In this document: piece after piece, positions 1 to 32,000 of the stretch
Position numbering within the stretch: position 1 is the stretch's first letter
Layout of the letters: every line of letters starts with the position of its first letter
Assembly: GCF_003010495.1 (NCBI RefSeq)
Contig: NZ_CP027570.1
Location: 2,250,001-2,282,000 of the forward strand
Length of the DNA stretch: 32,000 bases
Direction of reading: 5' to 3'
Source of the DNA: Megasphaera elsdenii DSM 20460
GTDB lineage: Bacteria > Bacillota > Negativicutes > Veillonellales > Megasphaeraceae
Program-made: the position numbers and the translations under genes
Notes under the pieces: model-generated
The model's database searches: none
Told to the model about the DNA's origin: nothing
The model's input: only the letters and a program-made list of their open reading frames with translations

Positions 1-78
1 AACAGAATCATAACGTTTAATCTCTTTTTTATACTTAAAAAATATAAGTAAAACGCCGACGATGACTTAATAGTATAT

Positions 79-107
79 TTGACAGGCCATTTTAATCGTG
101 ATATACC
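79..107 (+). promoter_or_regulatory. putative sigma-70 promoter upstream of cstA
   Basis: TTGACA at 79-84, 17-nt spacer, extended -10 (TG at 99-100, TATACC at 102-107). Confidence 0.35.
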
Positions 108-230
108 TACAGGTACAGAGGCGAGCGAAAAAATCATAGCAGAGCTTTTTGTTATTCATTTACTGCATTTATTGTATCCTGCGTACCTTCGCGCATCCTC
201 TGCAGCATATTTTTTGTAGGAGGTATTCAT

Positions 231-1928
231 ATGAATGGTGTTGTTTTAGTCACCTGTGCTATCGTCATCTTGGCGGTAGCCTATCGGTTCTACGGCAAGT
301 GGCTGGCCAAGACGTGGGGCATCGATCCCAACGCCCTGACGCCGGCTCATCGCCTGGAAGACGGTCAGGATTATACGCCGTCTTCGAAATTCACGGTTTT
401 TGCCAATCAGTTCTCGTCCATTACCGGTGCCGGCCCTGTCACGGGTCCGATCATCGCCGCTGCGTACGGCTGGCTGCCGGCCTTCTTATGGCTTATGATC
501 GGCGGCGTCTTCTTCGGCGCTGTCCAGGACTTTGCCGCTCTCTATGCGTCCATGAAGAATGACGGCAAATCTATGGGCGTCCTCATCGAAAAGTATATCG
601 GCACGACGGGCCGCCGCCTGTTCCTGCTCTTCTGCTGGGTCTTCAGCCTGCTGGTCATCGCCGCTTTCGGCGATATCGTCGCTACGACGTTCAACGGCTT
701 CGCCAAGGATGGTTCCATGGTCCTGCCCAATGCCGCTGCCGCTTCCATTTCCATGTTGTTCATCTTCGTCGCCATCGCTTTTGGCCTGTTCATCAAGAAG
801 TTCAACCCCAGCGAAAAAGTCCGCTTCGTCATTGCTATCGTCCTCTTGATCGCCATGCTCTACGTCGGCATCGACCTGCCGATTTATCTGGACCGCATGA
901 CCTGGCTGTACATCATCTTCGCTTACATCTTCTTTGCGTCCATCATGCCCATGTGGCTCTTGAAACAGCCGCGTGACTATATCAGCGCCTTCCTGCTGCT
1001 CATGATGATCGCCGGCGGTGTCATCGGCATCTTCATCGCTCAGCCGACGCTGAACATGCCGGCCTTCACGTCCTTCTCTGTCGGCGGCAAGGATTTGTTC
1101 CCGATCCTGTTCATCACCATCGCCTGCGGGGCTGTTTCCGGGTTCCACAGCCTCGTTTCGTCCGGTACGTCGTCGAAGACGCTGGATAAGGAACAGGATG
1201 CCGTCTTCGTCGGCTATGGTTCCATGTGCGTCGAATCGGTCTTAGGCGTCGTATCCCTGGTCATCGCCTGCGCCGCCGCTTCCAACGGCCACGTCGCTTC
1301 GGGTACGCCCTTCCAGATTTTCTCCGGCGCTGTCGCCGGCTTCTTCACCATGTTCGGCCTGTCCCAGACCGCCGCTGCCTGCATCATGACCATGTGCGTT
1401 TCCGCCCTGGCCCTGACGACCCTCGATGCCGTCGGCCGTATCGGCCGTATGTCCTTCCAGGAACTCTTCAGCGTCGATGAAGGACAGGAAATGACGACAA
1501 TCCAGAAAATCTGCGTCAACAAATATTTCGCCACGGTCATCACGCTCTTCTTCGGCTTCCTGCTCTGCCTCGGCGGCTACATGAACATCTGGCCGCTCTT
1601 CGGCTCGGCCAACCAGCTGCTCTCGGCCATGGTCCTCATCTGCCTGACGGTCTTCCTCAAGACGACAGGCCGCAAGAGCTTCATGCTCTACGTCCCGATG
1701 GTCGTCATGTTCTGCGTCACCATGACGGCTCTCGTCGAATCGGCTTACGCCCTGATCATTAAGATCGCTTCGGGCAACTGGTCGCTCCTCATCGAAGGCC
1801 TGCAGTTCGTCCTGGCCATTGCTCTCATGGTCCTGGCTGTCTCCATCGTCTACCACTGCGGCAAAGAACTCATCCACGCCGACGATAAGACGGCACACCA
1901 AGACGCCCAGCCGACGGCTACGCATTGA
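231..1928 (+). CDS. cstA: carbon starvation protein A family transporter (CstA)
   Basis: 565-aa polytopic membrane ORF. N-terminus AVAYRFYGKWLAKTWGIDP and the SGFHSLVSSGTSSK motif are typical of CstA. AGGAGG at 218-223 lies 7 nt before the ATG. Confidence 0.9.
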   Translation: MNGVVLVTCAIVILAVAYRFYGKWLAKTWGIDPNALTPAHRLEDGQDYTPSSKFTVFANQFSSITGAGPVTGPIIAAAYGWLPAFLWLMIGGVFFGAVQDFAALYASMKNDGKSMGVLIEKYIGTTGRRLFLLFCWVFSLLVIAAFGDIVATTFNGFAKDGSMVLPNAAAASISMLFIFVAIAFGLFIKKFNPSEKVRFVIAIVLLIAMLYVGIDLPIYLDRMTWLYIIFAYIFFASIMPMWLLKQPRDYISAFLLLMMIAGGVIGIFIAQPTLNMPAFTSFSVGGKDLFPILFITIACGAVSGFHSLVSSGTSSKTLDKEQDAVFVGYGSMCVESVLGVVSLVIACAAASNGHVASGTPFQIFSGAVAGFFTMFGLSQTAAACIMTMCVSALALTTLDAVGRIGRMSFQELFSVDEGQEMTTIQKICVNKYFATVITLFFGFLLCLGGYMNIWPLFGSANQLLSAMVLICLTVFLKTTGRKSFMLYVPMVVMFCVTMTALVESAYALIIKIASGNWSLLIEGLQFVLAIALMVLAVSIVYHCGKELIHADDKTAHQDAQPTATH

Positions 1929-1930
1929 GA

Positions 1931-2039
1931 GTGTCAGCAGCTAGCAGTTAGCAGTTCGTAGGGGACGCCCAAAGGGCGTCCCGCAGAGTGCAGTTAGCTA
2001 TCAGCCATTAGCAGTTAGACACTAACGGCTAACCCCTAA
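1931..2039 (+). repeat. heptad-periodic arrays (CAGTTAG-type words) flanking a GC hairpin in the cstA 3' UTR
   Basis: gtgtCAG cagcTAG cagtTAG cagtTCG TAG at 1931-1961. Hairpin GGGGACGCCC-AAA-GGGCGTCCC at 1961-1982. Eight in-register heptamers at 1984-2039: cagagtg cagtTAG ctatCAG ccatTAG cagtTAG acacTAA cggcTAA ccccTAA. Confidence 0.7.
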
Positions 2040-2042
2040 AAA

Positions 2043-2073
2043 GGGCCTGTTGCATATGCAACGGACCCTTTTT
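2043..2073 (+). terminator. intrinsic terminator after cstA
   Basis: Stem GGGCCTGTTGCA / TGCAACGGACCC (one mismatch, one G-U) followed by TTTTT at 2069-2073. Confidence 0.7.
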
Positions 2074-2170
2074 ACTTATAAAAAATGTAATTTATAAAGT
2101 TAAATACTTATTTAGAGTCAAAAGTATAACGTTTTAATTATAAATTGTGAAAGTTTTCGCTTAAAATCCC

Positions 2171-2199
2171 TTGACAATATACTGAGTAAAGTGTACAAT
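2171..2199 (+). promoter_or_regulatory. strong sigma-70-like promoter of the cys leader
   Basis: TTGACA at 2171-2176, 17-nt spacer, extended -10 TG-TACAAT (TG at 2192-2193, TACAAT at 2194-2199). AT-rich UP-like region upstream. Confidence 0.55.
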
Positions 2200-2293
2200 C
2201 TCAGTAACGTTTCCGATAGGAAGCCATTTATTCTTAGTCATCGAATCGAGAGGTATGTTATCATGGGGTACTTAAAAAATTTGACCATCATGT

Positions 2294-2321
2294 GTTGTAC
2301 GATATGATCGTATTGTACAAC
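2294..2321 (+). promoter_or_regulatory. 28-nt near-palindrome (operator or RNA hairpin) overlapping a second candidate promoter
   Basis: GTTGTACGATATGATCGTATTGTACAAC is self-complementary at 24 of 28 positions. It overlaps candidate TTGACC (2281-2286) / TATGAT (2303-2308), 16-nt spacer. Confidence 0.4.
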
Positions 2322-2349
2322 CATTCATAAGGACAATACAATACGAAAC

Positions 2350-2448
2350 CTATTCATCCAGAGCAGCCGAGGGACTGGCCCGATGACGCTGCGGCAACCT
2401 ACGTAGGTAAGGTGCCAATTCCAGCAGGAACAACCTGGCAGATGAAGT
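2350..2448 (+). promoter_or_regulatory. SAM-I (S-box) riboswitch aptamer
   Basis: P1 is TTCATC at 2353-2358 paired with GATGAA at 2441-2446. Conserved GAGGGACTGGCCCGATGA at 2369-2386, then GCAACC, then GGTGCCAATTCCAGCA at 2411-2426, then GCAGATGAAG. These match the recalled S-box consensus. Confidence 0.9.
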
Positions 2449-2470
2449 CATGGGCATACGTCTATTTATA

Positions 2471-2505
2471 GCGCCATCTGCATGTATCAGGTGGCGCTTT
2501 TCTTT
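2471..2505 (+). terminator. riboswitch expression-platform terminator
   Basis: GCGCCATCTG (2471-2480) pairs with CAGGTGGCGC (2488-2497), 10 bp including one G-U. Followed by TTTTCTTTT. Confidence 0.85.
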
Positions 2506-2526
2506 TGCCAAGAAGGAGCTGAGTAT

Positions 2527-3459
2527 ATGGAGCATGTGGCAAAGTATTTGACTGAACTAATCGGCAACACGCCGCTTTTGGAACTGACTCATTGGCAGGC
2601 CCGGCACGGCCTCAAGGCCCGGGTCCTGGCCAAGCTGGAGTACATGAATCCCTTGGGCAGCGTCAAGGACCGCGTCGCAGCGGCGATGATTGAAGAGGGG
2701 ATTCGTCAGGGGAAAATCGATCAGGATACGGTCATCATCGAACCGACCAGCGGCAATACGGGCATCGGCCTGGCCTTGGTCGCCGCCGTGAAGGGGCTGC
2801 ACCTGATCTTGACTATGCCTGACACGATGAGCCTGGAACGGCGCAAGATCGTGTCGGCCCTGGGGGCAGAAATCGTGCTGACACCGGGCATCGAGGGGAT
2901 GCGCGGCAGCATCGGCAAAGCCGAAGAATTGAGGGATTCTTACGGCAATGCCTTCATTCCCCAGCAGTTCGACAATCCGGCCAATCCGGCCATCCATCGG
3001 CAGACGACGGCTGAAGAAATCTGGCGCGATACGGACGGAAAGGTAGACATCTTCATTTCTTCCGTCGGCACGGGCGGCACCATCACCGGTACAGCCCAGG
3101 GCCTGAAAGGCCATAAGCCGGACGTCCAGATCGTCGCTGTCGAACCGAAAGATTCGGCTGTCCTGCACGGCGGCCGGCCGGGACCGCACGCCATTCAGGG
3201 GATTGGCGCCGGGTTCATCCCGAAAGTATTGGATATGTCTCTCGTAGATGATGTGATCGACGTATCCAATGAAGATGCTTACGGCCGGGCCAGGGAAGTG
3301 GCCAAGACGGACGGCCTCCTGGTCGGTATTTCTTCCGGCGCGTCGCTGCAGGCGGCACTGGAACTGGCCAGCCGGCCGGAAAATGAAGGCAAGACCATCG
3401 TCGTCCTCCTGCCGGACGGCGGCGAACGCTACTTATCGACGGCTTTATTCGAGGGGTAA
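2527..3459 (+). CDS. cysK: cysteine synthase A / O-acetylserine sulfhydrylase
   Basis: [23 protein letters not shown] (PLP lysine motif) and [18 protein letters not shown] at 2513-2518 lies 8 nt before ATG 2527. The longer ORF start at 2482 would lie inside the terminator. Confidence 0.92.
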
Positions 3460-3497
3460 AGAAATAAAGATACAGCCGGTATAGAGGGGGAAAGAAC

Positions 3498-4544
3498 ATG
3501 AAGAAAAAACATATCATAGCTATACTGGCTTTCACAGCGGTATTAGCCGCCGCGGGGGCATTGGCTGGCTGCGGGCGCAGCGATACAGCCGATGGCGGCG
3601 GCACGATGACCCTGACCAATGTCTCGTATGATCCGACCCGTGAGTTATATAAAGAATATAATGAATTGTTCCAGAAACACTATCGGGAGACCACCGGCAA
3701 GGACATCCGCATCATCCAGTCCCACGGCGGATCGGGCAGTCAGGCCCGGTCGGTCATCGAAGGGAGCCGGGCTGATGTCGTGACCCTGGCCCTGGCCCAC
3801 GATATATCGCTCATCGAAAGAGCCGGTCTCATCCATGAAGGCTGGCAAAGCGATTTCGCCAACGATTCGGCGCCGTACACGTCGACCATCGTCTTCCTGG
3901 TCCGCAAGGGGAACCCGAAAGGGATACGCGACTGGGATGACCTGGTAAAGCCCGGGGTCAGCGTCATTACGCCGGACCCGAAGAGCAGCGGCGGTGCCTG
4001 CTGGAACTTCCTGGCCGCCTGGAGCTGGGGCCTTGACCATTTCGGGGGGAATGAGATCAAGACCCGTGCCTTCATGACCGACTTGTACCGCAACGTCACG
4101 GTCATGGATTCCGGCGCCCGCGGCTCGACGACGACCTTTGTCGAAAACGGACAAGGCGACGTCCTTATCGCCTGGGAAAACGAAGCGCTTTATTCGATGC
4201 GCGAATATCCCGACAAGTTCGAACTCGTCGTGCCCAGCATCAGCATCATGGCCCAGCCCAGCGTGGCTGTCGTCGACCGCCTGGCCCGGCGCAAGGGCCA
4301 CGAAGAAGCGGCCCGCCAATACTTGCAGTACCTTTATTCCGATGAGGCCCAGGAATTGGCGGCTAAGAACGGGTTCCGGCCGTCCAATCCGGACATCCTT
4401 CAGCGCTATGCCGACCGCTTCGACTTGCATGTCAAATTGACCAAGATCAGCGATTTCGGCGGCTGGGAGGCTGCGTATGTCAAATTTTTCAACGACGATG
4501 CCTTGTTCGACAAGATCATGGCCGATGTCAACGGCAACGAATAG
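3498..4544 (+). CDS. sbp: sulfate/thiosulfate ABC transporter substrate-binding lipoprotein
   Basis: Signal peptide with lipobox ALAGC. Sbp/CysP-like motifs (SHGGSGSQARSVIEG, ITPDPKSSGGA, AWENEA). Sits directly upstream of cysT, cysW and cysA. Confidence 0.88.
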   Translation: MKKKHIIAILAFTAVLAAAGALAGCGRSDTADGGGTMTLTNVSYDPTRELYKEYNELFQKHYRETTGKDIRIIQSHGGSGSQARSVIEGSRADVVTLALAHDISLIERAGLIHEGWQSDFANDSAPYTSTIVFLVRKGNPKGIRDWDDLVKPGVSVITPDPKSSGGACWNFLAAWSWGLDHFGGNEIKTRAFMTDLYRNVTVMDSGARGSTTTFVENGQGDVLIAWENEALYSMREYPDKFELVVPSISIMAQPSVAVVDRLARRKGHEEAARQYLQYLYSDEAQELAAKNGFRPSNPDILQRYADRFDLHVKLTKISDFGGWEAAYVKFFNDDALFDKIMADVNGNE

Positions 4545-4556
4545 GAGGGGAGCCGG

Positions 4557-5402
4557 ATGAAACACTTTTTTGCCCGTTCTGGCGGGCGCAATCAGATTAT
4601 TCCCGGCTTCGGCCTGACCATGGGCATGAGCATCACTATGCTGTCCCTGCTCATCCTCATCCCGCTGGCGTCAGTCCTGGCCCATTCACTGCAACTGACG
4701 GCCAATGACTATGCCAAGCTCATCACCAACAGCGGTATCCGCAACGCCTTCATCACCAGCATTTCCTGTTCCGTCCTGGCGGCGCTGGTGAACTGCGTCT
4801 TCGGCTTTATCCTGGCCTGGGTCCTGGTACGCTATGAGTTCACGGGCAAGCGCCTCCTGAACGGCGTCATCGAACTGCCCTTCGCCTTGCCGACGGCCGT
4901 CGCCGGCATCACCTTGTCCAAACTCTATTCCGATACGGGCTTCTTCGGCAGTTTCTTTGCCAGCTACGGCATACAGATTGCCTATACCAAGATCGGCCTG
5001 ACCATCGCCATGGTCTTCGTCGGGATTCCCTTCGTCGTCCGGTCCATCCAGCCGGTCCTGGAAAAGCTCGACCCGACGTATGAAGAAGCGGGCAGCATGC
5101 TCGGCGCATCGCCGTTCACCATTTTCCGGCGCATCATTTTCCCGGAACTGCGGCCGGCTTTGCTGACAGGCTTTGGCCTAGCCTTTGCCCGGGGTCTCGG
5201 CGAATATGGCAGCGTCATCTATATTTCCGGCAACAGTGCCAAGCATCACACCCAGGTCGTTTCCTACGTCATCATGCAGAAGCTCAATTACGTCGATTAC
5301 GCCAGCGCTACGGCCATTGCCTTGGCCATGCTGGTCATCGCCTTTGTCACCTTGTTTTCTATCAATATGATCCAGGTCCATCAGGCCCGGCGCGTCCAGT
5401 AG
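4557..5402 (+). CDS. cysT: sulfate ABC transporter permease CysT
   Basis: 281-aa multi-TM ORF with the ABC permease EAA-type loop (YEEAGSMLGASPFTIFRRIIFPELRPAL). GGAGGGGAG RBS. Confidence 0.88.
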   Translation: MKHFFARSGGRNQIIPGFGLTMGMSITMLSLLILIPLASVLAHSLQLTANDYAKLITNSGIRNAFITSISCSVLAALVNCVFGFILAWVLVRYEFTGKRLLNGVIELPFALPTAVAGITLSKLYSDTGFFGSFFASYGIQIAYTKIGLTIAMVFVGIPFVVRSIQPVLEKLDPTYEEAGSMLGASPFTIFRRIIFPELRPALLTGFGLAFARGLGEYGSVIYISGNSAKHHTQVVSYVIMQKLNYVDYASATAIALAMLVIAFVTLFSINMIQVHQARRVQ

Positions 5403-5417
5403 AGGAGGGGAGCCATT

Positions 5418-6248
5418 ATGAAACACAGCAAGCTGGAAATCGCCTTGCTCACAATCAGCGTCGTCTTCGTCGTGGTCATGCTCATCGTCCCCCTGGTGTC
5501 GGTCCTGGTCAATTCGCTGGCCGAAGGTTGGGAGTTCTACATCCAGGCCCTGACGACGCCGTACGTCCTGTCGGCCCTGCGCCTGACCTTGCTGGCTACG
5601 GTCGTCGCCGTCATCGTCAATACAATCTTTGGCCTCGGCGCGGCCTGGGCTATTTCCAAATTCGACTTCCGGGGCAAGCACTTCTTGACGACACTCATCG
5701 ATATCCCTTTTTCCATTTCGCCGGTCATCGCCGGCCTGGCCTTCATCATGACTTTCGGCCGCATGGGCTGGATCGGCCAGTGGATCGAAGTCCTCAACGA
5801 CTATTGGGGGACGGATATCCAGATTGTCTTCGCCATTCCCGGCGTCATCTTGGCGACGATTTTCGTCACCTTTCCCTTCGTCTTCCGGGAAATCATCCCC
5901 GTCCTCAGCACCAATGGGCGCGACGAAGAGGAAGCGGCAGCCCTCATGGGCGCCAGCGGCTGGACGATTTTCTTCCGCATCACCCTGCCGCAGATCAAAT
6001 GGGCCCTGCTCTACGGCATCGTCCTCTGTACAGCCCGGGCCCTCGGCGAATTTGGGGCCGTCAGCGCCTTGTCCAAACTGCGCGGCGAGACCTTTACGCT
6101 GCCCCTGGAAATCGACGCCCTCTATCAGTCAGGGTCAGCCGATGCCATTACGGCGGCCTTCGCCGTATCATCTCTGTTAGTACTCTTAGCCATTATCGTC
6201 CTGCTCCTTCGGACCTTCCTCGAAGCCAAGGCCGATAAGTCATCGTAA
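5418..6248 (+). CDS. cysW: sulfate ABC transporter permease CysW
   Basis: 276-aa multi-TM paralogue of cysT with an EAA loop (EEAAALMGASGWTIFFRITLPQIKWAL). GAGGAGGGGAG RBS. Confidence 0.88.
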   Translation: MKHSKLEIALLTISVVFVVVMLIVPLVSVLVNSLAEGWEFYIQALTTPYVLSALRLTLLATVVAVIVNTIFGLGAAWAISKFDFRGKHFLTTLIDIPFSISPVIAGLAFIMTFGRMGWIGQWIEVLNDYWGTDIQIVFAIPGVILATIFVTFPFVFREIIPVLSTNGRDEEEAAALMGASGWTIFFRITLPQIKWALLYGIVLCTARALGEFGAVSALSKLRGETFTLPLEIDALYQSGSADAITAAFAVSSLLVLLAIIVLLLRTFLEAKADKSS

Positions 6249-6262
6249 AGGAGGTGAAGCTC

Positions 6263-7324
6263 ATGTATGTCGAAATGAAACACATCGAAAAGAATTACGG
6301 CTCCTTCCATGCGTCGCGCGACGTTTCCTTTGGCATCGACAAGGGCAAGCTCGTCGCCCTCCTCGGTCCCAGCGGCAGCGGCAAGACGACGATTCTGCGC
6401 ATGCTGGCCGGCCTGGAGAATCCCAACAGCGGCGACATCTTCATCGACGGCCGCCGGGTCAACGACATTCCCGCTGCCAAGCGGGGCATCGGCTTCGTCT
6501 TCCAGAACTACGCCTTGTTCCGCTATATGACCGTTTTCGATAACGTCGCCTTCGGCCTGGAGATACAGAAGCGGCCGAAAGATGAGATACGCCGCCGCGT
6601 CCTGGAAATGATCGACCTCGTCGGCCTTTCCGGCATGGAAAAGCGCTATCCCAACCAGCTCTCCGGCGGTCAGCGCCAGCGCGTGGCCTTTGCCCGGGCT
6701 CTGGCACCGAATCCCCAGGTCCTGCTCCTGGATGAGCCCTTTGCCGCCATCGACGCCAAGGTCCGCCAGGAACTGCGCAACTGGCTGAAGGATACGATCC
6801 ACCGCGTCGGCATTACCAGCATCTTCGTCACCCACGACCAGGATGAAGCCGTCGAAGTGGCCGATGAAATCATCATCACCAACCACGGCCGTATCGAACA
6901 GGTTGGCACACCGCTGGACATATACCGCCAGCCGCAGACACCTTTTGTAGCTCAATTTATCGGAACTCCGGTTGTCATCAATAACTGCAACATCCTCACA
7001 GGGTTTCTCAGCATCGGACAAGGAAAACAAGCCATTGTCCGGCCGGAATTTCTCAAGATCTATAAATACGGTACAATGAAGCAGTATATCAGTGCCGCCG
7101 AAGAAGGGACCGTCGAAGCCGTCGTCTTCCGGGGCAGCCATCTCGACGTGACCGTCCGCATCAAGGGCCTGGCCGTCCATGGAGAATATTCTTTCGACGA
7201 CCCGCCTTTGAATGTCGGAGAGACCGTCCAGGTCCTGATTTACCGCTTGTATGTCCTCGACGGCGACAAGACGTATTTGAAAGAAAACAGCGCCATGACT
7301 TCGGCCGACGTTTTCTATATTTAA
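6263..7324 (+). CDS. cysA: sulfate ABC transporter ATP-binding protein CysA
   Basis: Walker A GPSGSGKTT, signature LSGGQRQRVA, Walker B LLLDEP. AAGGAGG at 6248-6254 lies 8 nt before ATG 6263. The ORF-track start at 6254 is a GTG inside the RBS. Confidence 0.9.
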   Translation: MYVEMKHIEKNYGSFHASRDVSFGIDKGKLVALLGPSGSGKTTILRMLAGLENPNSGDIFIDGRRVNDIPAAKRGIGFVFQNYALFRYMTVFDNVAFGLEIQKRPKDEIRRRVLEMIDLVGLSGMEKRYPNQLSGGQRQRVAFARALAPNPQVLLLDEPFAAIDAKVRQELRNWLKDTIHRVGITSIFVTHDQDEAVEVADEIIITNHGRIEQVGTPLDIYRQPQTPFVAQFIGTPVVINNCNILTGFLSIGQGKQAIVRPEFLKIYKYGTMKQYISAAEEGTVEAVVFRGSHLDVTVRIKGLAVHGEYSFDDPPLNVGETVQVLIYRLYVLDGDKTYLKENSAMTSADVFYI

Positions 7325-7340
7325 TGAAGGAGTTTATGCT

Positions 7341-9038
7341 ATGCAGATTACCAGTGAGAAGCTCATCCATACGGATGTCCTCATCATCGGCGGCGGGACG
7401 GCCGGCTGTTATGCCGCTTTGACCCTCCGCAGCCTGTCTGACGCCTCGGTGGTCATCGCCGAAAAGGCCGATATCCGCCGCAGCGGCTGTCTGGCAGCCG
7501 GCGTCAACGCCTTGAATGCCTATATCACCAAGGGCCATACGCCGCAGTTCTACGTCGACTACGCCAAGAAAGACGCAGCCGGCATCGTCCGGGAAGACTT
7601 GCTCCTGACCATGTCCGAAGGCCTCAACGAAGTCACGAAGAAGCTGGAAGACCTGGGGCTGGTCATCTTGAAGGATGAACAGGGCGAATACGTCGCCCGC
7701 GGGACGCGCAACATCAAGATCAACGGCGAGAACATCAAGACCATCCTGGCCGACGCCGTCAAGAAACTCGATGATGTCCAAGTCATCAACCACTTGAACA
7801 TCACTGACTATATCGTCCGCGATGACACCATCGCCGGAGCCTTGGGCTTTGATATCCGCACGGGTACAGCCTATGAAATCCGGGCCAAAGCTGTCCTCTG
7901 TGCGACTGGCGGCGCTGCCGGCCTATATCGGCCCAACAATCCCGGCTTTTCCCGGCACAAGATGTGGTACTGTCCTTTCAATACGGGTGCTGGTTACGCC
8001 ATGGGCATCCGGGCCGGCGCCGAAATGACGACTTTTGAAATGCGATTCATCGCCCTGCGCTGCAAGGATACCATTGCACCGACCGGGACCATTGCCCAGG
8101 GCGTCGGTGCCAGGCAGATCAATGCCCGCGGCGAAGTGTACGAACAGAAATATGGCCTGACCACCTCTCAGCGGCTCTATGGCACGGTCCGGGAAACGCT
8201 GGACGGCAACGGTCCGTGTTATCTCGGCACAGAAGGCATTACGCCAGCCCAGGATGAATCGCTCCTCAAGGCCTATCTCAACATGGCACCGAGCCAGACC
8301 TTGAAATGGATCGAATCGGGCAAGCTGCCGAGCCAGCAGAACGTCGAAATCGAAGGGACTGAGCCCTATGTCGTCGGCGGCCATACGGCCAGCGGCTACT
8401 GGGTCGACACGAACCGCCAGACGACGATCCGCCACCTCTATGCAGCAGGTGACGTTGCCGGTGGCTGCCCGCAGAAATACGTCACCGGTGCCCTGGTCGA
8501 AGGGGAAATCGCCGCCAAAGACATGGTCCGCCAGGGCCTGACCGATGCGACGGGCCTCGATGAAGCCCAGGAAAAGGCCATCCTCGCCGAAAAAGTGGCT
8601 GAATACAACGCCGCCCTCGGCGAAAGGGACAGTTTCTTCACGGTCGAACAGCTGGAAGAAGCCATGCAGAAGGTCATGGACACCTATGCCGGCGGCATCG
8701 GCAGTCATTACCAGTACAACGAGAAGCAGCTCGACCTGGCCGATGAAAAGATCGACCAGCTCATGGAACTGGCAGCCCACGTCGGCGCCAGCGACTACCA
8801 TGAACTGCTCTTCGTCTACGAACTGCGCGAACGGCTGACGGTCTGCAAGGTCCTCATCGCCCATCTCCGGGCCCGCAAGGAAACGCGGTGGCATTCCTTT
8901 GCAGAAAACCTCGATTACCCGGAACAAAGCGATGACTGGCTGAAATACGTCAACTCCCGCTTGGGCGAAGACGGCCAGGTCCACATGATTTACCGCGATT
9001 TAGTACCAGGAGGGGACGTTTATGAGCATACGCATTAA
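7341..9038 (+). CDS. aprA: AprA-like FAD flavoprotein, putative assimilatory adenylylsulfate (APS) reductase alpha subunit
   Basis: N-terminal FAD fold DVLIIGGGTAGCYAA. Fumarate-reductase/AprA-type flavoprotein length (565 aa). Lies between cysA and cysD and is followed by an overlapping small ferredoxin. The function is inferred from context. Confidence 0.7.
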   Translation: MQITSEKLIHTDVLIIGGGTAGCYAALTLRSLSDASVVIAEKADIRRSGCLAAGVNALNAYITKGHTPQFYVDYAKKDAAGIVREDLLLTMSEGLNEVTKKLEDLGLVILKDEQGEYVARGTRNIKINGENIKTILADAVKKLDDVQVINHLNITDYIVRDDTIAGALGFDIRTGTAYEIRAKAVLCATGGAAGLYRPNNPGFSRHKMWYCPFNTGAGYAMGIRAGAEMTTFEMRFIALRCKDTIAPTGTIAQGVGARQINARGEVYEQKYGLTTSQRLYGTVRETLDGNGPCYLGTEGITPAQDESLLKAYLNMAPSQTLKWIESGKLPSQQNVEIEGTEPYVVGGHTASGYWVDTNRQTTIRHLYAAGDVAGGCPQKYVTGALVEGEIAAKDMVRQGLTDATGLDEAQEKAILAEKVAEYNAALGERDSFFTVEQLEEAMQKVMDTYAGGIGSHYQYNEKQLDLADEKIDQLMELAAHVGASDYHELLFVYELRERLTVCKVLIAHLRARKETRWHSFAENLDYPEQSDDWLKYVNSRLGEDGQVHMIYRDLVPGGDVYEHTH

Positions 9039-9336
9039 TCAGGAACGATGCATCGGCTGTGGCCAGTGCATCGACGTCTGCCCGGGCAGCCTCATCGACC
9101 GCAACGACCAGGGCAAGGCGTGGATGCATTATCCCAAGGACTGTTGGGGCTGTGTGTCCTGCGTCAAGGAATGTCCGGTCCAGGCCATCGACTTCTACCT
9201 CGGCGCCGACATGGGTGGCCGGGGCAGCACGATGAACGTCACGGCGGACGGCCATTACCTGCATTGGCATATCCATCAGGCCGACGGGACGGAAAAGACC
9301 ATCACTGTCGACCGAAAACAGGCAAATTCGTATTGA
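9022..9336 (+). CDS. aprB: AprB-like 2x[4Fe-4S] ferredoxin subunit
   Basis: CIGCGQCIDVCP and CWGCVSCVKECP cluster motifs. Overlaps aprA by 17 nt. GGAGGGG RBS at 9010-9016. Confidence 0.65.
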   Translation: MSIRINQERCIGCGQCIDVCPGSLIDRNDQGKAWMHYPKDCWGCVSCVKECPVQAIDFYLGADMGGRGSTMNVTADGHYLHWHIHQADGTEKTITVDRKQANSY

Positions 9337-9374
9337 GTCTGATAGGGAAAACGCCAGTATTCAGTATATTTCTT

Positions 9375-9456
9375 ATTTGTCGTTTGATGTTTGACGTTTG
9401 AAGTTTGACGCATAGACGCACATCAAACATCATACATCAAACATCACACATCAAAA
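9375..9456. repeat. inverted arrays of TGA-containing heptamers forming a long imperfect hairpin (aprB-cysD junction)
   Basis: Left arm atttgtc gtttgat gtttgac gtttgaa gtttgac at 9375-9409. Core GCATAGACGCA. Right arm catcaaa catcata catcaaa catcaca catcaaa at 9421-9455. The arms are about 80% complementary and no T-run follows. Confidence 0.7.
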
Positions 9457-9474
9457 CATAGGGGGATTCATATT

Positions 9475-10374
9475 ATGTGTGCATTATCGCATCTCGACAA
9501 GTTAGAGGCCGAAGCGATTTACATCATCCGCGAAGTTGCCGCGGAATGTGAAAAGCCGGTCATGCTCTATTCTATCGGCAAGGACAGTTCTGTCATGCTT
9601 CACCTGGCCCTCAAGGCCTTTTATCCGGAAAAGCCGCCTTTCCCGTTCCTCCATGTCAATACGACGTGGAAGTTCAAAGAAATGATCCGCTTCCGCGATG
9701 AAACCATGAAGAAATATGGTCTGCAGCTCATTGAATACATCAATCAGGAAGGGGTCAAACAGGGCGTCAATCCCTTTGACTATGGCGCAGCCTATACGGA
9801 TATCATGAAGACCCAGGCCCTCAAGCAGGCGCTCAACAAATACGGCTTCACCGCTGCTTTTGGCGGTGGCCGCCGGGACGAAGAAAAATCCCGCGCCAAA
9901 GAACGTATCTTTTCCTTCCGCAATGAAGCCCAGGCCTGGGACCCGAAGAACCAGCGCCCGGAAATGTGGAAGCTCTACAATACGCACATCCATAAAGGCG
10001 AAAGCATGCGCGTATTCCCGATTTCCAACTGGACGGAAAAAGATATCTGGCAGTATATCAAACGGGAAAACATCGACATCGTGTCCTTGTATTTCGCCAA
10101 AGAACGGCCCTGCGTCTATCGCGATGGCAACATCATCATGGTCGACGACGACCGCATGCGCCTCAAGCCGGGAGAAGAAATCATGCACAAGAAGATCCGC
10201 TTCCGTACTTTGGGATGCTATCCTTTGACAGGGGGCATCGAATCCGATGCCGATACGCTGGATGCCATCATCGATGAAACACTGAGCGCCGTCTCGTCGG
10301 AACGGACGAGCCGCGTCATCGATAATGAAGCAGCCGGCAGCATGGAACGCAGAAAGAGAGAGGGGTATTTCTAA
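9475..10374 (+). CDS. cysD: sulfate adenylyltransferase subunit 2
   Basis: [19 protein letters not shown]-reductase/ATP-sulfurylase fold motif [14 protein letters not shown], and C-terminal [10 protein letters not shown], as in CysD. Confidence 0.92.
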
Positions 10375-10375
10375 A

Positions 10376-12070
10376 ATGGATAGAAACGGAAACGGCTTGT
10401 TAAAATTTATTACCTGCGGCAGCGTCGACGACGGCAAATCGACACTCATCGGGCATCTGCTCTATGATGCCAAATTGCTTTATGCCGACCAGAAGAAAGC
10501 ACTGGAACTGGAAAGCAAAGTCGGCAGCCGCGGCGGCGCCATCGACTATTCGCTCCTCCTGGATGGCCTCATGGCCGAACGGGAACAGGGCATCACCATC
10601 GACGTCGCCTATCGCTATTTCAGCACGGATAACCGCAGCTTCATCGTCGCCGACACACCGGGCCATGAAGAATATACTCGCAACATGGCTGTCGGCGCTT
10701 CCTTTGCCGACTTGGCCATTATCCTCATCGACGCCACCAAGGGCGTCCTGGTCCAGACCCGCCGCCATGCCCGCATCTGCGCCCTCATGGGGATCCGCTA
10801 TTTCATCTTCGCCATCAATAAGATGGACCTGGCCGACTACAGCCAGGAACGCTTTGAAGAAATCAAGGGACAGATCGCCAAGCTCCGCGACGAATTAGAA
10901 CTGGCCAACGTCGTCCTCATTCCTGTTTCGGCGACGGAAGGGGACAACGTCACCAAGGCTTCGACCAATATGCCTTGGTACCAGGGACCGACGATTCTCG
11001 ATTATTTGGAAACGGTCAACGTTGAAGAAGACAAAGAAGAAGGCTTCTACCTGCCCATCCAGCGCGTCTGCCGCCCGAATCATACTTTCCGCGGTTTCCA
11101 GGGCCAGATTGAAAGTGGGTCCTTAGCTGTTGGCGATACGATTACAACGTTGCCCAGCAAAGAAGAAGCTAAGGTCAAATCCATCCTCATCGGCTTCGAT
11201 ACCGTCGAGTCGGCCGTCAAAGGCCAGCCGGTCAACGTCCAGCTCGACCGCGAAGTCGACGTATCCCGGGGCTGTGTCTTCACCAAGGGAACGGACGTCG
11301 CCCTGAGCCAGCGCATTACGGCGACCATGCTCTGGATGGATGACCAGGACCTGGCTGTCGGCAAGGAATATGTCGTCAAATTGGGGACGAAAGAAATCGT
11401 CGGCGTCCTCAGCGACATCGATTACACCATCGACGTCAATACAGGGGAAAAGAAGCGCGCTTCGAGCCTTACGAAGAACGAAATCGCCGTCTGCACGCTC
11501 TTCCTGCAGGAACCGATTGTCGTCGATACTTTCAGCCATCACAAGGTCCTGGGCGAACTCATCCTCATCGACCGCGTCACCAACATGACTTCGGCTTGCG
11601 GCGTCGTCATCGACGTCAACGATACCAACGCCGACCACACCTTCGTCCATGGCTCCTTGAAGGCCCGCGGCGATGTCTTTGAAGATTTCTTCTACGGTAT
11701 GCAGAGTCTCAATATCACCAAGGCTAAACCGGCCTTCCACCAGTACCACATCGGTGATACCATCCCGACCAAGGGCGAAACCTACGCATATCCGGATAAC
11801 TTCGATATCCTTATCCTCCGCGACAAGATTGCCGTCGAAATCCGCGACGCTAAAGTGGCTAACATCCTGTCCCTTGATGGCTATGCCTATACGGAACAGC
11901 CCCTGGTCAATGGCCGCGGTTTTGCCATTAACGTTCACTCGCCACAGGAATTCGCTGCTTTTAAAGCGGATTATACCAAGGCCGGGGAAAATTCCGATGC
12001 CGAACTTTTCGACAAATGGATGACCTTTGAAACATATCGCAAGATTAAATTCCACAACGATTTTGAATAA
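10376..12070 (+). CDS. cysN: sulfate adenylyltransferase subunit 1 (GTPase) with a ~150-aa uncharacterised C-terminal extension
   Basis: LLKFITCGSVDDGKSTLIGHLLYD (G1), DTPGHEEY (G3), NKMD (G4). ATG 10376 lies 1 nt after the cysD stop. No APS-kinase P-loop is seen in the tail. Confidence 0.9.
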   Translation: MDRNGNGLLKFITCGSVDDGKSTLIGHLLYDAKLLYADQKKALELESKVGSRGGAIDYSLLLDGLMAEREQGITIDVAYRYFSTDNRSFIVADTPGHEEYTRNMAVGASFADLAIILIDATKGVLVQTRRHARICALMGIRYFIFAINKMDLADYSQERFEEIKGQIAKLRDELELANVVLIPVSATEGDNVTKASTNMPWYQGPTILDYLETVNVEEDKEEGFYLPIQRVCRPNHTFRGFQGQIESGSLAVGDTITTLPSKEEAKVKSILIGFDTVESAVKGQPVNVQLDREVDVSRGCVFTKGTDVALSQRITATMLWMDDQDLAVGKEYVVKLGTKEIVGVLSDIDYTIDVNTGEKKRASSLTKNEIAVCTLFLQEPIVVDTFSHHKVLGELILIDRVTNMTSACGVVIDVNDTNADHTFVHGSLKARGDVFEDFFYGMQSLNITKAKPAFHQYHIGDTIPTKGETYAYPDNFDILILRDKIAVEIRDAKVANILSLDGYAYTEQPLVNGRGFAINVHSPQEFAAFKADYTKAGENSDAELFDKWMTFETYRKIKFHNDFE

Positions 12071-12085
12071 TGGCTATTTAGAAAA

Positions 12086-12120
12086 GGGGCTGTCTTCAGT
12101 GAGACGACAGCCTCTTTTCT
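12086..12120 (+). terminator. intrinsic terminator after cysN
   Basis: Stem GGGGCTGTCTTC / GACGACAGCCTC (11 of 12 positions paired, including one G-U) followed by TTTT. Confidence 0.7.
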
Positions 12121-12245
12121 GTATGCAAAAATAGCATGGATTACCTGTAATAAGTTACAGTGTCATAAAAGAACATTTTATATATAATAAAAACAAAGAA
12201 AGGCCTTCCCATTTGTGAATTATATGTGGAGAGAGGTGAGGCAAT

Positions 12246-12632
12246 ATGACCTGGAAAAAAATAAGGCCGCGATTAAGTCTTCTAATAGTTGCCGTTCTCA
12301 TGCTTTGTGTCATGCTCACAGGCTGTATGTCCGATAAGTATGCCAATAGTGAATATGTCGGCACGTGGAAGGCGACGAAAGCTTCTATGAGCGGTGTCAG
12401 TCTCGATGTCAATAAAGTCATTGGTAGTTTTGTCCTTGAATTAGAAGCCGACGGCGACGCCAAGGCGGTTATCAAAGGCGAAAAGAGCAGCGGCGACTGG
12501 GAAGAAGTGGAAAACGGCTTTAAACTCAAGGATTCCCAAGATGAAATGGCTTTTACGAAAGTCAAAAAAGGCATAGTCAAGACCGAATATTCCGGCATGG
12601 TCATTCTTTTTGAAAAACAAGCTTCCAAATAG
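12246..12632 (+). CDS. small hypothetical lipoprotein
   Basis: Signal peptide with lipobox LTGC (MLCVMLTGCMSDK). GAGAGGTGAGG RBS upstream. Has its own terminator. No recognisable family. Confidence 0.6.
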   Translation: MTWKKIRPRLSLLIVAVLMLCVMLTGCMSDKYANSEYVGTWKATKASMSGVSLDVNKVIGSFVLELEADGDAKAVIKGEKSSGDWEEVENGFKLKDSQDEMAFTKVKKGIVKTEYSGMVILFEKQASK

Positions 12633-12704
12633 TATGACACATTTAGATTCCTCAACGATAACGATTTTAGATGATAAAAAAGTATAGCATTTAGAAGAAT
12701 TTAG

Positions 12705-12736
12705 AAAAAACTGTTGCTACGGCAACAGTTTTTTTC
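12705..12736. terminator. intrinsic terminator (A-run / hairpin / T-run)
   Basis: AAAAAA then CTGTTGC, TACG loop, GCAACAG, then TTTTTTT. Confidence 0.8.
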
Positions 12737-12858
12737 TTTCCCGACTGTTATCATAAAGTCAACGAGGCGGCTTATGATGTCGTCACGGTGTATGTGAAAA
12801 AAATAATTTGTTCATCCATTATATTTGTCATTTATTTCTTTAGAAAGAGGGTAACAGC

Positions 12859-13878
12859 ATGGGCTATCAATTAAATGCAGATGCATTGAACACGGTCTTT
12901 GCCAAATGGTCGGATACGTATGACATTTACGCTCCGAAACTGTTTGCAGGTACAGGGCGGTCTTCGATGCAGGATATCGTACGCTATGGCAAGATCACCA
13001 AGCCGGAAGAAATCGTTTGGGACAAACGATCCGACTACTCGGCAAAAGACGTTTTGCTGCCGGTTTGCCAGACCTTGTTCTATTTCAATGAAAATACCGT
13101 CACCGAAGCCGAAGCTCCGGAAAAAGGCGCCATCATCTTGCTGCGCAGCTGCGATTTGCACGCCATCAAGCGCTTCGATTACATGTATCTCCAGAATGGT
13201 CCCGAAGACTATTACTACAAACGCGTCCGCGACCGCGTCAAATTCGTCCTCATGGGCTGCAGCCAGGAATTTGAAAACTGCTTCTGCGTTTCCATGGGCA
13301 CCAATACCAGTGATAACTACGATGTCGCCTTGAATTTCAAAGACGGCCAGTATTTCCTCGATGTCAAAGATGACGTCCTGGGAAAAGCCGTTACAGAAGC
13401 CAAGGCTCCGGAAGCCGACGTCGTCCCCGACCATGTGACCGAAAACAAACTGCAGGTACATATTCCGGAAAACCTCTCGTCGGCCATCGCCAAATCCCAC
13501 GTCTGGGATGAATACGACAAGCGCTGCATCAAATGCGGCCGCTGCACCCTGGCTTGTCCGACCTGCACCTGCTGGTCCATGCAGGACGTATTCTTCACGG
13601 AAGACCATAAAGCCGGCGAACGCCGCCGCGTGCAGACATCCTGTATGTTCGACGATTATACCCTGGTAGCCGGCGGCCTTTGCTTCCGCAAGAAGGCTGG
13701 CGAACGGATGCGCTTCAAAGTGCTCCATAAGACGCTGGAATTTAAACAGCGCTCCGGTTTCCAGATGTGCGTGGGCTGCGGCCGTTGTGATGCCATCTGT
13801 CCGGAATACATTTCGCTCAGCCATTGCATCAATGTCAAATTGCCGGAAGGCATGAAGGAGGTCACCGAGAATGAATAA
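12859..13878 (+). CDS. asrA: anaerobic sulfite reductase subunit A
   Basis: 339 aa with two ferredoxin-type clusters (CIKCGRCTLACPTCTC and CVGCGRCDAICP). Followed by asrB- and asrC-like genes. Confidence 0.88.
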   Translation: MGYQLNADALNTVFAKWSDTYDIYAPKLFAGTGRSSMQDIVRYGKITKPEEIVWDKRSDYSAKDVLLPVCQTLFYFNENTVTEAEAPEKGAIILLRSCDLHAIKRFDYMYLQNGPEDYYYKRVRDRVKFVLMGCSQEFENCFCVSMGTNTSDNYDVALNFKDGQYFLDVKDDVLGKAVTEAKAPEADVVPDHVTENKLQVHIPENLSSAIAKSHVWDEYDKRCIKCGRCTLACPTCTCWSMQDVFFTEDHKAGERRRVQTSCMFDDYTLVAGGLCFRKKAGERMRFKVLHKTLEFKQRSGFQMCVGCGRCDAICPEYISLSHCINVKLPEGMKEVTENE

Positions 13879-14683
13879 CGAATACTTACCGTTCCGTTCG
13901 GAAATCTTAGAAGTCATTAAACATGCCGATGTGGAATATACTTTCCGGATGGCCTATGACCGTGGCAAAGAACATCCGGTCAAACCGGGCCAGTTCTTTG
14001 AAATCTCTATCCCGAAATACGGCGAAGCTCCCATTTCTGTCAGCGGCATTACCGACCATTCCCTGGATTTCACCATCCGTAAAGTCGGCAGCCTGACCGA
14101 TGAAATCTTTGAAAACTATGTCGGCGGCCACTTCTTCATGCGCGGGCCTTATGGCAATGGCTTCGACGTCAACATGTTCAAAGGCAAGGAAATCGTCCTG
14201 GTCACCGGTGGTTCCGGCTTATCTCCGGTCCACGGCGTCATCGACTACTTCGCCGACCACATGGACGAATGTAAGAGCCTGACTGTCATTTCCGGCTTCA
14301 AATCGCCGGCGGACATCCTCTTCAAAGAAGACCTCAAACGCTGGATTGCCGACGGCATGAACTTCATCTGCACGGTCGACAAGGCTCCGGAAGAAGGAAA
14401 TTATGACGGCCATGTCGGCTTGGTCACCCAGTACATCCCGGAACTGCCCCTCAAAGACTTCGACAACGCCATCGCCGTCGTCGTCGGTCCGCCGATGATG
14501 ATCAAATTCTCCATCCAGGAATTGATCAAACTCGGTTTCGATGAAGAAAAGATCTGGCTCTCTGAATCGCGCAAAATGTGCTGCGGCCTCGGCAAATGTG
14601 GTCACTGCCGTATTGGCAAAGTCTACGTCTGCCAGGACGGGCCGGTATTCAAATACACCGAACTTCGTACCTTAATCGACTAG
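13871..14683 (+). CDS. asrB: anaerobic sulfite reductase subunit B (FAD/NAD-binding, 2Fe-2S)
   Basis: Ferredoxin-reductase-type fold (GQFFEISIP, VTGGSGLSP) and C-terminal CCGLGKCGHCRIG cluster. Overlaps asrA by 8 nt. Confidence 0.88.
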   Translation: MNNEYLPFRSEILEVIKHADVEYTFRMAYDRGKEHPVKPGQFFEISIPKYGEAPISVSGITDHSLDFTIRKVGSLTDEIFENYVGGHFFMRGPYGNGFDVNMFKGKEIVLVTGGSGLSPVHGVIDYFADHMDECKSLTVISGFKSPADILFKEDLKRWIADGMNFICTVDKAPEEGNYDGHVGLVTQYIPELPLKDFDNAIAVVVGPPMMIKFSIQELIKLGFDEEKIWLSESRKMCCGLGKCGHCRIGKVYVCQDGPVFKYTELRTLID

Positions 14684-14697
14684 GAGGCTGATACATT

Positions 14698-15747
14698 ATG
14701 GAAATGAATTGCGGCAAGTTAAAAAAATACGCTTTCCGAGTAACGAAAAATCGCAATATGGCTTCCGCCCGTGTCCGTGTACCCGGTGGGTCCCTGAATG
14801 CCAAGGTCCTGGGCCAGGTCCAGCATATTGCAGAAACATATGGCAATGGCGAAATCCATCTGACCATCCGTCAGGGCTTTGAAATCATGGGGATTCCCTT
14901 TGAAAAAGTAGAAGAAGTAAAGAAGGCCCTGCAGCCGATCATTGATGAACTCGACATCAATCAGAGCGAAAAAGGCGCTGGTTTTGAAGCTTCGGGCACA
15001 CGAAATGTCATGGCCTGTGTCGGCAACCGCGTCTGCCCCTTCGGCAACTACGATACGACGGCCCTGGCTAAACGGATTGAAAAGGCTATTTTCCCGAATG
15101 ACCTGCACGTCAAAGTAGCCCTGACCGGCTGTCCTAATGACTGCGACAAGATTCGCATGCACGACTTTGGCGTCATGGGCATGACAGAACCCCAGTTCGA
15201 CCCCAGCCGCTGCGTCAGCTGCGGCATGTGCGTCCGCAAGTGCAAACAGCTTTCGGTAGAAGCCTTGCAGATGAAGAACTTCCGCCCGGTCCGCAACGTC
15301 GAAAAATGCATCGGCTGCGGCGTCTGTGTCTGGGCCTGCCCGAACCGTGCCTGGACGCGAAGCAAGGAACAGTATTTCCGCATCACCCTCTTGGGCCGTA
15401 CGGGCAAAAAGAACCCGCGTATGGGCGTCGATTTTATTAAATGGGCCGATGAAGACAGCGTCGTAAAGATTATCTCCAACGTCTATGCTTTTGCCAAGAA
15501 ATATATTGACCCGACCGCTCCTGGCGGAAAGGAACATATCGGCTACATGGTAGACCGTACGGGTCCGGAAGAATTTATCAAGTTCATCCTCCAAGACGTC
15601 CACCTGCCGAAGAAGGCGGAAATCTATCGTCCTCTCAACTGGTCCGGTATCCGCTACGTCGGCTTGAAATCGGAACCGTTCTACGTCGGCAAAGACGTAA
15701 ACCCGGCCGATTTGGATGTATTCCAGAAGCCGTTGCCGCTGAAATAG
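14698..15747 (+). CDS. asrC: anaerobic sulfite reductase subunit C (siroheme / 4Fe-4S)
   Basis: Nitrite/sulfite-reductase-type cysteines (GCPNDC) plus an inserted ferredoxin domain (CVSCGMCVRKC and CIGCGVCVWACP). Confidence 0.88.
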   Translation: MEMNCGKLKKYAFRVTKNRNMASARVRVPGGSLNAKVLGQVQHIAETYGNGEIHLTIRQGFEIMGIPFEKVEEVKKALQPIIDELDINQSEKGAGFEASGTRNVMACVGNRVCPFGNYDTTALAKRIEKAIFPNDLHVKVALTGCPNDCDKIRMHDFGVMGMTEPQFDPSRCVSCGMCVRKCKQLSVEALQMKNFRPVRNVEKCIGCGVCVWACPNRAWTRSKEQYFRITLLGRTGKKNPRMGVDFIKWADEDSVVKIISNVYAFAKKYIDPTAPGGKEHIGYMVDRTGPEEFIKFILQDVHLPKKAEIYRPLNWSGIRYVGLKSEPFYVGKDVNPADLDVFQKPLPLK

Positions 15748-15757
15748 GGAGGAGCCT

Positions 15758-16525
15758 ATGTACAACGACGAATACGCAGCTTCTGCAGCCGGTGCGGCCG
15801 CCAAGGTCGGCCTGCTGAAGAAGAACCCCTTAGGCTATTTCCTCATGTCGGCTTTAGCCGGCGCCTACATCGGCTTCGGTATCCTCCTGTCCTTTACCGT
15901 CAGCGGTACCCTCGGTGCTATTCCTATGACGAAGATCGCCATGGGCCTGTCCTTTGGCATCGCCTTGAGTCTGGTCGTCATCGCCGGGGCAGAACTGTTC
16001 ACGGGCAATGCCTTCGTCCTCTACAACGGCTGGCGTTCGAAGACGGTCACTTTGACGGACGTCGTCCGCCTGTGGGTCGTCTGCTACCTGGGCAACTGGT
16101 TCGGCGCCATCGTCTTGTCCCTGATTTTCTACGGTGCTGCCGGCACGGCTGGCGGCACCGGTCAGGCCCTGGCCAATGCCGCTGCCATGAAGATGAGCCT
16201 GCCGCCGCTGGTACTCTTCCTCAAAGGCATCCTCTGTAACGTCCTGGTCTGCCTGGCCGTCTGGTGCGGCTTCCGCTGTAAATCGGACAGCGGCAAACTG
16301 ATCATGGTCTTCTGGTGCCTCTACGCCTTCTTTACCTGTGGCTTTGAACACAGCGTAGCCAACATGACCGTCCTGACCCTGGGCCTGCTGAATCCCGCCG
16401 GCACGGCCGTCAGCGTCGGCGGTTATCTCTACAACCTGGCCTTTGTCACCTTGGGCAACATCGTCGGTGCCATCCTCTTCTTGTCCATTCCCTACGGCAT
16501 TGCAGCGAAGAAGATTGGTGATTAG
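15758..16525 (+). CDS. formate/nitrite transporter (FNT) family channel, probable hydrosulfide channel
   Basis: 255-aa six-TM FNT-like ORF (AGAELFTGN, FEHSVANM). Lies 10 nt after asrC with a GGGAGGAG RBS. Confidence 0.85.
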   Translation: MYNDEYAASAAGAAAKVGLLKKNPLGYFLMSALAGAYIGFGILLSFTVSGTLGAIPMTKIAMGLSFGIALSLVVIAGAELFTGNAFVLYNGWRSKTVTLTDVVRLWVVCYLGNWFGAIVLSLIFYGAAGTAGGTGQALANAAAMKMSLPPLVLFLKGILCNVLVCLAVWCGFRCKSDSGKLIMVFWCLYAFFTCGFEHSVANMTVLTLGLLNPAGTAVSVGGYLYNLAFVTLGNIVGAILFLSIPYGIAAKKIGD

Positions 16526-16553
16526 TGGCTCGTGGCTAGTGGTTCGTGGCTCT
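16519..16553 (+). repeat. heptad array TGATTAG TGGCTCG TGGCTAG TGGTTCG TGGCTCT in register with the FNT stop codon
   Basis: Five exact 7-nt units. The TAG of the first unit (16523-16525) is the gene's stop codon. The same words recur at 30257-30291 and on the minus strand at 30376-30417. Confidence 0.75.
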
Positions 16554-16620
16554 CCTTATAGGAGAGCTGTCAGCGAAGCTGACTGAGAGGTTGCTCTTTC
16601 TTTATAGTAGTCCGTGAGTT

Positions 16621-16697
16621 GTAGGGGCACACGTGGGATGCCCGTCAGGAATGATAGGACATATCCCGGAGCGGGCTCGCCACGTGCGAGCCCCTAC
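16621..16697. other. 77-nt extended stem-loop in the 3' UTR
   Basis: GTAGGGGC (16621-16628) pairs with GCCCCTAC (16690-16697). CACGTGG (16630-16636) pairs with CCACGTG (16680-16686). Preceded by hairpins at 16550-16566 and 16569-16583. Confidence 0.55.
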
Positions 16698-16705
16698 AGA
16701 AAAAA

Positions 16706-16736
16706 GGACCTGTCGCAAATGCGACAGGTCCTTTTT
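16706..16736. terminator. bidirectional intrinsic terminator shared by the asr-FNT operon and the convergent lexA-crp unit
   Basis: AAAAAA then GGACCTGTCGC, AAAT loop, GCGACAGGTCC, then TTTTT. Perfect 11-bp stem. Confidence 0.85.
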
Positions 16737-17398
16737 CAATACAGCGTCACGCGCTGCTGGTCTATTTCGATGAGGCCATCGGCCTTCATATGGCTCAGTT
16801 CCCGGGCTACGGCGGTCCGGTCGGCACAGAGGTAATCGGCCAGCTGGGTCCGGGTTATGGGGATGGTGAAGGTCGGACTGCCAACCTGTTCGGACTGGAA
16901 GGAGAAGTACGTCAGCAATTTCTTGCGCAGCGTTTTTTTGGAAATGACTTCGAGCTTTTCCAGGAGCTGGGCATTCTTATCGGCCATGAGGCGGAGCATG
17001 TTTTCAATGAGCTGAAAATGGAAGGGGCAGGCATTGGTACAGACATGCAGGACCTTGTGGAAGGGCAGGACCAGGAATTTCGTGTTCTTTACTGCCTGGA
17101 AGGTCACGATGGATTGAAGTACCGTACCACAGACAAAGGTTTCTCCAAAGAGACCGCCGCTGCGGATGACGGCCAGGACGGCCTTGTCGCCCCAGCGGTC
17201 TTCGTGGATCATGTGGATTTCTCCGCTGAGGACGATGCCGATGTAGCGCACTTCATCCTGAGCCAGGACCAGAAATTCGCCTTTGCGGACGGTCCGGACC
17301 CGCGCACCCAGGCAGGTGAGCATGGCCATGCGCTTGTCGGGGCTGATGCCGGTAAAGAAGGGGAGGTCATCGGGCAGGATGGGTAAAGAATCAGTCAT
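16736..17398 (-). CDS. Crp/Fnr family transcriptional regulator
   Basis: 220 aa with an N-terminal cNMP-binding-like beta-barrel (GEFLVLAQDE, GGLFGE) and a C-terminal HTH (TRTQLADYLCADRTAVARELSHMKADGLI). GGAGG RBS. Confidence 0.85.
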   Translation of the reverse strand: MTDSLPILPDDLPFFTGISPDKRMAMLTCLGARVRTVRKGEFLVLAQDEVRYIGIVLSGEIHMIHEDRWGDKAVLAVIRSGGLFGETFVCGTVLQSIVTFQAVKNTKFLVLPFHKVLHVCTNACPFHFQLIENMLRLMADKNAQLLEKLEVISKKTLRKKLLTYFSFQSEQVGSPTFTIPITRTQLADYLCADRTAVARELSHMKADGLIEIDQQRVTLY

Positions 17399-17410
17399 GC
17401 GAAAGACCTC

Positions 17411-18028
17411 CTAGTAACGGCGATAGAGACCGATGACTTTGCCCAGGATTTGGCAATCTCGGGTGTAAATCGGTTCATATTCGTCATTTTCCGGCTGCAG
17501 GCGGATCGTATCGGCTTCGTGGAAATAGCGTTTGACCGTTGCTTCCTCGCCGATGAGGGCGACGATGATTTCGCCGTTTTCTGCCGTTTCCTGGCGGCGG
17601 ACGATGAGCTGGTCCCCTTCGAGGATACCGGCGTTCTTCATGCTGTCCCCTTGGACGACGAGCATGAAGCAGTCGTCATTGCCGATGAAGTCCGCCGGGA
17701 AGGGATAGACGTCTTCGACACACTCTTCAGCAAAAATCGGCGCACCCGCCCGGACCTGGCCGACCAGGGGCAGGGGAACGACTTTCTTGGAACGCCACGA
17801 GCCTTCATCGAGGAGTTCGATGGTCCGGTTCTTGGCCGGGTCGCGGCGGATATAGCCCAGGTCTTCCAGGCGGTGGAGATAACCGTGGACCGTTGACGTC
17901 GAGCTCAGGCCGACTTCTTTGCAGATTTCCCGTACCGACGGGGGATAGCCGAATTTATGGACACACGTGCGGATATATTCCAGGATTTGTTTTTGACGGG
18001 TCGTCAGCATTTTTTCATTATTAATCAT
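17411..18028 (-). CDS. lexA: LexA repressor
   Basis: LTTRQKQILEYI, FGYPPSVREI, cleavage-region VGQVRAGAPI, S24 peptidase GDSMKNAGILEGD and ATVKRY. Confidence 0.93.
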   Translation of the reverse strand: MINNEKMLTTRQKQILEYIRTCVHKFGYPPSVREICKEVGLSSTSTVHGYLHRLEDLGYIRRDPAKNRTIELLDEGSWRSKKVVPLPLVGQVRAGAPIFAEECVEDVYPFPADFIGNDDCFMLVVQGDSMKNAGILEGDQLIVRRQETAENGEIIVALIGEEATVKRYFHEADTIRLQPENDEYEPIYTRDCQILGKVIGLYRRY

Positions 18029-18094
18029 ATATAATCACTCCAGTCTGGGAAAGTTATAGCAATTCCAGTATAAGCTACCCTTATTATAGCGAAA

Positions 18095-18123
18095 TTTATA
18101 AAAAAAATCAAACGTTTGTTCAA
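18095..18123 (-). promoter_or_regulatory. lexA promoter with overlapping SOS box
   Basis: On the minus strand: TTGAAC (18123-18118), 17-nt spacer, TATAAA (18100-18095). GAACAAACGTTT box (18121-18110) covers the -35 and spacer. Confidence 0.55.
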
Positions 18124-18129
18124 AATATC

Positions 18130-18213
18130 TTGACAAGAACAACCGTTCGACGGTATAATAAAACCGTCGACGAACGGTTGTTCTAAGAAATTTCGTTCTA
18201 AGAACGTTCGTTT
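18130..18213 (+). promoter_or_regulatory. promoter of the LysM gene with multiple GAAC-N4-GTTC SOS boxes
   Basis: TTGACA at 18130-18135, 18-nt spacer, TATAAT at 18154-18159. Boxes: GAACAACCGTTC at 18137-18148, GAACGGTTGTTC at 18172-18183, weaker GAAATTTCGTTC at 18187-18198 and GAACGTTCGTTT at 18202-18213. Confidence 0.65.
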
Positions 18214-18233
18214 TAAAGTCAGGAGTGATTGCC

Positions 18234-18536
18234 ATGAAATATGTCGTATTGGCCGTGCTGGCCCTCTTTATGTGTACACAGATTGGCTGGAGTTACCAGC
18301 CTTCGCAGGAATACCTTTCTGTTGCCGTCGAACCGGGGCAGACGGTCTGGCAGCTGGCCTCGGTCGCAGCCGGTGATGATATGGACGTGCGCCAGGTCGT
18401 CAATGAGATTTTAGAAGACAACGGCCTGACCGGGACCAGTGACATCCGTCCGGGCCAAATACTGCGCCTGCCCATCGCACCGGGCCGGGCCGAACAGGTG
18501 CGGACGGCGTTAGCACGGCAGCTGGTGGATCAATGA
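18234..18536 (+). CDS. YneA-like LysM-domain membrane protein (candidate SOS cell-division inhibitor)
   Basis: N-terminal TM segment plus a LysM-like segment (VEPGQTVWQLA ... IRPGQILRLP). Divergent from lexA. AGGAG at 18221-18225 lies 8 nt before ATG 18234. Confidence 0.7.
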   Translation: MKYVVLAVLALFMCTQIGWSYQPSQEYLSVAVEPGQTVWQLASVAAGDDMDVRQVVNEILEDNGLTGTSDIRPGQILRLPIAPGRAEQVRTALARQLVDQ

Positions 18537-19525
18537 GAATCTTCGGTAATCTTTAAGATCGGGTTGTCGATGAGGCGGTCCGCTTCGTCGATGTAGCGGC
18601 GGACAATGGCCTGCGACTTATGACGGGTCTGGCGCATGATCTGCCGTTCTTCGACGTGATGCTGGGCCGCCGACGTGGCAAAGCCATGGCGCAGGCTGTG
18701 GGCGCCGTAATCATCCGGATTCATACCCATCAGCCCGGCGTAGTGTTTGACGATGAGGGCGATTGATTTATCGGAAATCCGAGTTTTCCGAACATGATGC
18801 CCCTTCGTCAATCCCCGAAAAACCGGCCCCGTCGTAATCCCACTGATATCAAGCCATTTCTGCAAGGCCGTGACGGCACAGTATTCTTTATCCTTGACCA
18901 TGGGAATAGCAATCATCTGGCCCTGGTCGAACTGGTCTGTCTTCGATTTGCGCAGCGTAATGAGCAGGCCCAGGCGGGTGAACTTCAAGTCTTCCACGTC
19001 GATACCGGCCAGTTCCGACCGGCGCAGGGCCCCGTAGAAGCCGACCAGGAGAATGGCCTTGTCGCGGACCTGCTGGATTTCGTCGCCTTCGAGATAAGTC
19101 AGCATTTCCTTGATGTCGTCGAAGAGAATCGGTGCCTTGCCGTGCTGGATGGTCCCTTTCATGCGCTTGATGCCCCGCAGGGCGTTCTTGACGATGGGGT
19201 AGCGGCAGGGATTTTCTTTAAGACCGGCAGCGTCGAAATTTTCCGTCAGCGCGCTGATGCGCCGGGCAATGGTATTGGCCTTGGCATTGTCGGCCAGGTC
19301 GTTGATGTAATTGACGATGGTCTCTGGTTCAGCCGGGAACGACGACAGCTGGTGATAGCTGCACCAGTCACAGAAATCGTTCCAGTCCGAGCGGTAGGCG
19401 TCGACGGTATTGGCGGCCCGTGCCGTGTACAGGCTCTGGCGGGCTTTATTGGATAACTTATCATTTTGAGCAATGGCTTCACTGCGGCCGATGAAAAAAT
19501 TCGGCGCATCTGTCAAGTTAGACAA
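18530..19525 (-). CDS. Cre-like tyrosine site-specific recombinase
   Basis: C-terminal catalytic pattern AHSLRHGFAT ... RHKS ... VRRYI. N-terminal domain resembles P1 Cre (YRSDWNDFCDWC ... FPAEPETIVNYI versus Cre FPAEPEDVRDYL). TTG start with AAGGAGG 7 nt upstream. Confidence 0.88.
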   Translation of the reverse strand: MSNLTDAPNFFIGRSEAIAQNDKLSNKARQSLYTARAANTVDAYRSDWNDFCDWCSYHQLSSFPAEPETIVNYINDLADNAKANTIARRISALTENFDAAGLKENPCRYPIVKNALRGIKRMKGTIQHGKAPILFDDIKEMLTYLEGDEIQQVRDKAILLVGFYGALRRSELAGIDVEDLKFTRLGLLITLRKSKTDQFDQGQMIAIPMVKDKEYCAVTALQKWLDISGITTGPVFRGLTKGHHVRKTRISDKSIALIVKHYAGLMGMNPDDYGAHSLRHGFATSAAQHHVEERQIMRQTRHKSQAIVRRYIDEADRLIDNPILKITEDSH

Positions 19526-19542
19526 CAGAAAACCTCCTTTTC

Positions 19543-19582
19543 AGGCGCTTTACAAGAACAACTTGTAGATACGCCTTTTTTT
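19543..19582 (+). terminator. plus-strand intrinsic terminator-like hairpin just beyond the recombinase start
   Basis: AGGCGCTTTACAAG, AACAA loop, CTTGTAGATACGCCT (about 13 bp paired) followed by 7 T. No plus-strand CDS ends nearby. Confidence 0.5.
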
Positions 19583-19623
19583 GGTATACAATAGAATCAA
19601 ATAGGGAAAGAAGGGGAGTTGTT

Positions 19624-20301
19624 ATGGCAATCCGCAATGGTCCTTTATGGGACAAAGTGCTGAAAATCGCAGTCTGTCTGGGCCTGTTCCTGGCTTTTTG
19701 GGGTGTCCAGTGGGTCATCCCCGATTTCTATCAGGAACTGTTCCGGCTCAGCCTGGCTGGCGACGTGGACGGCCTTATCGATTATATTTCATCCTTTGGC
19801 ATCTATGCGGCCCTCATCAGTATCTTCATGATCACCGTCACGGATATGACCGGCCTGCCGTCGATTCCCTTCCTGACGGTCAATGGGGCCATTTTCGGAC
19901 TCGTGCCGGGCCTTATCATTTCCTGGGTTGGCGAAGTCCTGGGGACGGAACTGAGCTTCGTTATCTTGCGGACCGTCTTACGCCGCCAGGCCATCCACGT
20001 CATTTCCCGCCATCACCTTAGGAACCAGCTCGACCGGTACAGCCGCTTCCGGACGCTGGCCGCAGCCCGGTCCATCCCATATATCCCCAACGTACCGTTT
20101 ACAGCTATCGCTGCCGTCAGCCATCTCAGCCAGAAAGACCATTTTCTGGCAACAGCTGCCGGCAAGGTACCGCGGGTCGTCATCGAAGTCCTCTTGGGCC
20201 ATGACCTCATCCATATCAGCCAGCACAGCGGCCGCCTGGCTTTCTGGGTCGTCCTGACGGTCCTGATCTGTTACTTCTGGCACCGCCATCAGCAGGCTTA
20301 G
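19624..20301 (+). CDS. TVP38/TMEM64 (DedA-related, VTT domain) family membrane protein
   Basis: 225-aa multi-TM ORF. The segment LPSIPFLTVNGAIFGLVPGLIISWVGEVLGTELSFVILR resembles the VTT-domain core. Confidence 0.7.
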   Translation: MAIRNGPLWDKVLKIAVCLGLFLAFWGVQWVIPDFYQELFRLSLAGDVDGLIDYISSFGIYAALISIFMITVTDMTGLPSIPFLTVNGAIFGLVPGLIISWVGEVLGTELSFVILRTVLRRQAIHVISRHHLRNQLDRYSRFRTLAAARSIPYIPNVPFTAIAAVSHLSQKDHFLATAAGKVPRVVIEVLLGHDLIHISQHSGRLAFWVVLTVLICYFWHRHQQA

Positions 20302-20493
20302 CGGCCGAAGAGGACCATGATGATGCCGCCTAAGGTCGGCATGGCGACGATAGCCTCTTTAAGCAAGGGTTTCGGCGCTAAGTGCGTGAATTTTGCTCCG
20401 ACATAGGCACGAAAATCATAATAAAAAATTCCCCCTAATATATGATATAATTTGTATTATACCATATATTAAGGGAAAGAAAGGACCATATCT

Positions 20494-21300
20494 ATGAATA
20501 TTACTGTTTATCTCGGTTCCCGTTGTGGGAACCAACCTTGTTATGCTGATTATGCCTATGCGTTAGGGGCCTGGATTGCCCACCATGGTCATACGCTCGT
20601 TTACGGCGGCAGCCGGACCGGGCTCATGGGAAAACTAGCTGACGGGGCTTTGCAGGCCGGGGGGCAGGTCATCGGCGTGGAACCGCAGTTCTTTATGGAT
20701 GAGGAATTACAGCATGAAGGCTTGACAAAACTGATTGTGACGCCAGATATGACGTCGCGCAAGCAACAGATGATGGACTTAGGCGATATTTTTCTAGCCT
20801 TTCCCGGCGGCATCGGGACGCTGGAAGAAATCAGCCAGGTCATGAGCCAGGTAAAACTGCACCAGTTGGAAGGGCGCTTTGCCTTTCTCGACTTCAATGG
20901 CTATTATCAGCCCATGAAAGCCTTGATCCAGCAGATGAGCGCCGAAGGATTCGTCGATAAGGCCTGGGCTGATGCCGTGCCTTTCGTATCATCCTTTGCG
21001 GAGCTCACAGCCTTTGTCCTCGGCCGCGATTTGCCAAAACCGGGCGAAACGTGGCGCCATTTCAAGAACCATATGTACCGCATCCTCGATTTAGCGGATG
21101 ACGCCGAAACGGGTGAGACCTACGTCGTCTATAAGACCTTGTATGGCGAATACCGCGATTTCATCCGCCCTCTGGACATGTTCCTCAGCGAAGTGGATCA
21201 TGAGAAGTATCCCGACGTCCCACAAAAATGGCGCTTTGAAAAAACGGCGGGCCTTTGTTCCTGGAATCCGGCTATTTCCAGTCAATATCTGAAAAAGTGA
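20494..21300 (+). CDS. LOG family (TIGR00730) nucleotide hydrolase fused to a C-terminal DUF1653-like domain
   Basis: LOG motifs YGGSRTGLMG and PGGIGTLEE in roughly aa 1-180. The tail WRHFKNHMYRILDLADDAETGETYVVYKTLYGEYRDFIRPLDMFL resembles DUF1653. Confidence 0.75.
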   Translation: MNITVYLGSRCGNQPCYADYAYALGAWIAHHGHTLVYGGSRTGLMGKLADGALQAGGQVIGVEPQFFMDEELQHEGLTKLIVTPDMTSRKQQMMDLGDIFLAFPGGIGTLEEISQVMSQVKLHQLEGRFAFLDFNGYYQPMKALIQQMSAEGFVDKAWADAVPFVSSFAELTAFVLGRDLPKPGETWRHFKNHMYRILDLADDAETGETYVVYKTLYGEYRDFIRPLDMFLSEVDHEKYPDVPQKWRFEKTAGLCSWNPAISSQYLKK

Positions 21301-21303
21301 ATG

Positions 21304-22185
21304 TTAATAGATGATGACCGGTGTATTTTTGTCGACGTTTTTATAGATTTTCGCGGCACTGGCCGGCGGCAGGTTCAAACAACCATGAGAGCCGTTCGAT
21401 TTGTAAATCTGGCCACCGAACGAGGAACGCCACGGTGCGTCATGAAGGCCGACATTGCAGTTGAAAGGCATCCAGTATTTGACTTTTGAGTCGTAGCCTT
21501 GACCGCTCAGGGTGGCATTTTGTGTCTTATAAGTCAGGCCGTAAATGCCCTTGGGCGTACCGTGCTTACGTGTCGGATTGCCCGAGACGAGATAGCTTTG
21601 GAGAAGGCACTGGCCGTCTTTATAGAGCCATAGCTGCTGGTCCTTCAGACTAACTTCGATGTACGTCGTACCCCAGTCTTGATGGCCGTGGACCGCAGCC
21701 GTCTGGGCGTAGACTGGTTCGCAGACCGTGCTCTGCTTCTGGGCCAGGAGGTCTAGCAGGTGGGCCGTTTCCTTTTCTTGGTCGATGCGCCAGCCGTAAT
21801 CACCTTCGCTGATCGTGATGTCCTGACCGCCAGAAGTGTGGAAAGTCCGCGGCGTATAGGCCGTATCGTATTTGTCGGCCAGTTCTTTGACGAAGGCCCA
21901 AACCTGCTGCGGGTCAAAGGTGACCTGGCCGTTGGCATCGGTTCTGAGCCAGGAGACGATGCGGCCGCCGTCGAGGGTCTCGCTCTTATCGCCGAACTGA
22001 TAAGTGATGGCCACGCCAGCGTAATCCTTCTGGGCTTCTTCCAGCGGCGTCAAAGAAACCGGTGCAGCTTCCTTCGACACCAGGAACTTTTCGGCCTGTC
22101 CGCCTGAGAGGGCAAAGACCCCGCTGCCGACCAGAAGTCCAAGACAGACAGTTCCGAGAATTAGAAAATAGTGCTTTCGCTCCAT
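21304..22185 (-). CDS. L,D-transpeptidase (YkuD domain) with N-terminal membrane anchor
   Basis: Catalytic motif GLHDAPW ... SNGSHGCLNLP near the C-terminus. N-terminal TM helix. Confidence 0.85.
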   Translation of the reverse strand: MERKHYFLILGTVCLGLLVGSGVFALSGGQAEKFLVSKEAAPVSLTPLEEAQKDYAGVAITYQFGDKSETLDGGRIVSWLRTDANGQVTFDPQQVWAFVKELADKYDTAYTPRTFHTSGGQDITISEGDYGWRIDQEKETAHLLDLLAQKQSTVCEPVYAQTAAVHGHQDWGTTYIEVSLKDQQLWLYKDGQCLLQSYLVSGNPTRKHGTPKGIYGLTYKTQNATLSGQGYDSKVKYWMPFNCNVGLHDAPWRSSFGGQIYKSNGSHGCLNLPPASAAKIYKNVDKNTPVIIY

Positions 22186-22287
22186 GAAAAATCATTCCTT
22201 CAATTACACTTTAAGATAAATCTTTTCTCAATGTATCACAAATTGTAAAGGAATGCAAGGAAAGCAGCCAATATCTGAAGCAGTGAA

Positions 22288-23652
22288 TCACAGGCGCTGG
22301 ATAGCGTCGAGGGCCAGCGGCGACCGTTCACATTCATCGGCCATCATGGTCAGCTGGTAGCATAAAGGGCTGCCTTTCATCTTACCGGCAGCATAGGTCA
22401 GACCATTGGTCCGTTCATCTAGGAAGGGCTTATCGATTTGGTTGGGGTCGCCGATGAGGATGATCTTCGTGCCTTTCCCGGCACGGGTGATGATGCCTTT
22501 GACTTGGTTCGGTGTCATATTCTGGGCTTCGTCGATGATGAGGTACGTCTTTTCCAAAGAGCGGCCGCGAATGAAATTGAGAGCTTCTGTCTGAATGAGC
22601 TGACGGTCAAAGATTTCCTCGATTTTTTCGGCTAATTCCCGTTCGTTATCGTAGCGTTCATCTTCGTTGCTGTCGATGAGCTGCTCCAGATTGTCGATGA
22701 TGGGCCGCATGAGGGGCGAAATCTTTTCCTGTTCGTCGCCGGGCAGAAAGCCGATGTCCGAGTCGAACTGCGCATTCGGACGGCAGATGAGAATGCGCCG
22801 GTATTCGCCAGTCGGATGGTTGATGATTTTTTCCAGGCCCACAGCCAAAGAATAGAACGTCTTTGCCGTCCCGGCCTGGCCTTTGACGATGACCAACGGG
22901 GCTTCCGAAGCCGGCTGCATAAGGGCTTCTTGCATGAAATACTGGCCGGCATTGCGCGGCTTGATGCCATAAGGCGTGACACGGCTGTAGGTCAGGGGCA
23001 GGACTTGTCCCTGATGGACCCGGCCTAAATGGGTTTTGTGCAAAGACGCGTCGGCCTGTAAGATGACGAATTCATTTTCCTGGACTTCCGGAGCATAACT
23101 GCGTCCTTCGCTGTCCGTTAGATAGAGCTGGCTGACGGCAACGCCTTGGGTCAGGAAATCGTCGAAAGCCGCTTCCGGTACATAACAAGTCAGACGGCCG
23201 GTATAGGCATTCTTTTCTGGAAGGACCTGTTCGCGACTGAAATCCTGGGCTTCGATATGCAGGACCTGTGCTTTCAGGCGCAGGACCAGATCCTTCGTGA
23301 CCAGAATGGGCTGACACGACTGCAGATGACGGCAGACCTTGAGGATGCGATTATCGGCCTGATCGTCCGGTAGGGAATCAGGAAGGGCTTCATGGACGCA
23401 GTTGATTTCAATACGCAGGGTGCCGCCATGATCCAAGGGGACTCCGTCGAGCAGGTTACCCCGGAGCCGCAGGCGTTCTAAAAAACGGATGGCTTGACGG
23501 GCATTGAACCCGCGTTCACCATCCGCTTTTTTCAATCCATCCAGCTCTTCGACAACAACCAAAGGAATGACGACGTGATTGTCTTCAAAACACTGCATGG
23601 CATACGGCGCCTGAATGAGCACATTCGTATCGAGTACATAAGTCTTTGCCAT
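22288..23652 (-). CDS. PIN-PhoH fusion ATPase (PhoH2 / YlaK-like)
   Basis: N-terminal PIN (YVLDTNVLI), C-terminal PhoH P-loop (GQAGTAKT) and IIDEAQN. Start taken at ATG 23652 (AGGTGG RBS), not the upstream ORF-track start. Confidence 0.88.
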   Translation of the reverse strand: MAKTYVLDTNVLIQAPYAMQCFEDNHVVIPLVVVEELDGLKKADGERGFNARQAIRFLERLRLRGNLLDGVPLDHGGTLRIEINCVHEALPDSLPDDQADNRILKVCRHLQSCQPILVTKDLVLRLKAQVLHIEAQDFSREQVLPEKNAYTGRLTCYVPEAAFDDFLTQGVAVSQLYLTDSEGRSYAPEVQENEFVILQADASLHKTHLGRVHQGQVLPLTYSRVTPYGIKPRNAGQYFMQEALMQPASEAPLVIVKGQAGTAKTFYSLAVGLEKIINHPTGEYRRILICRPNAQFDSDIGFLPGDEQEKISPLMRPIIDNLEQLIDSNEDERYDNERELAEKIEEIFDRQLIQTEALNFIRGRSLEKTYLIIDEAQNMTPNQVKGIITRAGKGTKIILIGDPNQIDKPFLDERTNGLTYAAGKMKGSPLCYQLTMMADECERSPLALDAIQRL

Positions 23653-24047
23653 AGAAAATCCCACCTTTACGCTATTTTCTTCAGCATACCAGCTGAATAT
23701 ATATATCCTGTAAAGAGGGGGCAAATAATAGGCATAATAGGGAATTTTTATCTGAATGATGGCAGGAATTTACTCCTATTGTGTAGAATAGATAACAAAA
23801 GAGAATTTTATTCCTGAACATACTATGGTAATTCCTAAAAAAGTTATTGCTGGTTTGGGTTCCGGTAGTAAATTGAGGATTGCCGATAATTGGCACAAAC
23901 TTATGGTGGGATGGCACAGGAATGGCAGAAAGTAGTCGGAGTGATTATATCTGATAAATATCTCTTTGATATTCATTGGTACCATCATAAAGATAGGGGA
24001 GATATATTATTTAAAATCAAGAGTTATACAGAAAGGAGGAAATAGTC

Positions 24048-24287
24048 ATGAAAGTCCGATATGTAGGGCAGTCGTTTGGAGTAGACAGCTTAACATCAAA
24101 TAAGATTTATCAATGTCTTGGGGTTGAAGGCGGATTTTTGAGGGTTATTGATGATTCTGGCGAAGATTACTTGTATTCGGCTATTAGTCCGGGTTCTTTA
24201 GATGACGATGGGATTCCTCCTGGAAAATGGGAAGTAATAAAGGATAATGCCAACGGGGATTTACAACGAGCTGTGAAAGTGAAATAA
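24048..24287 (+). CDS. hypothetical 79-aa protein
   Basis: Strong RBS AAAGGAGG 7-8 nt before the ATG. A weak hairpin plus T-run follows. No family recognised. Confidence 0.55.
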   Translation: MKVRYVGQSFGVDSLTSNKIYQCLGVEGGFLRVIDDSGEDYLYSAISPGSLDDDGIPPGKWEVIKDNANGDLQRAVKVK

Positions 24288-24546
24288 GCGCTTACCTGAC
24301 GGAGGCGCTTTTTTGTTGCAATTTTATAGCTTGTCTTTTCGCCGCCAGACGCGGACTGCAGACATAAAAGCCTTACCACATGCGTGGTGTCTTCCTGTTG
24401 TGACAATTTTCCGGAGGCACTGATGTACACTTATGCAAACTTGATGGGAAAGAGAAAGCAGGAATTTCAGGTTATCATGTAGAATAATTCTATAAAGGAT
24501 TGTCTGCCATGTATTTCGTGAAGAGTAACGCGTAATCGGTGAGGTG

Positions 24547-24987
24547 ATGCTAGTGTCTTTAGAAAATCAGGAATTAGCCTACATACAGACTTTTTTACAG
24601 GATAGGGCTTCGGATCAGCTTATGACGCGGCTATTAGCCGATGTTGGGGAAGATTACGCTTGGTTCCGGCGTCTGGCACAGCATATGTTCCGCAGCCACC
24701 TTTCGCCAGACGAACAACGGGAGCTGCTGAAAACGGCTAAGGCAGATACGCAAGGAGACCCCGAGAAACGCCAAGCGGCTCACGATGCCCGTCTGTTGCT
24801 GCTGAAATCGGGAATGTGTCTTTCTATTCATGAATCATGGTATTTGCATAAGGTAAAGCAAATGCCCTTAGAAAAAGCCTTTCGCCAAACCATGACGCGC
24901 ATCGTCGTAGGATTCGGCCAACTTATGTCAGAATCGGACATTCCCAACGATTTTGAAATGCAGCTCTGGTATCGGATACAAGGGTAG
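24547..24987 (+). CDS. hypothetical ~146-aa helical protein
   Basis: Clean ORF after GGTGAGG. The start is ambiguous among GTG 24544, ATG 24547 and GTG 24553. No family recognised. Confidence 0.5.
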   Translation: MLVSLENQELAYIQTFLQDRASDQLMTRLLADVGEDYAWFRRLAQHMFRSHLSPDEQRELLKTAKADTQGDPEKRQAAHDARLLLLKSGMCLSIHESWYLHKVKQMPLEKAFRQTMTRIVVGFGQLMSESDIPNDFEMQLWYRIQG

Positions 24988-25083
24988 ATATGAAAAGCTA
25001 TTGCAATTTCTCGGCTTTTTCGTTATGATGATACATATGTGTAATTTTTACCTTAGCATTTATTTACAACAGGAGGAAATGGG

Positions 25084-25536
25084 ATGGGTTTTATTAAGGA
25101 ATTTAAAGAATTTGCCATGCGAGGCAATGTACTGGACATGGCAGTCGGCGTTGTTGTCGGCGGTGCCTTTGGGAAAATCGTTACGTCTTTAGTCAATAAC
25201 ATCATTATGCCGCCTTTCGGCGTTCTTCTCGGGGGCATCGACTTTTCTGACTTCTTTATCCCTTTGAGTACGGAACATGTTGAATCGTTAGCCGAAGCGA
25301 AAGCAGCGGGAATTCCTGTTATCGCTTACGGGGCTTTCCTCAATACGGTATTAGAATTCCTGATCATCGCTTTTGCTATCTTTATCGTAATCAAACAGCT
25401 GAACCGTTTCTTTCCGAAACCAGAACCGGCTCCGGAACCGCGGCTTTGCCCGTTCTGCCGTCAGCCCATTGCTGATGACGCTACGCGCTGCCCGCATTGC
25501 ACCAGCGAATTGCCGGCAACTATTTCGAAAAAATAA
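25084..25536 (+). CDS. mscL: large-conductance mechanosensitive channel MscL with a CxxC...CxxC tail
   Basis: [38 protein letters not shown] is the MscL signature. The C-terminus carries CPFC-x12-CPHC. AGGAGG RBS. Confidence 0.9.
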
Positions 25537-25559
25537 TATAACCAGTGAGGGAATAGTAG

Positions 25560-26000
25560 ATGACAGACAAACAAAGCATTGCCTTAAAAATCAACGATTG
25601 GTTAAACGATTGCGTGGCCGAAAGCGGCGCCTTCTTTTTGAATACCGTAGAAGCTGGCCGGCCAAAATCGCGTCCCATCAGTTTCCATATGCTGAAAGAT
25701 GGCGTTAATTATTTTGGTGTCGGCGCCATGAAAGAAGTCTATCGCCAAATGCAGGAAAACCCATATGTAGAAATTTGTGGACTTATGGGAAAGGGGAAAC
25801 TCTTTTTCCGTTATTACGGCAAAGCTGTTTTTGAAAAAGGCGATGAACTGTCCCAAGAAGCGCTGGCACAGCCTGGCTATCCAGTCATGAAGAAAATTTA
25901 CACGCCCGAAAGTGGCAATCGTTTCGTCGTTTTTCATTTGGAAGAAGCAACGGCTGAAAAACGGGCAATGATGTCCGTATTAGAAACATGGAAATTATAA
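25560..26000 (+). CDS. pyridoxamine 5'-phosphate oxidase-like FMN-binding family protein
   Basis: 146-aa ORF whose length and pattern (GRPKSRPISF ... NPYVEICG) resemble the PNPOx-like split-barrel family. Assigned from memory. Confidence 0.55.
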   Translation: MTDKQSIALKINDWLNDCVAESGAFFLNTVEAGRPKSRPISFHMLKDGVNYFGVGAMKEVYRQMQENPYVEICGLMGKGKLFFRYYGKAVFEKGDELSQEALAQPGYPVMKKIYTPESGNRFVVFHLEEATAEKRAMMSVLETWKL

Positions 26001-26034
26001 ATAGCTAAAACTAGCTCAGAAAGGAAGTGTTTTC

Positions 26035-26799
26035 ATGGCAACACATGCATTGTGGACTCTCTTACAGCAACTAAAATCTGATTACGAATGGGTAGAACTT
26101 AGCCATCGCCTGAACAATGACAGTCCGTATTGGTCTGGCATGCCCGAAGGTTCCGTCGAAATCGGGAAAACCGTCTTTGATTGGGGAAATCCCATGCTGG
26201 AATGTTTGATCCAGACCTTCAAATTTCCCGGCCAATTCGGCACGCATATTGATTTTCCCGGCCATTTTGCCAAAGGGACCGCACTGTCTGAACGCTTCGG
26301 CGTACAGTACATGGCATATCCCTTGGTCGTCATCGATATCAGTGAAAAAGTAGCCCGTGACGTCCATTACGCCGTTACCGTTGACGACATCAAAGCCTAT
26401 GAAGCGGCATATGGAGCCATTCCGGAAGGCGCATTTGTCGCACTACGGACGGACTGGTCGAAGAACTGGCCGGATAACGATAAGCTCTGCGGCTTTGATG
26501 AAGAAGGTAATGAAAATGCCCCGGGCTGGTCGTTAGATGCCTTGAAATACATCTACGAAGTCCGTCATGCCGCTGCTAACGGCCATGAAACCTTTGATAC
26601 CGACGCATCTGCCGTCGCAGCTGAAGCAGGAGACCTCATCTGTGAACGCTACGTCCTCAGCCAGGGCCATGTCCAGATCGAACTCTTGGATAACCTCGAC
26701 AAAGTAGCCCCTGCCGGTGCCATCCTCCTGGCATCCTGGCCCAATATCGAAGGCGCTACCGGACTCCCGGTCCGCGTCGTAGCCATTACGCCGAAATAA
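26035..26799 (+). CDS. putative cyclase / kynurenine-formamidase-like metal hydrolase
   Basis: GTHIDFPGHF matches the HxGTHxDxPxH cyclase-family motif. 254 aa. Confidence 0.78.
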   Translation: MATHALWTLLQQLKSDYEWVELSHRLNNDSPYWSGMPEGSVEIGKTVFDWGNPMLECLIQTFKFPGQFGTHIDFPGHFAKGTALSERFGVQYMAYPLVVIDISEKVARDVHYAVTVDDIKAYEAAYGAIPEGAFVALRTDWSKNWPDNDKLCGFDEEGNENAPGWSLDALKYIYEVRHAAANGHETFDTDASAVAAEAGDLICERYVLSQGHVQIELLDNLDKVAPAGAILLASWPNIEGATGLPVRVVAITPK

Positions 26800-26808
26800 A
26801 ATAAAAAC

Positions 26809-26855
26809 AGGGACATTCCAAATGCGATGATGTATGGAATGTCCTTGTCTTTTCT
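26809..26855 (+). terminator. intrinsic terminator after the cyclase gene
   Basis: GGACATTCCA (26811-26820) pairs with TGGAATGTCC (26835-26844), then TTGTCTTTTC. Confidence 0.75.
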
Positions 26856-26888
26856 AATTTCAGTGACCAGGAAAGGAGGGCTTTAGCT

Positions 26889-27188
26889 ATGAGTGATACG
26901 GCTATCAAGGAAGCTATGGATTACGAAAAACAATTTGCCACGAATAACAAGCTGAAATCAGCCTATTGGGAACACGAACGTACCATGCGCGACATCGCTT
27001 CGGCCCTTTACAGCCGGGAAAAAGCAGGCCAGGAACGCGGCGAAAAGATTGGTGATAAGACAGGACGCCAGGCACTCAGTACTTTGCTTCAAAAGCTATT
27101 GGAGGAAGGCCGGAAAGAAGAATTCGACCGTGTCTTGCAGGATAATGAGTATCAGGAAAAATTACTGCGAGAATATCATTTGAAATAA
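26889..27188 (+). CDS. hypothetical 99-aa charged helical protein
   Basis: GGAAAGGAGGG RBS, clean ORF, terminator directly downstream. No family recognised with confidence. Confidence 0.5.
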   Translation: MSDTAIKEAMDYEKQFATNNKLKSAYWEHERTMRDIASALYSREKAGQERGEKIGDKTGRQALSTLLQKLLEEGRKEEFDRVLQDNEYQEKLLREYHLK

Positions 27189-27200
27189 GGTTTTAGGAAG

Positions 27201-27228
27201 GACCCGTCATCATGCGGGTCTTTTTTTT
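27201..27228 (+). terminator. intrinsic terminator
   Basis: GACCCGT / GCGGGTC stem with a 6-nt loop, followed by 8 T. Confidence 0.78.
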
Positions 27229-27345
27229 GACGCTACTTATACTGATGCCGAAGGCAGTAAGCACGAATACTGGCGTATTCTGTTAGAAGATTTTGAATTC
27301 TGTGAACGGAAACGTCCGAAAGAAAAGAAAGAAAAAGATGCCTAA
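27229..27345 (+). pseudogene. promoterless, start-less 38-codon gene 3' fragment
   Basis: The frame reads DATYTDAEGSKHEYWRILLEDFEFCERKRPKEKKEKDA-stop. It begins directly at the end of the preceding terminator T-run, with no start codon or RBS. Confidence 0.3.
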
Positions 27346-27351
27346 AAACAT

Positions 27352-27399
27352 ATCCGTGTACATGTACTCATTGACGTACATGTACACGGATGATAAAAT
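27352..27399 (+). promoter_or_regulatory. yefM-yoeB promoter with a perfect 16-bp inverted-repeat operator
   Basis: ATCCGTGTACATGTAC (27352-27367) and GTACATGTACACGGAT (27376-27391) are exact reverse complements. TTGACG at 27371-27376, 17-nt spacer, TAAAAT at 27394-27399. Confidence 0.65.
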
Positions 27400-27419
27400 A
27401 AATTAAGGAGGGGATAAAC

Positions 27420-27677
27420 ATGAAAATTATGAGCCAAACAAAAGCAAGAAAAGATTTCTTTAAAATTGCCAAGGAAGTCAATGAAGACAGTGTTCCCGTC
27501 ATTGCTACGAATAAAGATTCTCTTGATGATGTAGTCATTTTAGGCAAGGCCGATTATGATTCTTTAATGGAAACATTACATGTATACGGTGTACCTGGCA
27601 TGGCGGAAAAATTAGACCGTGCGGAAAAAGAAGAAGGAATCCCTTTTACTTCCTTAGAGGATATACCAGATGTATAA
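27420..27677 (+). CDS. yefM: Phd/YefM family type II antitoxin
   Basis: 85 aa. N-terminus SQTKARKDFFKIAKEV ... VILGKADYDSLMETL is typical of YefM. Overlaps the toxin gene by 8 nt. Confidence 0.85.
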   Translation: MKIMSQTKARKDFFKIAKEVNEDSVPVIATNKDSLDDVVILGKADYDSLMETLHVYGVPGMAEKLDRAEKEEGIPFTSLEDIPDV

Positions 27678-27924
27678 AATTGAGTATACACGAGAATTTC
27701 AAAAGGATTACATGAAGTTGAAACAATATCCGTCTATGGTTAGAAAATTAAAGAAACTCATTAATGGATTATATGAAAATCCTTTTTACCATGCTGAAAA
27801 ATTAGAACCTAAATGGAAAAACAGGTATTCCTTGAGAATCAATATTCAACACCGATTAGTATATAATGTGAATATCGATGAACAAAAAATAAAACTGCTG
27901 TCATGTTGGACACATTATGAATGA
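27670..27924 (+). CDS. yoeB: YoeB/Txe family type II toxin (mRNA interferase)
   Basis: 84 aa. The motif YSLRINIQHRLVY ... LLSCWTHYE matches the YoeB C-terminal catalytic region. Confidence 0.88.
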   Translation: MYKIEYTREFQKDYMKLKQYPSMVRKLKKLINGLYENPFYHAEKLEPKWKNRYSLRINIQHRLVYNVNIDEQKIKLLSCWTHYE

Positions 27925-27933
27925 GGTCAAGAG

Positions 27934-27975
27934 CCGCTGCAACAATCATCCGGTTGTTGCGGTGGTTCTTTTTTT
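27934..27975 (+). terminator. intrinsic terminator after yoeB
   Basis: CCGCTGCAACAA (27934-27945) pairs with TTGTTGCGGTGG (27954-27965), 12 bp including two G-U. Then TTCTTTTTTT. Confidence 0.7.
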
Positions 27976-28120
27976 GTCTATGAAGAATTAATAATACATT
28001 AGGGCTTATTGCGCCAAAACAGGCCATGGAAAAACAGTTGAAGGCTTATGACAAAGAACTACGAAATAAGGATGGCGGTAACTGATGATTGCTTTTTCGA
28101 GAGCTTTTTGTGAATTTTTA

Positions 28121-28188
28121 AGCGGCTTTTTAGCGGCTTTAGGTTTTCAGCAAGTTTTTTGCCGACTTTTTTGCCGATATTTTGCCGA
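28121..28188. repeat. phased 11-12-bp short direct repeats (iteron-like)
   Basis: AGCGGCTTT at 28121 and 28132 (period 11). TTTTGCCGA at 28157, 28169 and 28180 (periods 12 and 11). No ORF. Confidence 0.5.
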
Positions 28189-28423
28189 TTTTGATATGAA
28201 AAACGAGGAAATTTGGCAGTTATTGAGAAAAAGTGAAAGTGGTATTACTTGTTAAATAAATGGCTTAGTTATGCTGGATAGAAAGTGTTACAATATGCAC
28301 CTCCATTCTCATTTAAAATAACTTACGATAATTTAACGTTATCGGAAGTAATAATACTTCTAACTCCACCCCGTACTGCTAATGACTATAAAATCACTAT
28401 ATTTCTAGTAATTCACTATCATT

Positions 28424-28447
28424 AATGATATCTACAATGATATCTAC
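28424..28447. repeat. perfect tandem 12-mer AATGATATCTAC x2
   Basis: 28424-28435 equals 28436-28447. Each copy contains the GATATC palindrome. A related AATGACTATA lies at 28381. Confidence 0.6.
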
Positions 28448-28772
28448 TTATTTTGGCTCATTTTTGATTCTCTCCCTGCTAATATGGCCAAATTATTATG
28501 CTGACGGAATTTTTTTGCTTCATAACCGGACTTGTAAACCTGTCTCTGTATTTGCTGATACTTGAGATTGTATGATTCATATAGGCTGGCGGAATTGAAT
28601 ATAGGCGTCATGCGTCTTTAAGCATATTTAACTTAGGTCAAGATGAATGATGTTAATCTATCATGATAGTTTGCCAGGTTCTTGGTGTGGAATCCTTACT
28701 ACGAGCTAATCTGTTGTCTATGGATATGATTCTTTTTTCTATACAGGTATCATCTTAATAGTTGAGCTAATC

Positions 28773-28857
28773 AACTACTTTTAGGGAAATTAGGCTTCTT
28801 CTCTAAAAGTAGTTCAAAAAAACATTCATTGCGAAGGCCTTTCTTTGGCAGTATAAT
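28773..28857 (+). promoter_or_regulatory. MFS gene promoter preceded by a 12-bp perfect inverted repeat
   Basis: AACTACTTTTAG (28773-28784) and CTAAAAGTAGTT (28803-28814). TTGCGA at 28829-28834, 17-nt spacer, TATAAT at 28852-28857. Confidence 0.5.
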
Positions 28858-28897
28858 TAGGGTTGCTTATTACTGTTTTTTACGGAGGTTATTCGCC

Positions 28898-30256
28898 ATG
28901 CAGCGATTTTTGTCTTACGAAAATACGATTTTAGCTGTCGTCATGATGGTGTCTTTTATCAACCCTTTTACCAGCAGCGCTTTGACGACGGCTTTGCCTG
29001 GGATTGGTACGGCTTATGGTGCGACGGATGCCCAGCTCAGTTGGGTCATTGAGTTGTTCTTGATTTCTTCGACGGTGACGATTATGCCAATCAGCAAGAT
29101 TGCCGACCGGATTGGCAAGCGTCATGTCTTCTTGTTTGGTGTATCCTTATTCTGTGTCTCGTCACTGGCTGTGTATTTTGTGACTTCCCTCTATGGCTTA
29201 TTTTTACTGCGCATCTTGCAAGGCCTGGGCAGTGCCAGTATTTTTGCCACCAGCATGGCCATCGTCTCCCTGGTCACCCCGCCGGAACGTCGCGGCCGGG
29301 CTATGGGCTTTACCATTGCCGCTGTGTATTGCGGGCTGTCCTTTGGTCCGGTTCTGGGCGGTTTCTTTTCTTATTACCTGGGCTGGAAGACAATTTTTTA
29401 TTTTATCGCCATTATCTGTGCCGTGGCCTGGCTGATTGCCCTGTATAGCATGAAAAAAGAAGAATGGATTGTCAATTCCCATGGCAGTCTGGATTTGTTT
29501 GGTAGCCTCTTATATGCCCTGGCTATGATTGCCATTATGGTTGGCTTATCGGAAGTAACGAGTCTTTTCTATGCTAAATATCTCTTGGCCGCCGGCTTCA
29601 TCCTGTTCCTGGTGTTCTTGTATGGTGAATGGCACCAGAAAAGCCCGGTCCTGCCCGTCCGTATTTTTGCCGACAATCGCGTGTTTTCCTGTTCCAGTTT
29701 GGCAGCTATGCTCAACTATTGTGCAACTTTTGGCATCAGTTTCCTCTTGTCCATTTATTTGCAGCGCATTACCGGCCTCAATGCCCGTGACACGGGACTC
29801 GTCCTATTGCTCCAACCGGTGCTGATGGCGCTCTTGTCCCCTGTCACCGGAGCGCTGTCGGACCGTATCAATCCCGCCGTCCTGGCTTCTTCCGGTATGA
29901 TTTTGATTACCTTCGGTCTCTCCTGTCTGGCAATCAATGTCTCTCTTTCTTCCTTCTGGCTCATTGCCCTGGCCCTGGTCATCATCGGCATCGGTTTTGC
30001 CCTGTTCACGGCGCCGAATAATAACGCGATTATGGGATCCGTGGCACCCAAATATTATGGGGCTGCTTCATCGGTCGTCAGTACGGTCCGCCTCATCGGC
30101 CAGGTCCTCAGCGTGGCCATCATCACCTTGATTTTGTCGCAAAGCGGCGCCGCGGCTGCATCGGACTGGTTGGCCCATCATATTCAGCAAGCCTTCATTG
30201 TTTTCACGATTCTCTGTGCCATTGGTATTGTCCCTTCAGCAGCACGGAGTAAGTGA
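28898..30256 (+). CDS. MFS transporter, 14-TM DHA2 (EmrB/QacA-like) type
   Basis: About 452 aa, multi-TM, with MFS motif-A-like ADRIGKRHVF and LQGLGSA. GGAGG at 28884-28888 lies 9 nt before ATG 28898. The ORF-track start at 28829 is a TTG inside the -35 box. Confidence 0.85.
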   Translation: MQRFLSYENTILAVVMMVSFINPFTSSALTTALPGIGTAYGATDAQLSWVIELFLISSTVTIMPISKIADRIGKRHVFLFGVSLFCVSSLAVYFVTSLYGLFLLRILQGLGSASIFATSMAIVSLVTPPERRGRAMGFTIAAVYCGLSFGPVLGGFFSYYLGWKTIFYFIAIICAVAWLIALYSMKKEEWIVNSHGSLDLFGSLLYALAMIAIMVGLSEVTSLFYAKYLLAAGFILFLVFLYGEWHQKSPVLPVRIFADNRVFSCSSLAAMLNYCATFGISFLLSIYLQRITGLNARDTGLVLLLQPVLMALLSPVTGALSDRINPAVLASSGMILITFGLSCLAINVSLSSFWLIALALVIIGIGFALFTAPNNNAIMGSVAPKYYGAASSVVSTVRLIGQVLSVAIITLILSQSGAAAASDWLAHHIQQAFIVFTILCAIGIVPSAARSK

Positions 30257-30291
30257 TGATTCGTGGTTAGTAGTTAGTGATTAGTGGTTCG
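30250..30291 (+). repeat. heptad array TAAGTGA TGATTCG TGGTTAG TAGTTAG TGATTAG TGGTTCG in register with the MFS stop codon
   Basis: Six exact 7-nt units. The TGA of unit 1 (30254-30256) is the stop codon, and unit 2 starts with a second in-frame TGA. The array runs straight into the terminator stem. Confidence 0.75.
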
Positions 30292-30292
30292 C

Positions 30293-30342
30293 AAAAGAGG
30301 ATGCTGCATTAAGCCAAAAACGCTAATGCAACATCCTCTTTT
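30293..30342. terminator. bidirectional intrinsic terminator between convergent genes
   Basis: AAAA then AGAGGATGCTGCATTA (30296-30311) paired with TAATGCAACATCCTCT (30324-30339), 15 of 16 bp, then TTTT. Confidence 0.8.
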
Positions 30343-30372
30343 CAAAAAGCGTATGAAATTAAATTTATGTAT

Positions 30373-30417
30373 TTACGAGCCACGAGCCATTAACCACGAG
30401 CCACTAACAACTATTTC
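30373..30417 (-). repeat. minus-strand heptad array GAAATAG TTGTTAG TGGCTCG TGGTTAA TGGCTCG TGGCTCG TAA in register with the stop codon of the 30411-30944 gene
   Basis: Read on the minus strand from 30417 down to 30373. The TAG of unit 1 (complement of 30411-30413) is the gene's stop. Same word family as 16519-16553. Confidence 0.75.
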
Positions 30418-30944
30418 ACAAAATAATGGGCCGAGTCATCGACGAGGCTGTTTTCCAGGAGGGCTTTGAACTGCGGGGCACTCATTCCGGCTGCCTGGGC
30501 AGAGAACTGATAGTCTCCCACTTTCCAATGAGCGACGTAGGACGTGTCGTTGATTTTAGCGATGCTGACGGGAACGCCGTCGATGACCTGGTCTTTCCAG
30601 GTTACGCTATAGACGCCGGAAATATCTTTCATCGATTTATCGGCTTTCTGGGGCATCGTGCGGACGCGGACCGTCGTTTCCGGTTGGCCTAAGCGCTGGA
30701 AGCCGATGTCCGCAGTGTGTTTGCCGATTAAAGAGAGGTAATAACAGCTGAAGCCGGCGTCGCGGGTCAAATACAGCGGTGTAAAGCCGGCATCTTTTAC
30801 GACATTTTCATAGGTATCGTAGATCACAATAGGATTAGGTATGCCGATCGGCTGGACTTTCGGCGTACTGGCTGCGAAAGAAGTACTGCCAATCATCAAC
30901 GTGGCACAGGCTACTAAGAGAGAGTTTTTTACAATGTGTTTCAA
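30411..30944 (-). CDS. hypothetical secreted protein
   Basis: 177 aa with a signal peptide (MKHIVKNSLLVACATLMIGSTSFAAS). No family recognised. Confidence 0.6.
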   Translation of the reverse strand: MKHIVKNSLLVACATLMIGSTSFAASTPKVQPIGIPNPIVIYDTYENVVKDAGFTPLYLTRDAGFSCYYLSLIGKHTADIGFQRLGQPETTVRVRTMPQKADKSMKDISGVYSVTWKDQVIDGVPVSIAKINDTSYVAHWKVGDYQFSAQAAGMSAPQFKALLENSLVDDSAHYFVK

Positions 30945-30971
30945 TGTCTTACACCTCGTTCATCAAAAAAA

Positions 30972-31020
30972 TCAAACGTTTAAGCACCATAAGTATACTC
31001 AAACGTTTAATTTTTGTCAA
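30972..31020 (-). promoter_or_regulatory. promoter with two copies of TCAAACGTTTAA
   Basis: On the minus strand: TTGACA (31020-31015), 17-nt spacer, TATACT (30997-30992). The 12-mer occurs at 30999-31010 (inside the spacer) and at 30972-30983 (just downstream of -10). Confidence 0.5.
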
Positions 31021-31029
31021 ACCAAGAAT

Positions 31030-31371
31030 TCATTCCCACGTTTTCCAGATTTCCGGTACGTAGCCTATGGTAGCCTTAGTACCGTTGCGGACGATGGGCG
31101 TCTTCAAGACTTGCTGATTATCCAAGACTTTAGCATCTTTTTCATCATCGACGGCATATTGAATCAAGGCCAGCGCGTTTTTATCTTTGCATTTCGGGTT
31201 GAGCATGGCGTCGAGGCCGCCGACGGCTTGTTTGACCTTGGTATATTCGCCTTTACTCAGGCCCTTTTCTTTCAGGTCGACGAATTGGACTTTGATGTTC
31301 CGTTCTTTGAAATAGCGGATGGCTTTCTTTGTATCAAAACACTTATTCGTGCCAAAAATCTGGATATTCAT
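31030..31371 (-). CDS. ArsC/Spx family (YffB-like) thioredoxin-fold protein
   Basis: 113 aa. MNIQIFGTNKCFDTKKAIRYFKERNI ... LKTPIV is typical of the ArsC/Spx family. GGAGG RBS. Confidence 0.78.
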   Translation of the reverse strand: MNIQIFGTNKCFDTKKAIRYFKERNIKVQFVDLKEKGLSKGEYTKVKQAVGGLDAMLNPKCKDKNALALIQYAVDDEKDAKVLDNQQVLKTPIVRNGTKATIGYVPEIWKTWE

Positions 31372-31496
31372 GGAGTTCCTCCTTTAGTTTGAAAAAATAA
31401 AAAGTGAAATAAAAAACAAAAAGCTTTTACTTTTCGAAAATATACCTTATAATATACTTGTATATTATTTATTGACACCATAAGGGGGGATTTTTT

Positions 31497-32000
31497 ATGG
31501 CTAAAAAAGAAAACAAGTTCAAGGGGTATGATATTTCAACACAAGCCGTCCATACGGGCGTCGCTTATGATGCGGAAACAGGAGCCGTCCGCCGGCCGCT
31601 GCACATGGCCAATAGCTACAAGCTACCCGATGACCTGTCGAAGGTCAATTATTCTTCGACGGATCTGCTGATGTACGCCCGCAATGGCAACCCGAATCAG
31701 CACTGGCTGGAAGAAAAAGTCGCTGCCCTCCACGGAGCCGATGACGCCATCGTTCTGGGAAGCGGCGTCGCCGCCCTTCACGCTTTGTTCTGGACGCTGC
31801 TCAAGACAGGCGACCGCGTCGTCTATCCGAAAGTCAGCTATATGGCCGTCTATCGCCTGTTCCACGAATTATTCAACCGGAAATTCGGCGTCGAAACAGT
31901 CATGGTCGATATGACGGACCTGGAAGCCGTCAAAAAAGCGATTACGCCAGGGACGCGCCTGGTCCATATCGAGACGCCGGACAATCCAACTGACGGTATT
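31497..32000 (+). CDS. Cys/Met-metabolism PLP-dependent enzyme (methionine gamma-lyase / cystathionine gamma-synthase family), runs off the window
   Basis: My own translation from ATG 31497: MAKKENKFKGYDISTQAVHTGV ... YARNGNPNQHWLEEKVAALHGADDAIVLGSGVAAL ... LVHIETPDNPT. GGGGGGA RBS. The frame stays open to the window edge. Confidence 0.85.
   Translation, partial: MAKKENKFKGYDISTQAVHTGVAYDAETGAVRRPLHMANSYKLPDDLSKVNYSSTDLLMYARNGNPNQHWLEEKVAALHGADDAIVLGSGVAALHALFWTLLKTGDRVVYPKVSYMAVYRLFHELFNRKFGVETVMVDMTDLEAVKKAITPGTRLVHIETPDNPTDGI

Follow-up and report, generated by a model that had tools for sequence, protein, structure and literature searches.

A REP hairpin embedded in heptanucleotide repeats downstream of cstA in Megasphaera elsdenii is probably repetitive intergenic DNA

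We analyzed 32,000 nt of Megasphaera elsdenii DSM 20460 (contig NZ_CP027570.1, positions 2,250,001 to 2,282,000, forward strand), hereafter the window; its sequence is identical to that in record HE576794.1 of this strain. Near its start lies cstA, which encodes a 565-aa carbon starvation protein A and ends in a TGA stop codon at 1926–1928. Between this stop and the cstA terminator stands a GC hairpin (GGGACGCCC-AAA-GGGCGTCCC, 1962–1982), flanked on both sides by 7-nt units that begin at 1931, 3' of the stop, and continue on the right side as eight in-register units (1984–2039). A preliminary description of this DNA had given this order and these positions correctly. It had also called the 7-nt register exact, which overstates the regularity: the units are 57–100% alike, and the left and right arms are 4 nt out of phase. 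The inserted element (see below) has inverted ends, AGTGTC (1930–1935) and GACACT (2018–2023), and an inverted repeat at 2008–2032 forms a second, small hairpin, TTAGCAGTTAG-ACA-CTAACGGCTAA. The orientation of the array flips at 2019–2021, and thus the last three TAA words are TTAG words in reverse complement. Stop triplets do rotate through the frames as described, occurring in all three frames and on both strands between 1929 and 2042. Many units, here and in the other arrays of the window, carry TCG, CAG, or CTC instead of TAG, and at most two or three consecutive units at this site carry TAG.

Table 1. Features of the cstA 3' region (site 1) and the four other heptamer arrays in the window
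Feature	Position	Strand	Basis or remark
cstA (carbon starvation protein A) CDS	231–1928	+	ORF; Pfam PF02554 CstA for identical product
Strain-variable 100-nt insertion: left array, REP, right array	1927–2026	+	Alignment of filled and empty alleles
Left heptamer array GCAGCTA GCAGTTA GCAGTTC	1937–1957	+	In register into GTAGGGG of the REP
REP: GTAG tag, perfect 9-bp palindrome GGGACGCCC AAA GGGCGTCCC, then GC	1958–1984	+	Sequence
Right heptamer array GCAGAGT GCAGTTA GCTATCA GCCATTA GCAGTTA G	1983–2018	+	Lag-7 identity; predicted pairing with left array
Inverted units ACACTAA CGGCTAA CCCCTAA	2019–2039	+	Reverse complement of TTAG words
cstA intrinsic terminator: A-tract, stem-loop, T-tract	2037–2074	+	19-nt arms, 89% complementary
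Site 2: (TTTGAYG)x5 and inverted (CATCAMA)x5	9376–9455	+	Fold z = -3.3; inverted repeat
Site 3: GTGATTA GTGGCTC GTGGCTA GTGGTTC GTGGCTC	16519–16553	+	Period-7 scan
Site 4: GTGGTTA GTAGTTA GTGATTA GTGGTTC array	30256–30291	+	Begins at TGA stop of MFS transporter gene
Site 5: TAGTTGT TAGTGGC TCGTGGT TAATGGC TCGTGGC TCG	30375–30413	-	Begins at TAG stop of convergent gene

The 7-nt periodicity is above chance. Lag-7 identity is 17/24 for the left arm and 29/49 for the right (1984–2039), the other lags from 3 to 12 come nowhere near, and the right-arm score of 29 was reached in 0 of 20,000 shuffles. A scan of the window recovered five period-7 segments, compared with 0.1 in dinucleotide shuffles and 0–1 segments at periods 5, 8, 10, and 11. 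These are exactly the five places listed in the preliminary description, and within the window they show an enrichment of the kind that it proposed to check across the genome. All five arrays lie between ORFs. Megasphaera-like DNA (933 kb) contains 234 period-7 segments, compared with 8–13 for periods 5, 8, 10, and 11; this and the other cross-genome censuses sample loci that were fetched by the patterns searched for, so they are biased, and their counts are among the matches listed.

Sites 2–5 share only part of the architecture of site 1, which the earlier reading had taken to recur with different words. All are heptamer arrays that abut gene ends, each paired with an inverted partner; the centers differ: site 2 has a small loop there, sites 4 and 5 have a bidirectional terminator (30293–30342), and none of these has a REP hairpin. 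Site 2 lies between a ferredoxin-like gene (stop 9334–9336) and an ATG at 9475, site 3 overlaps the TAG stop of a formate/nitrite-transporter gene, and sites 4 and 5 are inverted partners of each other. Folding predictions place the arms in long imperfect hairpins (z = -5.5, -3.3, and -6.9, the last for sites 4 and 5), in which the left array pairs with the right array at site 1. In four of the five cases, the array overlaps a stop codon or begins no more than 3 nt from one, and a terminator lies downstream. All five follow the same strand rule: the G-rich strand is sense after a stop and antisense upstream of a start. Across phyla, arrays after stops have their G-rich, TAG-bearing strand in sense orientation in 42 cases vs 18, and the rule holds in 30 vs 15 cases at starts (a biased sample). 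The inverted partner lies 3' of the array in 19 cases and never 5' of it, and identical array words are present in at least 10 phyla.

As for the words themselves, 73% of Megasphaera heptamer occurrences fit the template G-N-N-G-N-T-N, compared with 20% of random heptamers (again a biased census). Those in the window (GCAGYTA, GTGGYTM, and TTTGAYG) contain no GGG tracts, and thus the four or more tracts of at least three G residues that make a quadruplex are absent. GGGGTTA arrays occur at other Megasphaera loci. Heptameric repeats have been reported from cyanobacteria, Xanthomonas, and Beggiatoaceae, and their function is not known (PMC4692102, PMC4679880); they are transcribed, they are found in sense orientation at most 50 bp from stops or in antisense orientation upstream of ORFs, and their lengths differ between close relatives (PMC4692102). 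The Megasphaera arrays belong with them: they have at least three tandem units above chance, are non-coding, obey the strand rule, and vary in length by whole units.

The cstA element is polymorphic. It is missing from three of ten strains with 100% identical CstA (L001, L004, and L009), a presence/absence polymorphism of the kind that the preliminary description had suggested looking for in related strains. In the empty alleles, the stop is TAG rather than TGA and the protein is the same 565 aa; the terminator is unchanged, with its hairpin already 14 nt 3' of the stop, and the last two units, CGGCTAA and CCCCTAA, are also present. Pairwise alignment of the window with an empty allele gives one 100-nt gap and a G/A substitution at 2027. 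With this one extra substitution and no target duplication, the junction is not of the clean transposase type. We rejected a reading of the insertion as 105 nt (15 heptamers) because the alignment resolves the difference into 100 nt and an unrelated 5-nt indel. A 4-nt CATT duplication combined with two events is possible and less parsimonious, and no intermediate allele occurs among the strains compared.

The empty alleles do not cluster by flanking SNPs, so insertion is not distinguishable from deletion. A cstA homologue of 89% identity has different synteny and no arrays, and homologues of 75% identity (33% GC) have neither arrays nor REPs. Since the cstA 3' regions of these relatives hold no comparable element, they do not polarize the ancestral state. 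No donor copy of the site 1 arms was seen outside the cstA locus in all loci fetched; thus, transposition of the whole 100-nt unit is unproven.

Unit numbers vary as well, with arrays gaining or losing 7, 14, or 21 nt at a time between strains. The left array at site 1 has one more unit in L003, L005, and L007 and one fewer in L006 and L010, while L002 and L005 have 14 extra nt in the inverted-unit region (2019–2039), giving length steps of -7, +7, and +14 nt at this site. In L014, site 4 is shorter by 7 nt and site 5 by 14 nt. Strains with an identical protein are hypervariable at site 3: two GTGGCTC units are present in the shortest allele, and others are 14, 18, 34, 57, and 63 nt longer, the longer ones including 21-nt higher-order repeats, with the remaining intergenic DNA conserved. 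Copy number at site 2 is constant in the nine strains where its flanking anchors were located, which could mean constraint.

The hairpin at the center of site 1 is a REP. REPs are palindromes of 20–50 nt that follow a conserved tetranucleotide, usually GTAG (PMC8266576), and positions 1958–1982 consist of GTAG followed by GGGACGCCC-AAA-GGGCGTCCC. The identical 25-mer occurs on gut metagenome contigs in at least 120 instances, with at least 32 far-flank contexts and at least 85 immediate-flank variants, and one copy lies away from cstA, in the dut-nudix intergenic region of another Megasphaera genome. The hairpin is one of a REP family scattered across Megasphaera genomes. Within about 50 kb of DSM 20460, there are only two GTAG-tagged palindromes: this exact copy and one related GTAG..CTAC palindrome. 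The REP matched viral contigs only once, so it is not obviously phage-borne. Among the matches listed, 34 of 85 contexts have a co-oriented ORF whose stop lies no more than 15 nt from the GTAG end, compared with 2 of 85 for the other end; GTAG termini of REPs often provide a TAG stop (PMC3733652). Also among the matches listed, 17 of 85 contexts show a lag-7 periodicity of at least 16/28 that sets in at the 3' foot of the REP, compared with 2 of 170 controls.

A candidate transposase accompanies the family. RAYTs, the REP transposases, are found largely in gamma-proteobacteria and also in other, distant genera (PMC8266576). A RAYT-like ORF of 149 aa, known from M. elsdenii-labelled records and metagenome contigs and not from DSM 20460 itself, is flanked there by REP/iREP pairs, the arrangement called a REPtron. 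Its Pfam match is Y1_Tnp, with 34.9 bits (cut-off 23); the best match in NCBIfam is 'REP-associated tyrosine transposase' (REP_Tyr_transpos) at 72.4 bits, under the equivalog cut-off of 80, and its best PDB match is 4ER8 TnpArep. A protein 97% identical to it is labelled Megasphaera elsdenii. The REP..iREP units that flank the gene are 206–237 nt long and contain (GTGGYTC)n. A tblastn search of 120 RAYT homologues against 120 cross-phylum loci gave no matches, as expected of a single-copy gene.

Altogether, these observations make it probable that the feature behind cstA is repetitive, largely selfish or neutral intergenic DNA, composed of a REP and heptanucleotide simple-sequence repeats. Both kinds of element are known in other bacteria and were not previously described in Megasphaera. 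The preliminary description had thus been essentially right in offering a REP/MITE-like selfish element for the hairpin and the whole insertion, given a GTAG palindrome dispersed over many contexts, a RAYT-like gene flanked by REPs, and the polymorphism at cstA. Its statement that no standard feature class accounts for the arrays does not stand, as REPs and heptameric simple-sequence repeats have both been described (PMC8266576, PMC3733652, PMC4692102, PMC4679880).

Under this explanation, the REP would have been spread by a RAYT, which presumably acts on hairpins in single-stranded DNA. The heptamer words, mostly of the form G-N-N-G-N-T-N, stand in register on both sides of the REP, and their inverted arms are predicted to make a long imperfect hairpin. 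The whole 100-nt unit would have entered the cstA stop codon behind its first base, T, with the terminator already in place farther downstream, and the protein would be unchanged because the junction rebuilt the stop, TAG becoming TGA. The arrays would then lengthen and shorten by slipped-strand mispairing, one to three units per step. The stops in all frames, which not every unit carries, stem from the words' (C/T)TAG core. These stops probably also reflect a survivorship filter, in which elements that enter or extend into a gene end are tolerated only when the reading frame ends at once. A dedicated RNA-binding protein is not required, and any effect on cstA mRNA, such as that of a REP-type 3' stem-loop, would be incidental. 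The polarity of arrays and REPs toward gene ends is not explained by neutral slippage.

One alternative is a selected RNA-level device in the 3' UTR, namely an all-frame stop or insulator, or an mRNA-stabilizing stem-loop, that tunes the upstream gene. The placement of four arrays at or within 3 nt of a stop and upstream of a terminator, the sense orientation of the TAG strand after stops, the GTAG ends turned toward stops, the stops in all frames and both strands at site 1, the stable structures predicted, and the conserved copy number at site 2 are all in keeping with such a device. In E. coli, REPs near stop codons reportedly affect translation, as Liang, Rudd and Deutscher are said to have found in 2015. 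On the other side, three of ten strains dispense with the cstA element and have a terminator hairpin close behind the stop, the unit number at site 3 is free to vary from two GTGGCTC units up to +63 nt, and many units do not hold a stop. Post-transcriptional roles have been ascribed to REP/BIME elements (PMC8266576), whereas a regulatory role did not emerge from transcriptomes for analogous repeats (PMC4692102). We therefore regard a selected RNA device as unlikely, though it fares best among the alternatives.

Somewhat less likely still is that the REP transposase itself makes or maintains the arrays, each unit being a GTAG-like guide or cleavage motif plus 3 nt. Repeated cutting and rejoining of single-stranded DNA beside a hairpin would then gain or lose units, and the arrays would be a by-product or substrate of the RAYT instead of a result of polymerase slippage. 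The template that most words fit would suit such a process, as would the arrays that run in register into GTAGGGG or begin at the 3' foot of a REP, and the (GTGGYTC)n tracts within the REP..iREP units around the RAYT gene. Arrays and REPs also share a polarity, with the 5' G-rich or GTAG end outward and the inverted partner always on the 3' side, and RAYT cleavage falls at CT or CA dinucleotides on the 5' or the 3' side of a REP, with GTAG helping to choose the site (PMC8266576). However, only one of the five arrays in the window adjoins a REP, which indicates that arrays are independent of an adjacent REP, and GC hairpins show no clear enrichment next to arrays across phyla (7 and 3 of 122, compared with 9 of 418 controls). 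In addition, heptamers from other bacteria (GGGAATC and TAACTGA) fall outside the template, the 14-, 18-, and 21-nt steps resemble ordinary slippage or unequal exchange, and the proposal is drawn from sequence patterns, including a word census biased by the way loci were fetched.

HutP recognizes UAG triplets spaced by 4 nt; its site comprises two sets of three such triplets with 4-nt spacers in a conserved leader, where binding relieves a terminator, and a TRAP site comprises 9–11 (G/U)AG triplets 2–3 nt apart. Site 1 differs from the first in its at most two or three consecutive TAG units, its 3' UTR position, its absence from three of ten strains, and its variable unit number, and from the second in its 4-nt spacing. 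The preliminary description had raised a landing pad for an oligomeric HutP- or TRAP-like protein, to which a cold-shock or S1-type binder reading triplets every 7 nt may be added; despite the HutP-like geometry, the presumed transcription of arrays that lie between stop codon and terminator, and the S1, Csp, or CsrA-type binders proposed for TAACTGA repeats (PMC4679880), we consider this very improbable, since the element is dispensable and unit numbers vary at sites 1, 3, 4, and 5, the words differ between arrays (CAGTTAG, TTTGAYG, GTGGYTM) and often have UCG or CAG for UAG, the predicted folds leave the arms base-paired instead of single-stranded, and arrays of identical words occur in so many phyla.

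Other classes were also considered. Rfam at the gathering threshold gave only a SAM riboswitch in the whole window, permissive Rfam scans of 1900–2100 and 16480–16760 gave only terminator-like chance matches, and a tRNA/tmRNA search of the window gave none. The word GCTAGTGG is similar to GCTGGTGG, the E. coli Chi sequence; we rejected this candidate, the same words being present in phyla with different recombination hotspots. MITEs are bounded by terminal inverted repeats, duplicate their target site, and occur as multiple near-identical copies. The cstA insertion has the inverted ends; its junction is not duplicated, and the loci fetched hold no further copy of the arms.

For annotation, reading the feature as selfish or neutral repeats means that such arrays and hairpins in Megasphaera are REP-type and simple-sequence repeats rather than binding sites of regulatory proteins. 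Their unit-step variability offers strain-typing markers for a gut and rumen species of probiotic interest. M. elsdenii combines heptamer arrays, a REP family, and a transposase, at times physically fused, and it is a compact, cultivable, and population-sampled system in which to ask why 7-nt repeats gather in bacterial intergenic DNA with fixed polarity toward gene ends. The natural filled and empty alleles permit direct tests of mRNA 3' ends, stability, and translation termination. If arrays were in fact made by the RAYT, this would supply a mechanistic origin and an explanation of polarity for at least part of the heptamer repeats described since the cyanobacterial STRR, and it would define a Negativicutes REP mosaic with tandem 7-mers as an integral module.

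The closest known counterparts of the hairpin are the REP/BIME/REPIN elements with their RAYT (TnpA-REP) in E. coli, Pseudomonas, and Stenotrophomonas. Like these, the Megasphaera REPs combine a GTAG with a perfect GC-rich palindrome of short length (group-3 style), are dispersed in many copies over intergenic DNA, just past stops, with GTAG sometimes giving the TAG (PMC8266576, PMC3733652), form REP/iREP pairs of about 200–240 nt, and flank a single Y1/HuH transposase gene. The Megasphaera system differs in its host, a Negativicute (Bacillota), in its low copy density in DSM 20460, in a transposase that scores just below the NCBIfam equivalog cut-off, and in REPs embedded in register with heptamer arrays, which is not described for BIMEs in the REP literature compared.

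The arrays, in turn, resemble the cyanobacterial STRR, the GGGAATC/GGGGAYT repeats of Xanthomonas and Nostoc, the TAACTGA repeats of Beggiatoaceae, and the 'long SSR' of Mrazek 2007. In common are the 7-nt unit, the strictly intergenic location, the strand rule at stops (within 50 bp or overlapping) and starts, inverted pairs able to form stem-loops, and length increments of 7 nt between relatives. Points of difference are that the words of the window (GTGGYTM, GCAGYTM, TTTGAYG) cannot form G-quadruplexes and are degenerate within an array, and that arrays in Megasphaera are fused to REPs and to further small repeat modules; the groups covered by the earlier reports do not include Negativicutes.

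Two further systems share some features. The HutP and TRAP sites of Bacillus subtilis also have regularly spaced UAG or (G/U)AG triplets near a terminator, but they are conserved 5' leaders or inter-cistronic attenuators of one operon, whereas the Megasphaera arrays lie in the 3' UTRs of unrelated genes, are variable or absent between strains, include units without UAG, and are paired in the predicted folds. The MITE-like Correia/NEMIS, RUP, and BOX elements share with the cstA insertion a unit of about 100 nt, inverted ends, presence/absence, and location at gene ends; they differ from it in that the insertion shows no target-site duplication or second arm copy, and its dispersed part is only the 27-nt REP.

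Re-reading of positions 1921-2080 reproduced the sequence given in the preliminary description. HE576794.1, the DSM 20460 chromosome (2.47 Mb), also encodes the exact CstA protein, as do many gut-metagenome contigs, and the window matches that chromosome without a difference over the 11,928 and 13,103 nt compared. M. elsdenii belongs to the Negativicutes (family Veillonellaceae). At site 1, the heptamer arrays and GC hairpin 3' of cstA, lag-7 identity is 17/24 left of the hairpin and 29/49 right of it, only lag 7 stands out among lags 3-12, and none of 20,000 right-arm shuffles reached 29 lag-7 matches. A whole-window scan found five period-7 segments versus 0.1 in dinucleotide-preserving shuffles, and 0-1 segments for each other period that is not a multiple of three. 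These five are exactly the places named beforehand, all lie between ORFs, and Tandem Repeats Finder agrees; Rfam returned no family matching the array regions of the window. The exact 7-nt register claimed for site 1 holds as a periodicity but not in its exactness, as units are degenerate and the two arms are out of phase. Likewise, the final "TAA words" are present, yet they are the reverse complement of TTAG words, with array orientation flipping at 2019-2021. These 7-nt words belong to the class of heptameric simple-sequence repeats.

Features of the window (window positions)
Feature	Position	Remarks
cstA	231-1928	ORF; product with Pfam CstA
Hairpin GGGACGCCC-AAA-GGGCGTCCC	1962-1982	
Intrinsic terminator	2037-2074	3' of hairpin
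SAM riboswitch	2351-2448	82 bits; upstream of cysteine-synthase-like gene
Site 2, period-7 array	9376-9455	
Site 3, period-7 array	16519-16553	
Two-hairpin repeat	16549-16595	GGCTCTCC-ttata-GGAGAGC + TGTCAGC-gaa-GCTGAC + TGAGAGGTTG
GTAGGGG...CCCCTAC long imperfect palindrome	16621-16698	GTAG-tagged, REP-like; kept in 10/10 strains
Bidirectional terminator	16701-16736	directly downstream of the preceding palindrome
Perfect palindrome, 17-bp arms (CCGTGTACATGTAC...GTACATGTACACGG)	27352-27391	just upstream of PhdYeFM/YoeB-type antitoxin-toxin pair
11-12-nt tandem repeats	28116-28192; 28381-28447	AT-rich stretch
Site 4, period-7 array	30256-30291	
Site 5, period-7 array	30375-30413	minus strand

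The cstA 3' element shows the presence/absence polymorphism for which a check had been proposed: it is missing from three of ten contigs with 100% identical CstA (L001, L004 and L009). The sequence of these empty alleles is ...GCATTAGCTAACCCCTAAAAAGGG..., in which the stop is TAG and the terminator follows after 14 nt. In pairwise alignment, filled and empty alleles differ by a single gap, exactly 100 nt long, at window 1927-2026 and by a G/A difference at 2027; an additional 5 nt of length stem from an unrelated indel close to 2240. The insert, with ends AGTGTC...GACACT, starts after the first base (T) of the cstA stop codon, and the junction makes a TGA that replaces TAG, leaving the CstA protein untouched. 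Across the seven filled alleles, the unit count of the left array goes up or down by one, and the right end can be 14 nt longer. Flanking SNPs do not cluster the empty alleles across the ten contigs, and in close relatives either synteny at cstA is missing or such repeats are altogether absent; thus, the difference is formally compatible with insertion or deletion.

The other arrays vary in length to different degrees. One strain of ten has a site 4 shorter by 7 nt and a site 5 shorter by 14 nt, and the number of units at site 2 is constant across the nine strains in which this site was locatable. Site 3 is hypervariable between strains with identical transporter protein: the shortest allele has two GTGGCTC units, others are longer by 14, 18, 34, 57, and 63 nt, with 21-nt higher-order repeats in the longer ones, while the remaining 150 nt of the intergenic region are conserved. 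The first unit of this array is the coding end GTGATTAG, which some strains carry in duplicate. Such unit-step changes may arise through slippage.

A repetitive extragenic palindrome (REP) is defined as GTAG followed by a palindrome (PMC8266576), and the cstA hairpin, GTAG plus a perfect 9-bp palindrome, fits this definition and is classified here as a REP by its sequence. The exact REP 25-mer, GTAGGGGACGCCCAAAGGGCGTCCC, occurs at least 120 times in metagenome contigs, in at least 32 contexts by distant-flank clustering and 85 variants by immediate flanks among the matches listed. The contigs are unlabelled, and their assignment to Megasphaera comes from RAYT (REP-associated tyrosine transposase) identity, shared modules, and the cstA locus (L176). 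In another Megasphaera genome, the 25-mer is bordered by a dUTPase terminator on one side and a Nudix gene on the other, and the ~50 kb of DSM 20460 compared contain a single exact REP, besides the related GTAGGGG...CCCCTAC palindrome at 16621-16698. Among the matches listed, the GTAG end is within 15 nt of the stop of a co-oriented ORF (≥80 aa) in 34/85 contexts, and the other end in only two. This polarity agrees with the remark that GTAG REP termini often supply a TAG stop (PMC3733652).

A contig carrying three REP copies encodes, between REPs, a 149-aa ORF with a HuH motif that scores above threshold for Pfam Y1_Tnp. Its highest-scoring NCBIfam match, "REP-associated tyrosine transposase", reaches 72.4 bits (cut-off 80), and its nearest solved structure is E. 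coli TnpArep, 4ER8. An NCBI "transposase [Megasphaera elsdenii]" is 97% identical, and remoter matches are named RayT. On an M. elsdenii-labelled contig, the RAYT-like gene is flanked by 206-237-nt units, each a REP plus an inverted REP (iREP); by its arrangement, this locus is a REPtron. We infer that the transposase spread the REP. The proposal of a REP/MITE-like element is largely borne out by the GTAG palindrome, dispersed copies, RAYT-like gene, and empty alleles.

Arrays frequently abut REPs: lag-7 periodicity reaching 16/28 or more begins at the REP 3' foot in 17/85 contexts versus 2/170 control windows, and at the 5' side in 4/85 (contexts among the matches listed). The module (GTGGYTC)n is internal to REP..iREP units, and a G-N-N-G-N-T-N template accounts for 73% of heptamer word occurrences versus 20% of random heptamers in a census biased by locus fetching. 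A REP is missing beside four of the five window arrays, no fetched locus contains a second copy of the site-1 arms, and GC hairpins show no clear enrichment beside cross-phylum arrays. In predicted folds, array arms are base-paired to an inverted partner, with the REP capping the structure at site 1 (z = -5.5), a small loop at site 2 (z = -3.3), and a bidirectional terminator between the arms at sites 4 and 5 (z = -6.9). We conclude that arrays and REPs represent two distinct classes of repeat that occupy a common niche and combine into mosaics in Megasphaera; a causal connection between them is no more than a lead.

The suggestion that the arrays are a landing pad for an RNA-binding protein is contradicted by several findings: the cstA element is dispensable, unit numbers and words vary, and the arms are predicted to pair. 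The array stops derive from a (C/T)TAG core (complement CTA(A/G)) and from TGA in TTTGAYG, and many units have TCG, CAG, or CTC instead. They may reflect a filter, in which repeats landing on or growing into a gene end would be kept only if the frame closed at once. Arrays and REPs may be neutral; a role in the 3' UTR is conceivable.

The two-hairpin repeat, seen 41 times across 32 fetched loci and without an Rfam family, has two covarying stems (e.g., GTCAGC/GCTGAC, GGCC/GGCC, GGCCGCC/GGCGGTC) and a GAGAGGTTG tail conserved despite this covariation; it could be a structured RNA or a further mosaic-repeat module. The core GATGGCTTTAAATTTAAA(A/G)CCATC is conserved at L001 3540-3620, in L003, L005-L007, and L009, and in 27 loci in all; it sits between terminators and has inverted heptamer arrays on either side (GTTTGTA.../...TACAAAC or TTAG/CTAA words). 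It is not in the window; at its position, after an SLH/YadA-like gene, DSM 20460 has a wholly different allele with NNNCTAA units. A sulfate-transport and sulfate-reduction cluster lies 3' of cstA, also downstream of the SAM riboswitch, and the perfect palindrome is possibly the operator of its neighboring antitoxin-toxin pair. The DNA upstream of the MFS transporter gene (loci L011-L020) looks like an integration hot spot, since it varies between strains, with prophage genes in some and a T4SS/MobA conjugative element in others.

Heptamer arrays extend well beyond the window. In 933 kb of Megasphaera-like DNA, there are 234 period-7 segments versus 8-13 each for periods 5, 8, 10, and 11. Scanning one genome per species for GTGGYTMGTGGYTMGTGGYT gave at least 120 matches, those listed including Acidobacteriota, Planctomycetota, Chloroflexota, Cyanobacteria, Bacteroidota, Kiritimatiellae, several proteobacterial classes, Actinomycetota, and Megasphaera. 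At 122 arrays among the matches listed, stops were those of a co-oriented ORF at the 5' side (42) or an opposite-strand ORF at the 3' side (18), and starts those of an opposite-strand ORF at the 5' side (30) or a co-oriented ORF at the 3' side (15); these counts are approximate because ORFs were called by a crude length filter. Whether the nearest gene end is a stop or a start, it is the G-rich strand that faces it. Inverted partners of GTGGYTA arrays, among the matches listed, lie at the 3' side in 19 cases and the 5' side in none. In Megasphaera sp. WILCCON 0056 (L099 229-404), one 176-nt array changes its word three times in register, from (GTGGCTA)4 through (GGGGCTA/GGGGTTA)10 and (GTGGYTC)9 into GTAGGGG; a G-quadruplex could form in its central block.

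TAACTGA repeats of Beggiatoaceae, cyanobacteria, and Bacteroidetes have indels "in 7 nt increments" (PMC4679880). As cited there, Mrazek 2007 found heptanucleotides to be the commonest long repeat class in most genomes, with polymerase slippage as a possible cause. The polarity of the arrays had already been described, in one paper, for other heptamers. Those GGGAATC and GGGGAYT repeats, from Xanthomonas and Nostoc, overlap stop codons, are transcribed, form inverted pairs, and vary in length among close relatives, and their authors judged their function unknown (PMC4692102). Their G-rich strand reads away from the adjoining gene, sense after stops and antisense before starts (PMC4692102). All five window arrays obey this rule, an orientation that they share with the Xanthomonas and Nostoc repeats.

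Follow-up and report, generated by a model that had tools for sequence, protein, structure and literature searches.

Between the genes for an AprB-like ferredoxin and for sulfate adenylyltransferase subunit 2 (cysD), Megasphaera elsdenii carries a run of TGA-bearing heptamers that is followed, after a short core, by an inverted run of the same heptamers. The first-pass annotation of this DNA had pointed out that the two runs could pair as a hairpin of about 80 nt within an apparently co-transcribed unit. This raises the question of whether the structure serves the sulfate operon in which it lies, for example at the level of its mRNA, or whether it is repeat DNA that arose locally and is transcribed along with its neighbors. 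We addressed this question by a computational analysis of a 32,000-nt stretch (NZ_CP027570.1:2250001-2282000), called the window below, in which all coordinates are counted from the first letter, and of the corresponding junction in other strains and species.

Anatomy and operon setting of the element

The features that bear on the junction are as follows.

2171-2199, strong promoter-like site at the start of the gene string
2351-2448, SAM riboswitch heading the gene string (82 bits, Rfam)
2470-2498, terminator-like hairpin of the SAM riboswitch
7341-9038, adenylyl-sulfate reductase alpha, with an NCBIfam score over the cut-off; partner of the 104-aa ferredoxin
9022-9336, plus strand, AprB-like small subunit, a 104-aa 2x[4Fe-4S] ferredoxin (Pfam Fer4 families)
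9375-9409, plus strand, left arm of the element, five heptamers: atttgtc gtttgat gtttgac gtttgaa gtttgac
9410-9420, plus strand, core of 11 nt, GCATAGACGCA, the hairpin loop in the minimum-free-energy fold
9421-9455, plus strand, right arm of the element, five heptamers: CATCAAA CATCATA CATCAAA CATCACA CATCAAA
9376-9455, plus strand, predicted stem-loop of 29 base pairs, with single mismatches about once per heptamer
9461-9467, plus strand, Shine-Dalgarno sequence of cysD, AGGGGGA, 5 nt past the stem and 7 nt before the ATG
9475-10374, plus strand, cysD, sulfate adenylyltransferase subunit 2 (Pfam PAPS_reduct; NCBIfam CysD over the cut-off)

The genes on this strand follow one another in the order cysK, sulfate-binding protein, cysTWA, adenylyl-sulfate reductase alpha, AprB-like ferredoxin, the element, cysD and cysN, and the string continues 3′ of cysN with sulfite-reductase-like genes and a gene for a transporter of the formate/nitrite family (FNT). 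The earlier identification of the upstream gene as aprB is upheld: it encodes the small ferredoxin partner of adenylyl-sulfate reductase alpha, and aprB is its top NCBIfam match, at a score under the curated cut-off. The stop codon of this gene (TGA, 9334-9336) lies 38 nt 5′ of the element, which sits within a non-coding gap of 138 nt extending from the stop end at 9336 to the cysD ATG at 9475. The right arm ends 19 nt before that ATG. Thus, the element does stand inside the same-strand gene string, at the distance from cysD that had been proposed. The CysD protein has the same sequence as its counterpart in M. elsdenii DSM 20460 (record HE576794.1), and the window shows 100% identity to the HE576794.1 genome across the 4.5 kb compared around the junction.

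We found no convincing internal terminator in the gene string, which contains short-stem consensus matches only, no more than in shuffles; specifically, a scan of 9000-9800 revealed no terminator-like site. Given that the genes share one strand and that no terminator-like site stands at the junction, co-transcription of the element within the operon can reasonably be inferred, and the element should be transcribed since it lies inside a SAM-riboswitch-led operon. The hairpin itself was considered as an intrinsic terminator and rejected, as it has no U-tract and its A/U-rich stem is followed by AACAUAGGGGG; this agrees with the earlier remark that, with no T-run behind it, the hairpin is not an obvious terminator.

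The bases that the first-pass annotation had given for 9375-9455 match the sequence at every position. Read in the register TTTGTCG TTTGATG TTTGACG TTTGAAG TTTGACG, the left arm has the consensus TTTGATG, and the right arm is the reverse complement of that consensus; both arms can thus be traced to TTTGATG as the single unit, with CATCAAA as its complement. Neighboring units always differ from each other. Tandem Repeats Finder reported a period of 7 with 5.0 copies for the left arm (9376-9410) and 5.1 copies for the right arm (9420-9455), and a superperiod of 14 nt gave a better fit in both (90% matches on the left, 91% on the right). The core and the final bases of the left arm together make up a small direct repeat, GACGCA-TA-GACGCA. 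When the entire 32 kb was scanned for lag-k self-matches at a threshold of at least 18/21, the two arms were the only lag-7 arrays, and lags 5, 6, 8, and 9 yielded no arrays.

All plus-strand TGA triplets of the element, starting at 9385, 9392, 9399, and 9406, belong to the left arm and hit the three frames within 22 nt. The minus-strand TGA triplets (TCA on the plus strand, starting at 9423, 9430, 9437, 9444, and 9451) belong to the right arm, where no sense-strand stops occur. The four plus-strand and five minus-strand TGA at 7-nt spacing, by which every frame is closed, are real, yet this closure is automatic, because a 7-nt unit with TGA inside is repeated.

The arms form an inverted repeat of 33 nt that is 82% complementary, close to the 80% estimated earlier, with 14 nt between them. 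RNA from 9372-9458 is predicted to fold at -28.5 kcal/mol as against -12.7 ± 2.6 kcal/mol for shuffles (z = -6.0; 0/200 as good), and the same segment as single-stranded DNA at -16.9 kcal/mol as against -7.7 ± 2.1 kcal/mol (z = -4.4; 0/200 as good). The long imperfect stem that had been suggested from the letters is thus far more stable than shuffled controls. Its plus-strand helix consists of Watson-Crick pairs only, with zero G-U, and 18 of the 29 predicted pairs are A-U. The minus-strand (antisense) RNA is more stable than the sense RNA (-35.6 versus -28.5 kcal/mol). When 9360-9480 is folded, the stem is longer in the minimum-free-energy structure, where 9366-9379 pairs weakly, through U-G, with the Shine-Dalgarno region. 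Across the 32 kb, the SAM riboswitch at 2351-2448 was the only Rfam match at gathering thresholds. A permissive Rfam scan of 9300-9500 returned sub-threshold microRNA-precursor models and one snoRNA model, at 24 bits or less, as a long hairpin as such would produce.

Alleles of the junction and sibling arrays in M. elsdenii

The orthologous aprB-cysD junctions, to which the first-pass annotation had directed attention, were compared in four sister Megasphaera species, scanned with one genome per species (CysD 95-98% identical to that of the window), and in 21 different samples of M. elsdenii. None of the four sister species has the element, and their junctions, of 14-37 nt, are free of repeats. 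Within M. elsdenii, a filled allele is present in 20 of the 21 contigs sampled, so that the element is close to fixation, and the remaining contig (L083, which is the same contig as L345), of the lineage of sample ERZ28624888, carries an empty allele. No intermediate alleles were found among the M. elsdenii junctions sampled. The element is a young insertion, restricted to M. elsdenii among the genomes compared. The inserted segment is the following.

9381-9449, filled-allele segment, 69 nt replacing a single T of the empty allele

The empty allele reads TTATCTGT-T-ATCAAAACATAGG, and the net difference is 68 nt. At the ends of the 69-nt segment, where the empty allele has CTGT-T-ATCAAAAC, neither a flanking direct repeat nor a target-site duplication is found. 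At its right boundary, the empty site has ATCAAAAC, which differs from the repeat unit by one base and could plausibly have seeded the array. Furthermore, the empty allele retains an ATCTGTT motif that also stands 5′ of the ribosome-binding site in two sister species (L001 and L002). Over the 55 intergenic bases that precede the insertion point, it departs from the filled haplotype at about 9. This intergenic flank is far more diverged than the adjacent coding DNA, the flanking genes being 96.6-98.9% identical, which is normal M. elsdenii diversity. The CTGTT motif, the diverged intergenic flank, and the ordinary diversity of the genes together argue that the empty state is ancestral or imported and not a fresh deletion.

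The filled alleles are constant in length. Between the same anchors, each of the 22 filled sequences measures exactly 78 nt, and the 5+5 units are invariant. They differ by a few single-nucleotide polymorphisms (SNPs). Position 9378 is T or C, 9381 has a C-to-T change, the third unit on the left has a C-to-A change, and the second unit on the right has an A-to-T change. Each of these either falls on an already mismatched position or breaks a pair, and zero are compensated; the majority allele, C at 9378, breaks the outer stem. Sequence-level signs of selection on sense-RNA pairing are thus weak or absent. Selection on the sense transcript is further disfavored because the helix has no G-U pairs and the antisense strand folds better, which is the opposite of the expectation. 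The constant length could result from purifying selection on the hairpin. It could equally result from the stabilization of interrupted repeats, which is applicable here because no two adjacent units are identical.

A search of about 52 kb of non-redundant M. elsdenii sequence revealed no second copy of the element, and the plasmid and phage collections yielded nothing comparable beyond a generic array, (GTTTGAC)6, in a Cupriavidus replicon. Other heptamer arrays do occur in the window, as listed here.

1929-1956 and 1985-2030, array after cstA, with AGCAGTT, then CTAACNG/CTAACCC
16516-16552, array after the FNT gene, TAGTGGC/TCGTGGC
30254-30290, array after an MFS transporter gene, with TAG- and TGA-bearing units
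30375-30413, minus strand, array after a lipoprotein gene, of the same type and opposite the MFS-side array across a bidirectional terminator

Each of these sibling arrays either starts at the stop codon of the gene before it or overlaps that codon. Pairing with an inverted or self-complementary partner is predicted for every one of them, such that a central G+C-rich hairpin is enclosed. In the same strains, each of the four has 2-5 length alleles, in steps of 7 or 14 nt. Overall, about 52 kb of M. elsdenii contained 7 period-7 arrays (about 0.13 per kb), and 1.29 Mb from other bacterial loci contained 50 (0.04 per kb), which, with the length steps of the sibling arrays, speaks for a slippage-prone genome. 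The first-pass annotation had raised the possibility that the element belongs to the same repeat family as the TAG-type arrays. This holds as regards the 7-nt period, the stop-bearing unit, the intergenic position, and the hairpin pairing, but not as regards sequence similarity or strain variability; their kinship is therefore only loosely supported. Elsewhere in M. elsdenii, an IS110-family element is inserted in a heptamer array. A different palindrome, of the GTAGGGG type, recurs at 1958 and 16621/16686.

Origin of the hairpin and its possible roles

Heptanucleotides are reported to be the commonest class of long simple-sequence repeat in many prokaryotes, and polymerase slippage has been proposed as their source (Mrazek, Guo and Shah 2007, as summarized in PMC4679880); heptamer-derived satellite families are known as well ('Satellites in the prokaryote world', PMC6749651). 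The element resembles such repeats in that tandem 7-nt units beyond chance occupy a non-coding, intergenic position, with slippage as the proposed origin, and the sibling arrays of M. elsdenii resemble them in being length-polymorphic between strains. Unlike those repeats, the element has complementary arrays that face each other as a hairpin, and its copy number does not vary between strains. Moreover, M. elsdenii, a Negativicute, is not among the organisms described.

The closest described family of intergenic stop-bearing heptamers is that of the TAACTGA direct repeats of marine Beggiatoaceae and some Cyanobacteria and Bacteroidetes (MacGregor 2015, PMC4679880). These occur as 2-6 intergenic repeats that close three frames in one orientation, often just 5′ of a start codon or overlapping the preceding stop, and their function is unknown (PMC4679880). 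Nearly all of their sets are direct, with one indirect repeat in 170 sets, and no fold is predicted for them (PMC4679880). In contrast, the arrays of the element are inverted, its unit (TTTGATG/CATCAAA) is unrelated, and its stop-bearing arm is the one distal to cysD. The proximal arm, unlike the TAACTGA repeats near start codons, ends 19 nt before the ATG with the Shine-Dalgarno sequence in between. Besides, the TAACTGA unit is the same throughout a genome, whereas in M. elsdenii the sequence changes from one array to the next. For cyanobacterial heptamer repeats near start codons, regulatory roles have been suggested but are unproven.

A mechanism for a structure of this sort has been worked out experimentally only for hmw1A of Haemophilus influenzae, in whose 5′-UTR RNase III cleaves a hairpin with ten ATCTTTC repeats as one of its arms (PMC12721329). 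As in hmw1A, the element is a heptanucleotide repeat, probably transcribed, in a long hairpin directly upstream of a gene, the hairpin here being a predicted one of 29 base pairs. The partner arm in hmw1A, however, is unique and G-rich, and expression is tuned by a variable number of repeats (phase variation; PMC12721329). In the element both arms are repeats, their number is fixed, and the position is intercistronic.

In the ctxAB promoter of Vibrio cholerae, direct heptads of TTTTGAT recruit transcriptional regulators (bioRxiv 10.1101/2021.05.14.444153). That unit is one base from GTTTGAT, and in both cases tandem copies lie upstream of an operon segment; the V. cholerae heptads are direct only and belong to a promoter, and no comparable system is known from Megasphaera. 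An integron attC site, which has RYYYAAC 5′ and GTTRRRY 3′ of an imperfect palindrome with an integron integrase adjoining, was also considered and rejected. The order in the element is reversed on both strands (GTTTGAY ... RTCAAAC), with one mismatch per core, and the sole nearby tyrosine recombinase gene is Xer-like and 9 kb off.

REP/BIME sequences, such as that of malE-malF, are imperfect palindromes transcribed in enterobacterial operons, where they impede 3′ exonucleases and can cause operon segments to be expressed at different levels. REPs are conserved sequences of about 35 nt that belong to one family, occur in hundreds of copies, and are mobilized by RAYT transposases. The element differs from them in consisting of tandem heptamers and in being single-copy in the approximately 52 kb of M. 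elsdenii sequence sampled.

In view of these comparisons, we favor, with a probability of roughly 0.55, the reading that the element is a palindromic heptanucleotide repeat produced by slippage and that its effect on the mRNA is slight at most. Its origin would lie in the DNA of the M. elsdenii lineage, through replication slippage on the local ATCAAAAC seed, and slippage combined with strand or template switching may have created the inverted arm and co-expanded it. Five copies of TTTGATG would then have been followed by five of CATCAAA, both runs later decaying by point substitutions, with a presumed outcome of 68 nt gained, net, between the aprB-like gene and cysD. In the polycistronic mRNA, the product would probably be a self-contained imperfect duplex of about 33 positions with 29 predicted base pairs. 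Such a passive intercistronic stem-loop might block 3′-to-5′ exonucleases, serve as a substrate of RNase III, or both, and could thereby make the stability of the transcript's cysDN half independent of that of its cysK-to-aprB half. By analogy with the known hairpins, a role in RNase III processing or as a barrier to mRNA decay is plausible.

It is possible, albeit unlikely, that the hairpin is instead a selected post-transcriptional element, in which RNase III cleavage or an exonuclease block sets the levels of the two operon halves, that is, the transporter and APS-reductase half versus the cysDN half, in the manner of the malEFG REP stem-loops or the hmw 5′-UTR. The length and stability of the stem (about 33 positions, 29 base pairs, z = -6) are what one would want of such an element. 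So is its place within a transcription unit that has no terminator-like site at the junction and none convincing elsewhere. The element is also near-fixed and constant in length, whereas the sibling arrays vary, and H. influenzae offers the precedent of a heptamer-repeat hairpin processed by RNase III (PMC12721329). Nevertheless, four sister species and one M. elsdenii lineage lack it, its antisense fold is more stable than the sense fold, and its SNPs are not compensatory. Translational repression through a sequestered cysD ribosome-binding site is hardly credible, despite the weak U-G pairs that the 9360-9480 fold adds between 9366-9379 and the Shine-Dalgarno region. The Shine-Dalgarno sequence lies outside the stem, and its mean unpaired probability in the partition function is 0.63 in the filled allele versus 0.37 in the natural empty allele. 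The occlusion of this site, which the first-pass annotation had raised, is thus unsupported, as the site is predicted to be more accessible with the element than without it; moreover, the C at 9378 of the majority allele breaks the very outer stem on which sequestration would draw. We regard as the least probable reading of all that the arrays provide a three-frame stop backstop for read-through or frameshifted ribosomes leaving the aprB-like gene. TGA does occur in three frames within 22 nt, and the sibling arrays start in phase with the stop codon of their upstream genes. However, the array begins 38 nt past the stop, with a TGA and a TAG already present at 9340-9345, any stop-bearing 7-mer closes every frame, and the right arm is free of sense-strand stops.

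Two further readings place the explanation in the DNA. The presence/absence polymorphism, the sharp boundaries, and the terminal inverted symmetry would suit a non-autonomous mobile element inserted at the junction, be it a MITE, a REP/BIME, or a palindrome mobilized by an IS200/IS605-type element, and the IS110-family insertion into another heptamer array of the species may be counted in favor of this. We consider it improbable, since the arms are tandem heptamers and not unique terminal repeats, 69 nt stand in place of a single T with no target-site duplication, and neither the approximately 52 kb of M. elsdenii sequence nor the plasmid and phage collections contain a second copy; a MITE in particular was rejected on the missing duplication and the missing second copy in that 52 kb. 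The right boundary, which re-uses the pre-existing ATCAAAAC, is what local expansion predicts. Highly improbable, too, is a role as a protein-binding array or as an internal promoter with TTGACG as -35 boxes for cysDN, by which cysDN would be free of the SAM riboswitch or would be bound by a regulator as the V. cholerae ctxAB heptads are. A promoter-like match exists at 9405-9433 (TTGACG-17 nt-CATCAT), and the ctxAB heptad TTTTGAT is one base from GTTTGAT (bioRxiv 10.1101/2021.05.14.444153). Yet the match is only 9/12, and its -10 hexamer lacks T at position 1. There are 4 such matches in the 800-nt region versus 0.8 ± 0.9 in shuffles, and 24 across the operon, and both the sister species and the empty allele manage without the element. 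No ToxR-like system is known in M. elsdenii.

Taken alone, the slippage-derived repeat that we favor is a small piece of dispensable DNA in one gut and rumen species and leaves the picture of the sulfate operon unchanged. It is, at the same time, a clean natural example of a heptanucleotide microsatellite that has become a long transcribed hairpin inside an operon, and the empty allele in the same species provides a natural control for effects on mRNA stability or by RNase III. The strain-variable arrays that go with the heptamer-repeat habit of M. elsdenii could serve as typing markers. In the literature searched, we found no papers on heptamer repeats in Megasphaera.

Inverted heptamer arrays beyond Megasphaera

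The exact pattern GTTTGANGTTTGANGTTTGA occurs in at least 120 metagenome contigs and 41 viral contigs. The (GTTTGAN)n contigs listed range from 28 to 67% GC and come from plainly unrelated organisms; a few are eukaryotic telomere-repeat variants. Among the matches listed, 14 of 161 (GTTTGAN)n loci have an inverted partner array within 200 nt, and a rough estimate of the chance expectation is about 0.02 loci. The palindromic double array is therefore a recurrent arrangement, one that recurs in unrelated bacteria and phages. Its contexts include convergent gene pairs (L098, L113, L184, and L202) as well as co-directional ones (L100, L137, and L239). Neither the heptamer habit of M. elsdenii nor the recurrence of inverted arrays is described in the literature searched.

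Whether inverted heptamer arrays constitute a recurrent class of functional RNA elements at gene boundaries, as opposed to slippage debris, is a larger question, and we find the affirmative answer doubtful. Were it true, the arrays would be transcribed double-stranded modules for RNase III or another factor, tuning the mRNA stability of the flanking cistrons. They would include both the present hairpin and the stop-anchored, strain-variable arrays, paired around terminators, that follow the cstA, FNT, MFS, and lipoprotein genes, and the 14 of 161 listed loci would point to a widespread form of post-transcriptional control that has not been described. The adjacency of such arrays to stop codons is automatic, because the unit carries TGA. 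Among the metagenome (GTTTGAN)n arrays listed, 81 of 141 are spanned by a long open frame on either strand, a count that is uninformative on any avoidance of open reading frames or preference for gene ends. A scan of IMG/VR for TAGTGGCTCGTGGC gave 80 matches, which by a rough estimate is about the chance rate for a 14-mer in such a collection.

Heptamer arrays behind other genes of the window

Besides the inverted array between the AprB-like ferredoxin gene and cysD, heptamer arrays lie at three further places in the window:
1929-2030, heptamer arrays and hairpin 3′ of cstA
16516-16552, TAGTGGC/TCGTGGC array at the end of the formate/nitrite-family transporter (FNT) gene
30254-30413, two facing heptamer arrays of the MFS-transporter and lipoprotein genes

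Behind the cstA stop codon, (AGCAGYT)3 is followed by a G+C-rich hairpin, GGGGACGCCCAAAGGGCGTCCC, and then by GCAGTTA- and CTAACNG/CTAACCC-type heptamers, the arrays and the hairpin having a joint fold of -42 kcal/mol. Both arrays differ in length among strains (21, 28, or 35 nt on the left and 48, 62, or 76 nt on the right). The FNT array begins within the final codons of the gene (TGGTGAT TAGTGGC ...) and ranges from 2 to ~10 units across 11 strains; the 220 nt 3′ of this gene fold with -112 kcal/mol (z = -8.8).

The MFS-transporter and lipoprotein genes are convergent, each being followed by TAG- or TGA-bearing heptamers in phase with its stop codon, and a bidirectional terminator lies between the two facing arrays. 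In one strain (L252, about 11090-12600), an IS110-family element interrupts the MFS-side array exactly at a heptamer unit boundary, CTAACTACT^AACCACGAA. The lipoprotein gene is wholly absent in two strains (L254 and L256).

A further heptamer array (ACTAAAA ACTACAA ACTGCAA) is present at 3579-3602 of the M. elsdenii contig L353, 43 nt 3′ of a YadA-like adhesin gene and some 6.4 kb before the window begins.

Palindromes and a non-coding stretch

GTAGGGG-type palindromes adjoin the heptamer arrays at 1958-1983 (GTAGGGGACGCC...) and 16621-16697 (GTAGGGGCACACGTGG...CCACGTGCGAGCCCCTAC), with 3 matches against 0.6 expected. These palindromes may constitute a REP-like family of M. elsdenii.

The non-coding stretch at 27980-28830, A+T-rich by eye, contains the 11-nt tandem repeats TTTTTAGCGGC and TTTTTTGCCGA at 28116-28192. 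Conjugation genes (MobA/MobL, VirB8, CagX, and TrbI) are present at the matching site in several other strains. The stretch resembles a hot spot for integration or what is left of an element.

Heptamer arrays in unrelated organisms

Among the matches listed, which come from unrelated metagenome and viral contigs, 14 of 161 loci have a (GTTTGAN)n array whose inverted partner is no more than 200 nt away (L098, L100, L103, L105, L113, L137, L184, L202, L230, L239, and others). The genes on either side of such pairs are convergent or co-directional, and the arrays often touch the stop codons. Separately, three metagenome contigs (L186, L195, and L196) bear (ACATCAA)n arrays at, or close to, each of their two ends, those of L195 being inverted relative to each other; these terminal arrays could reflect either assembly breaks at repeats or the terminal repeat of a linear element.

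Operon leader and start codons of cysK and cysN

The leader of the operon contains three features:
2171-2199, promoter-like site (TTGACA-17 nt-TACAAT)
2351-2448, SAM (S-box) riboswitch (82 bits)
2470-2498, terminator-like hairpin of the riboswitch

This hairpin and the start of the longest cysK ORF overlap; in most other strains, cysK is called 15 codons shorter (310 aa versus 325 aa). For cysN, the longest ORF starts at 10325 and shares 50 nt with cysD; in other strains, the start is called two bases past the cysD stop codon, corresponding to 10376 in the window, from which a product of 561-564 aa results, as reported for those strains.

Follow-up and report, generated by a model that had tools for sequence, protein, structure and literature searches.

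The heptad repeat that begins in the last codons of the FNT (formate/nitrite-transporter) family gene of Megasphaera elsdenii DSM 20460 is probably (roughly 75%) a heptanucleotide microsatellite of the form TG[G/A][C/T]T[A/C]G that grew in place behind a pre-existing stop codon and belongs to a known class, the heptanucleotide long simple-sequence repeats (LSSRs). At least four such post-stop arrays are present in the 32-kb stretch of M. elsdenii DNA that was analysed (32,000 nt, hereafter the window), and the recurrence of heptads beside stop codons lies far beyond chance. The arrays are tandem beyond chance, non-coding, variable among strains by whole units and found at several unlinked loci, which places them in the heptanucleotide LSSR/STRR-like class (STRR, short tandemly repeated repetitive heptamers). 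The TGRYTMG arrays are not an element that supplies stop codons.

The FNT gene (15758..16525, + strand; 255 aa; Pfam PF01226, E = 7.7e-64) closes a sulfite-reductase (asr-like) cluster and ends at its native stop TAG, 16523-16525. Array 1 (16519..16553, + strand) is composed of the units TGATTAG TGGCTCG TGGCTAG TGGTTCG TGGCTCT, with the final four coding nucleotides and the stop TAG (slots 5-7) making up unit 1. The sequence-only reading had described five exact heptads here with the stop inside the first; their number, position and overlap with the stop stand, and the units proved to be variants of one another rather than exact copies. The coding heptad AGATTGG (16512-16518) just 5′ of the array shares 5/7 positions with TGATTAG, and the M. 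elsdenii entry HE576794.1 contains the exact FNT protein with a 3′ flank identical to the window. Read-through of the FNT stop would add WLVASGSWLSL before the next in-frame TAG at 16559-16561, as had been claimed. Directly 3′ of the array there are three small hairpins (16548..16598, + strand; fold energy −34.4 kcal/mol, z = −2.9), with the first, GGCUCUCCU/AGGAGAGCU, taking the last array unit into its 5′ arm, and the second and third being GUCAGC-GAA-GCUGAC and GAGAG/CUCUU. The middle hairpin is part of a dispersed Megasphaera element, CTCAGTCAGC, which also adjoins arrays at two other loci (L083 and L093). Further downstream, a REP-like palindrome, GTAGGGGC...GCCCCTAC (16621..16697), and a bidirectional terminator-like hairpin, AAAAAAGGACCTGTCGC-AAA-GCGACAGGTCCTTTTT (16700..16737), were read from the sequence; the palindrome motif GTAGGGG[CA] again lies next to arrays in L083, L091 and L045, and the hairpin is shared with a convergent crp-family gene (16736-17398, − strand; Pfam PF00027/PF13545). 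A permissive Rfam 15 scan of 16400-16800 returned sub-threshold matches only, located 3′ of array 1 with none on the array itself, and the SAM riboswitch at 2351-2448 was the sole Rfam 15 match at gathering score in the window.

Array 2 (30257..30291, + strand; TGATTCG TGGTTAG TAGTTAG TGATTAG TGGTTCG) starts on the base directly after the TGA (30254-30256) of a 452-aa MFS transporter gene (28898..30256, + strand; Pfam PF07690), the start codon of which, ATG 28898, was confirmed by exact look-up. Its last base lies 1 nt short of the stem of a bidirectional intrinsic terminator hairpin (30293..30343) between convergent genes, with fold energies of −29.1 kcal/mol (z = −3.7) on one strand and −39.8 kcal/mol (z = −3.9) on the other. 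Array 3 (30376..30410, − strand; TTGTTAG TGGCTCG TGGTTAA TGGCTCG TGGCTCG) starts directly after the TAG (30413-30411) of a 177-aa gene (30411..30944, − strand) that has an N-terminal signal-peptide-like segment, is called as a gene in six strains and gave no match in a Pfam search. The earlier observation that the same word family recurs after two other genes was correct. The fourth post-stop array of the window (span 1938-2039, + strand) has the unit form CAGYTMG and follows the TGA (1926-1928) of a cstA-like gene (231-1928, + strand; Pfam PF02554). Its first part, array 4a (1938..1958; CAGCTAG CAGTTAG CAGTTCG), begins 9 nt past this TGA, and its second part, array 4b (1991..2039; CAGTTAG CTATCAG CCATTAG CAGTTAG ACACTAA CGGCTAA CCCCTAA), has a terminator directly 3′ of it at 2040-2074, with the hairpin GGGACGCCC-AAA-GGGCGTCCC (1962..1982, + strand; within CG-TAGGGGA...) lying between the two parts. 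A separate heptad family forms an inverted pair, (TTTGAYG)x5, a loop and (ACATCAN)x5, at 9373..9457 (+ strand), a hairpin of ~35 bp (−28.5 kcal/mol, z = −6.1) between an aprB-like ferredoxin gene (9022-9336) and a cysD-like gene (9475-10374). In the gene tables, the spacing of these two genes varies among strains.

The units of arrays 1–3 form one family, TGRYTMG, at three loci of the window. The two-unit pattern TGRYTMGTGRYTMG, allowing ≤1 mismatch, matched 12 times in the window against 0.38 expected, with 0/100 shuffles reaching 12, and TRF reported a period of 7 at 16525-16552, 30263-30289 and 30375-30404. All window arrays begin 0–9 nt past stops on the sense strand and lie in non-coding DNA, with a stop codon on one side and the following gene or terminator on the other, the overlap of unit 1 of array 1 being the exception. 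A 7-nt period could presumably not last within a reading frame, which would confine such arrays to non-coding DNA. Units of the TGRYTMG type also occur on contig 23 of M. elsdenii MSK.21.52 (L093) and at other Megasphaera loci (L045, L083 and L091), the census of M. elsdenii having covered ~40 kb and three or four other 8-kb loci. These unlinked arrays share with window arrays 1–3 one narrow range of variants, among them an A/C transversion in slot 6, and some Megasphaera arrays (L093, L131) sit 3′ of the terminator.

Register of the arrays with the stop codon, which had been claimed to exceed chance, does so only where the array's own TAG is the stop. Arrays 2 and 3 are in register only when TAAGTGA and GAAATAG are included as pseudo-units, which means no more than that the array begins next to the stop, and array 4a is out of register, with the cstA-like TGA falling in slots 3–5. 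For 92 of the surveyed arrays, the stop of a long ORF fell −60..+21 nt from the first T[AC]G triplet in phase; in 39 of them the gene stop was the array's own in-phase TAG, and in the other 53 it lay upstream. For these 53, all from other genomes, the phases of the stop upstream of unit 1 were 11, 9, 7, 7, 7, 6 and 6 (chi-square p = 0.86), and this uniform distribution led us to reject register as a general property. Since a unit carries TAG, a frame entering an array would be expected to close within three units at an in-phase TAG, and this might produce the apparent register. In 18/92 arrays the open frame passes one or two units before the in-phase TAG, so that some C-termini are encoded by the array. 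Stop triplets in the units numbered 125 against 118.7 expected from letter-shuffled units, that is, they were not enriched over composition, and selection for stops in all three frames was rejected on this count.

Beyond the window, genome loci totalling 869 kb were surveyed together with viral contigs, and arrays of this and of other heptads proved widespread in bacteria and in the viral contigs. The period-7 detector found 343 arrays in the 869 kb, and in a control on the first 30 sequences (236 kb) it found 68 arrays versus 1 after shuffling. Of 338 arrays, drawn from many phyla, 100 have the end of a long open frame −10..+24 nt from their 5′ edge when the G/T-rich strand is read, versus 17 for the other strand (binomial p = 2e-15 for this asymmetry in genome loci), with open-frame length serving as the gene measure and greedy longest-ORF calling having mis-called ~15% of window genes. 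Collection scans with TGGYTMG x3 gave pattern-ascertained arrays with strand counts of 42 versus 10 in genomes and 34 versus 12 in viral contigs, so the tie between heptad arrays and gene 3′ ends that had been proposed from three genes is non-random in both settings. The G/T-rich, C-poor strand is usually sense for the 5′-side gene, and the arrays start ~0–15 nt from the stop. The strong strand bias, and the fact that the 5′ and not the 3′ edge touches the ORF, are unexplained by pure neutrality. In viral contigs, TGGYTMG arrays numbered 101 versus 53, 27 and 34 for composition-matched control heptads, making them 2–4 times commoner. At the cyanobacterial loci L050, L051, L080 and L119, TGGTTAG arrays stand beside STRR-like units, and the locus L053 forms a perfect palindrome into which both convergent stops fall. 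As a general rule, a hairpin right after the array was not supported outside Megasphaera (−8.8 kcal/mol for the 50 nt downstream versus −11.5 kcal/mol for controls, in a crude test with coding controls). A link to membrane or secreted proteins, suggested by the CstA, FNT, MFS and signal-peptide proteins of the window, was rejected, with TM-like segments in 36% of array-adjacent ORFs versus 38% of controls.

In many bacteria no other long simple-sequence repeats are as abundant as heptamers, and slippage has been put forward as the cause (Mrazek, Guo and Shah 2007, as summarised in PMC4679880). As far as the class is outlined in PMC4679880 and PMC4692102, the Megasphaera arrays resemble prokaryotic heptanucleotide LSSRs in their tandem 7-nt units, in the several dispersed intergenic arrays per genome, in copy numbers that vary among close relatives and in the avoidance of coding sequence (PMC4679880, PMC4692102), and differ from that outline in being short (3–11 units) and built of mixed variants instead of one exact unit. 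The literature search returned neither TGRYTMG units nor repeats from Megasphaera (Negativicutes). The G-rich heptamers GGGAATC of Xanthomonas and GGGGA(C/T)T of Nostoc PCC 7120 (= STRR1) were described by Rehm et al. 2015 (PMC4692102), who found most intergenic copies of the GGGNATC type 0–50 bp past the stop with the G-rich strand coding, some overlapping the stop, along with length variation between relatives and inverted pairs. Their repeats also contain GGG/GGGG runs, form quadruplexes in vitro and show a four-unit preference (PMC4692102). Like them, the Megasphaera arrays lie within ~50 bp past the stop with the G-rich strand coding, vary in length between relatives and are accompanied by inverted heptad pairs; unlike them, the Megasphaera units never exceed a GG doublet and contain TAG or TCG. 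There is no GGG run in arrays 1–3, and the quadruplex pattern of four or more runs of ≥3 G is absent from them. For comparison with the four-unit preference, the unit counts seen at the FNT locus, a single locus, were 3, 4, 5, 6 and 11. TAACTGA direct repeats of Beggiatoaceae, cyanobacteria and Bacteroidetes, for which cold-shock, S1 and CsrA proteins were proposed as putative binders (MacGregor 2015, PMC4679880), are similar in having stop triplets in the heptamer, an intergenic position, a strand bias and a scattered distribution across phyla, whereas they lie mostly directly upstream of start codons in forward orientation (PMC4679880).

With the STRR repeats of cyanobacteria, the Megasphaera arrays have in common the tandem non-coding heptamers, while unit sequences and host are different. 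Heptamers of this kind, in several families per genome and in non-coding DNA, were reportedly described by Mazel et al. in 1990, and to our knowledge STRR have been described only in heterocystous cyanobacteria, with the units CCCCAGT, TTGGTCA and CAACAGT. The HutP binding site in the hut operon of Bacillus subtilis consists of UAG-N4-UAG-N4-UAG, present twice; it lies in the 5′ leader, acts on the genes downstream and needs two triplet sets together with the HutP protein. The period of 7, the fixed UAG and the position beside a terminator hairpin are shared with it, and array 2 has three UAG with 4-nt spacers; however, array 1 alternates UAG/UCG and copy number is not conserved in Megasphaera. 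A HutP-type site was rejected, as array 2 holds one set only (30268-30284), array 3 has TAG, TCG, TAA, TCG and TCG at the corresponding positions, and array 1 mixes TAG and TCG. No HutP match (family PF09021) was found among the scanned window proteins. Enterobacterial REP/BIME are dispersed extragenic repeats just past stops, for which the distance from stop to structure can affect expression; the REP unit itself is a palindrome of ~35 nt, which RAYT transposases mobilise. The Megasphaera arrays are likewise dispersed just past stops and adjoin REP-like palindromes (GTAGGGGC...GCCCCTAC); unlike REP/BIME, they are direct 7-nt repeats with a unit that is not palindromic.

The comparison of orthologues and strains decides how the arrays relate to the stops. 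The sequence-only reading had proposed an element, inserted at gene 3′ ends or replacing them, that supplies the stop; the check it suggested was whether the native stop lies elsewhere when the array is absent. An FNT orthologue that is 86% identical (L132) ends ...AAA AAA ATC ACT GAA TAG with the array absent, the matching positions in M. elsdenii being AAG AAG ATT GGT GAT TAG, so that the two share the end KKI(T/G)(E/D)-TAG and the native stop is not elsewhere. Another FNT orthologue (L131) ends KK-TAA followed by a terminator, and the FNT tail past KK varies between species. At the second locus, an 87% identical MFS orthologue (L356) ends ...ARSK-TAA, with the stop at the same codon position and a terminator directly after it. 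Sister lineages have no array before the terminator at either locus. Because FNT and MFS orthologues keep their C-terminus and stop position without an array, the arrays are later growth behind native stops, not the source of them. Among 10 strains, the FNT array alleles have 3, 3, 3, 3, 4, 5, 5, ~5.6, 6 and ~11 units with a constant gene end; the spacer from stop to hairpin ranges from 9 nt to ~65 nt, and 4/10 strains have only one unit from the gene end to the hairpin. Duplications of 18 nt, TGATTAGTGGCTCGTGAG, which take in the stop heptad, were found in L004 and L006, and the stop heptad TGATTAG is re-copied downstream in some strains. In L138, array 2 has four units and array 3 has three (5 and 5 elsewhere). 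A selected inverted repeat formed by arrays 2 and 3 was rejected, as their units pair only partly and the 1 and 2 units lost in L138 are uncompensated. The strain differences are gains and losses of whole units, an allele pattern that replication slippage rather than insertion would produce. The practical effect would be a heritable G/U-rich spacer of variable length from the stop codon to the hairpin or terminator that follows. An element that moves or recombines and brings its own stop could draw on the 18/92 frames that run through units into array-encoded C-termini, on the palindrome of L053 with both convergent stops and on the species-variable FNT tail past KK. However, the array-less FNT and MFS orthologues with the same last residues and stop position, and allelic differences that consist of unit gain or loss inside the array, refute it at the two loci tested (FNT and MFS); terminal inverted repeats, target duplications and conserved flanks were not seen at the three TGRYTMG arrays, and such an element is hardly credible.

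A further rival, a cis-element under selection that works through the transcript or through single-stranded DNA and has its strength tuned by copy number, is unlikely. In one version the array would serve a putative protein with a 7-nt footprint (cold-shock/S1-type, or with HutP-like UAG-N4 recognition); in the other it would be a strand-specific Rho signal, the sense RNA being G/U-rich and the antisense RNA C-rich and G-free, so that Rho would not load on the C-poor sense RNA and would halt convergent read-through on the antisense RNA. Such an element would fit the sense-strand bias and stop adjacency across phyla, the restricted variants common to unlinked Megasphaera arrays, the 2–4-fold commonness of TGGYTMG over composition-matched controls, the UAG-N4-UAG-N4-UAG within array 2, the convergent genes that flank one terminator with a sense array each, and the transcription of the repeats of Rehm et al. 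(PMC4692102). It fits poorly with the 4/10 strains that have just one unit before the FNT hairpin, with the lack of an array in sister species at both orthologous loci, with the UAG/UCG alternation that breaks a HutP-type site in array 1 and with the arrays 3′ of the terminator (L093, L131), which would be poorly transcribed; as a post-stop context, it is also opposed by stop triplets at the composition level. We know of no protein that binds these heptad arrays, which counts against it too. The wider claim that G/T-rich sense heptad arrays after stops are a selected regulatory device across phyla, including phages, and not neutral microsatellites, is equally doubtful. The device might take the form of a copy-number 'rheostat' for the distance from the terminating ribosome to the next hairpin or terminator, as in the FNT alleles, or of the strand-specific Rho signal, with a refractory sense RNA and a G-free, C-rich antisense loading site. 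Either form, if true, would explain the polarity, the narrow shared variant set and the 2–4-fold TGGYTMG excess.

A selected translational backstop, in which a TAG every 7 nt closes all three frames within 21 nt and frees read-through or frameshifted ribosomes, is very improbable. TAG-bearing units are common, 39/92 stop-adjacent arrays themselves provide the gene stop, and arrays lie directly 3′ of stops in sense orientation, as a backstop would; however, stop triplets are not enriched (125 observed versus 118.7 expected), half of the Megasphaera units have TCG and no stop, read-through of the FNT TAG would go unhalted for 11 codons, arrays of 10–20 units far exceed the length required, and the published stop-proximal heptamers GGGAATC and GGGGAYT have no stop triplet (PMC4692102). 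The chance that the arrays are G-quadruplex-forming repeats of the Rehm et al. kind, acting via four-stranded structures, is close to negligible: period, strand and position relative to the stop are as in GGGNATC repeats, but the units have GG doublets or none (TGATTAG, TAGTTAG), four GGG runs are never present and RNA folding predicts weak structure for the arrays themselves.

The reading of array 1 as a microsatellite expanded in place would reveal no new mechanism; on sequence comparison, the heptad family appears to be an already known kind of repeat, to which a unit and a host are added relative to the literature searched. The list of hosts of heptamer repeats gains a gut/rumen Firmicute (Negativicutes), and the TGGYTAG-type unit is in use from Planctomycetes to cyanobacteria as well as in viral contigs. 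Because the organism is cultivable, the natural allele series at defined loci, with 3 to 11 units from stop codon to hairpin, would lend itself to testing copy number against expression or termination. For annotation, the arrays give strain-variable 3′ flanks, and one TAG mutation can lead to a spurious C-terminal extension. This was observed in a metagenomic singleton (P0004), in which the FNT stop TAG is changed to CAG and the protein reads IGDQWLVL..., a case of mutation and not of read-through.

The 255-aa FNT-family gene (15758-16525, plus strand; Pfam PF01226, E = 7.7e-64) ends with a TAG at 16523-16525, and array 1 (16519-16553, plus strand; TGATTAG TGGCTCG TGGCTAG TGGTTCG TGGCTCT) begins within its last codons. 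Both were confirmed in the sequence, and read-through would add WLVASGSWLSL before the next in-frame TAG (16559-16561), just as the sequence-only reading had it; the units it called exact, however, are variants within one family, not identical copies. A hairpin at 16548-16568 has the last unit of array 1 as its 5′ arm, with two further small hairpins 3′ of it, a REP-like palindrome, GTAGGGGC...GCCCCTAC (16621-16697), downstream of these, and a bidirectional terminator (16700-16737) beyond the palindrome. Array 2 (30257-30291, plus strand) starts directly after the TGA of the MFS transporter gene (28898-30256, plus strand, with ATG as its true start), and its 3′ end lies 1 nt from a terminator stem; this strong bidirectional terminator (30293-30343) is common to arrays 2 and 3. 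Array 3 (30376-30410, minus strand) follows a convergent gene of 177 aa (30411-30944), with its first base directly after the TAG. After the cstA-like gene (231-1928) comes array 4, which a hairpin (1962-1982) splits into CAGCTAG CAGTTAG CAGTTCG (1938-1958, plus strand) and seven NNNNTAR units (1991-2039, plus strand), with a terminator next; the TGA of the gene is 2 bases off the heptad phase of these CAGYTMG / NNNNTAR units and is not in register.

The sense strand of the preceding gene is the G/T-rich strand in all four post-stop arrays of the window. Tandem Repeats Finder revealed period 7 at array 1, 30263-30289 and 30375-30404, and a degenerate two-unit pattern, TGRYTMGTGRYTMG, with one mismatch allowed, gave 12 matches in the window, all inside arrays 1-3, against a mean of 0.38 (maximum at most 3) in the shuffled window, which bears out the recurrence of the word family noted earlier. 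All four preceding genes encode membrane or secreted products (CstA, FNT, MFS and a signal-peptide protein), which is probably a coincidence, since TM-like segments were found in 36% of array-adjacent ORFs and 38% of controls in the wider survey, with no membrane-protein association.

The FNT gene is the last of an assimilatory or anaerobic sulfite-reduction cluster, and a SAM (S-box) riboswitch (2351-2448, 82 bits) heads the PLP-enzyme/sulfate-assimilation gene cluster that ends with it. Exact protein matches were obtained from Megasphaera elsdenii DSM 20460 (HE576794.1), whose 3′ flank is identical to the window, and from many metagenome assemblies. Ten M. elsdenii assemblies agree in the FNT C-terminus and in TGATTAG as the gene end, while array 1 contains 3 units (four assemblies), 4, 5 (two assemblies, window-like), about 5.6, 6 or about 11 units, and in the short alleles just one unit separates the gene end from the hairpin. 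An 18-nt block, TGATTAGTGGCTCGTGAG, which includes the stop heptad, is present in one or two additional copies in two strains (L006 and L004), so the gene end itself has been copied downstream. In another strain (L138), arrays 2 and 3 carry 4 and 3 units, respectively, against 5 and 5 in the window. Such unit-number differences among strains are microsatellite behaviour.

The sequence-only reading had proposed an inserting element that supplies the stop, and the C-termini and 3′ flanks of orthologues were compared accordingly. The tail after PYGIAAKK differs in the FNT proteins of other Megasphaera lineages. An orthologue with 86% identity (L132) ends AAA AAA ATC ACT GAA TAG tcgaactcg without an array, while the M. 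elsdenii gene ends AAG AAG ATT GGT GAT TAG tggctcg, with the same length and the same TAG. A second one (L131, 89% identity) ends KK-TAA with a terminator at once and only degenerate heptads past it, and no array was found at the FNT orthologues of L133 and L134. The MFS orthologue of L356 (87% identity) has the same end residues, ARSK, and TAA at the same position, with a terminator directly after. Array-free orthologues with matching ends therefore indicate that the stops are native and that the arrays expanded after them; a stop-supplying mechanism is wrong at the FNT and MFS loci tested.

Other FNT variants end differently. P0022 (L133 509-1372), an FNT type of one Megasphaera lineage with 117 member sequences, has a C-terminal extension of 34 aa rich in Ser/Thr/Pro, KKQAQSTTSISPSHKTGVPKRTVAPVPSSASPSTTH, and its stop is not followed by an array. 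In the metagenomic singleton P0004 the TAG is changed to CAG (Gln), and the protein goes on (...IGDQWLVLVALLIGELSAKLTERLL...) with a 32-aa tail through the array and hairpins; P0003, also a metagenomic singleton, is a comparable frame-shifted variant. Either of the two could reflect a genuine allele or an error of assembly, and P0004 illustrates the effect of a stop mutation, not programmed read-through.

A survey scan with TGGYTMG ×3, one genome per species, gave at least 120 matches against about 17 expected from base-frequency arithmetic. Among the matches listed were Planctomycetota, Acidobacteriota, Chloroflexota, Cyanobacteria, Bacteroidota, Verrucomicrobiota relatives, Proteobacteria, Clostridia and Negativicutes, with at least four from Megasphaera. 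A period-7 detector applied to the loci among these matches and to the window (869 kb in total) found 343 arrays. With arrays oriented so that G exceeds C, 100 of the 338 have a long open frame (≥150 codons) on the G-rich strand that ends −10 to +24 nt from the 5′ edge, as against 17 for the C-rich strand (p = 2e-15). Start codons tend to follow shortly after the C-rich side (25 vs 11 within 20 nt), and no general hairpin directly after the arrays was found in the survey. Viral contigs exhibit the same strand bias (34 vs 12), which is weaker for composition-matched control heptads, and contain 101 TGGYTMG stretches against 53, 27 and 34 for three such controls (2-4x); the unit is favoured, not unique.

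For the register, 92 arrays qualified, having a long-ORF stop −60 to +21 nt from their first in-phase T[AC]G triplet. The stop is the array's own in-phase TAG in 39 of these, while in the other 53 it lies 3-59 nt upstream with uniform phase (p = 0.86); the register is therefore a consequence of a TAG-bearing period-7 unit. Stop triplets in the units showed no excess over letter-shuffled units (125 vs 118.7). The earlier claim of a tie to gene ends thus stands as a real and general association, while the register within it is, we infer, a by-product and not an independent property.

We consider it probable (about 0.75) that the arrays, which vary allelically by whole units, follow native stops in sense-strand orientation and are widely distributed, are a slippage-generated heptanucleotide microsatellite of a known class, expanded in place between native stop and hairpin. 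Slippage would produce the unit gains and losses, the 7-nt period would keep the arrays out of coding sequence, and the register would arise along the way. This account leaves the polarity of the arrays unexplained, as well as the variant set TG[G/A][C/T]T[A/C]G common to unlinked Megasphaera arrays and the moderate excess of the TGGYTMG unit, and these points leave a small probability for a functional device: a spacer between the terminating ribosome and the hairpin (9 to ~65 nt among FNT alleles), a Rho signal specific to one strand, or a site for a protein with a 7-nt footprint. Direct tests either weakened or refuted the readings as a three-frame backstop, a quadruplex and a mobile element.

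Cyanobacterial STRR heptamers, cited by Rehm et al. (2015) as their ref. 39, have been on record since 1990. Our literature search found no mention of TGGTTAG or TGGCTAG arrays, nor of Megasphaera repeats. In many bacterial genomes, according to Mrazek et al. (2007), as cited in PMC4679880 and PMC4692102, heptanucleotides are the most abundant class of long simple-sequence repeat, and their origin was proposed to lie in polymerase slippage. The GGGAATC repeats of Xanthomonas and GGGGA(C/T)T repeats of Nostoc lie mostly 0-50 bp past stops on the coding strand, some overlapping the stop, or else closely precede ORFs on the non-coding strand; they are transcribed, variable among close relatives and of no known function (Rehm et al. 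2015, PMC4692102). TAACTGA repeats were described in Beggiatoaceae, cyanobacteria and Bacteroidetes (MacGregor 2015, PMC4679880). The unit family and host of the Megasphaera arrays are thus new, while the kind of repeat is already described, and the most useful yield is the sets of natural alleles, in an organism that can be cultured, with which to test whether such long-known repeats act.

Other repeats adjoin the arrays. The REP-like family GTAGGGG[CA]...GCCCCTAC was observed in the window (1958-1985 and 16621-16697) and in three array-bearing Megasphaera loci, L083 (396-489, 2934 and 3028), L045 and L091, with six copies in 8 kb of L083 and four in 3 kb of L045; it often begins directly after the final TCG unit of an array (...TCG|TAGGGGC) and appears to be an extragenic palindrome dispersed in Megasphaera. 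A third dispersed element, the small hairpin CTCTCAGTCAGC-N3-GCTGACAGCTC, was observed beside arrays at three loci of Megasphaera, in one orientation or the other (window 16561-16591, reverse; L083 ~425-460; L093 ~5680-5700). The two array loci of L083 (Megasphaera sp.; 207-245 and 2744-2780) have ~100 nt of downstream flank in common, and TAT(T/A)TATCATACCAT(A/G)G precedes both arrays. Read from the other strand, the motif is TGGTATGATA, which resembles an extended −10 box; a TAGCCA contributed by the array lies 17 nt upstream of it. The C-rich strand of the arrays may lie within promoter regions of opposite-strand genes. Heptads also occur 3′ of the terminator, not before it, in L131 (10763-10900), L356 (2860-2900; one TGGTTCG directly after the T-run) and L093 (5520-5650; ten TGGCTCG units), so the arrays are not strictly 3′-UTR elements.

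In a Chloroflexia MAG (L053, ~6270-6350), a perfect palindrome, AAATAG-(TGGTTAG TGGTTAG TGGCTAG TGGTTAG)-loop-(reverse complement)-CTATTT, takes in the ends of both convergent open frames, with their stops and last codons; inverted pairs of a similar kind were found at L029, L059, L040, L058, L087 and L122. The window also harbors another heptad family, (TTTGAYG)5 with its inverted complement (9373-9457), which separates the aprB-like cistron from the cysD-like one and forms a hairpin of ~35 bp (−28.5 kcal/mol, z = −6.1), with a left arm of TTTGTCG TTTGATG TTTGACG TTTGAAG TTTGACG, then the loop, and a right arm of ACATCAA ACATCAT ACATCAA ACATCAC ACATCAA; in gene tables, the spacing between the two cistrons varies by strain from 71 to 140 nt. 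The non-coding stretch 5′ of the MFS gene (27930-28897) contains the 11-nt repeats TTTTTAGCGGC (×2.3, 28116-28140) and TTTTTTGCCGA (×3.4, 28155-28192) and the 12-nt direct repeat AATGATATCTAC (×2, 28424-28447), and this region is replaced or different in some strains; in L138, the MFS gene is preceded by a gene of 3438 aa.

Follow-up and report, generated by a model that had tools for sequence, protein, structure and literature searches.

Probable composite origin of a convergent intergenic region in Megasphaera elsdenii: a terminator-like hairpin between two inverted heptanucleotide arrays

Introduction

In Megasphaera elsdenii, a gene for an MFS transporter and a gene for a 177-aa product converge on a short intergenic region in which two arrays of 7-nt units face each other across a hairpin. 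Each array begins at a stop codon. This arrangement raises the question of whether the region is a single element that moves or functions as a unit, or an assembly of parts with separate histories. The original prediction, made from the sequence of this locus, favored the former and described a symmetrical module resembling a MITE or a REP unit, or else a purpose-built insulator between the convergent genes. The present analysis covers a 32-kb window (the whole stretch of DNA under study), as well as strains, sister lineages, metagenome contigs, and similar arrays in distant phyla and viral contigs.

Layout of the Intergenic Region

The coordinates of the features are collected in Table 1. The product of the transporter gene matches the Pfam family MFS_1 (E = 4.6e-54), and a protein of 452 aa is called in ten strains. 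A protein encoded in the window has an exact match on HE576794.1, which assigns the window to M. elsdenii. A second TGA, in frame with this gene, follows its stop codon at 30257-30259. The product of the opposing gene begins with a signal-peptide-like N-terminus and was assigned to no family in a Pfam search. Its stop codon is TAG here and TAA in sister lineages.

Table 1. Genes, hairpins, spacer, and heptad arrays discussed in the text
Feature	Position	Strand	Description
MFS transporter gene, 452 aa	28898..30256	+	ATG 28898; stop TGA 30254-30256; from the ORF list
MFS-side array	30257..30291	+	Sense to MFS gene; TGATTCG TGGTTAG TAGTTAG TGATTAG TGGTTCG
Bidirectional intrinsic-terminator-like hairpin	30293..30342		A-tract, 15-bp arms with one mismatch, 12-nt loop, T-tract; same on both strands
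AT-rich spacer	30343..30375		33 nt, on one side of hairpin only
177-aa-gene-side array	30376..30410	-	Sense to 177-aa gene; TTGTTAG TGGCTCG TGGTTAA TGGCTCG TGGCTCG
177-aa gene	30411..30944	-	Signal-peptide-like N-terminus; stop TAG, reverse complement of 30411-30413
Heptad arrays, another unit family	1934..2038	+	TTAGCAG / GCAGTTA, then CTAACGG / CTAACCC
Heptad-array hairpin	9376..9456	+	TTTGNNG x5, 8-nt loop, NACATCA x5 (inverted arm); G/T-rich arm first
TGGYTMG-family array	16519..16552	+	TGATTAG TGGCTCG TGGCTAG TGGTTCG TGGCTC

The MFS-side array occupies the entire gap between the MFS stop codon and the terminator. On the minus strand, the TAG stop (30413-30411) is followed by five heptads and then TAA (30410-30373). 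Each side of the terminator thus carries five units in head-to-tail order, within a definition of at least three copies. Tandem Repeats Finder detects both arrays as period-7 repeats, with 3.9 copies at 30263-30289 and 4.3 copies at 30375-30404; the units are degenerate, with matches of only 73-80%. The arrays are mutually inverted and 76-82% complementary, with a value of 76% for the 29-nt arms. All three reading frames are closed by stop codons within 31 nt on the plus strand and 41 nt on the minus strand. The original prediction was therefore right that two inverted period-7 arrays, each starting from a stop codon, bracket a hairpin and supply stops in all frames. Its description of the module as symmetrical has to be given up, because the AT-rich spacer lies on one side only. 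Judged by eye from an alignment, this spacer is possibly a relative of the loop in a TTTGNAG/CTACAAA heptad hairpin found at this position in sister lineages.

With units this degenerate, chance or base composition might be suspected as the source of the pattern. However, the window contains five segments with period-7 self-similarity at a threshold of 16 matches in 21 (5-6 overall), compared with 0.0 expected from shuffled sequences; period 6 likewise exceeds the shuffles (3 vs 0.1). Two consecutive TGGYTMG units with at most two mismatches match 12 times against 1.83 expected, and 0 of 100 shuffles reached 12. All 12 matches fall in three arrays, every one of which begins at a stop codon. 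The arrays are also present again at the orthologous sites of other lineages, and the probability of a chance origin is practically negligible. The predicted over-representation of array words holds in the window, and the repeat class occurs genome-wide and across phyla.

The Terminator-like Hairpin

The arms of the hairpin (30293-30311 and 30324-30342) are 19 nt long and 95% complementary, with 18 of the 19 positions paired. The figure of 15/16 bp given earlier is correct for 30296-30339. The G+C-containing stem is flanked by AAAA and TTTT, which is the sequence pattern of an intrinsic terminator on both strands. A simple terminator scan with a loop limit of 8 nt missed this hairpin because its loop exceeds that limit, and repeat finding and folding were used instead. 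The fold of 30257-30350 reaches -29.1 kcal/mol and is dominated by the hairpin. Folded singly, the arrays are unstructured (z = -0.84 on the MFS side and -0.91 on the 177-aa side); for the complete region, the predicted folds of the plus and minus strands have energies of -57 and -59 kcal/mol, with z = -6.7 and -6.6. Sister lineages carry an orthologous hairpin with compensatory changes. In agreement with the original prediction, the central hairpin looks like an ordinary two-way intrinsic terminator, as predicted from its A-tract, stem, and T-tract on either strand. A comparison of the region with Rfam at an E-value threshold gave only generic hairpin matches far below the gathering score, and the sole match in the window at the gathering threshold is a SAM riboswitch located elsewhere.

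Other Heptad Arrays in the Window

Four regions of the window carry heptad arrays, all outside confirmed genes and mostly just 3' of stop codons. An array is found at about one-third to one-half of the terminal genes in the window. The first unit of the array at 16519-16552 provides the TAG stop of a formate/nitrite-transporter gene (15758-16525). M. elsdenii contigs in which the encoded protein is identical differ in the length of this array, the shortest having 1.9 units and the longest 10.9. The arrays of another unit family begin 5 nt past the stop codon of CstA, are divided by a small GGGACGCCC/GGGCGTCCC hairpin, and are followed on their 3' side by a terminator at about 2039-2073. Six of eight M. 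elsdenii contigs have this array-hairpin-array block, which measures about 107 nt, and two lack it; further variants differ by plus or minus 7 nt and plus 14 nt. An alignment of filled and empty CstA alleles revealed no clean junction and no target-site duplication flanking the indel. The presence or absence of the whole block is also compatible with its acquisition or removal in a single step, which counts against a composite origin. The heptad hairpin at 9376-9456 sits between ferredoxin-like and PAPS-reductase-like genes. Other Megasphaera contigs, for example L045 and L083, contain further heptad arrays.

Variation among Strains and Lineages

In ten strains, the intergenic region is identical except for one SNP, and hence its arrays are not hypervariable over short timescales. 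The 42-nt hairpin core has ten metagenome matches, all ten at the MFS / 177-aa locus, and no other copy in the window. Contigs with this core have 4-5 units on the MFS side and two, three, or five units on the other. Other Megasphaera lineages retain the MFS-side array with 3.5-6 units, even where identity of the neighboring protein falls to 71%. The TGGCTCG array on the 177-aa side is present only in M. elsdenii and one sister lineage (89% identity), with 2-5 units, and other lineages have TTTGNAG-type heptads at that position. Judging from this distribution, the two arrays differ in age, with the 177-aa-side array being the younger. In lineage L153/L154 the hairpin is deleted and both arrays are retained.

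Almost all length differences at the locus are multiples of 7 nt, and the two arrays vary independently. These 7-nt steps point to slippage as their probable source. Alignment of the contigs shows that arrays grow, shrink, and diverge nearly always by whole 7-nt units, as slipped-strand mispairing predicts.

Heptad Arrays across Phyla

Arrays of TGGYTMG units are found in many distant phyla and on viral contigs, and array lengths in this wider set range from 3 to 38 units. They typically adjoin the stop codon of the upstream gene, with a median gap of 5-8 nt. In the genome set, 53 of 67 arrays lie at most 30 nt from the end of a same-strand gene, compared with 13 of 58 for opposite-strand ends (p = 1.5e-10), and the viral-contig set replicates this bias. 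An inverted partner array was found downstream in 35 and 39 cases and upstream in none; in about 64 pairs, the G-rich arm is always the 5' one. The cyanobacterial loci in the set follow the same G-arm-first polarity (10 vs 0). Roughly two-thirds of the arrays have no inverted partner. Of 64 other heptad arrays located beside gene ends, 51 have more G than C on their sense strand. Two Brevundimonas loci have a 20-nt core in common between their array pairs. Palindromes of the form GTAGGGGC...GCCCCTAC adjoin heptad arrays at other places.

Several explanations of the arrays and their polarity can be dismissed. The polarity is not a general property of hairpins, as ordinary hairpins at these loci split 35 vs 35. 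It is not in general a by-product of converging genes that each carry an array, because most pairs lie between co-directional genes (33 co-directional, 16 converging, and 10 diverging). The array pairs are not intrinsic terminators, since just 3 of 63 pairs have a T-run behind the C-rich arm. G-quadruplex formation is not general either, as the TTAGCAG and TTTGACG unit families have no G-runs. The antisense C-rich strand might serve as a Rho-loading pad, which fits the C-rich, G-poor antisense arrays found here. To our knowledge, cyanobacteria have no Rho; consequently, this role cannot be general, because the polarity holds in cyanobacterial loci too.

Neither the strict G-arm-first polarity nor the tight stop-codon contact, both of which recur across phyla, is expected from neutral slippage. 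Together, these two features hint at a directional mechanism or at selection.

Competing Explanations

Taken as a whole, the intergenic region is probably a composite of three independent parts, namely the terminator and two arrays, rather than one element. A MITE- or REPIN-like mobile element, as in the original prediction, would assign the arrays to terminal inverted repeats recognized by a transposase, with the terminator as cargo, inserted between the two stop codons. The inverted orientation of the arrays is compatible with this, and so is the single head-to-head polarity of array pairs, which terminal inverted repeats would share. The CstA block that is missing from two contigs and the core common to the two Brevundimonas loci also speak for mobility. 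However, the interior core at the MFS / 177-aa locus is confined to that locus in all ten metagenome matches, and the hairpin alone has been lost in one lineage. The arrays are of different age, and each changes alone by 7-nt units. The high proportion of unpaired arrays and their widely varying lengths are unlike defined terminal repeats. The original prediction had named empty sites and target-site duplications as checks. No direct repeat flanks 30257-30410, and ten strains, ten metagenome contigs, and five sister lineages provide no empty site at the locus, where the changes are piecemeal instead. A mobile element is consequently quite improbable here. The comparison with REP units stands in one respect, namely that the arrays are targets of an IS110-family element, which inserts into heptad arrays in M. 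elsdenii. The 154-nt region is not one mobile unit. The related IS110 element of Mitsuokella (P0059) has no insertion in heptads, and array targeting is therefore specific to the M. elsdenii element.

Another explanation regards the arrays as a selected cis-element acting at the RNA or DNA level. In one form, a conserved factor would find regularly spaced binding sites in the (UGGYUMG)n tract directly behind the stop codon. In another, the tract would be a polar signal for termination, for ribosome release or reinitiation, or for antisense read-through, for example through a C-rich, G-poor stretch that Rho would meet on every transcript exiting the intergenic region. The tight and orientation-specific contact with stop codons argues for such an element, as do the strict polarity that ordinary hairpins of the same loci do not have, the excess of G over C on the sense strand, the occurrence of one unit family in very distant phyla and viral contigs, and the maintained position of the MFS-side array across Megasphaera lineages. 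Against it, units and copy number drift freely, unit families replace each other at one site, and many terminal genes in the window have no array. The Rho version is not general, the HutP-type pattern (UAG N4)x3 is missing from the minus-strand array and from TGGCTCG units, and the region matches no Rfam family. On balance, a selected cis-element is unlikely. A related and wider claim would be that stop-adjoining arrays with the G-rich arm 5' form a distinct class of 3'-end elements in many phyla and viral contigs, produced or kept by a directional mechanism or a conserved binding factor, and are not neutral microsatellites. This claim is rather unlikely to hold. The agent behind such a class might be a process initiated at the site of translation termination, or else a protein or RNA recognizing UGGY or UAG at 7-nt intervals.

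Proposed Origin and Function

According to the composite explanation, an old, locus-specific bidirectional intrinsic terminator hairpin would serve both converging genes. A heptanucleotide simple-sequence array, G/T-rich on the sense strand, would fill the space between the MFS stop codon and this terminator. On the opposite strand, a younger array of the same unit family, likewise in sense orientation, adjoins the 177-aa gene's stop codon. Most likely, this second array is an inverted copy of the first, produced by a template switch around the hairpin; such an origin is suggested by its complementarity to the first array and its younger age. The mirror image would follow from the layout of the class, in which a stop codon is followed by a G-rich arm, a center, and a C-rich arm.

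The arrays are harmless to neighboring coding sequence because stop codons are present in every frame at their position. Any function would be passive: in normal transcripts, each array would be an unstructured spacer with all-frame stops that separates the terminating ribosome from the terminator hairpin. If transcription reads through from either side, the arrays would base-pair with each other and lengthen the stem into a duplex of about -57 kcal/mol. The extended duplex could act as a second barrier or as an RNA-processing site between the converging genes.

Significance

Because the MFS / 177-aa region consists of what looks like an ordinary terminator and two microsatellite-like arrays, annotation as a mobile element is not warranted. 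Of broader interest are the layout rules: arrays touch the stop codon of the upstream gene, and the G-rich arm comes first in every one of about 64 pairs. This directional rule narrows the possible mechanisms for tandem heptanucleotide repeats, a type known from cyanobacteria since 1990. M. elsdenii can be cultivated and has natural length variants at several loci, which would make questions of function and origin testable; if a distinct 3'-end class exists, the present module would be a tractable example of it. In practical terms, the arrays are strain-typing markers, assembly hazards, and insertion targets for the IS110-family element.

Comparison with Known Systems

The hairpin and the arrays resemble different known systems. 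Bidirectional intrinsic terminators between converging genes are the counterpart of the central hairpin, in which an A-tract, a stem containing G+C, and a T-tract can be read from either strand. This description fits 30293-30342 only, and not the arrays.

A REP unit is an imperfect, conserved palindrome of roughly 35 nt that contains a GTAG motif and is mobilized by a RAYT transposase. Like REP, BIME, and REPIN sequences of proteobacteria, the region is extragenic and palindromic, a type often placed between converging genes or after stop codons. Both form mosaics with other motifs and are targets of IS110-family elements. The arrays here, in contrast, are tandem heptads and not REP palindromes, and the interior is single-copy in the metagenome contigs and the window.

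The HutP-binding site of the Bacillus hut operon, (UAG N4)x3, has the same period, and TGGTTAG repeats give UAG every 7 nt, as in the plus-strand array. An antiterminator site of this type comprises two sets of three UAG triplets with 4-nt spacing that overlap a terminator ahead of the regulated genes. However, past the stop codon UAG occurs just once in the minus-strand array, and TGGCTCG and TGGTTCG units have none. A position after terminal genes would also make antitermination pointless, and heptad arrays occur far beyond the taxa carrying HutP. A HutP-type site was rejected on these grounds.

A literature search for heptamers in Megasphaera returned nothing relevant. The original prediction knew of no described element class with such heptad termini; same-period classes do exist, namely the cyanobacterial STRR sequences and the heptanucleotide simple-sequence repeats of prokaryotes. 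STRR (short tandemly repeated repetitive) heptanucleotide sequences were reportedly described in cyanobacteria by Mazel and colleagues in 1990. Like the arrays here, they are tandem 7-nt intergenic units with many loci and several unit families per genome. They are usually described from heterocystous cyanobacteria. TGGYTMG arrays are also found in Stigonema, Scytonema, Tolypothrix, Cyanomargarita, and Chamaesiphon, with the same arm polarity as other arrays. The differences are that the host here is a Negativicute and that the arrays at the locus are short (2-6 units). As far as we know, stop-codon contact and strict polarity are not part of the STRR description.

TAACTGA heptamer direct repeats have been reported in Beggiatoaceae, Cyanobacteria, and Bacteroidetes (MacGregor 2015; PMC4679880). 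Most of them lie in forward orientation immediately 5' of start codons, and they have been proposed to act in initiating translation. Both types are intergenic heptamers scattered across phyla with stops in three frames, which limits their overlap with gene ends to a few units. The arrays described here differ in that they adjoin stop codons and often have an inverted partner. In the survey of long simple sequence repeats by Mrazek et al. (2007), as related in PMC4679880, heptanucleotide units outnumber the other classes in most genomes, with polymerase slippage as the proposed cause. Heptanucleotide slippage there corresponds to the length differences here, almost all of which are multiples of 7 nt, whereas the units here are imperfect copies and not pure repeats. 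The arrays also have no apparent role in phase variation, because they follow stop codons. They do show the many loci, the intergenic position, and the whole-unit polymorphism of heptanucleotide simple-sequence repeats, and they belong to this known bacterial class of heptanucleotide repeats.

Structure of the Intergenic Module

The sequence description of the locus in the original prediction was confirmed when the gene ends, heptads, and hairpin between the converging MFS and 177-aa genes were re-read. The features are collected in the table. Exact matches to the 177-aa protein are encoded on HE576794.1 (the Megasphaera elsdenii DSM 20460 chromosome) as well as on numerous contigs from gut and rumen.

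Positions of the arrays and associated features (window coordinates unless a contig is named)
Feature	Position	Strand	Remarks
MFS gene (Pfam MFS_1)	stop TGA 30254-30256	+	second in-frame TGA immediately 3'
MFS-side array	30257-30291	+	five heptads: TGATTCG TGGTTAG TAGTTAG TGATTAG TGGTTCG
Hairpin between arrays	30293-30342		18/19 positions paired; AAAA and TTTT at flanks
AT-rich spacer	between hairpin and 177-aa-side array		33 nt
177-aa-side array	30410-30376	-	five heptads: TTGTTAG TGGCTCG TGGTTAA TGGCTCG TGGCTCG
177-aa gene	stop TAG, reverse complement of 30411-30413	-	without Pfam family
TGGCTCG-type array	16519-16552		starts from TAG stop of formate/nitrite-transporter gene (gene and array 15758-16552)
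TTAGCAG-type array	1934-2038		starts 5 nt past CstA stop; interrupted by small hairpin
Heptad hairpin, TTTGNNG x5 and NACATCA x5	9376-9456		between two genes of sulfur-assimilation-like operon
IS110-family insertions	contigs L001 3677-5197; L138-L142 around 1398-2914

The period-7 pattern at the locus is not due to chance, as indicated by several tests. Tandem Repeats Finder called period 7 for both arrays, and period-7 self-similarity is clearly enriched in the window, with no shuffle containing a period-7 segment at two stricter thresholds; period 6 was likewise above the shuffle level. Two successive copies of the consensus unit TGGYTMG, with at most two mismatches, match 12 times in the window versus 1.83 expected, and all 12 matches are confined to three arrays, each beginning at a stop codon. 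By the authors' reading of post-stop sequences, such an array follows approximately 4-5 of the window's terminal genes, which number roughly a dozen. The arrays contain stop codons in all frames, and the two at the locus are mutually complementary. For either array by itself, folding predictions indicate a lack of structure (z about -0.9); for the whole region, they give -57 kcal/mol on one strand (z = -6.7) and -59 kcal/mol on the other (z = -6.6).

Several other elements occur in the window. The operon at 2482-12070, which includes the heptad hairpin and a PAPS-reductase-like gene, is preceded by a SAM riboswitch (RF00162, 82 bits; 2351-2448, plus strand). Two 11-nt-period tandem repeats lie upstream of the MFS gene (28116-28140, TTTTTAGCGGC; 28155-28192, TTTTTTGCCGA). 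A structured motif of ~40 nt (CTCCTTATAGGAGAGCTGTCAGCGAAGCTGACTGAGAGG) located 3' of the formate/nitrite-transporter array (16551-16590) is found again, in reverse orientation, beside arrays in another Megasphaera species (contig L083, around 430-470). GTAGGGG...CCCCTAC palindromes stand beside heptad arrays in several Megasphaera contigs (window 1959-1985 and 16616-16697; L083 398-488 and around 2928; L045) and may represent a separate REP-like family.

Variation Among Strains and Lineages

The region is identical in ten M. elsdenii contigs except for one SNP. Wherever the neighbouring protein retains at least 71% identity, each lineage has an MFS-side array of 3.5, 4, 5 or 6 units, with many unit substitutions, separating the stop codon from the terminator. 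In the 67%-identity lineage, the stop codon leads directly into the terminator, and a related 14-nt-period repeat is located farther on. Among the lineages compared, the TGGCTCG array beside the 177-aa gene is found only in M. elsdenii and the 89%-identity lineage; the others carry TTTGNAG/CTACAAA heptads at this position, with the stop TAA instead of TAG. The terminator is orthologous among lineages, its stem showing compensatory changes (GAGGATGCTGCATTA versus GCGGCTGTCGCATTA). In the 89%-identity lineage (L153/L154, 1535-1629) it has been deleted between GGATG and TATG, so that only the two inverted arrays are left between the converging genes.

The original prediction offered a miniature inverted-repeat element (MITE) as one reading of the module, a purpose-built insulator being the other. 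The 42-nt hairpin core gave 10 matches in a scan of metagenome contigs, all 10 at this locus, and these contigs carry 4 or 5 units on the MFS side and 2, 3 or 5 on the other, one having a single-base deletion inside a heptad unit. Consequently, the interior exists as a single, invariant copy, and each array varies independently. Because of this, and because no target-site duplication is present at the module, the MITE interpretation is unsupported.

The arrays behave instead as microsatellites, and their length almost always changes by multiples of 7 nt. In M. elsdenii contigs with an identical formate/nitrite-transporter protein (L315-L323), the length of the array is 1.9, 3.9, about 8 or 10.9 units; one allele contains a 21-nt block three times, and another a 17-nt duplication that takes in the last codons of the gene. 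The first array after CstA has 3 or 4 units, with 14 additional nt in one allele. The array-hairpin-array block at this site (~107 nt) is missing in two of eight contigs (window 1926-2038 versus L324-L331), both of which have the stop TAG instead of TGA; the filled and empty junctions in these eight contigs are not clean and show no clean duplication.

The arrays also serve as insertion targets. In one metagenome contig, the MFS-side array is split by a 1516-bp IS110-family element (transposase P0045), located between TCGTGGTTAG and AGTAGTTAGTG, and an identical copy lies in a TTAGCMG array at an unrelated locus, between GCCGTTAG and AGCAGTTAGTG. Both junctions of both insertions show the dinucleotide AG (CT on the opposite strand), and the common target reads GTTAG, the insertion point, and (AG)YAGTTAGTG. 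A related Mitsuokella IS110 element does not use heptads as its insertion site. REP sequences are targets of some proteobacterial IS110 elements, a role that the M. elsdenii arrays also fill.

Distribution and Layout Across Phyla

With one genome per species, three successive TGGYTMG units were found in at least 120 stretches, compared with ~17 expected under uniform base composition. The matches listed include Planctomycetota, Chloroflexota, Acidobacteriota, Bacteroidota, Verrucomicrobiota-related groups, Proteobacteria, Firmicutes (including Megasphaera, Dialister, and Selenomonadaceae), and several cyanobacteria. Viral contigs contain 101 such stretches versus 53 for the reversed-unit control, about half of the latter inside ORFs. 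Over 250 arrays, TGGTTAG and TGGCTAG are the dominant units, with a median of 5 units and a maximum of 38. Viral contigs also commonly contain arrays of GMTYGGT, the reversed control heptad (L262-L314), and the intergenic ones show G-arm-first pairing too (6 vs 0). In one Brevundimonas genome, TGGCTAG array pairs at two loci (L087 3860-4046; L096 171-400) have interiors with a common core, GGTCTGMGCCGCCCTTCCGC, and flank a dispersed palindromic element.

For layout counts, arrays were oriented as TGGYTMG, and the genome-set counts cover the matches listed. When a same-strand gene lies on the 5' side, its stop is no more than 30 nt away in 53 of 67 arrays (median gap 8 nt), whereas an opposite-strand gene end is equally close in only 13 of 58 (p = 1.5e-10); the pattern is replicated in the viral set. 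For about a third of the arrays, an inverted partner lies no more than 250 nt away, and among the matches listed it is always downstream (35 vs 0 and 39 vs 0 in two sets, ~64 distinct pairs). When heptad pairs are counted regardless of unit, 72 have a G-rich first arm and 2 a C-rich one, and the polarity holds at cyanobacterial loci, while ordinary hairpins at the same loci are unbiased (35 vs 35). Where a solitary array is C-rich when read in the direction of the flanking genes, it does not abut the upstream stop but stands ~48 nt past it. This agrees with a basic arrangement in which the stop codon is followed by a G-rich arm, a centre, and a C-rich arm, and the M. elsdenii module is an example with the terminator as its centre. 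These cross-phylum rules are the part worth following up.

Possible Origin of the Layout

Arrays change in whole units, and unit families replace one another at one site. The second array would be an inverted copy of the first, generated by a template switch that extends the hairpin outward. In a normal transcript, each array would do no more than space the stop codon from the terminator, remaining unstructured, and in read-through transcripts the two would lengthen the stem around the terminator. Convergent gene arrangement was rejected as the source of polarity, since the pairs are not located mainly between converging genes, and a function of array pairs as terminators themselves was also rejected. 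Candidate explanations for both polarity and stop contact are instability that sets in at the point where ribosomes leave nascent G-rich RNA, with R-loops as one route; selection acting on base composition in untranslated regions; and a putative factor reading the repeat.

Relation to Known Repeat Classes

Contrary to the original prediction, such heptads do belong to a described class: STRR, prokaryotic heptanucleotide, and TAACTGA repeats are already known. The cyanobacterial STRR repeats are tandem heptanucleotide repeats, and the M. elsdenii arrays share the defining features of tandem heptanucleotide repeats as a class. They lack those of a HutP site, a candidate that was rejected. According to the account of Mrazek 2007 in PMC4679880, heptanucleotides are the commonest long simple-sequence repeats in prokaryotes, and slippage has been proposed. 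In the annotation of Geobacter metallireducens, families of four or five tandem heptanucleotides are listed as putative regulatory elements (PMC2700814), and a Nostoc preprint describes heptamer repeats that affect promoter reporters, giving no mechanism. TAACTGA repeats occur in Beggiatoaceae, Cyanobacteria, and Bacteroidetes (PMC4679880). Unlike the M. elsdenii arrays, they are mostly located before start codons; like them, they close all frames and overlap gene ends.
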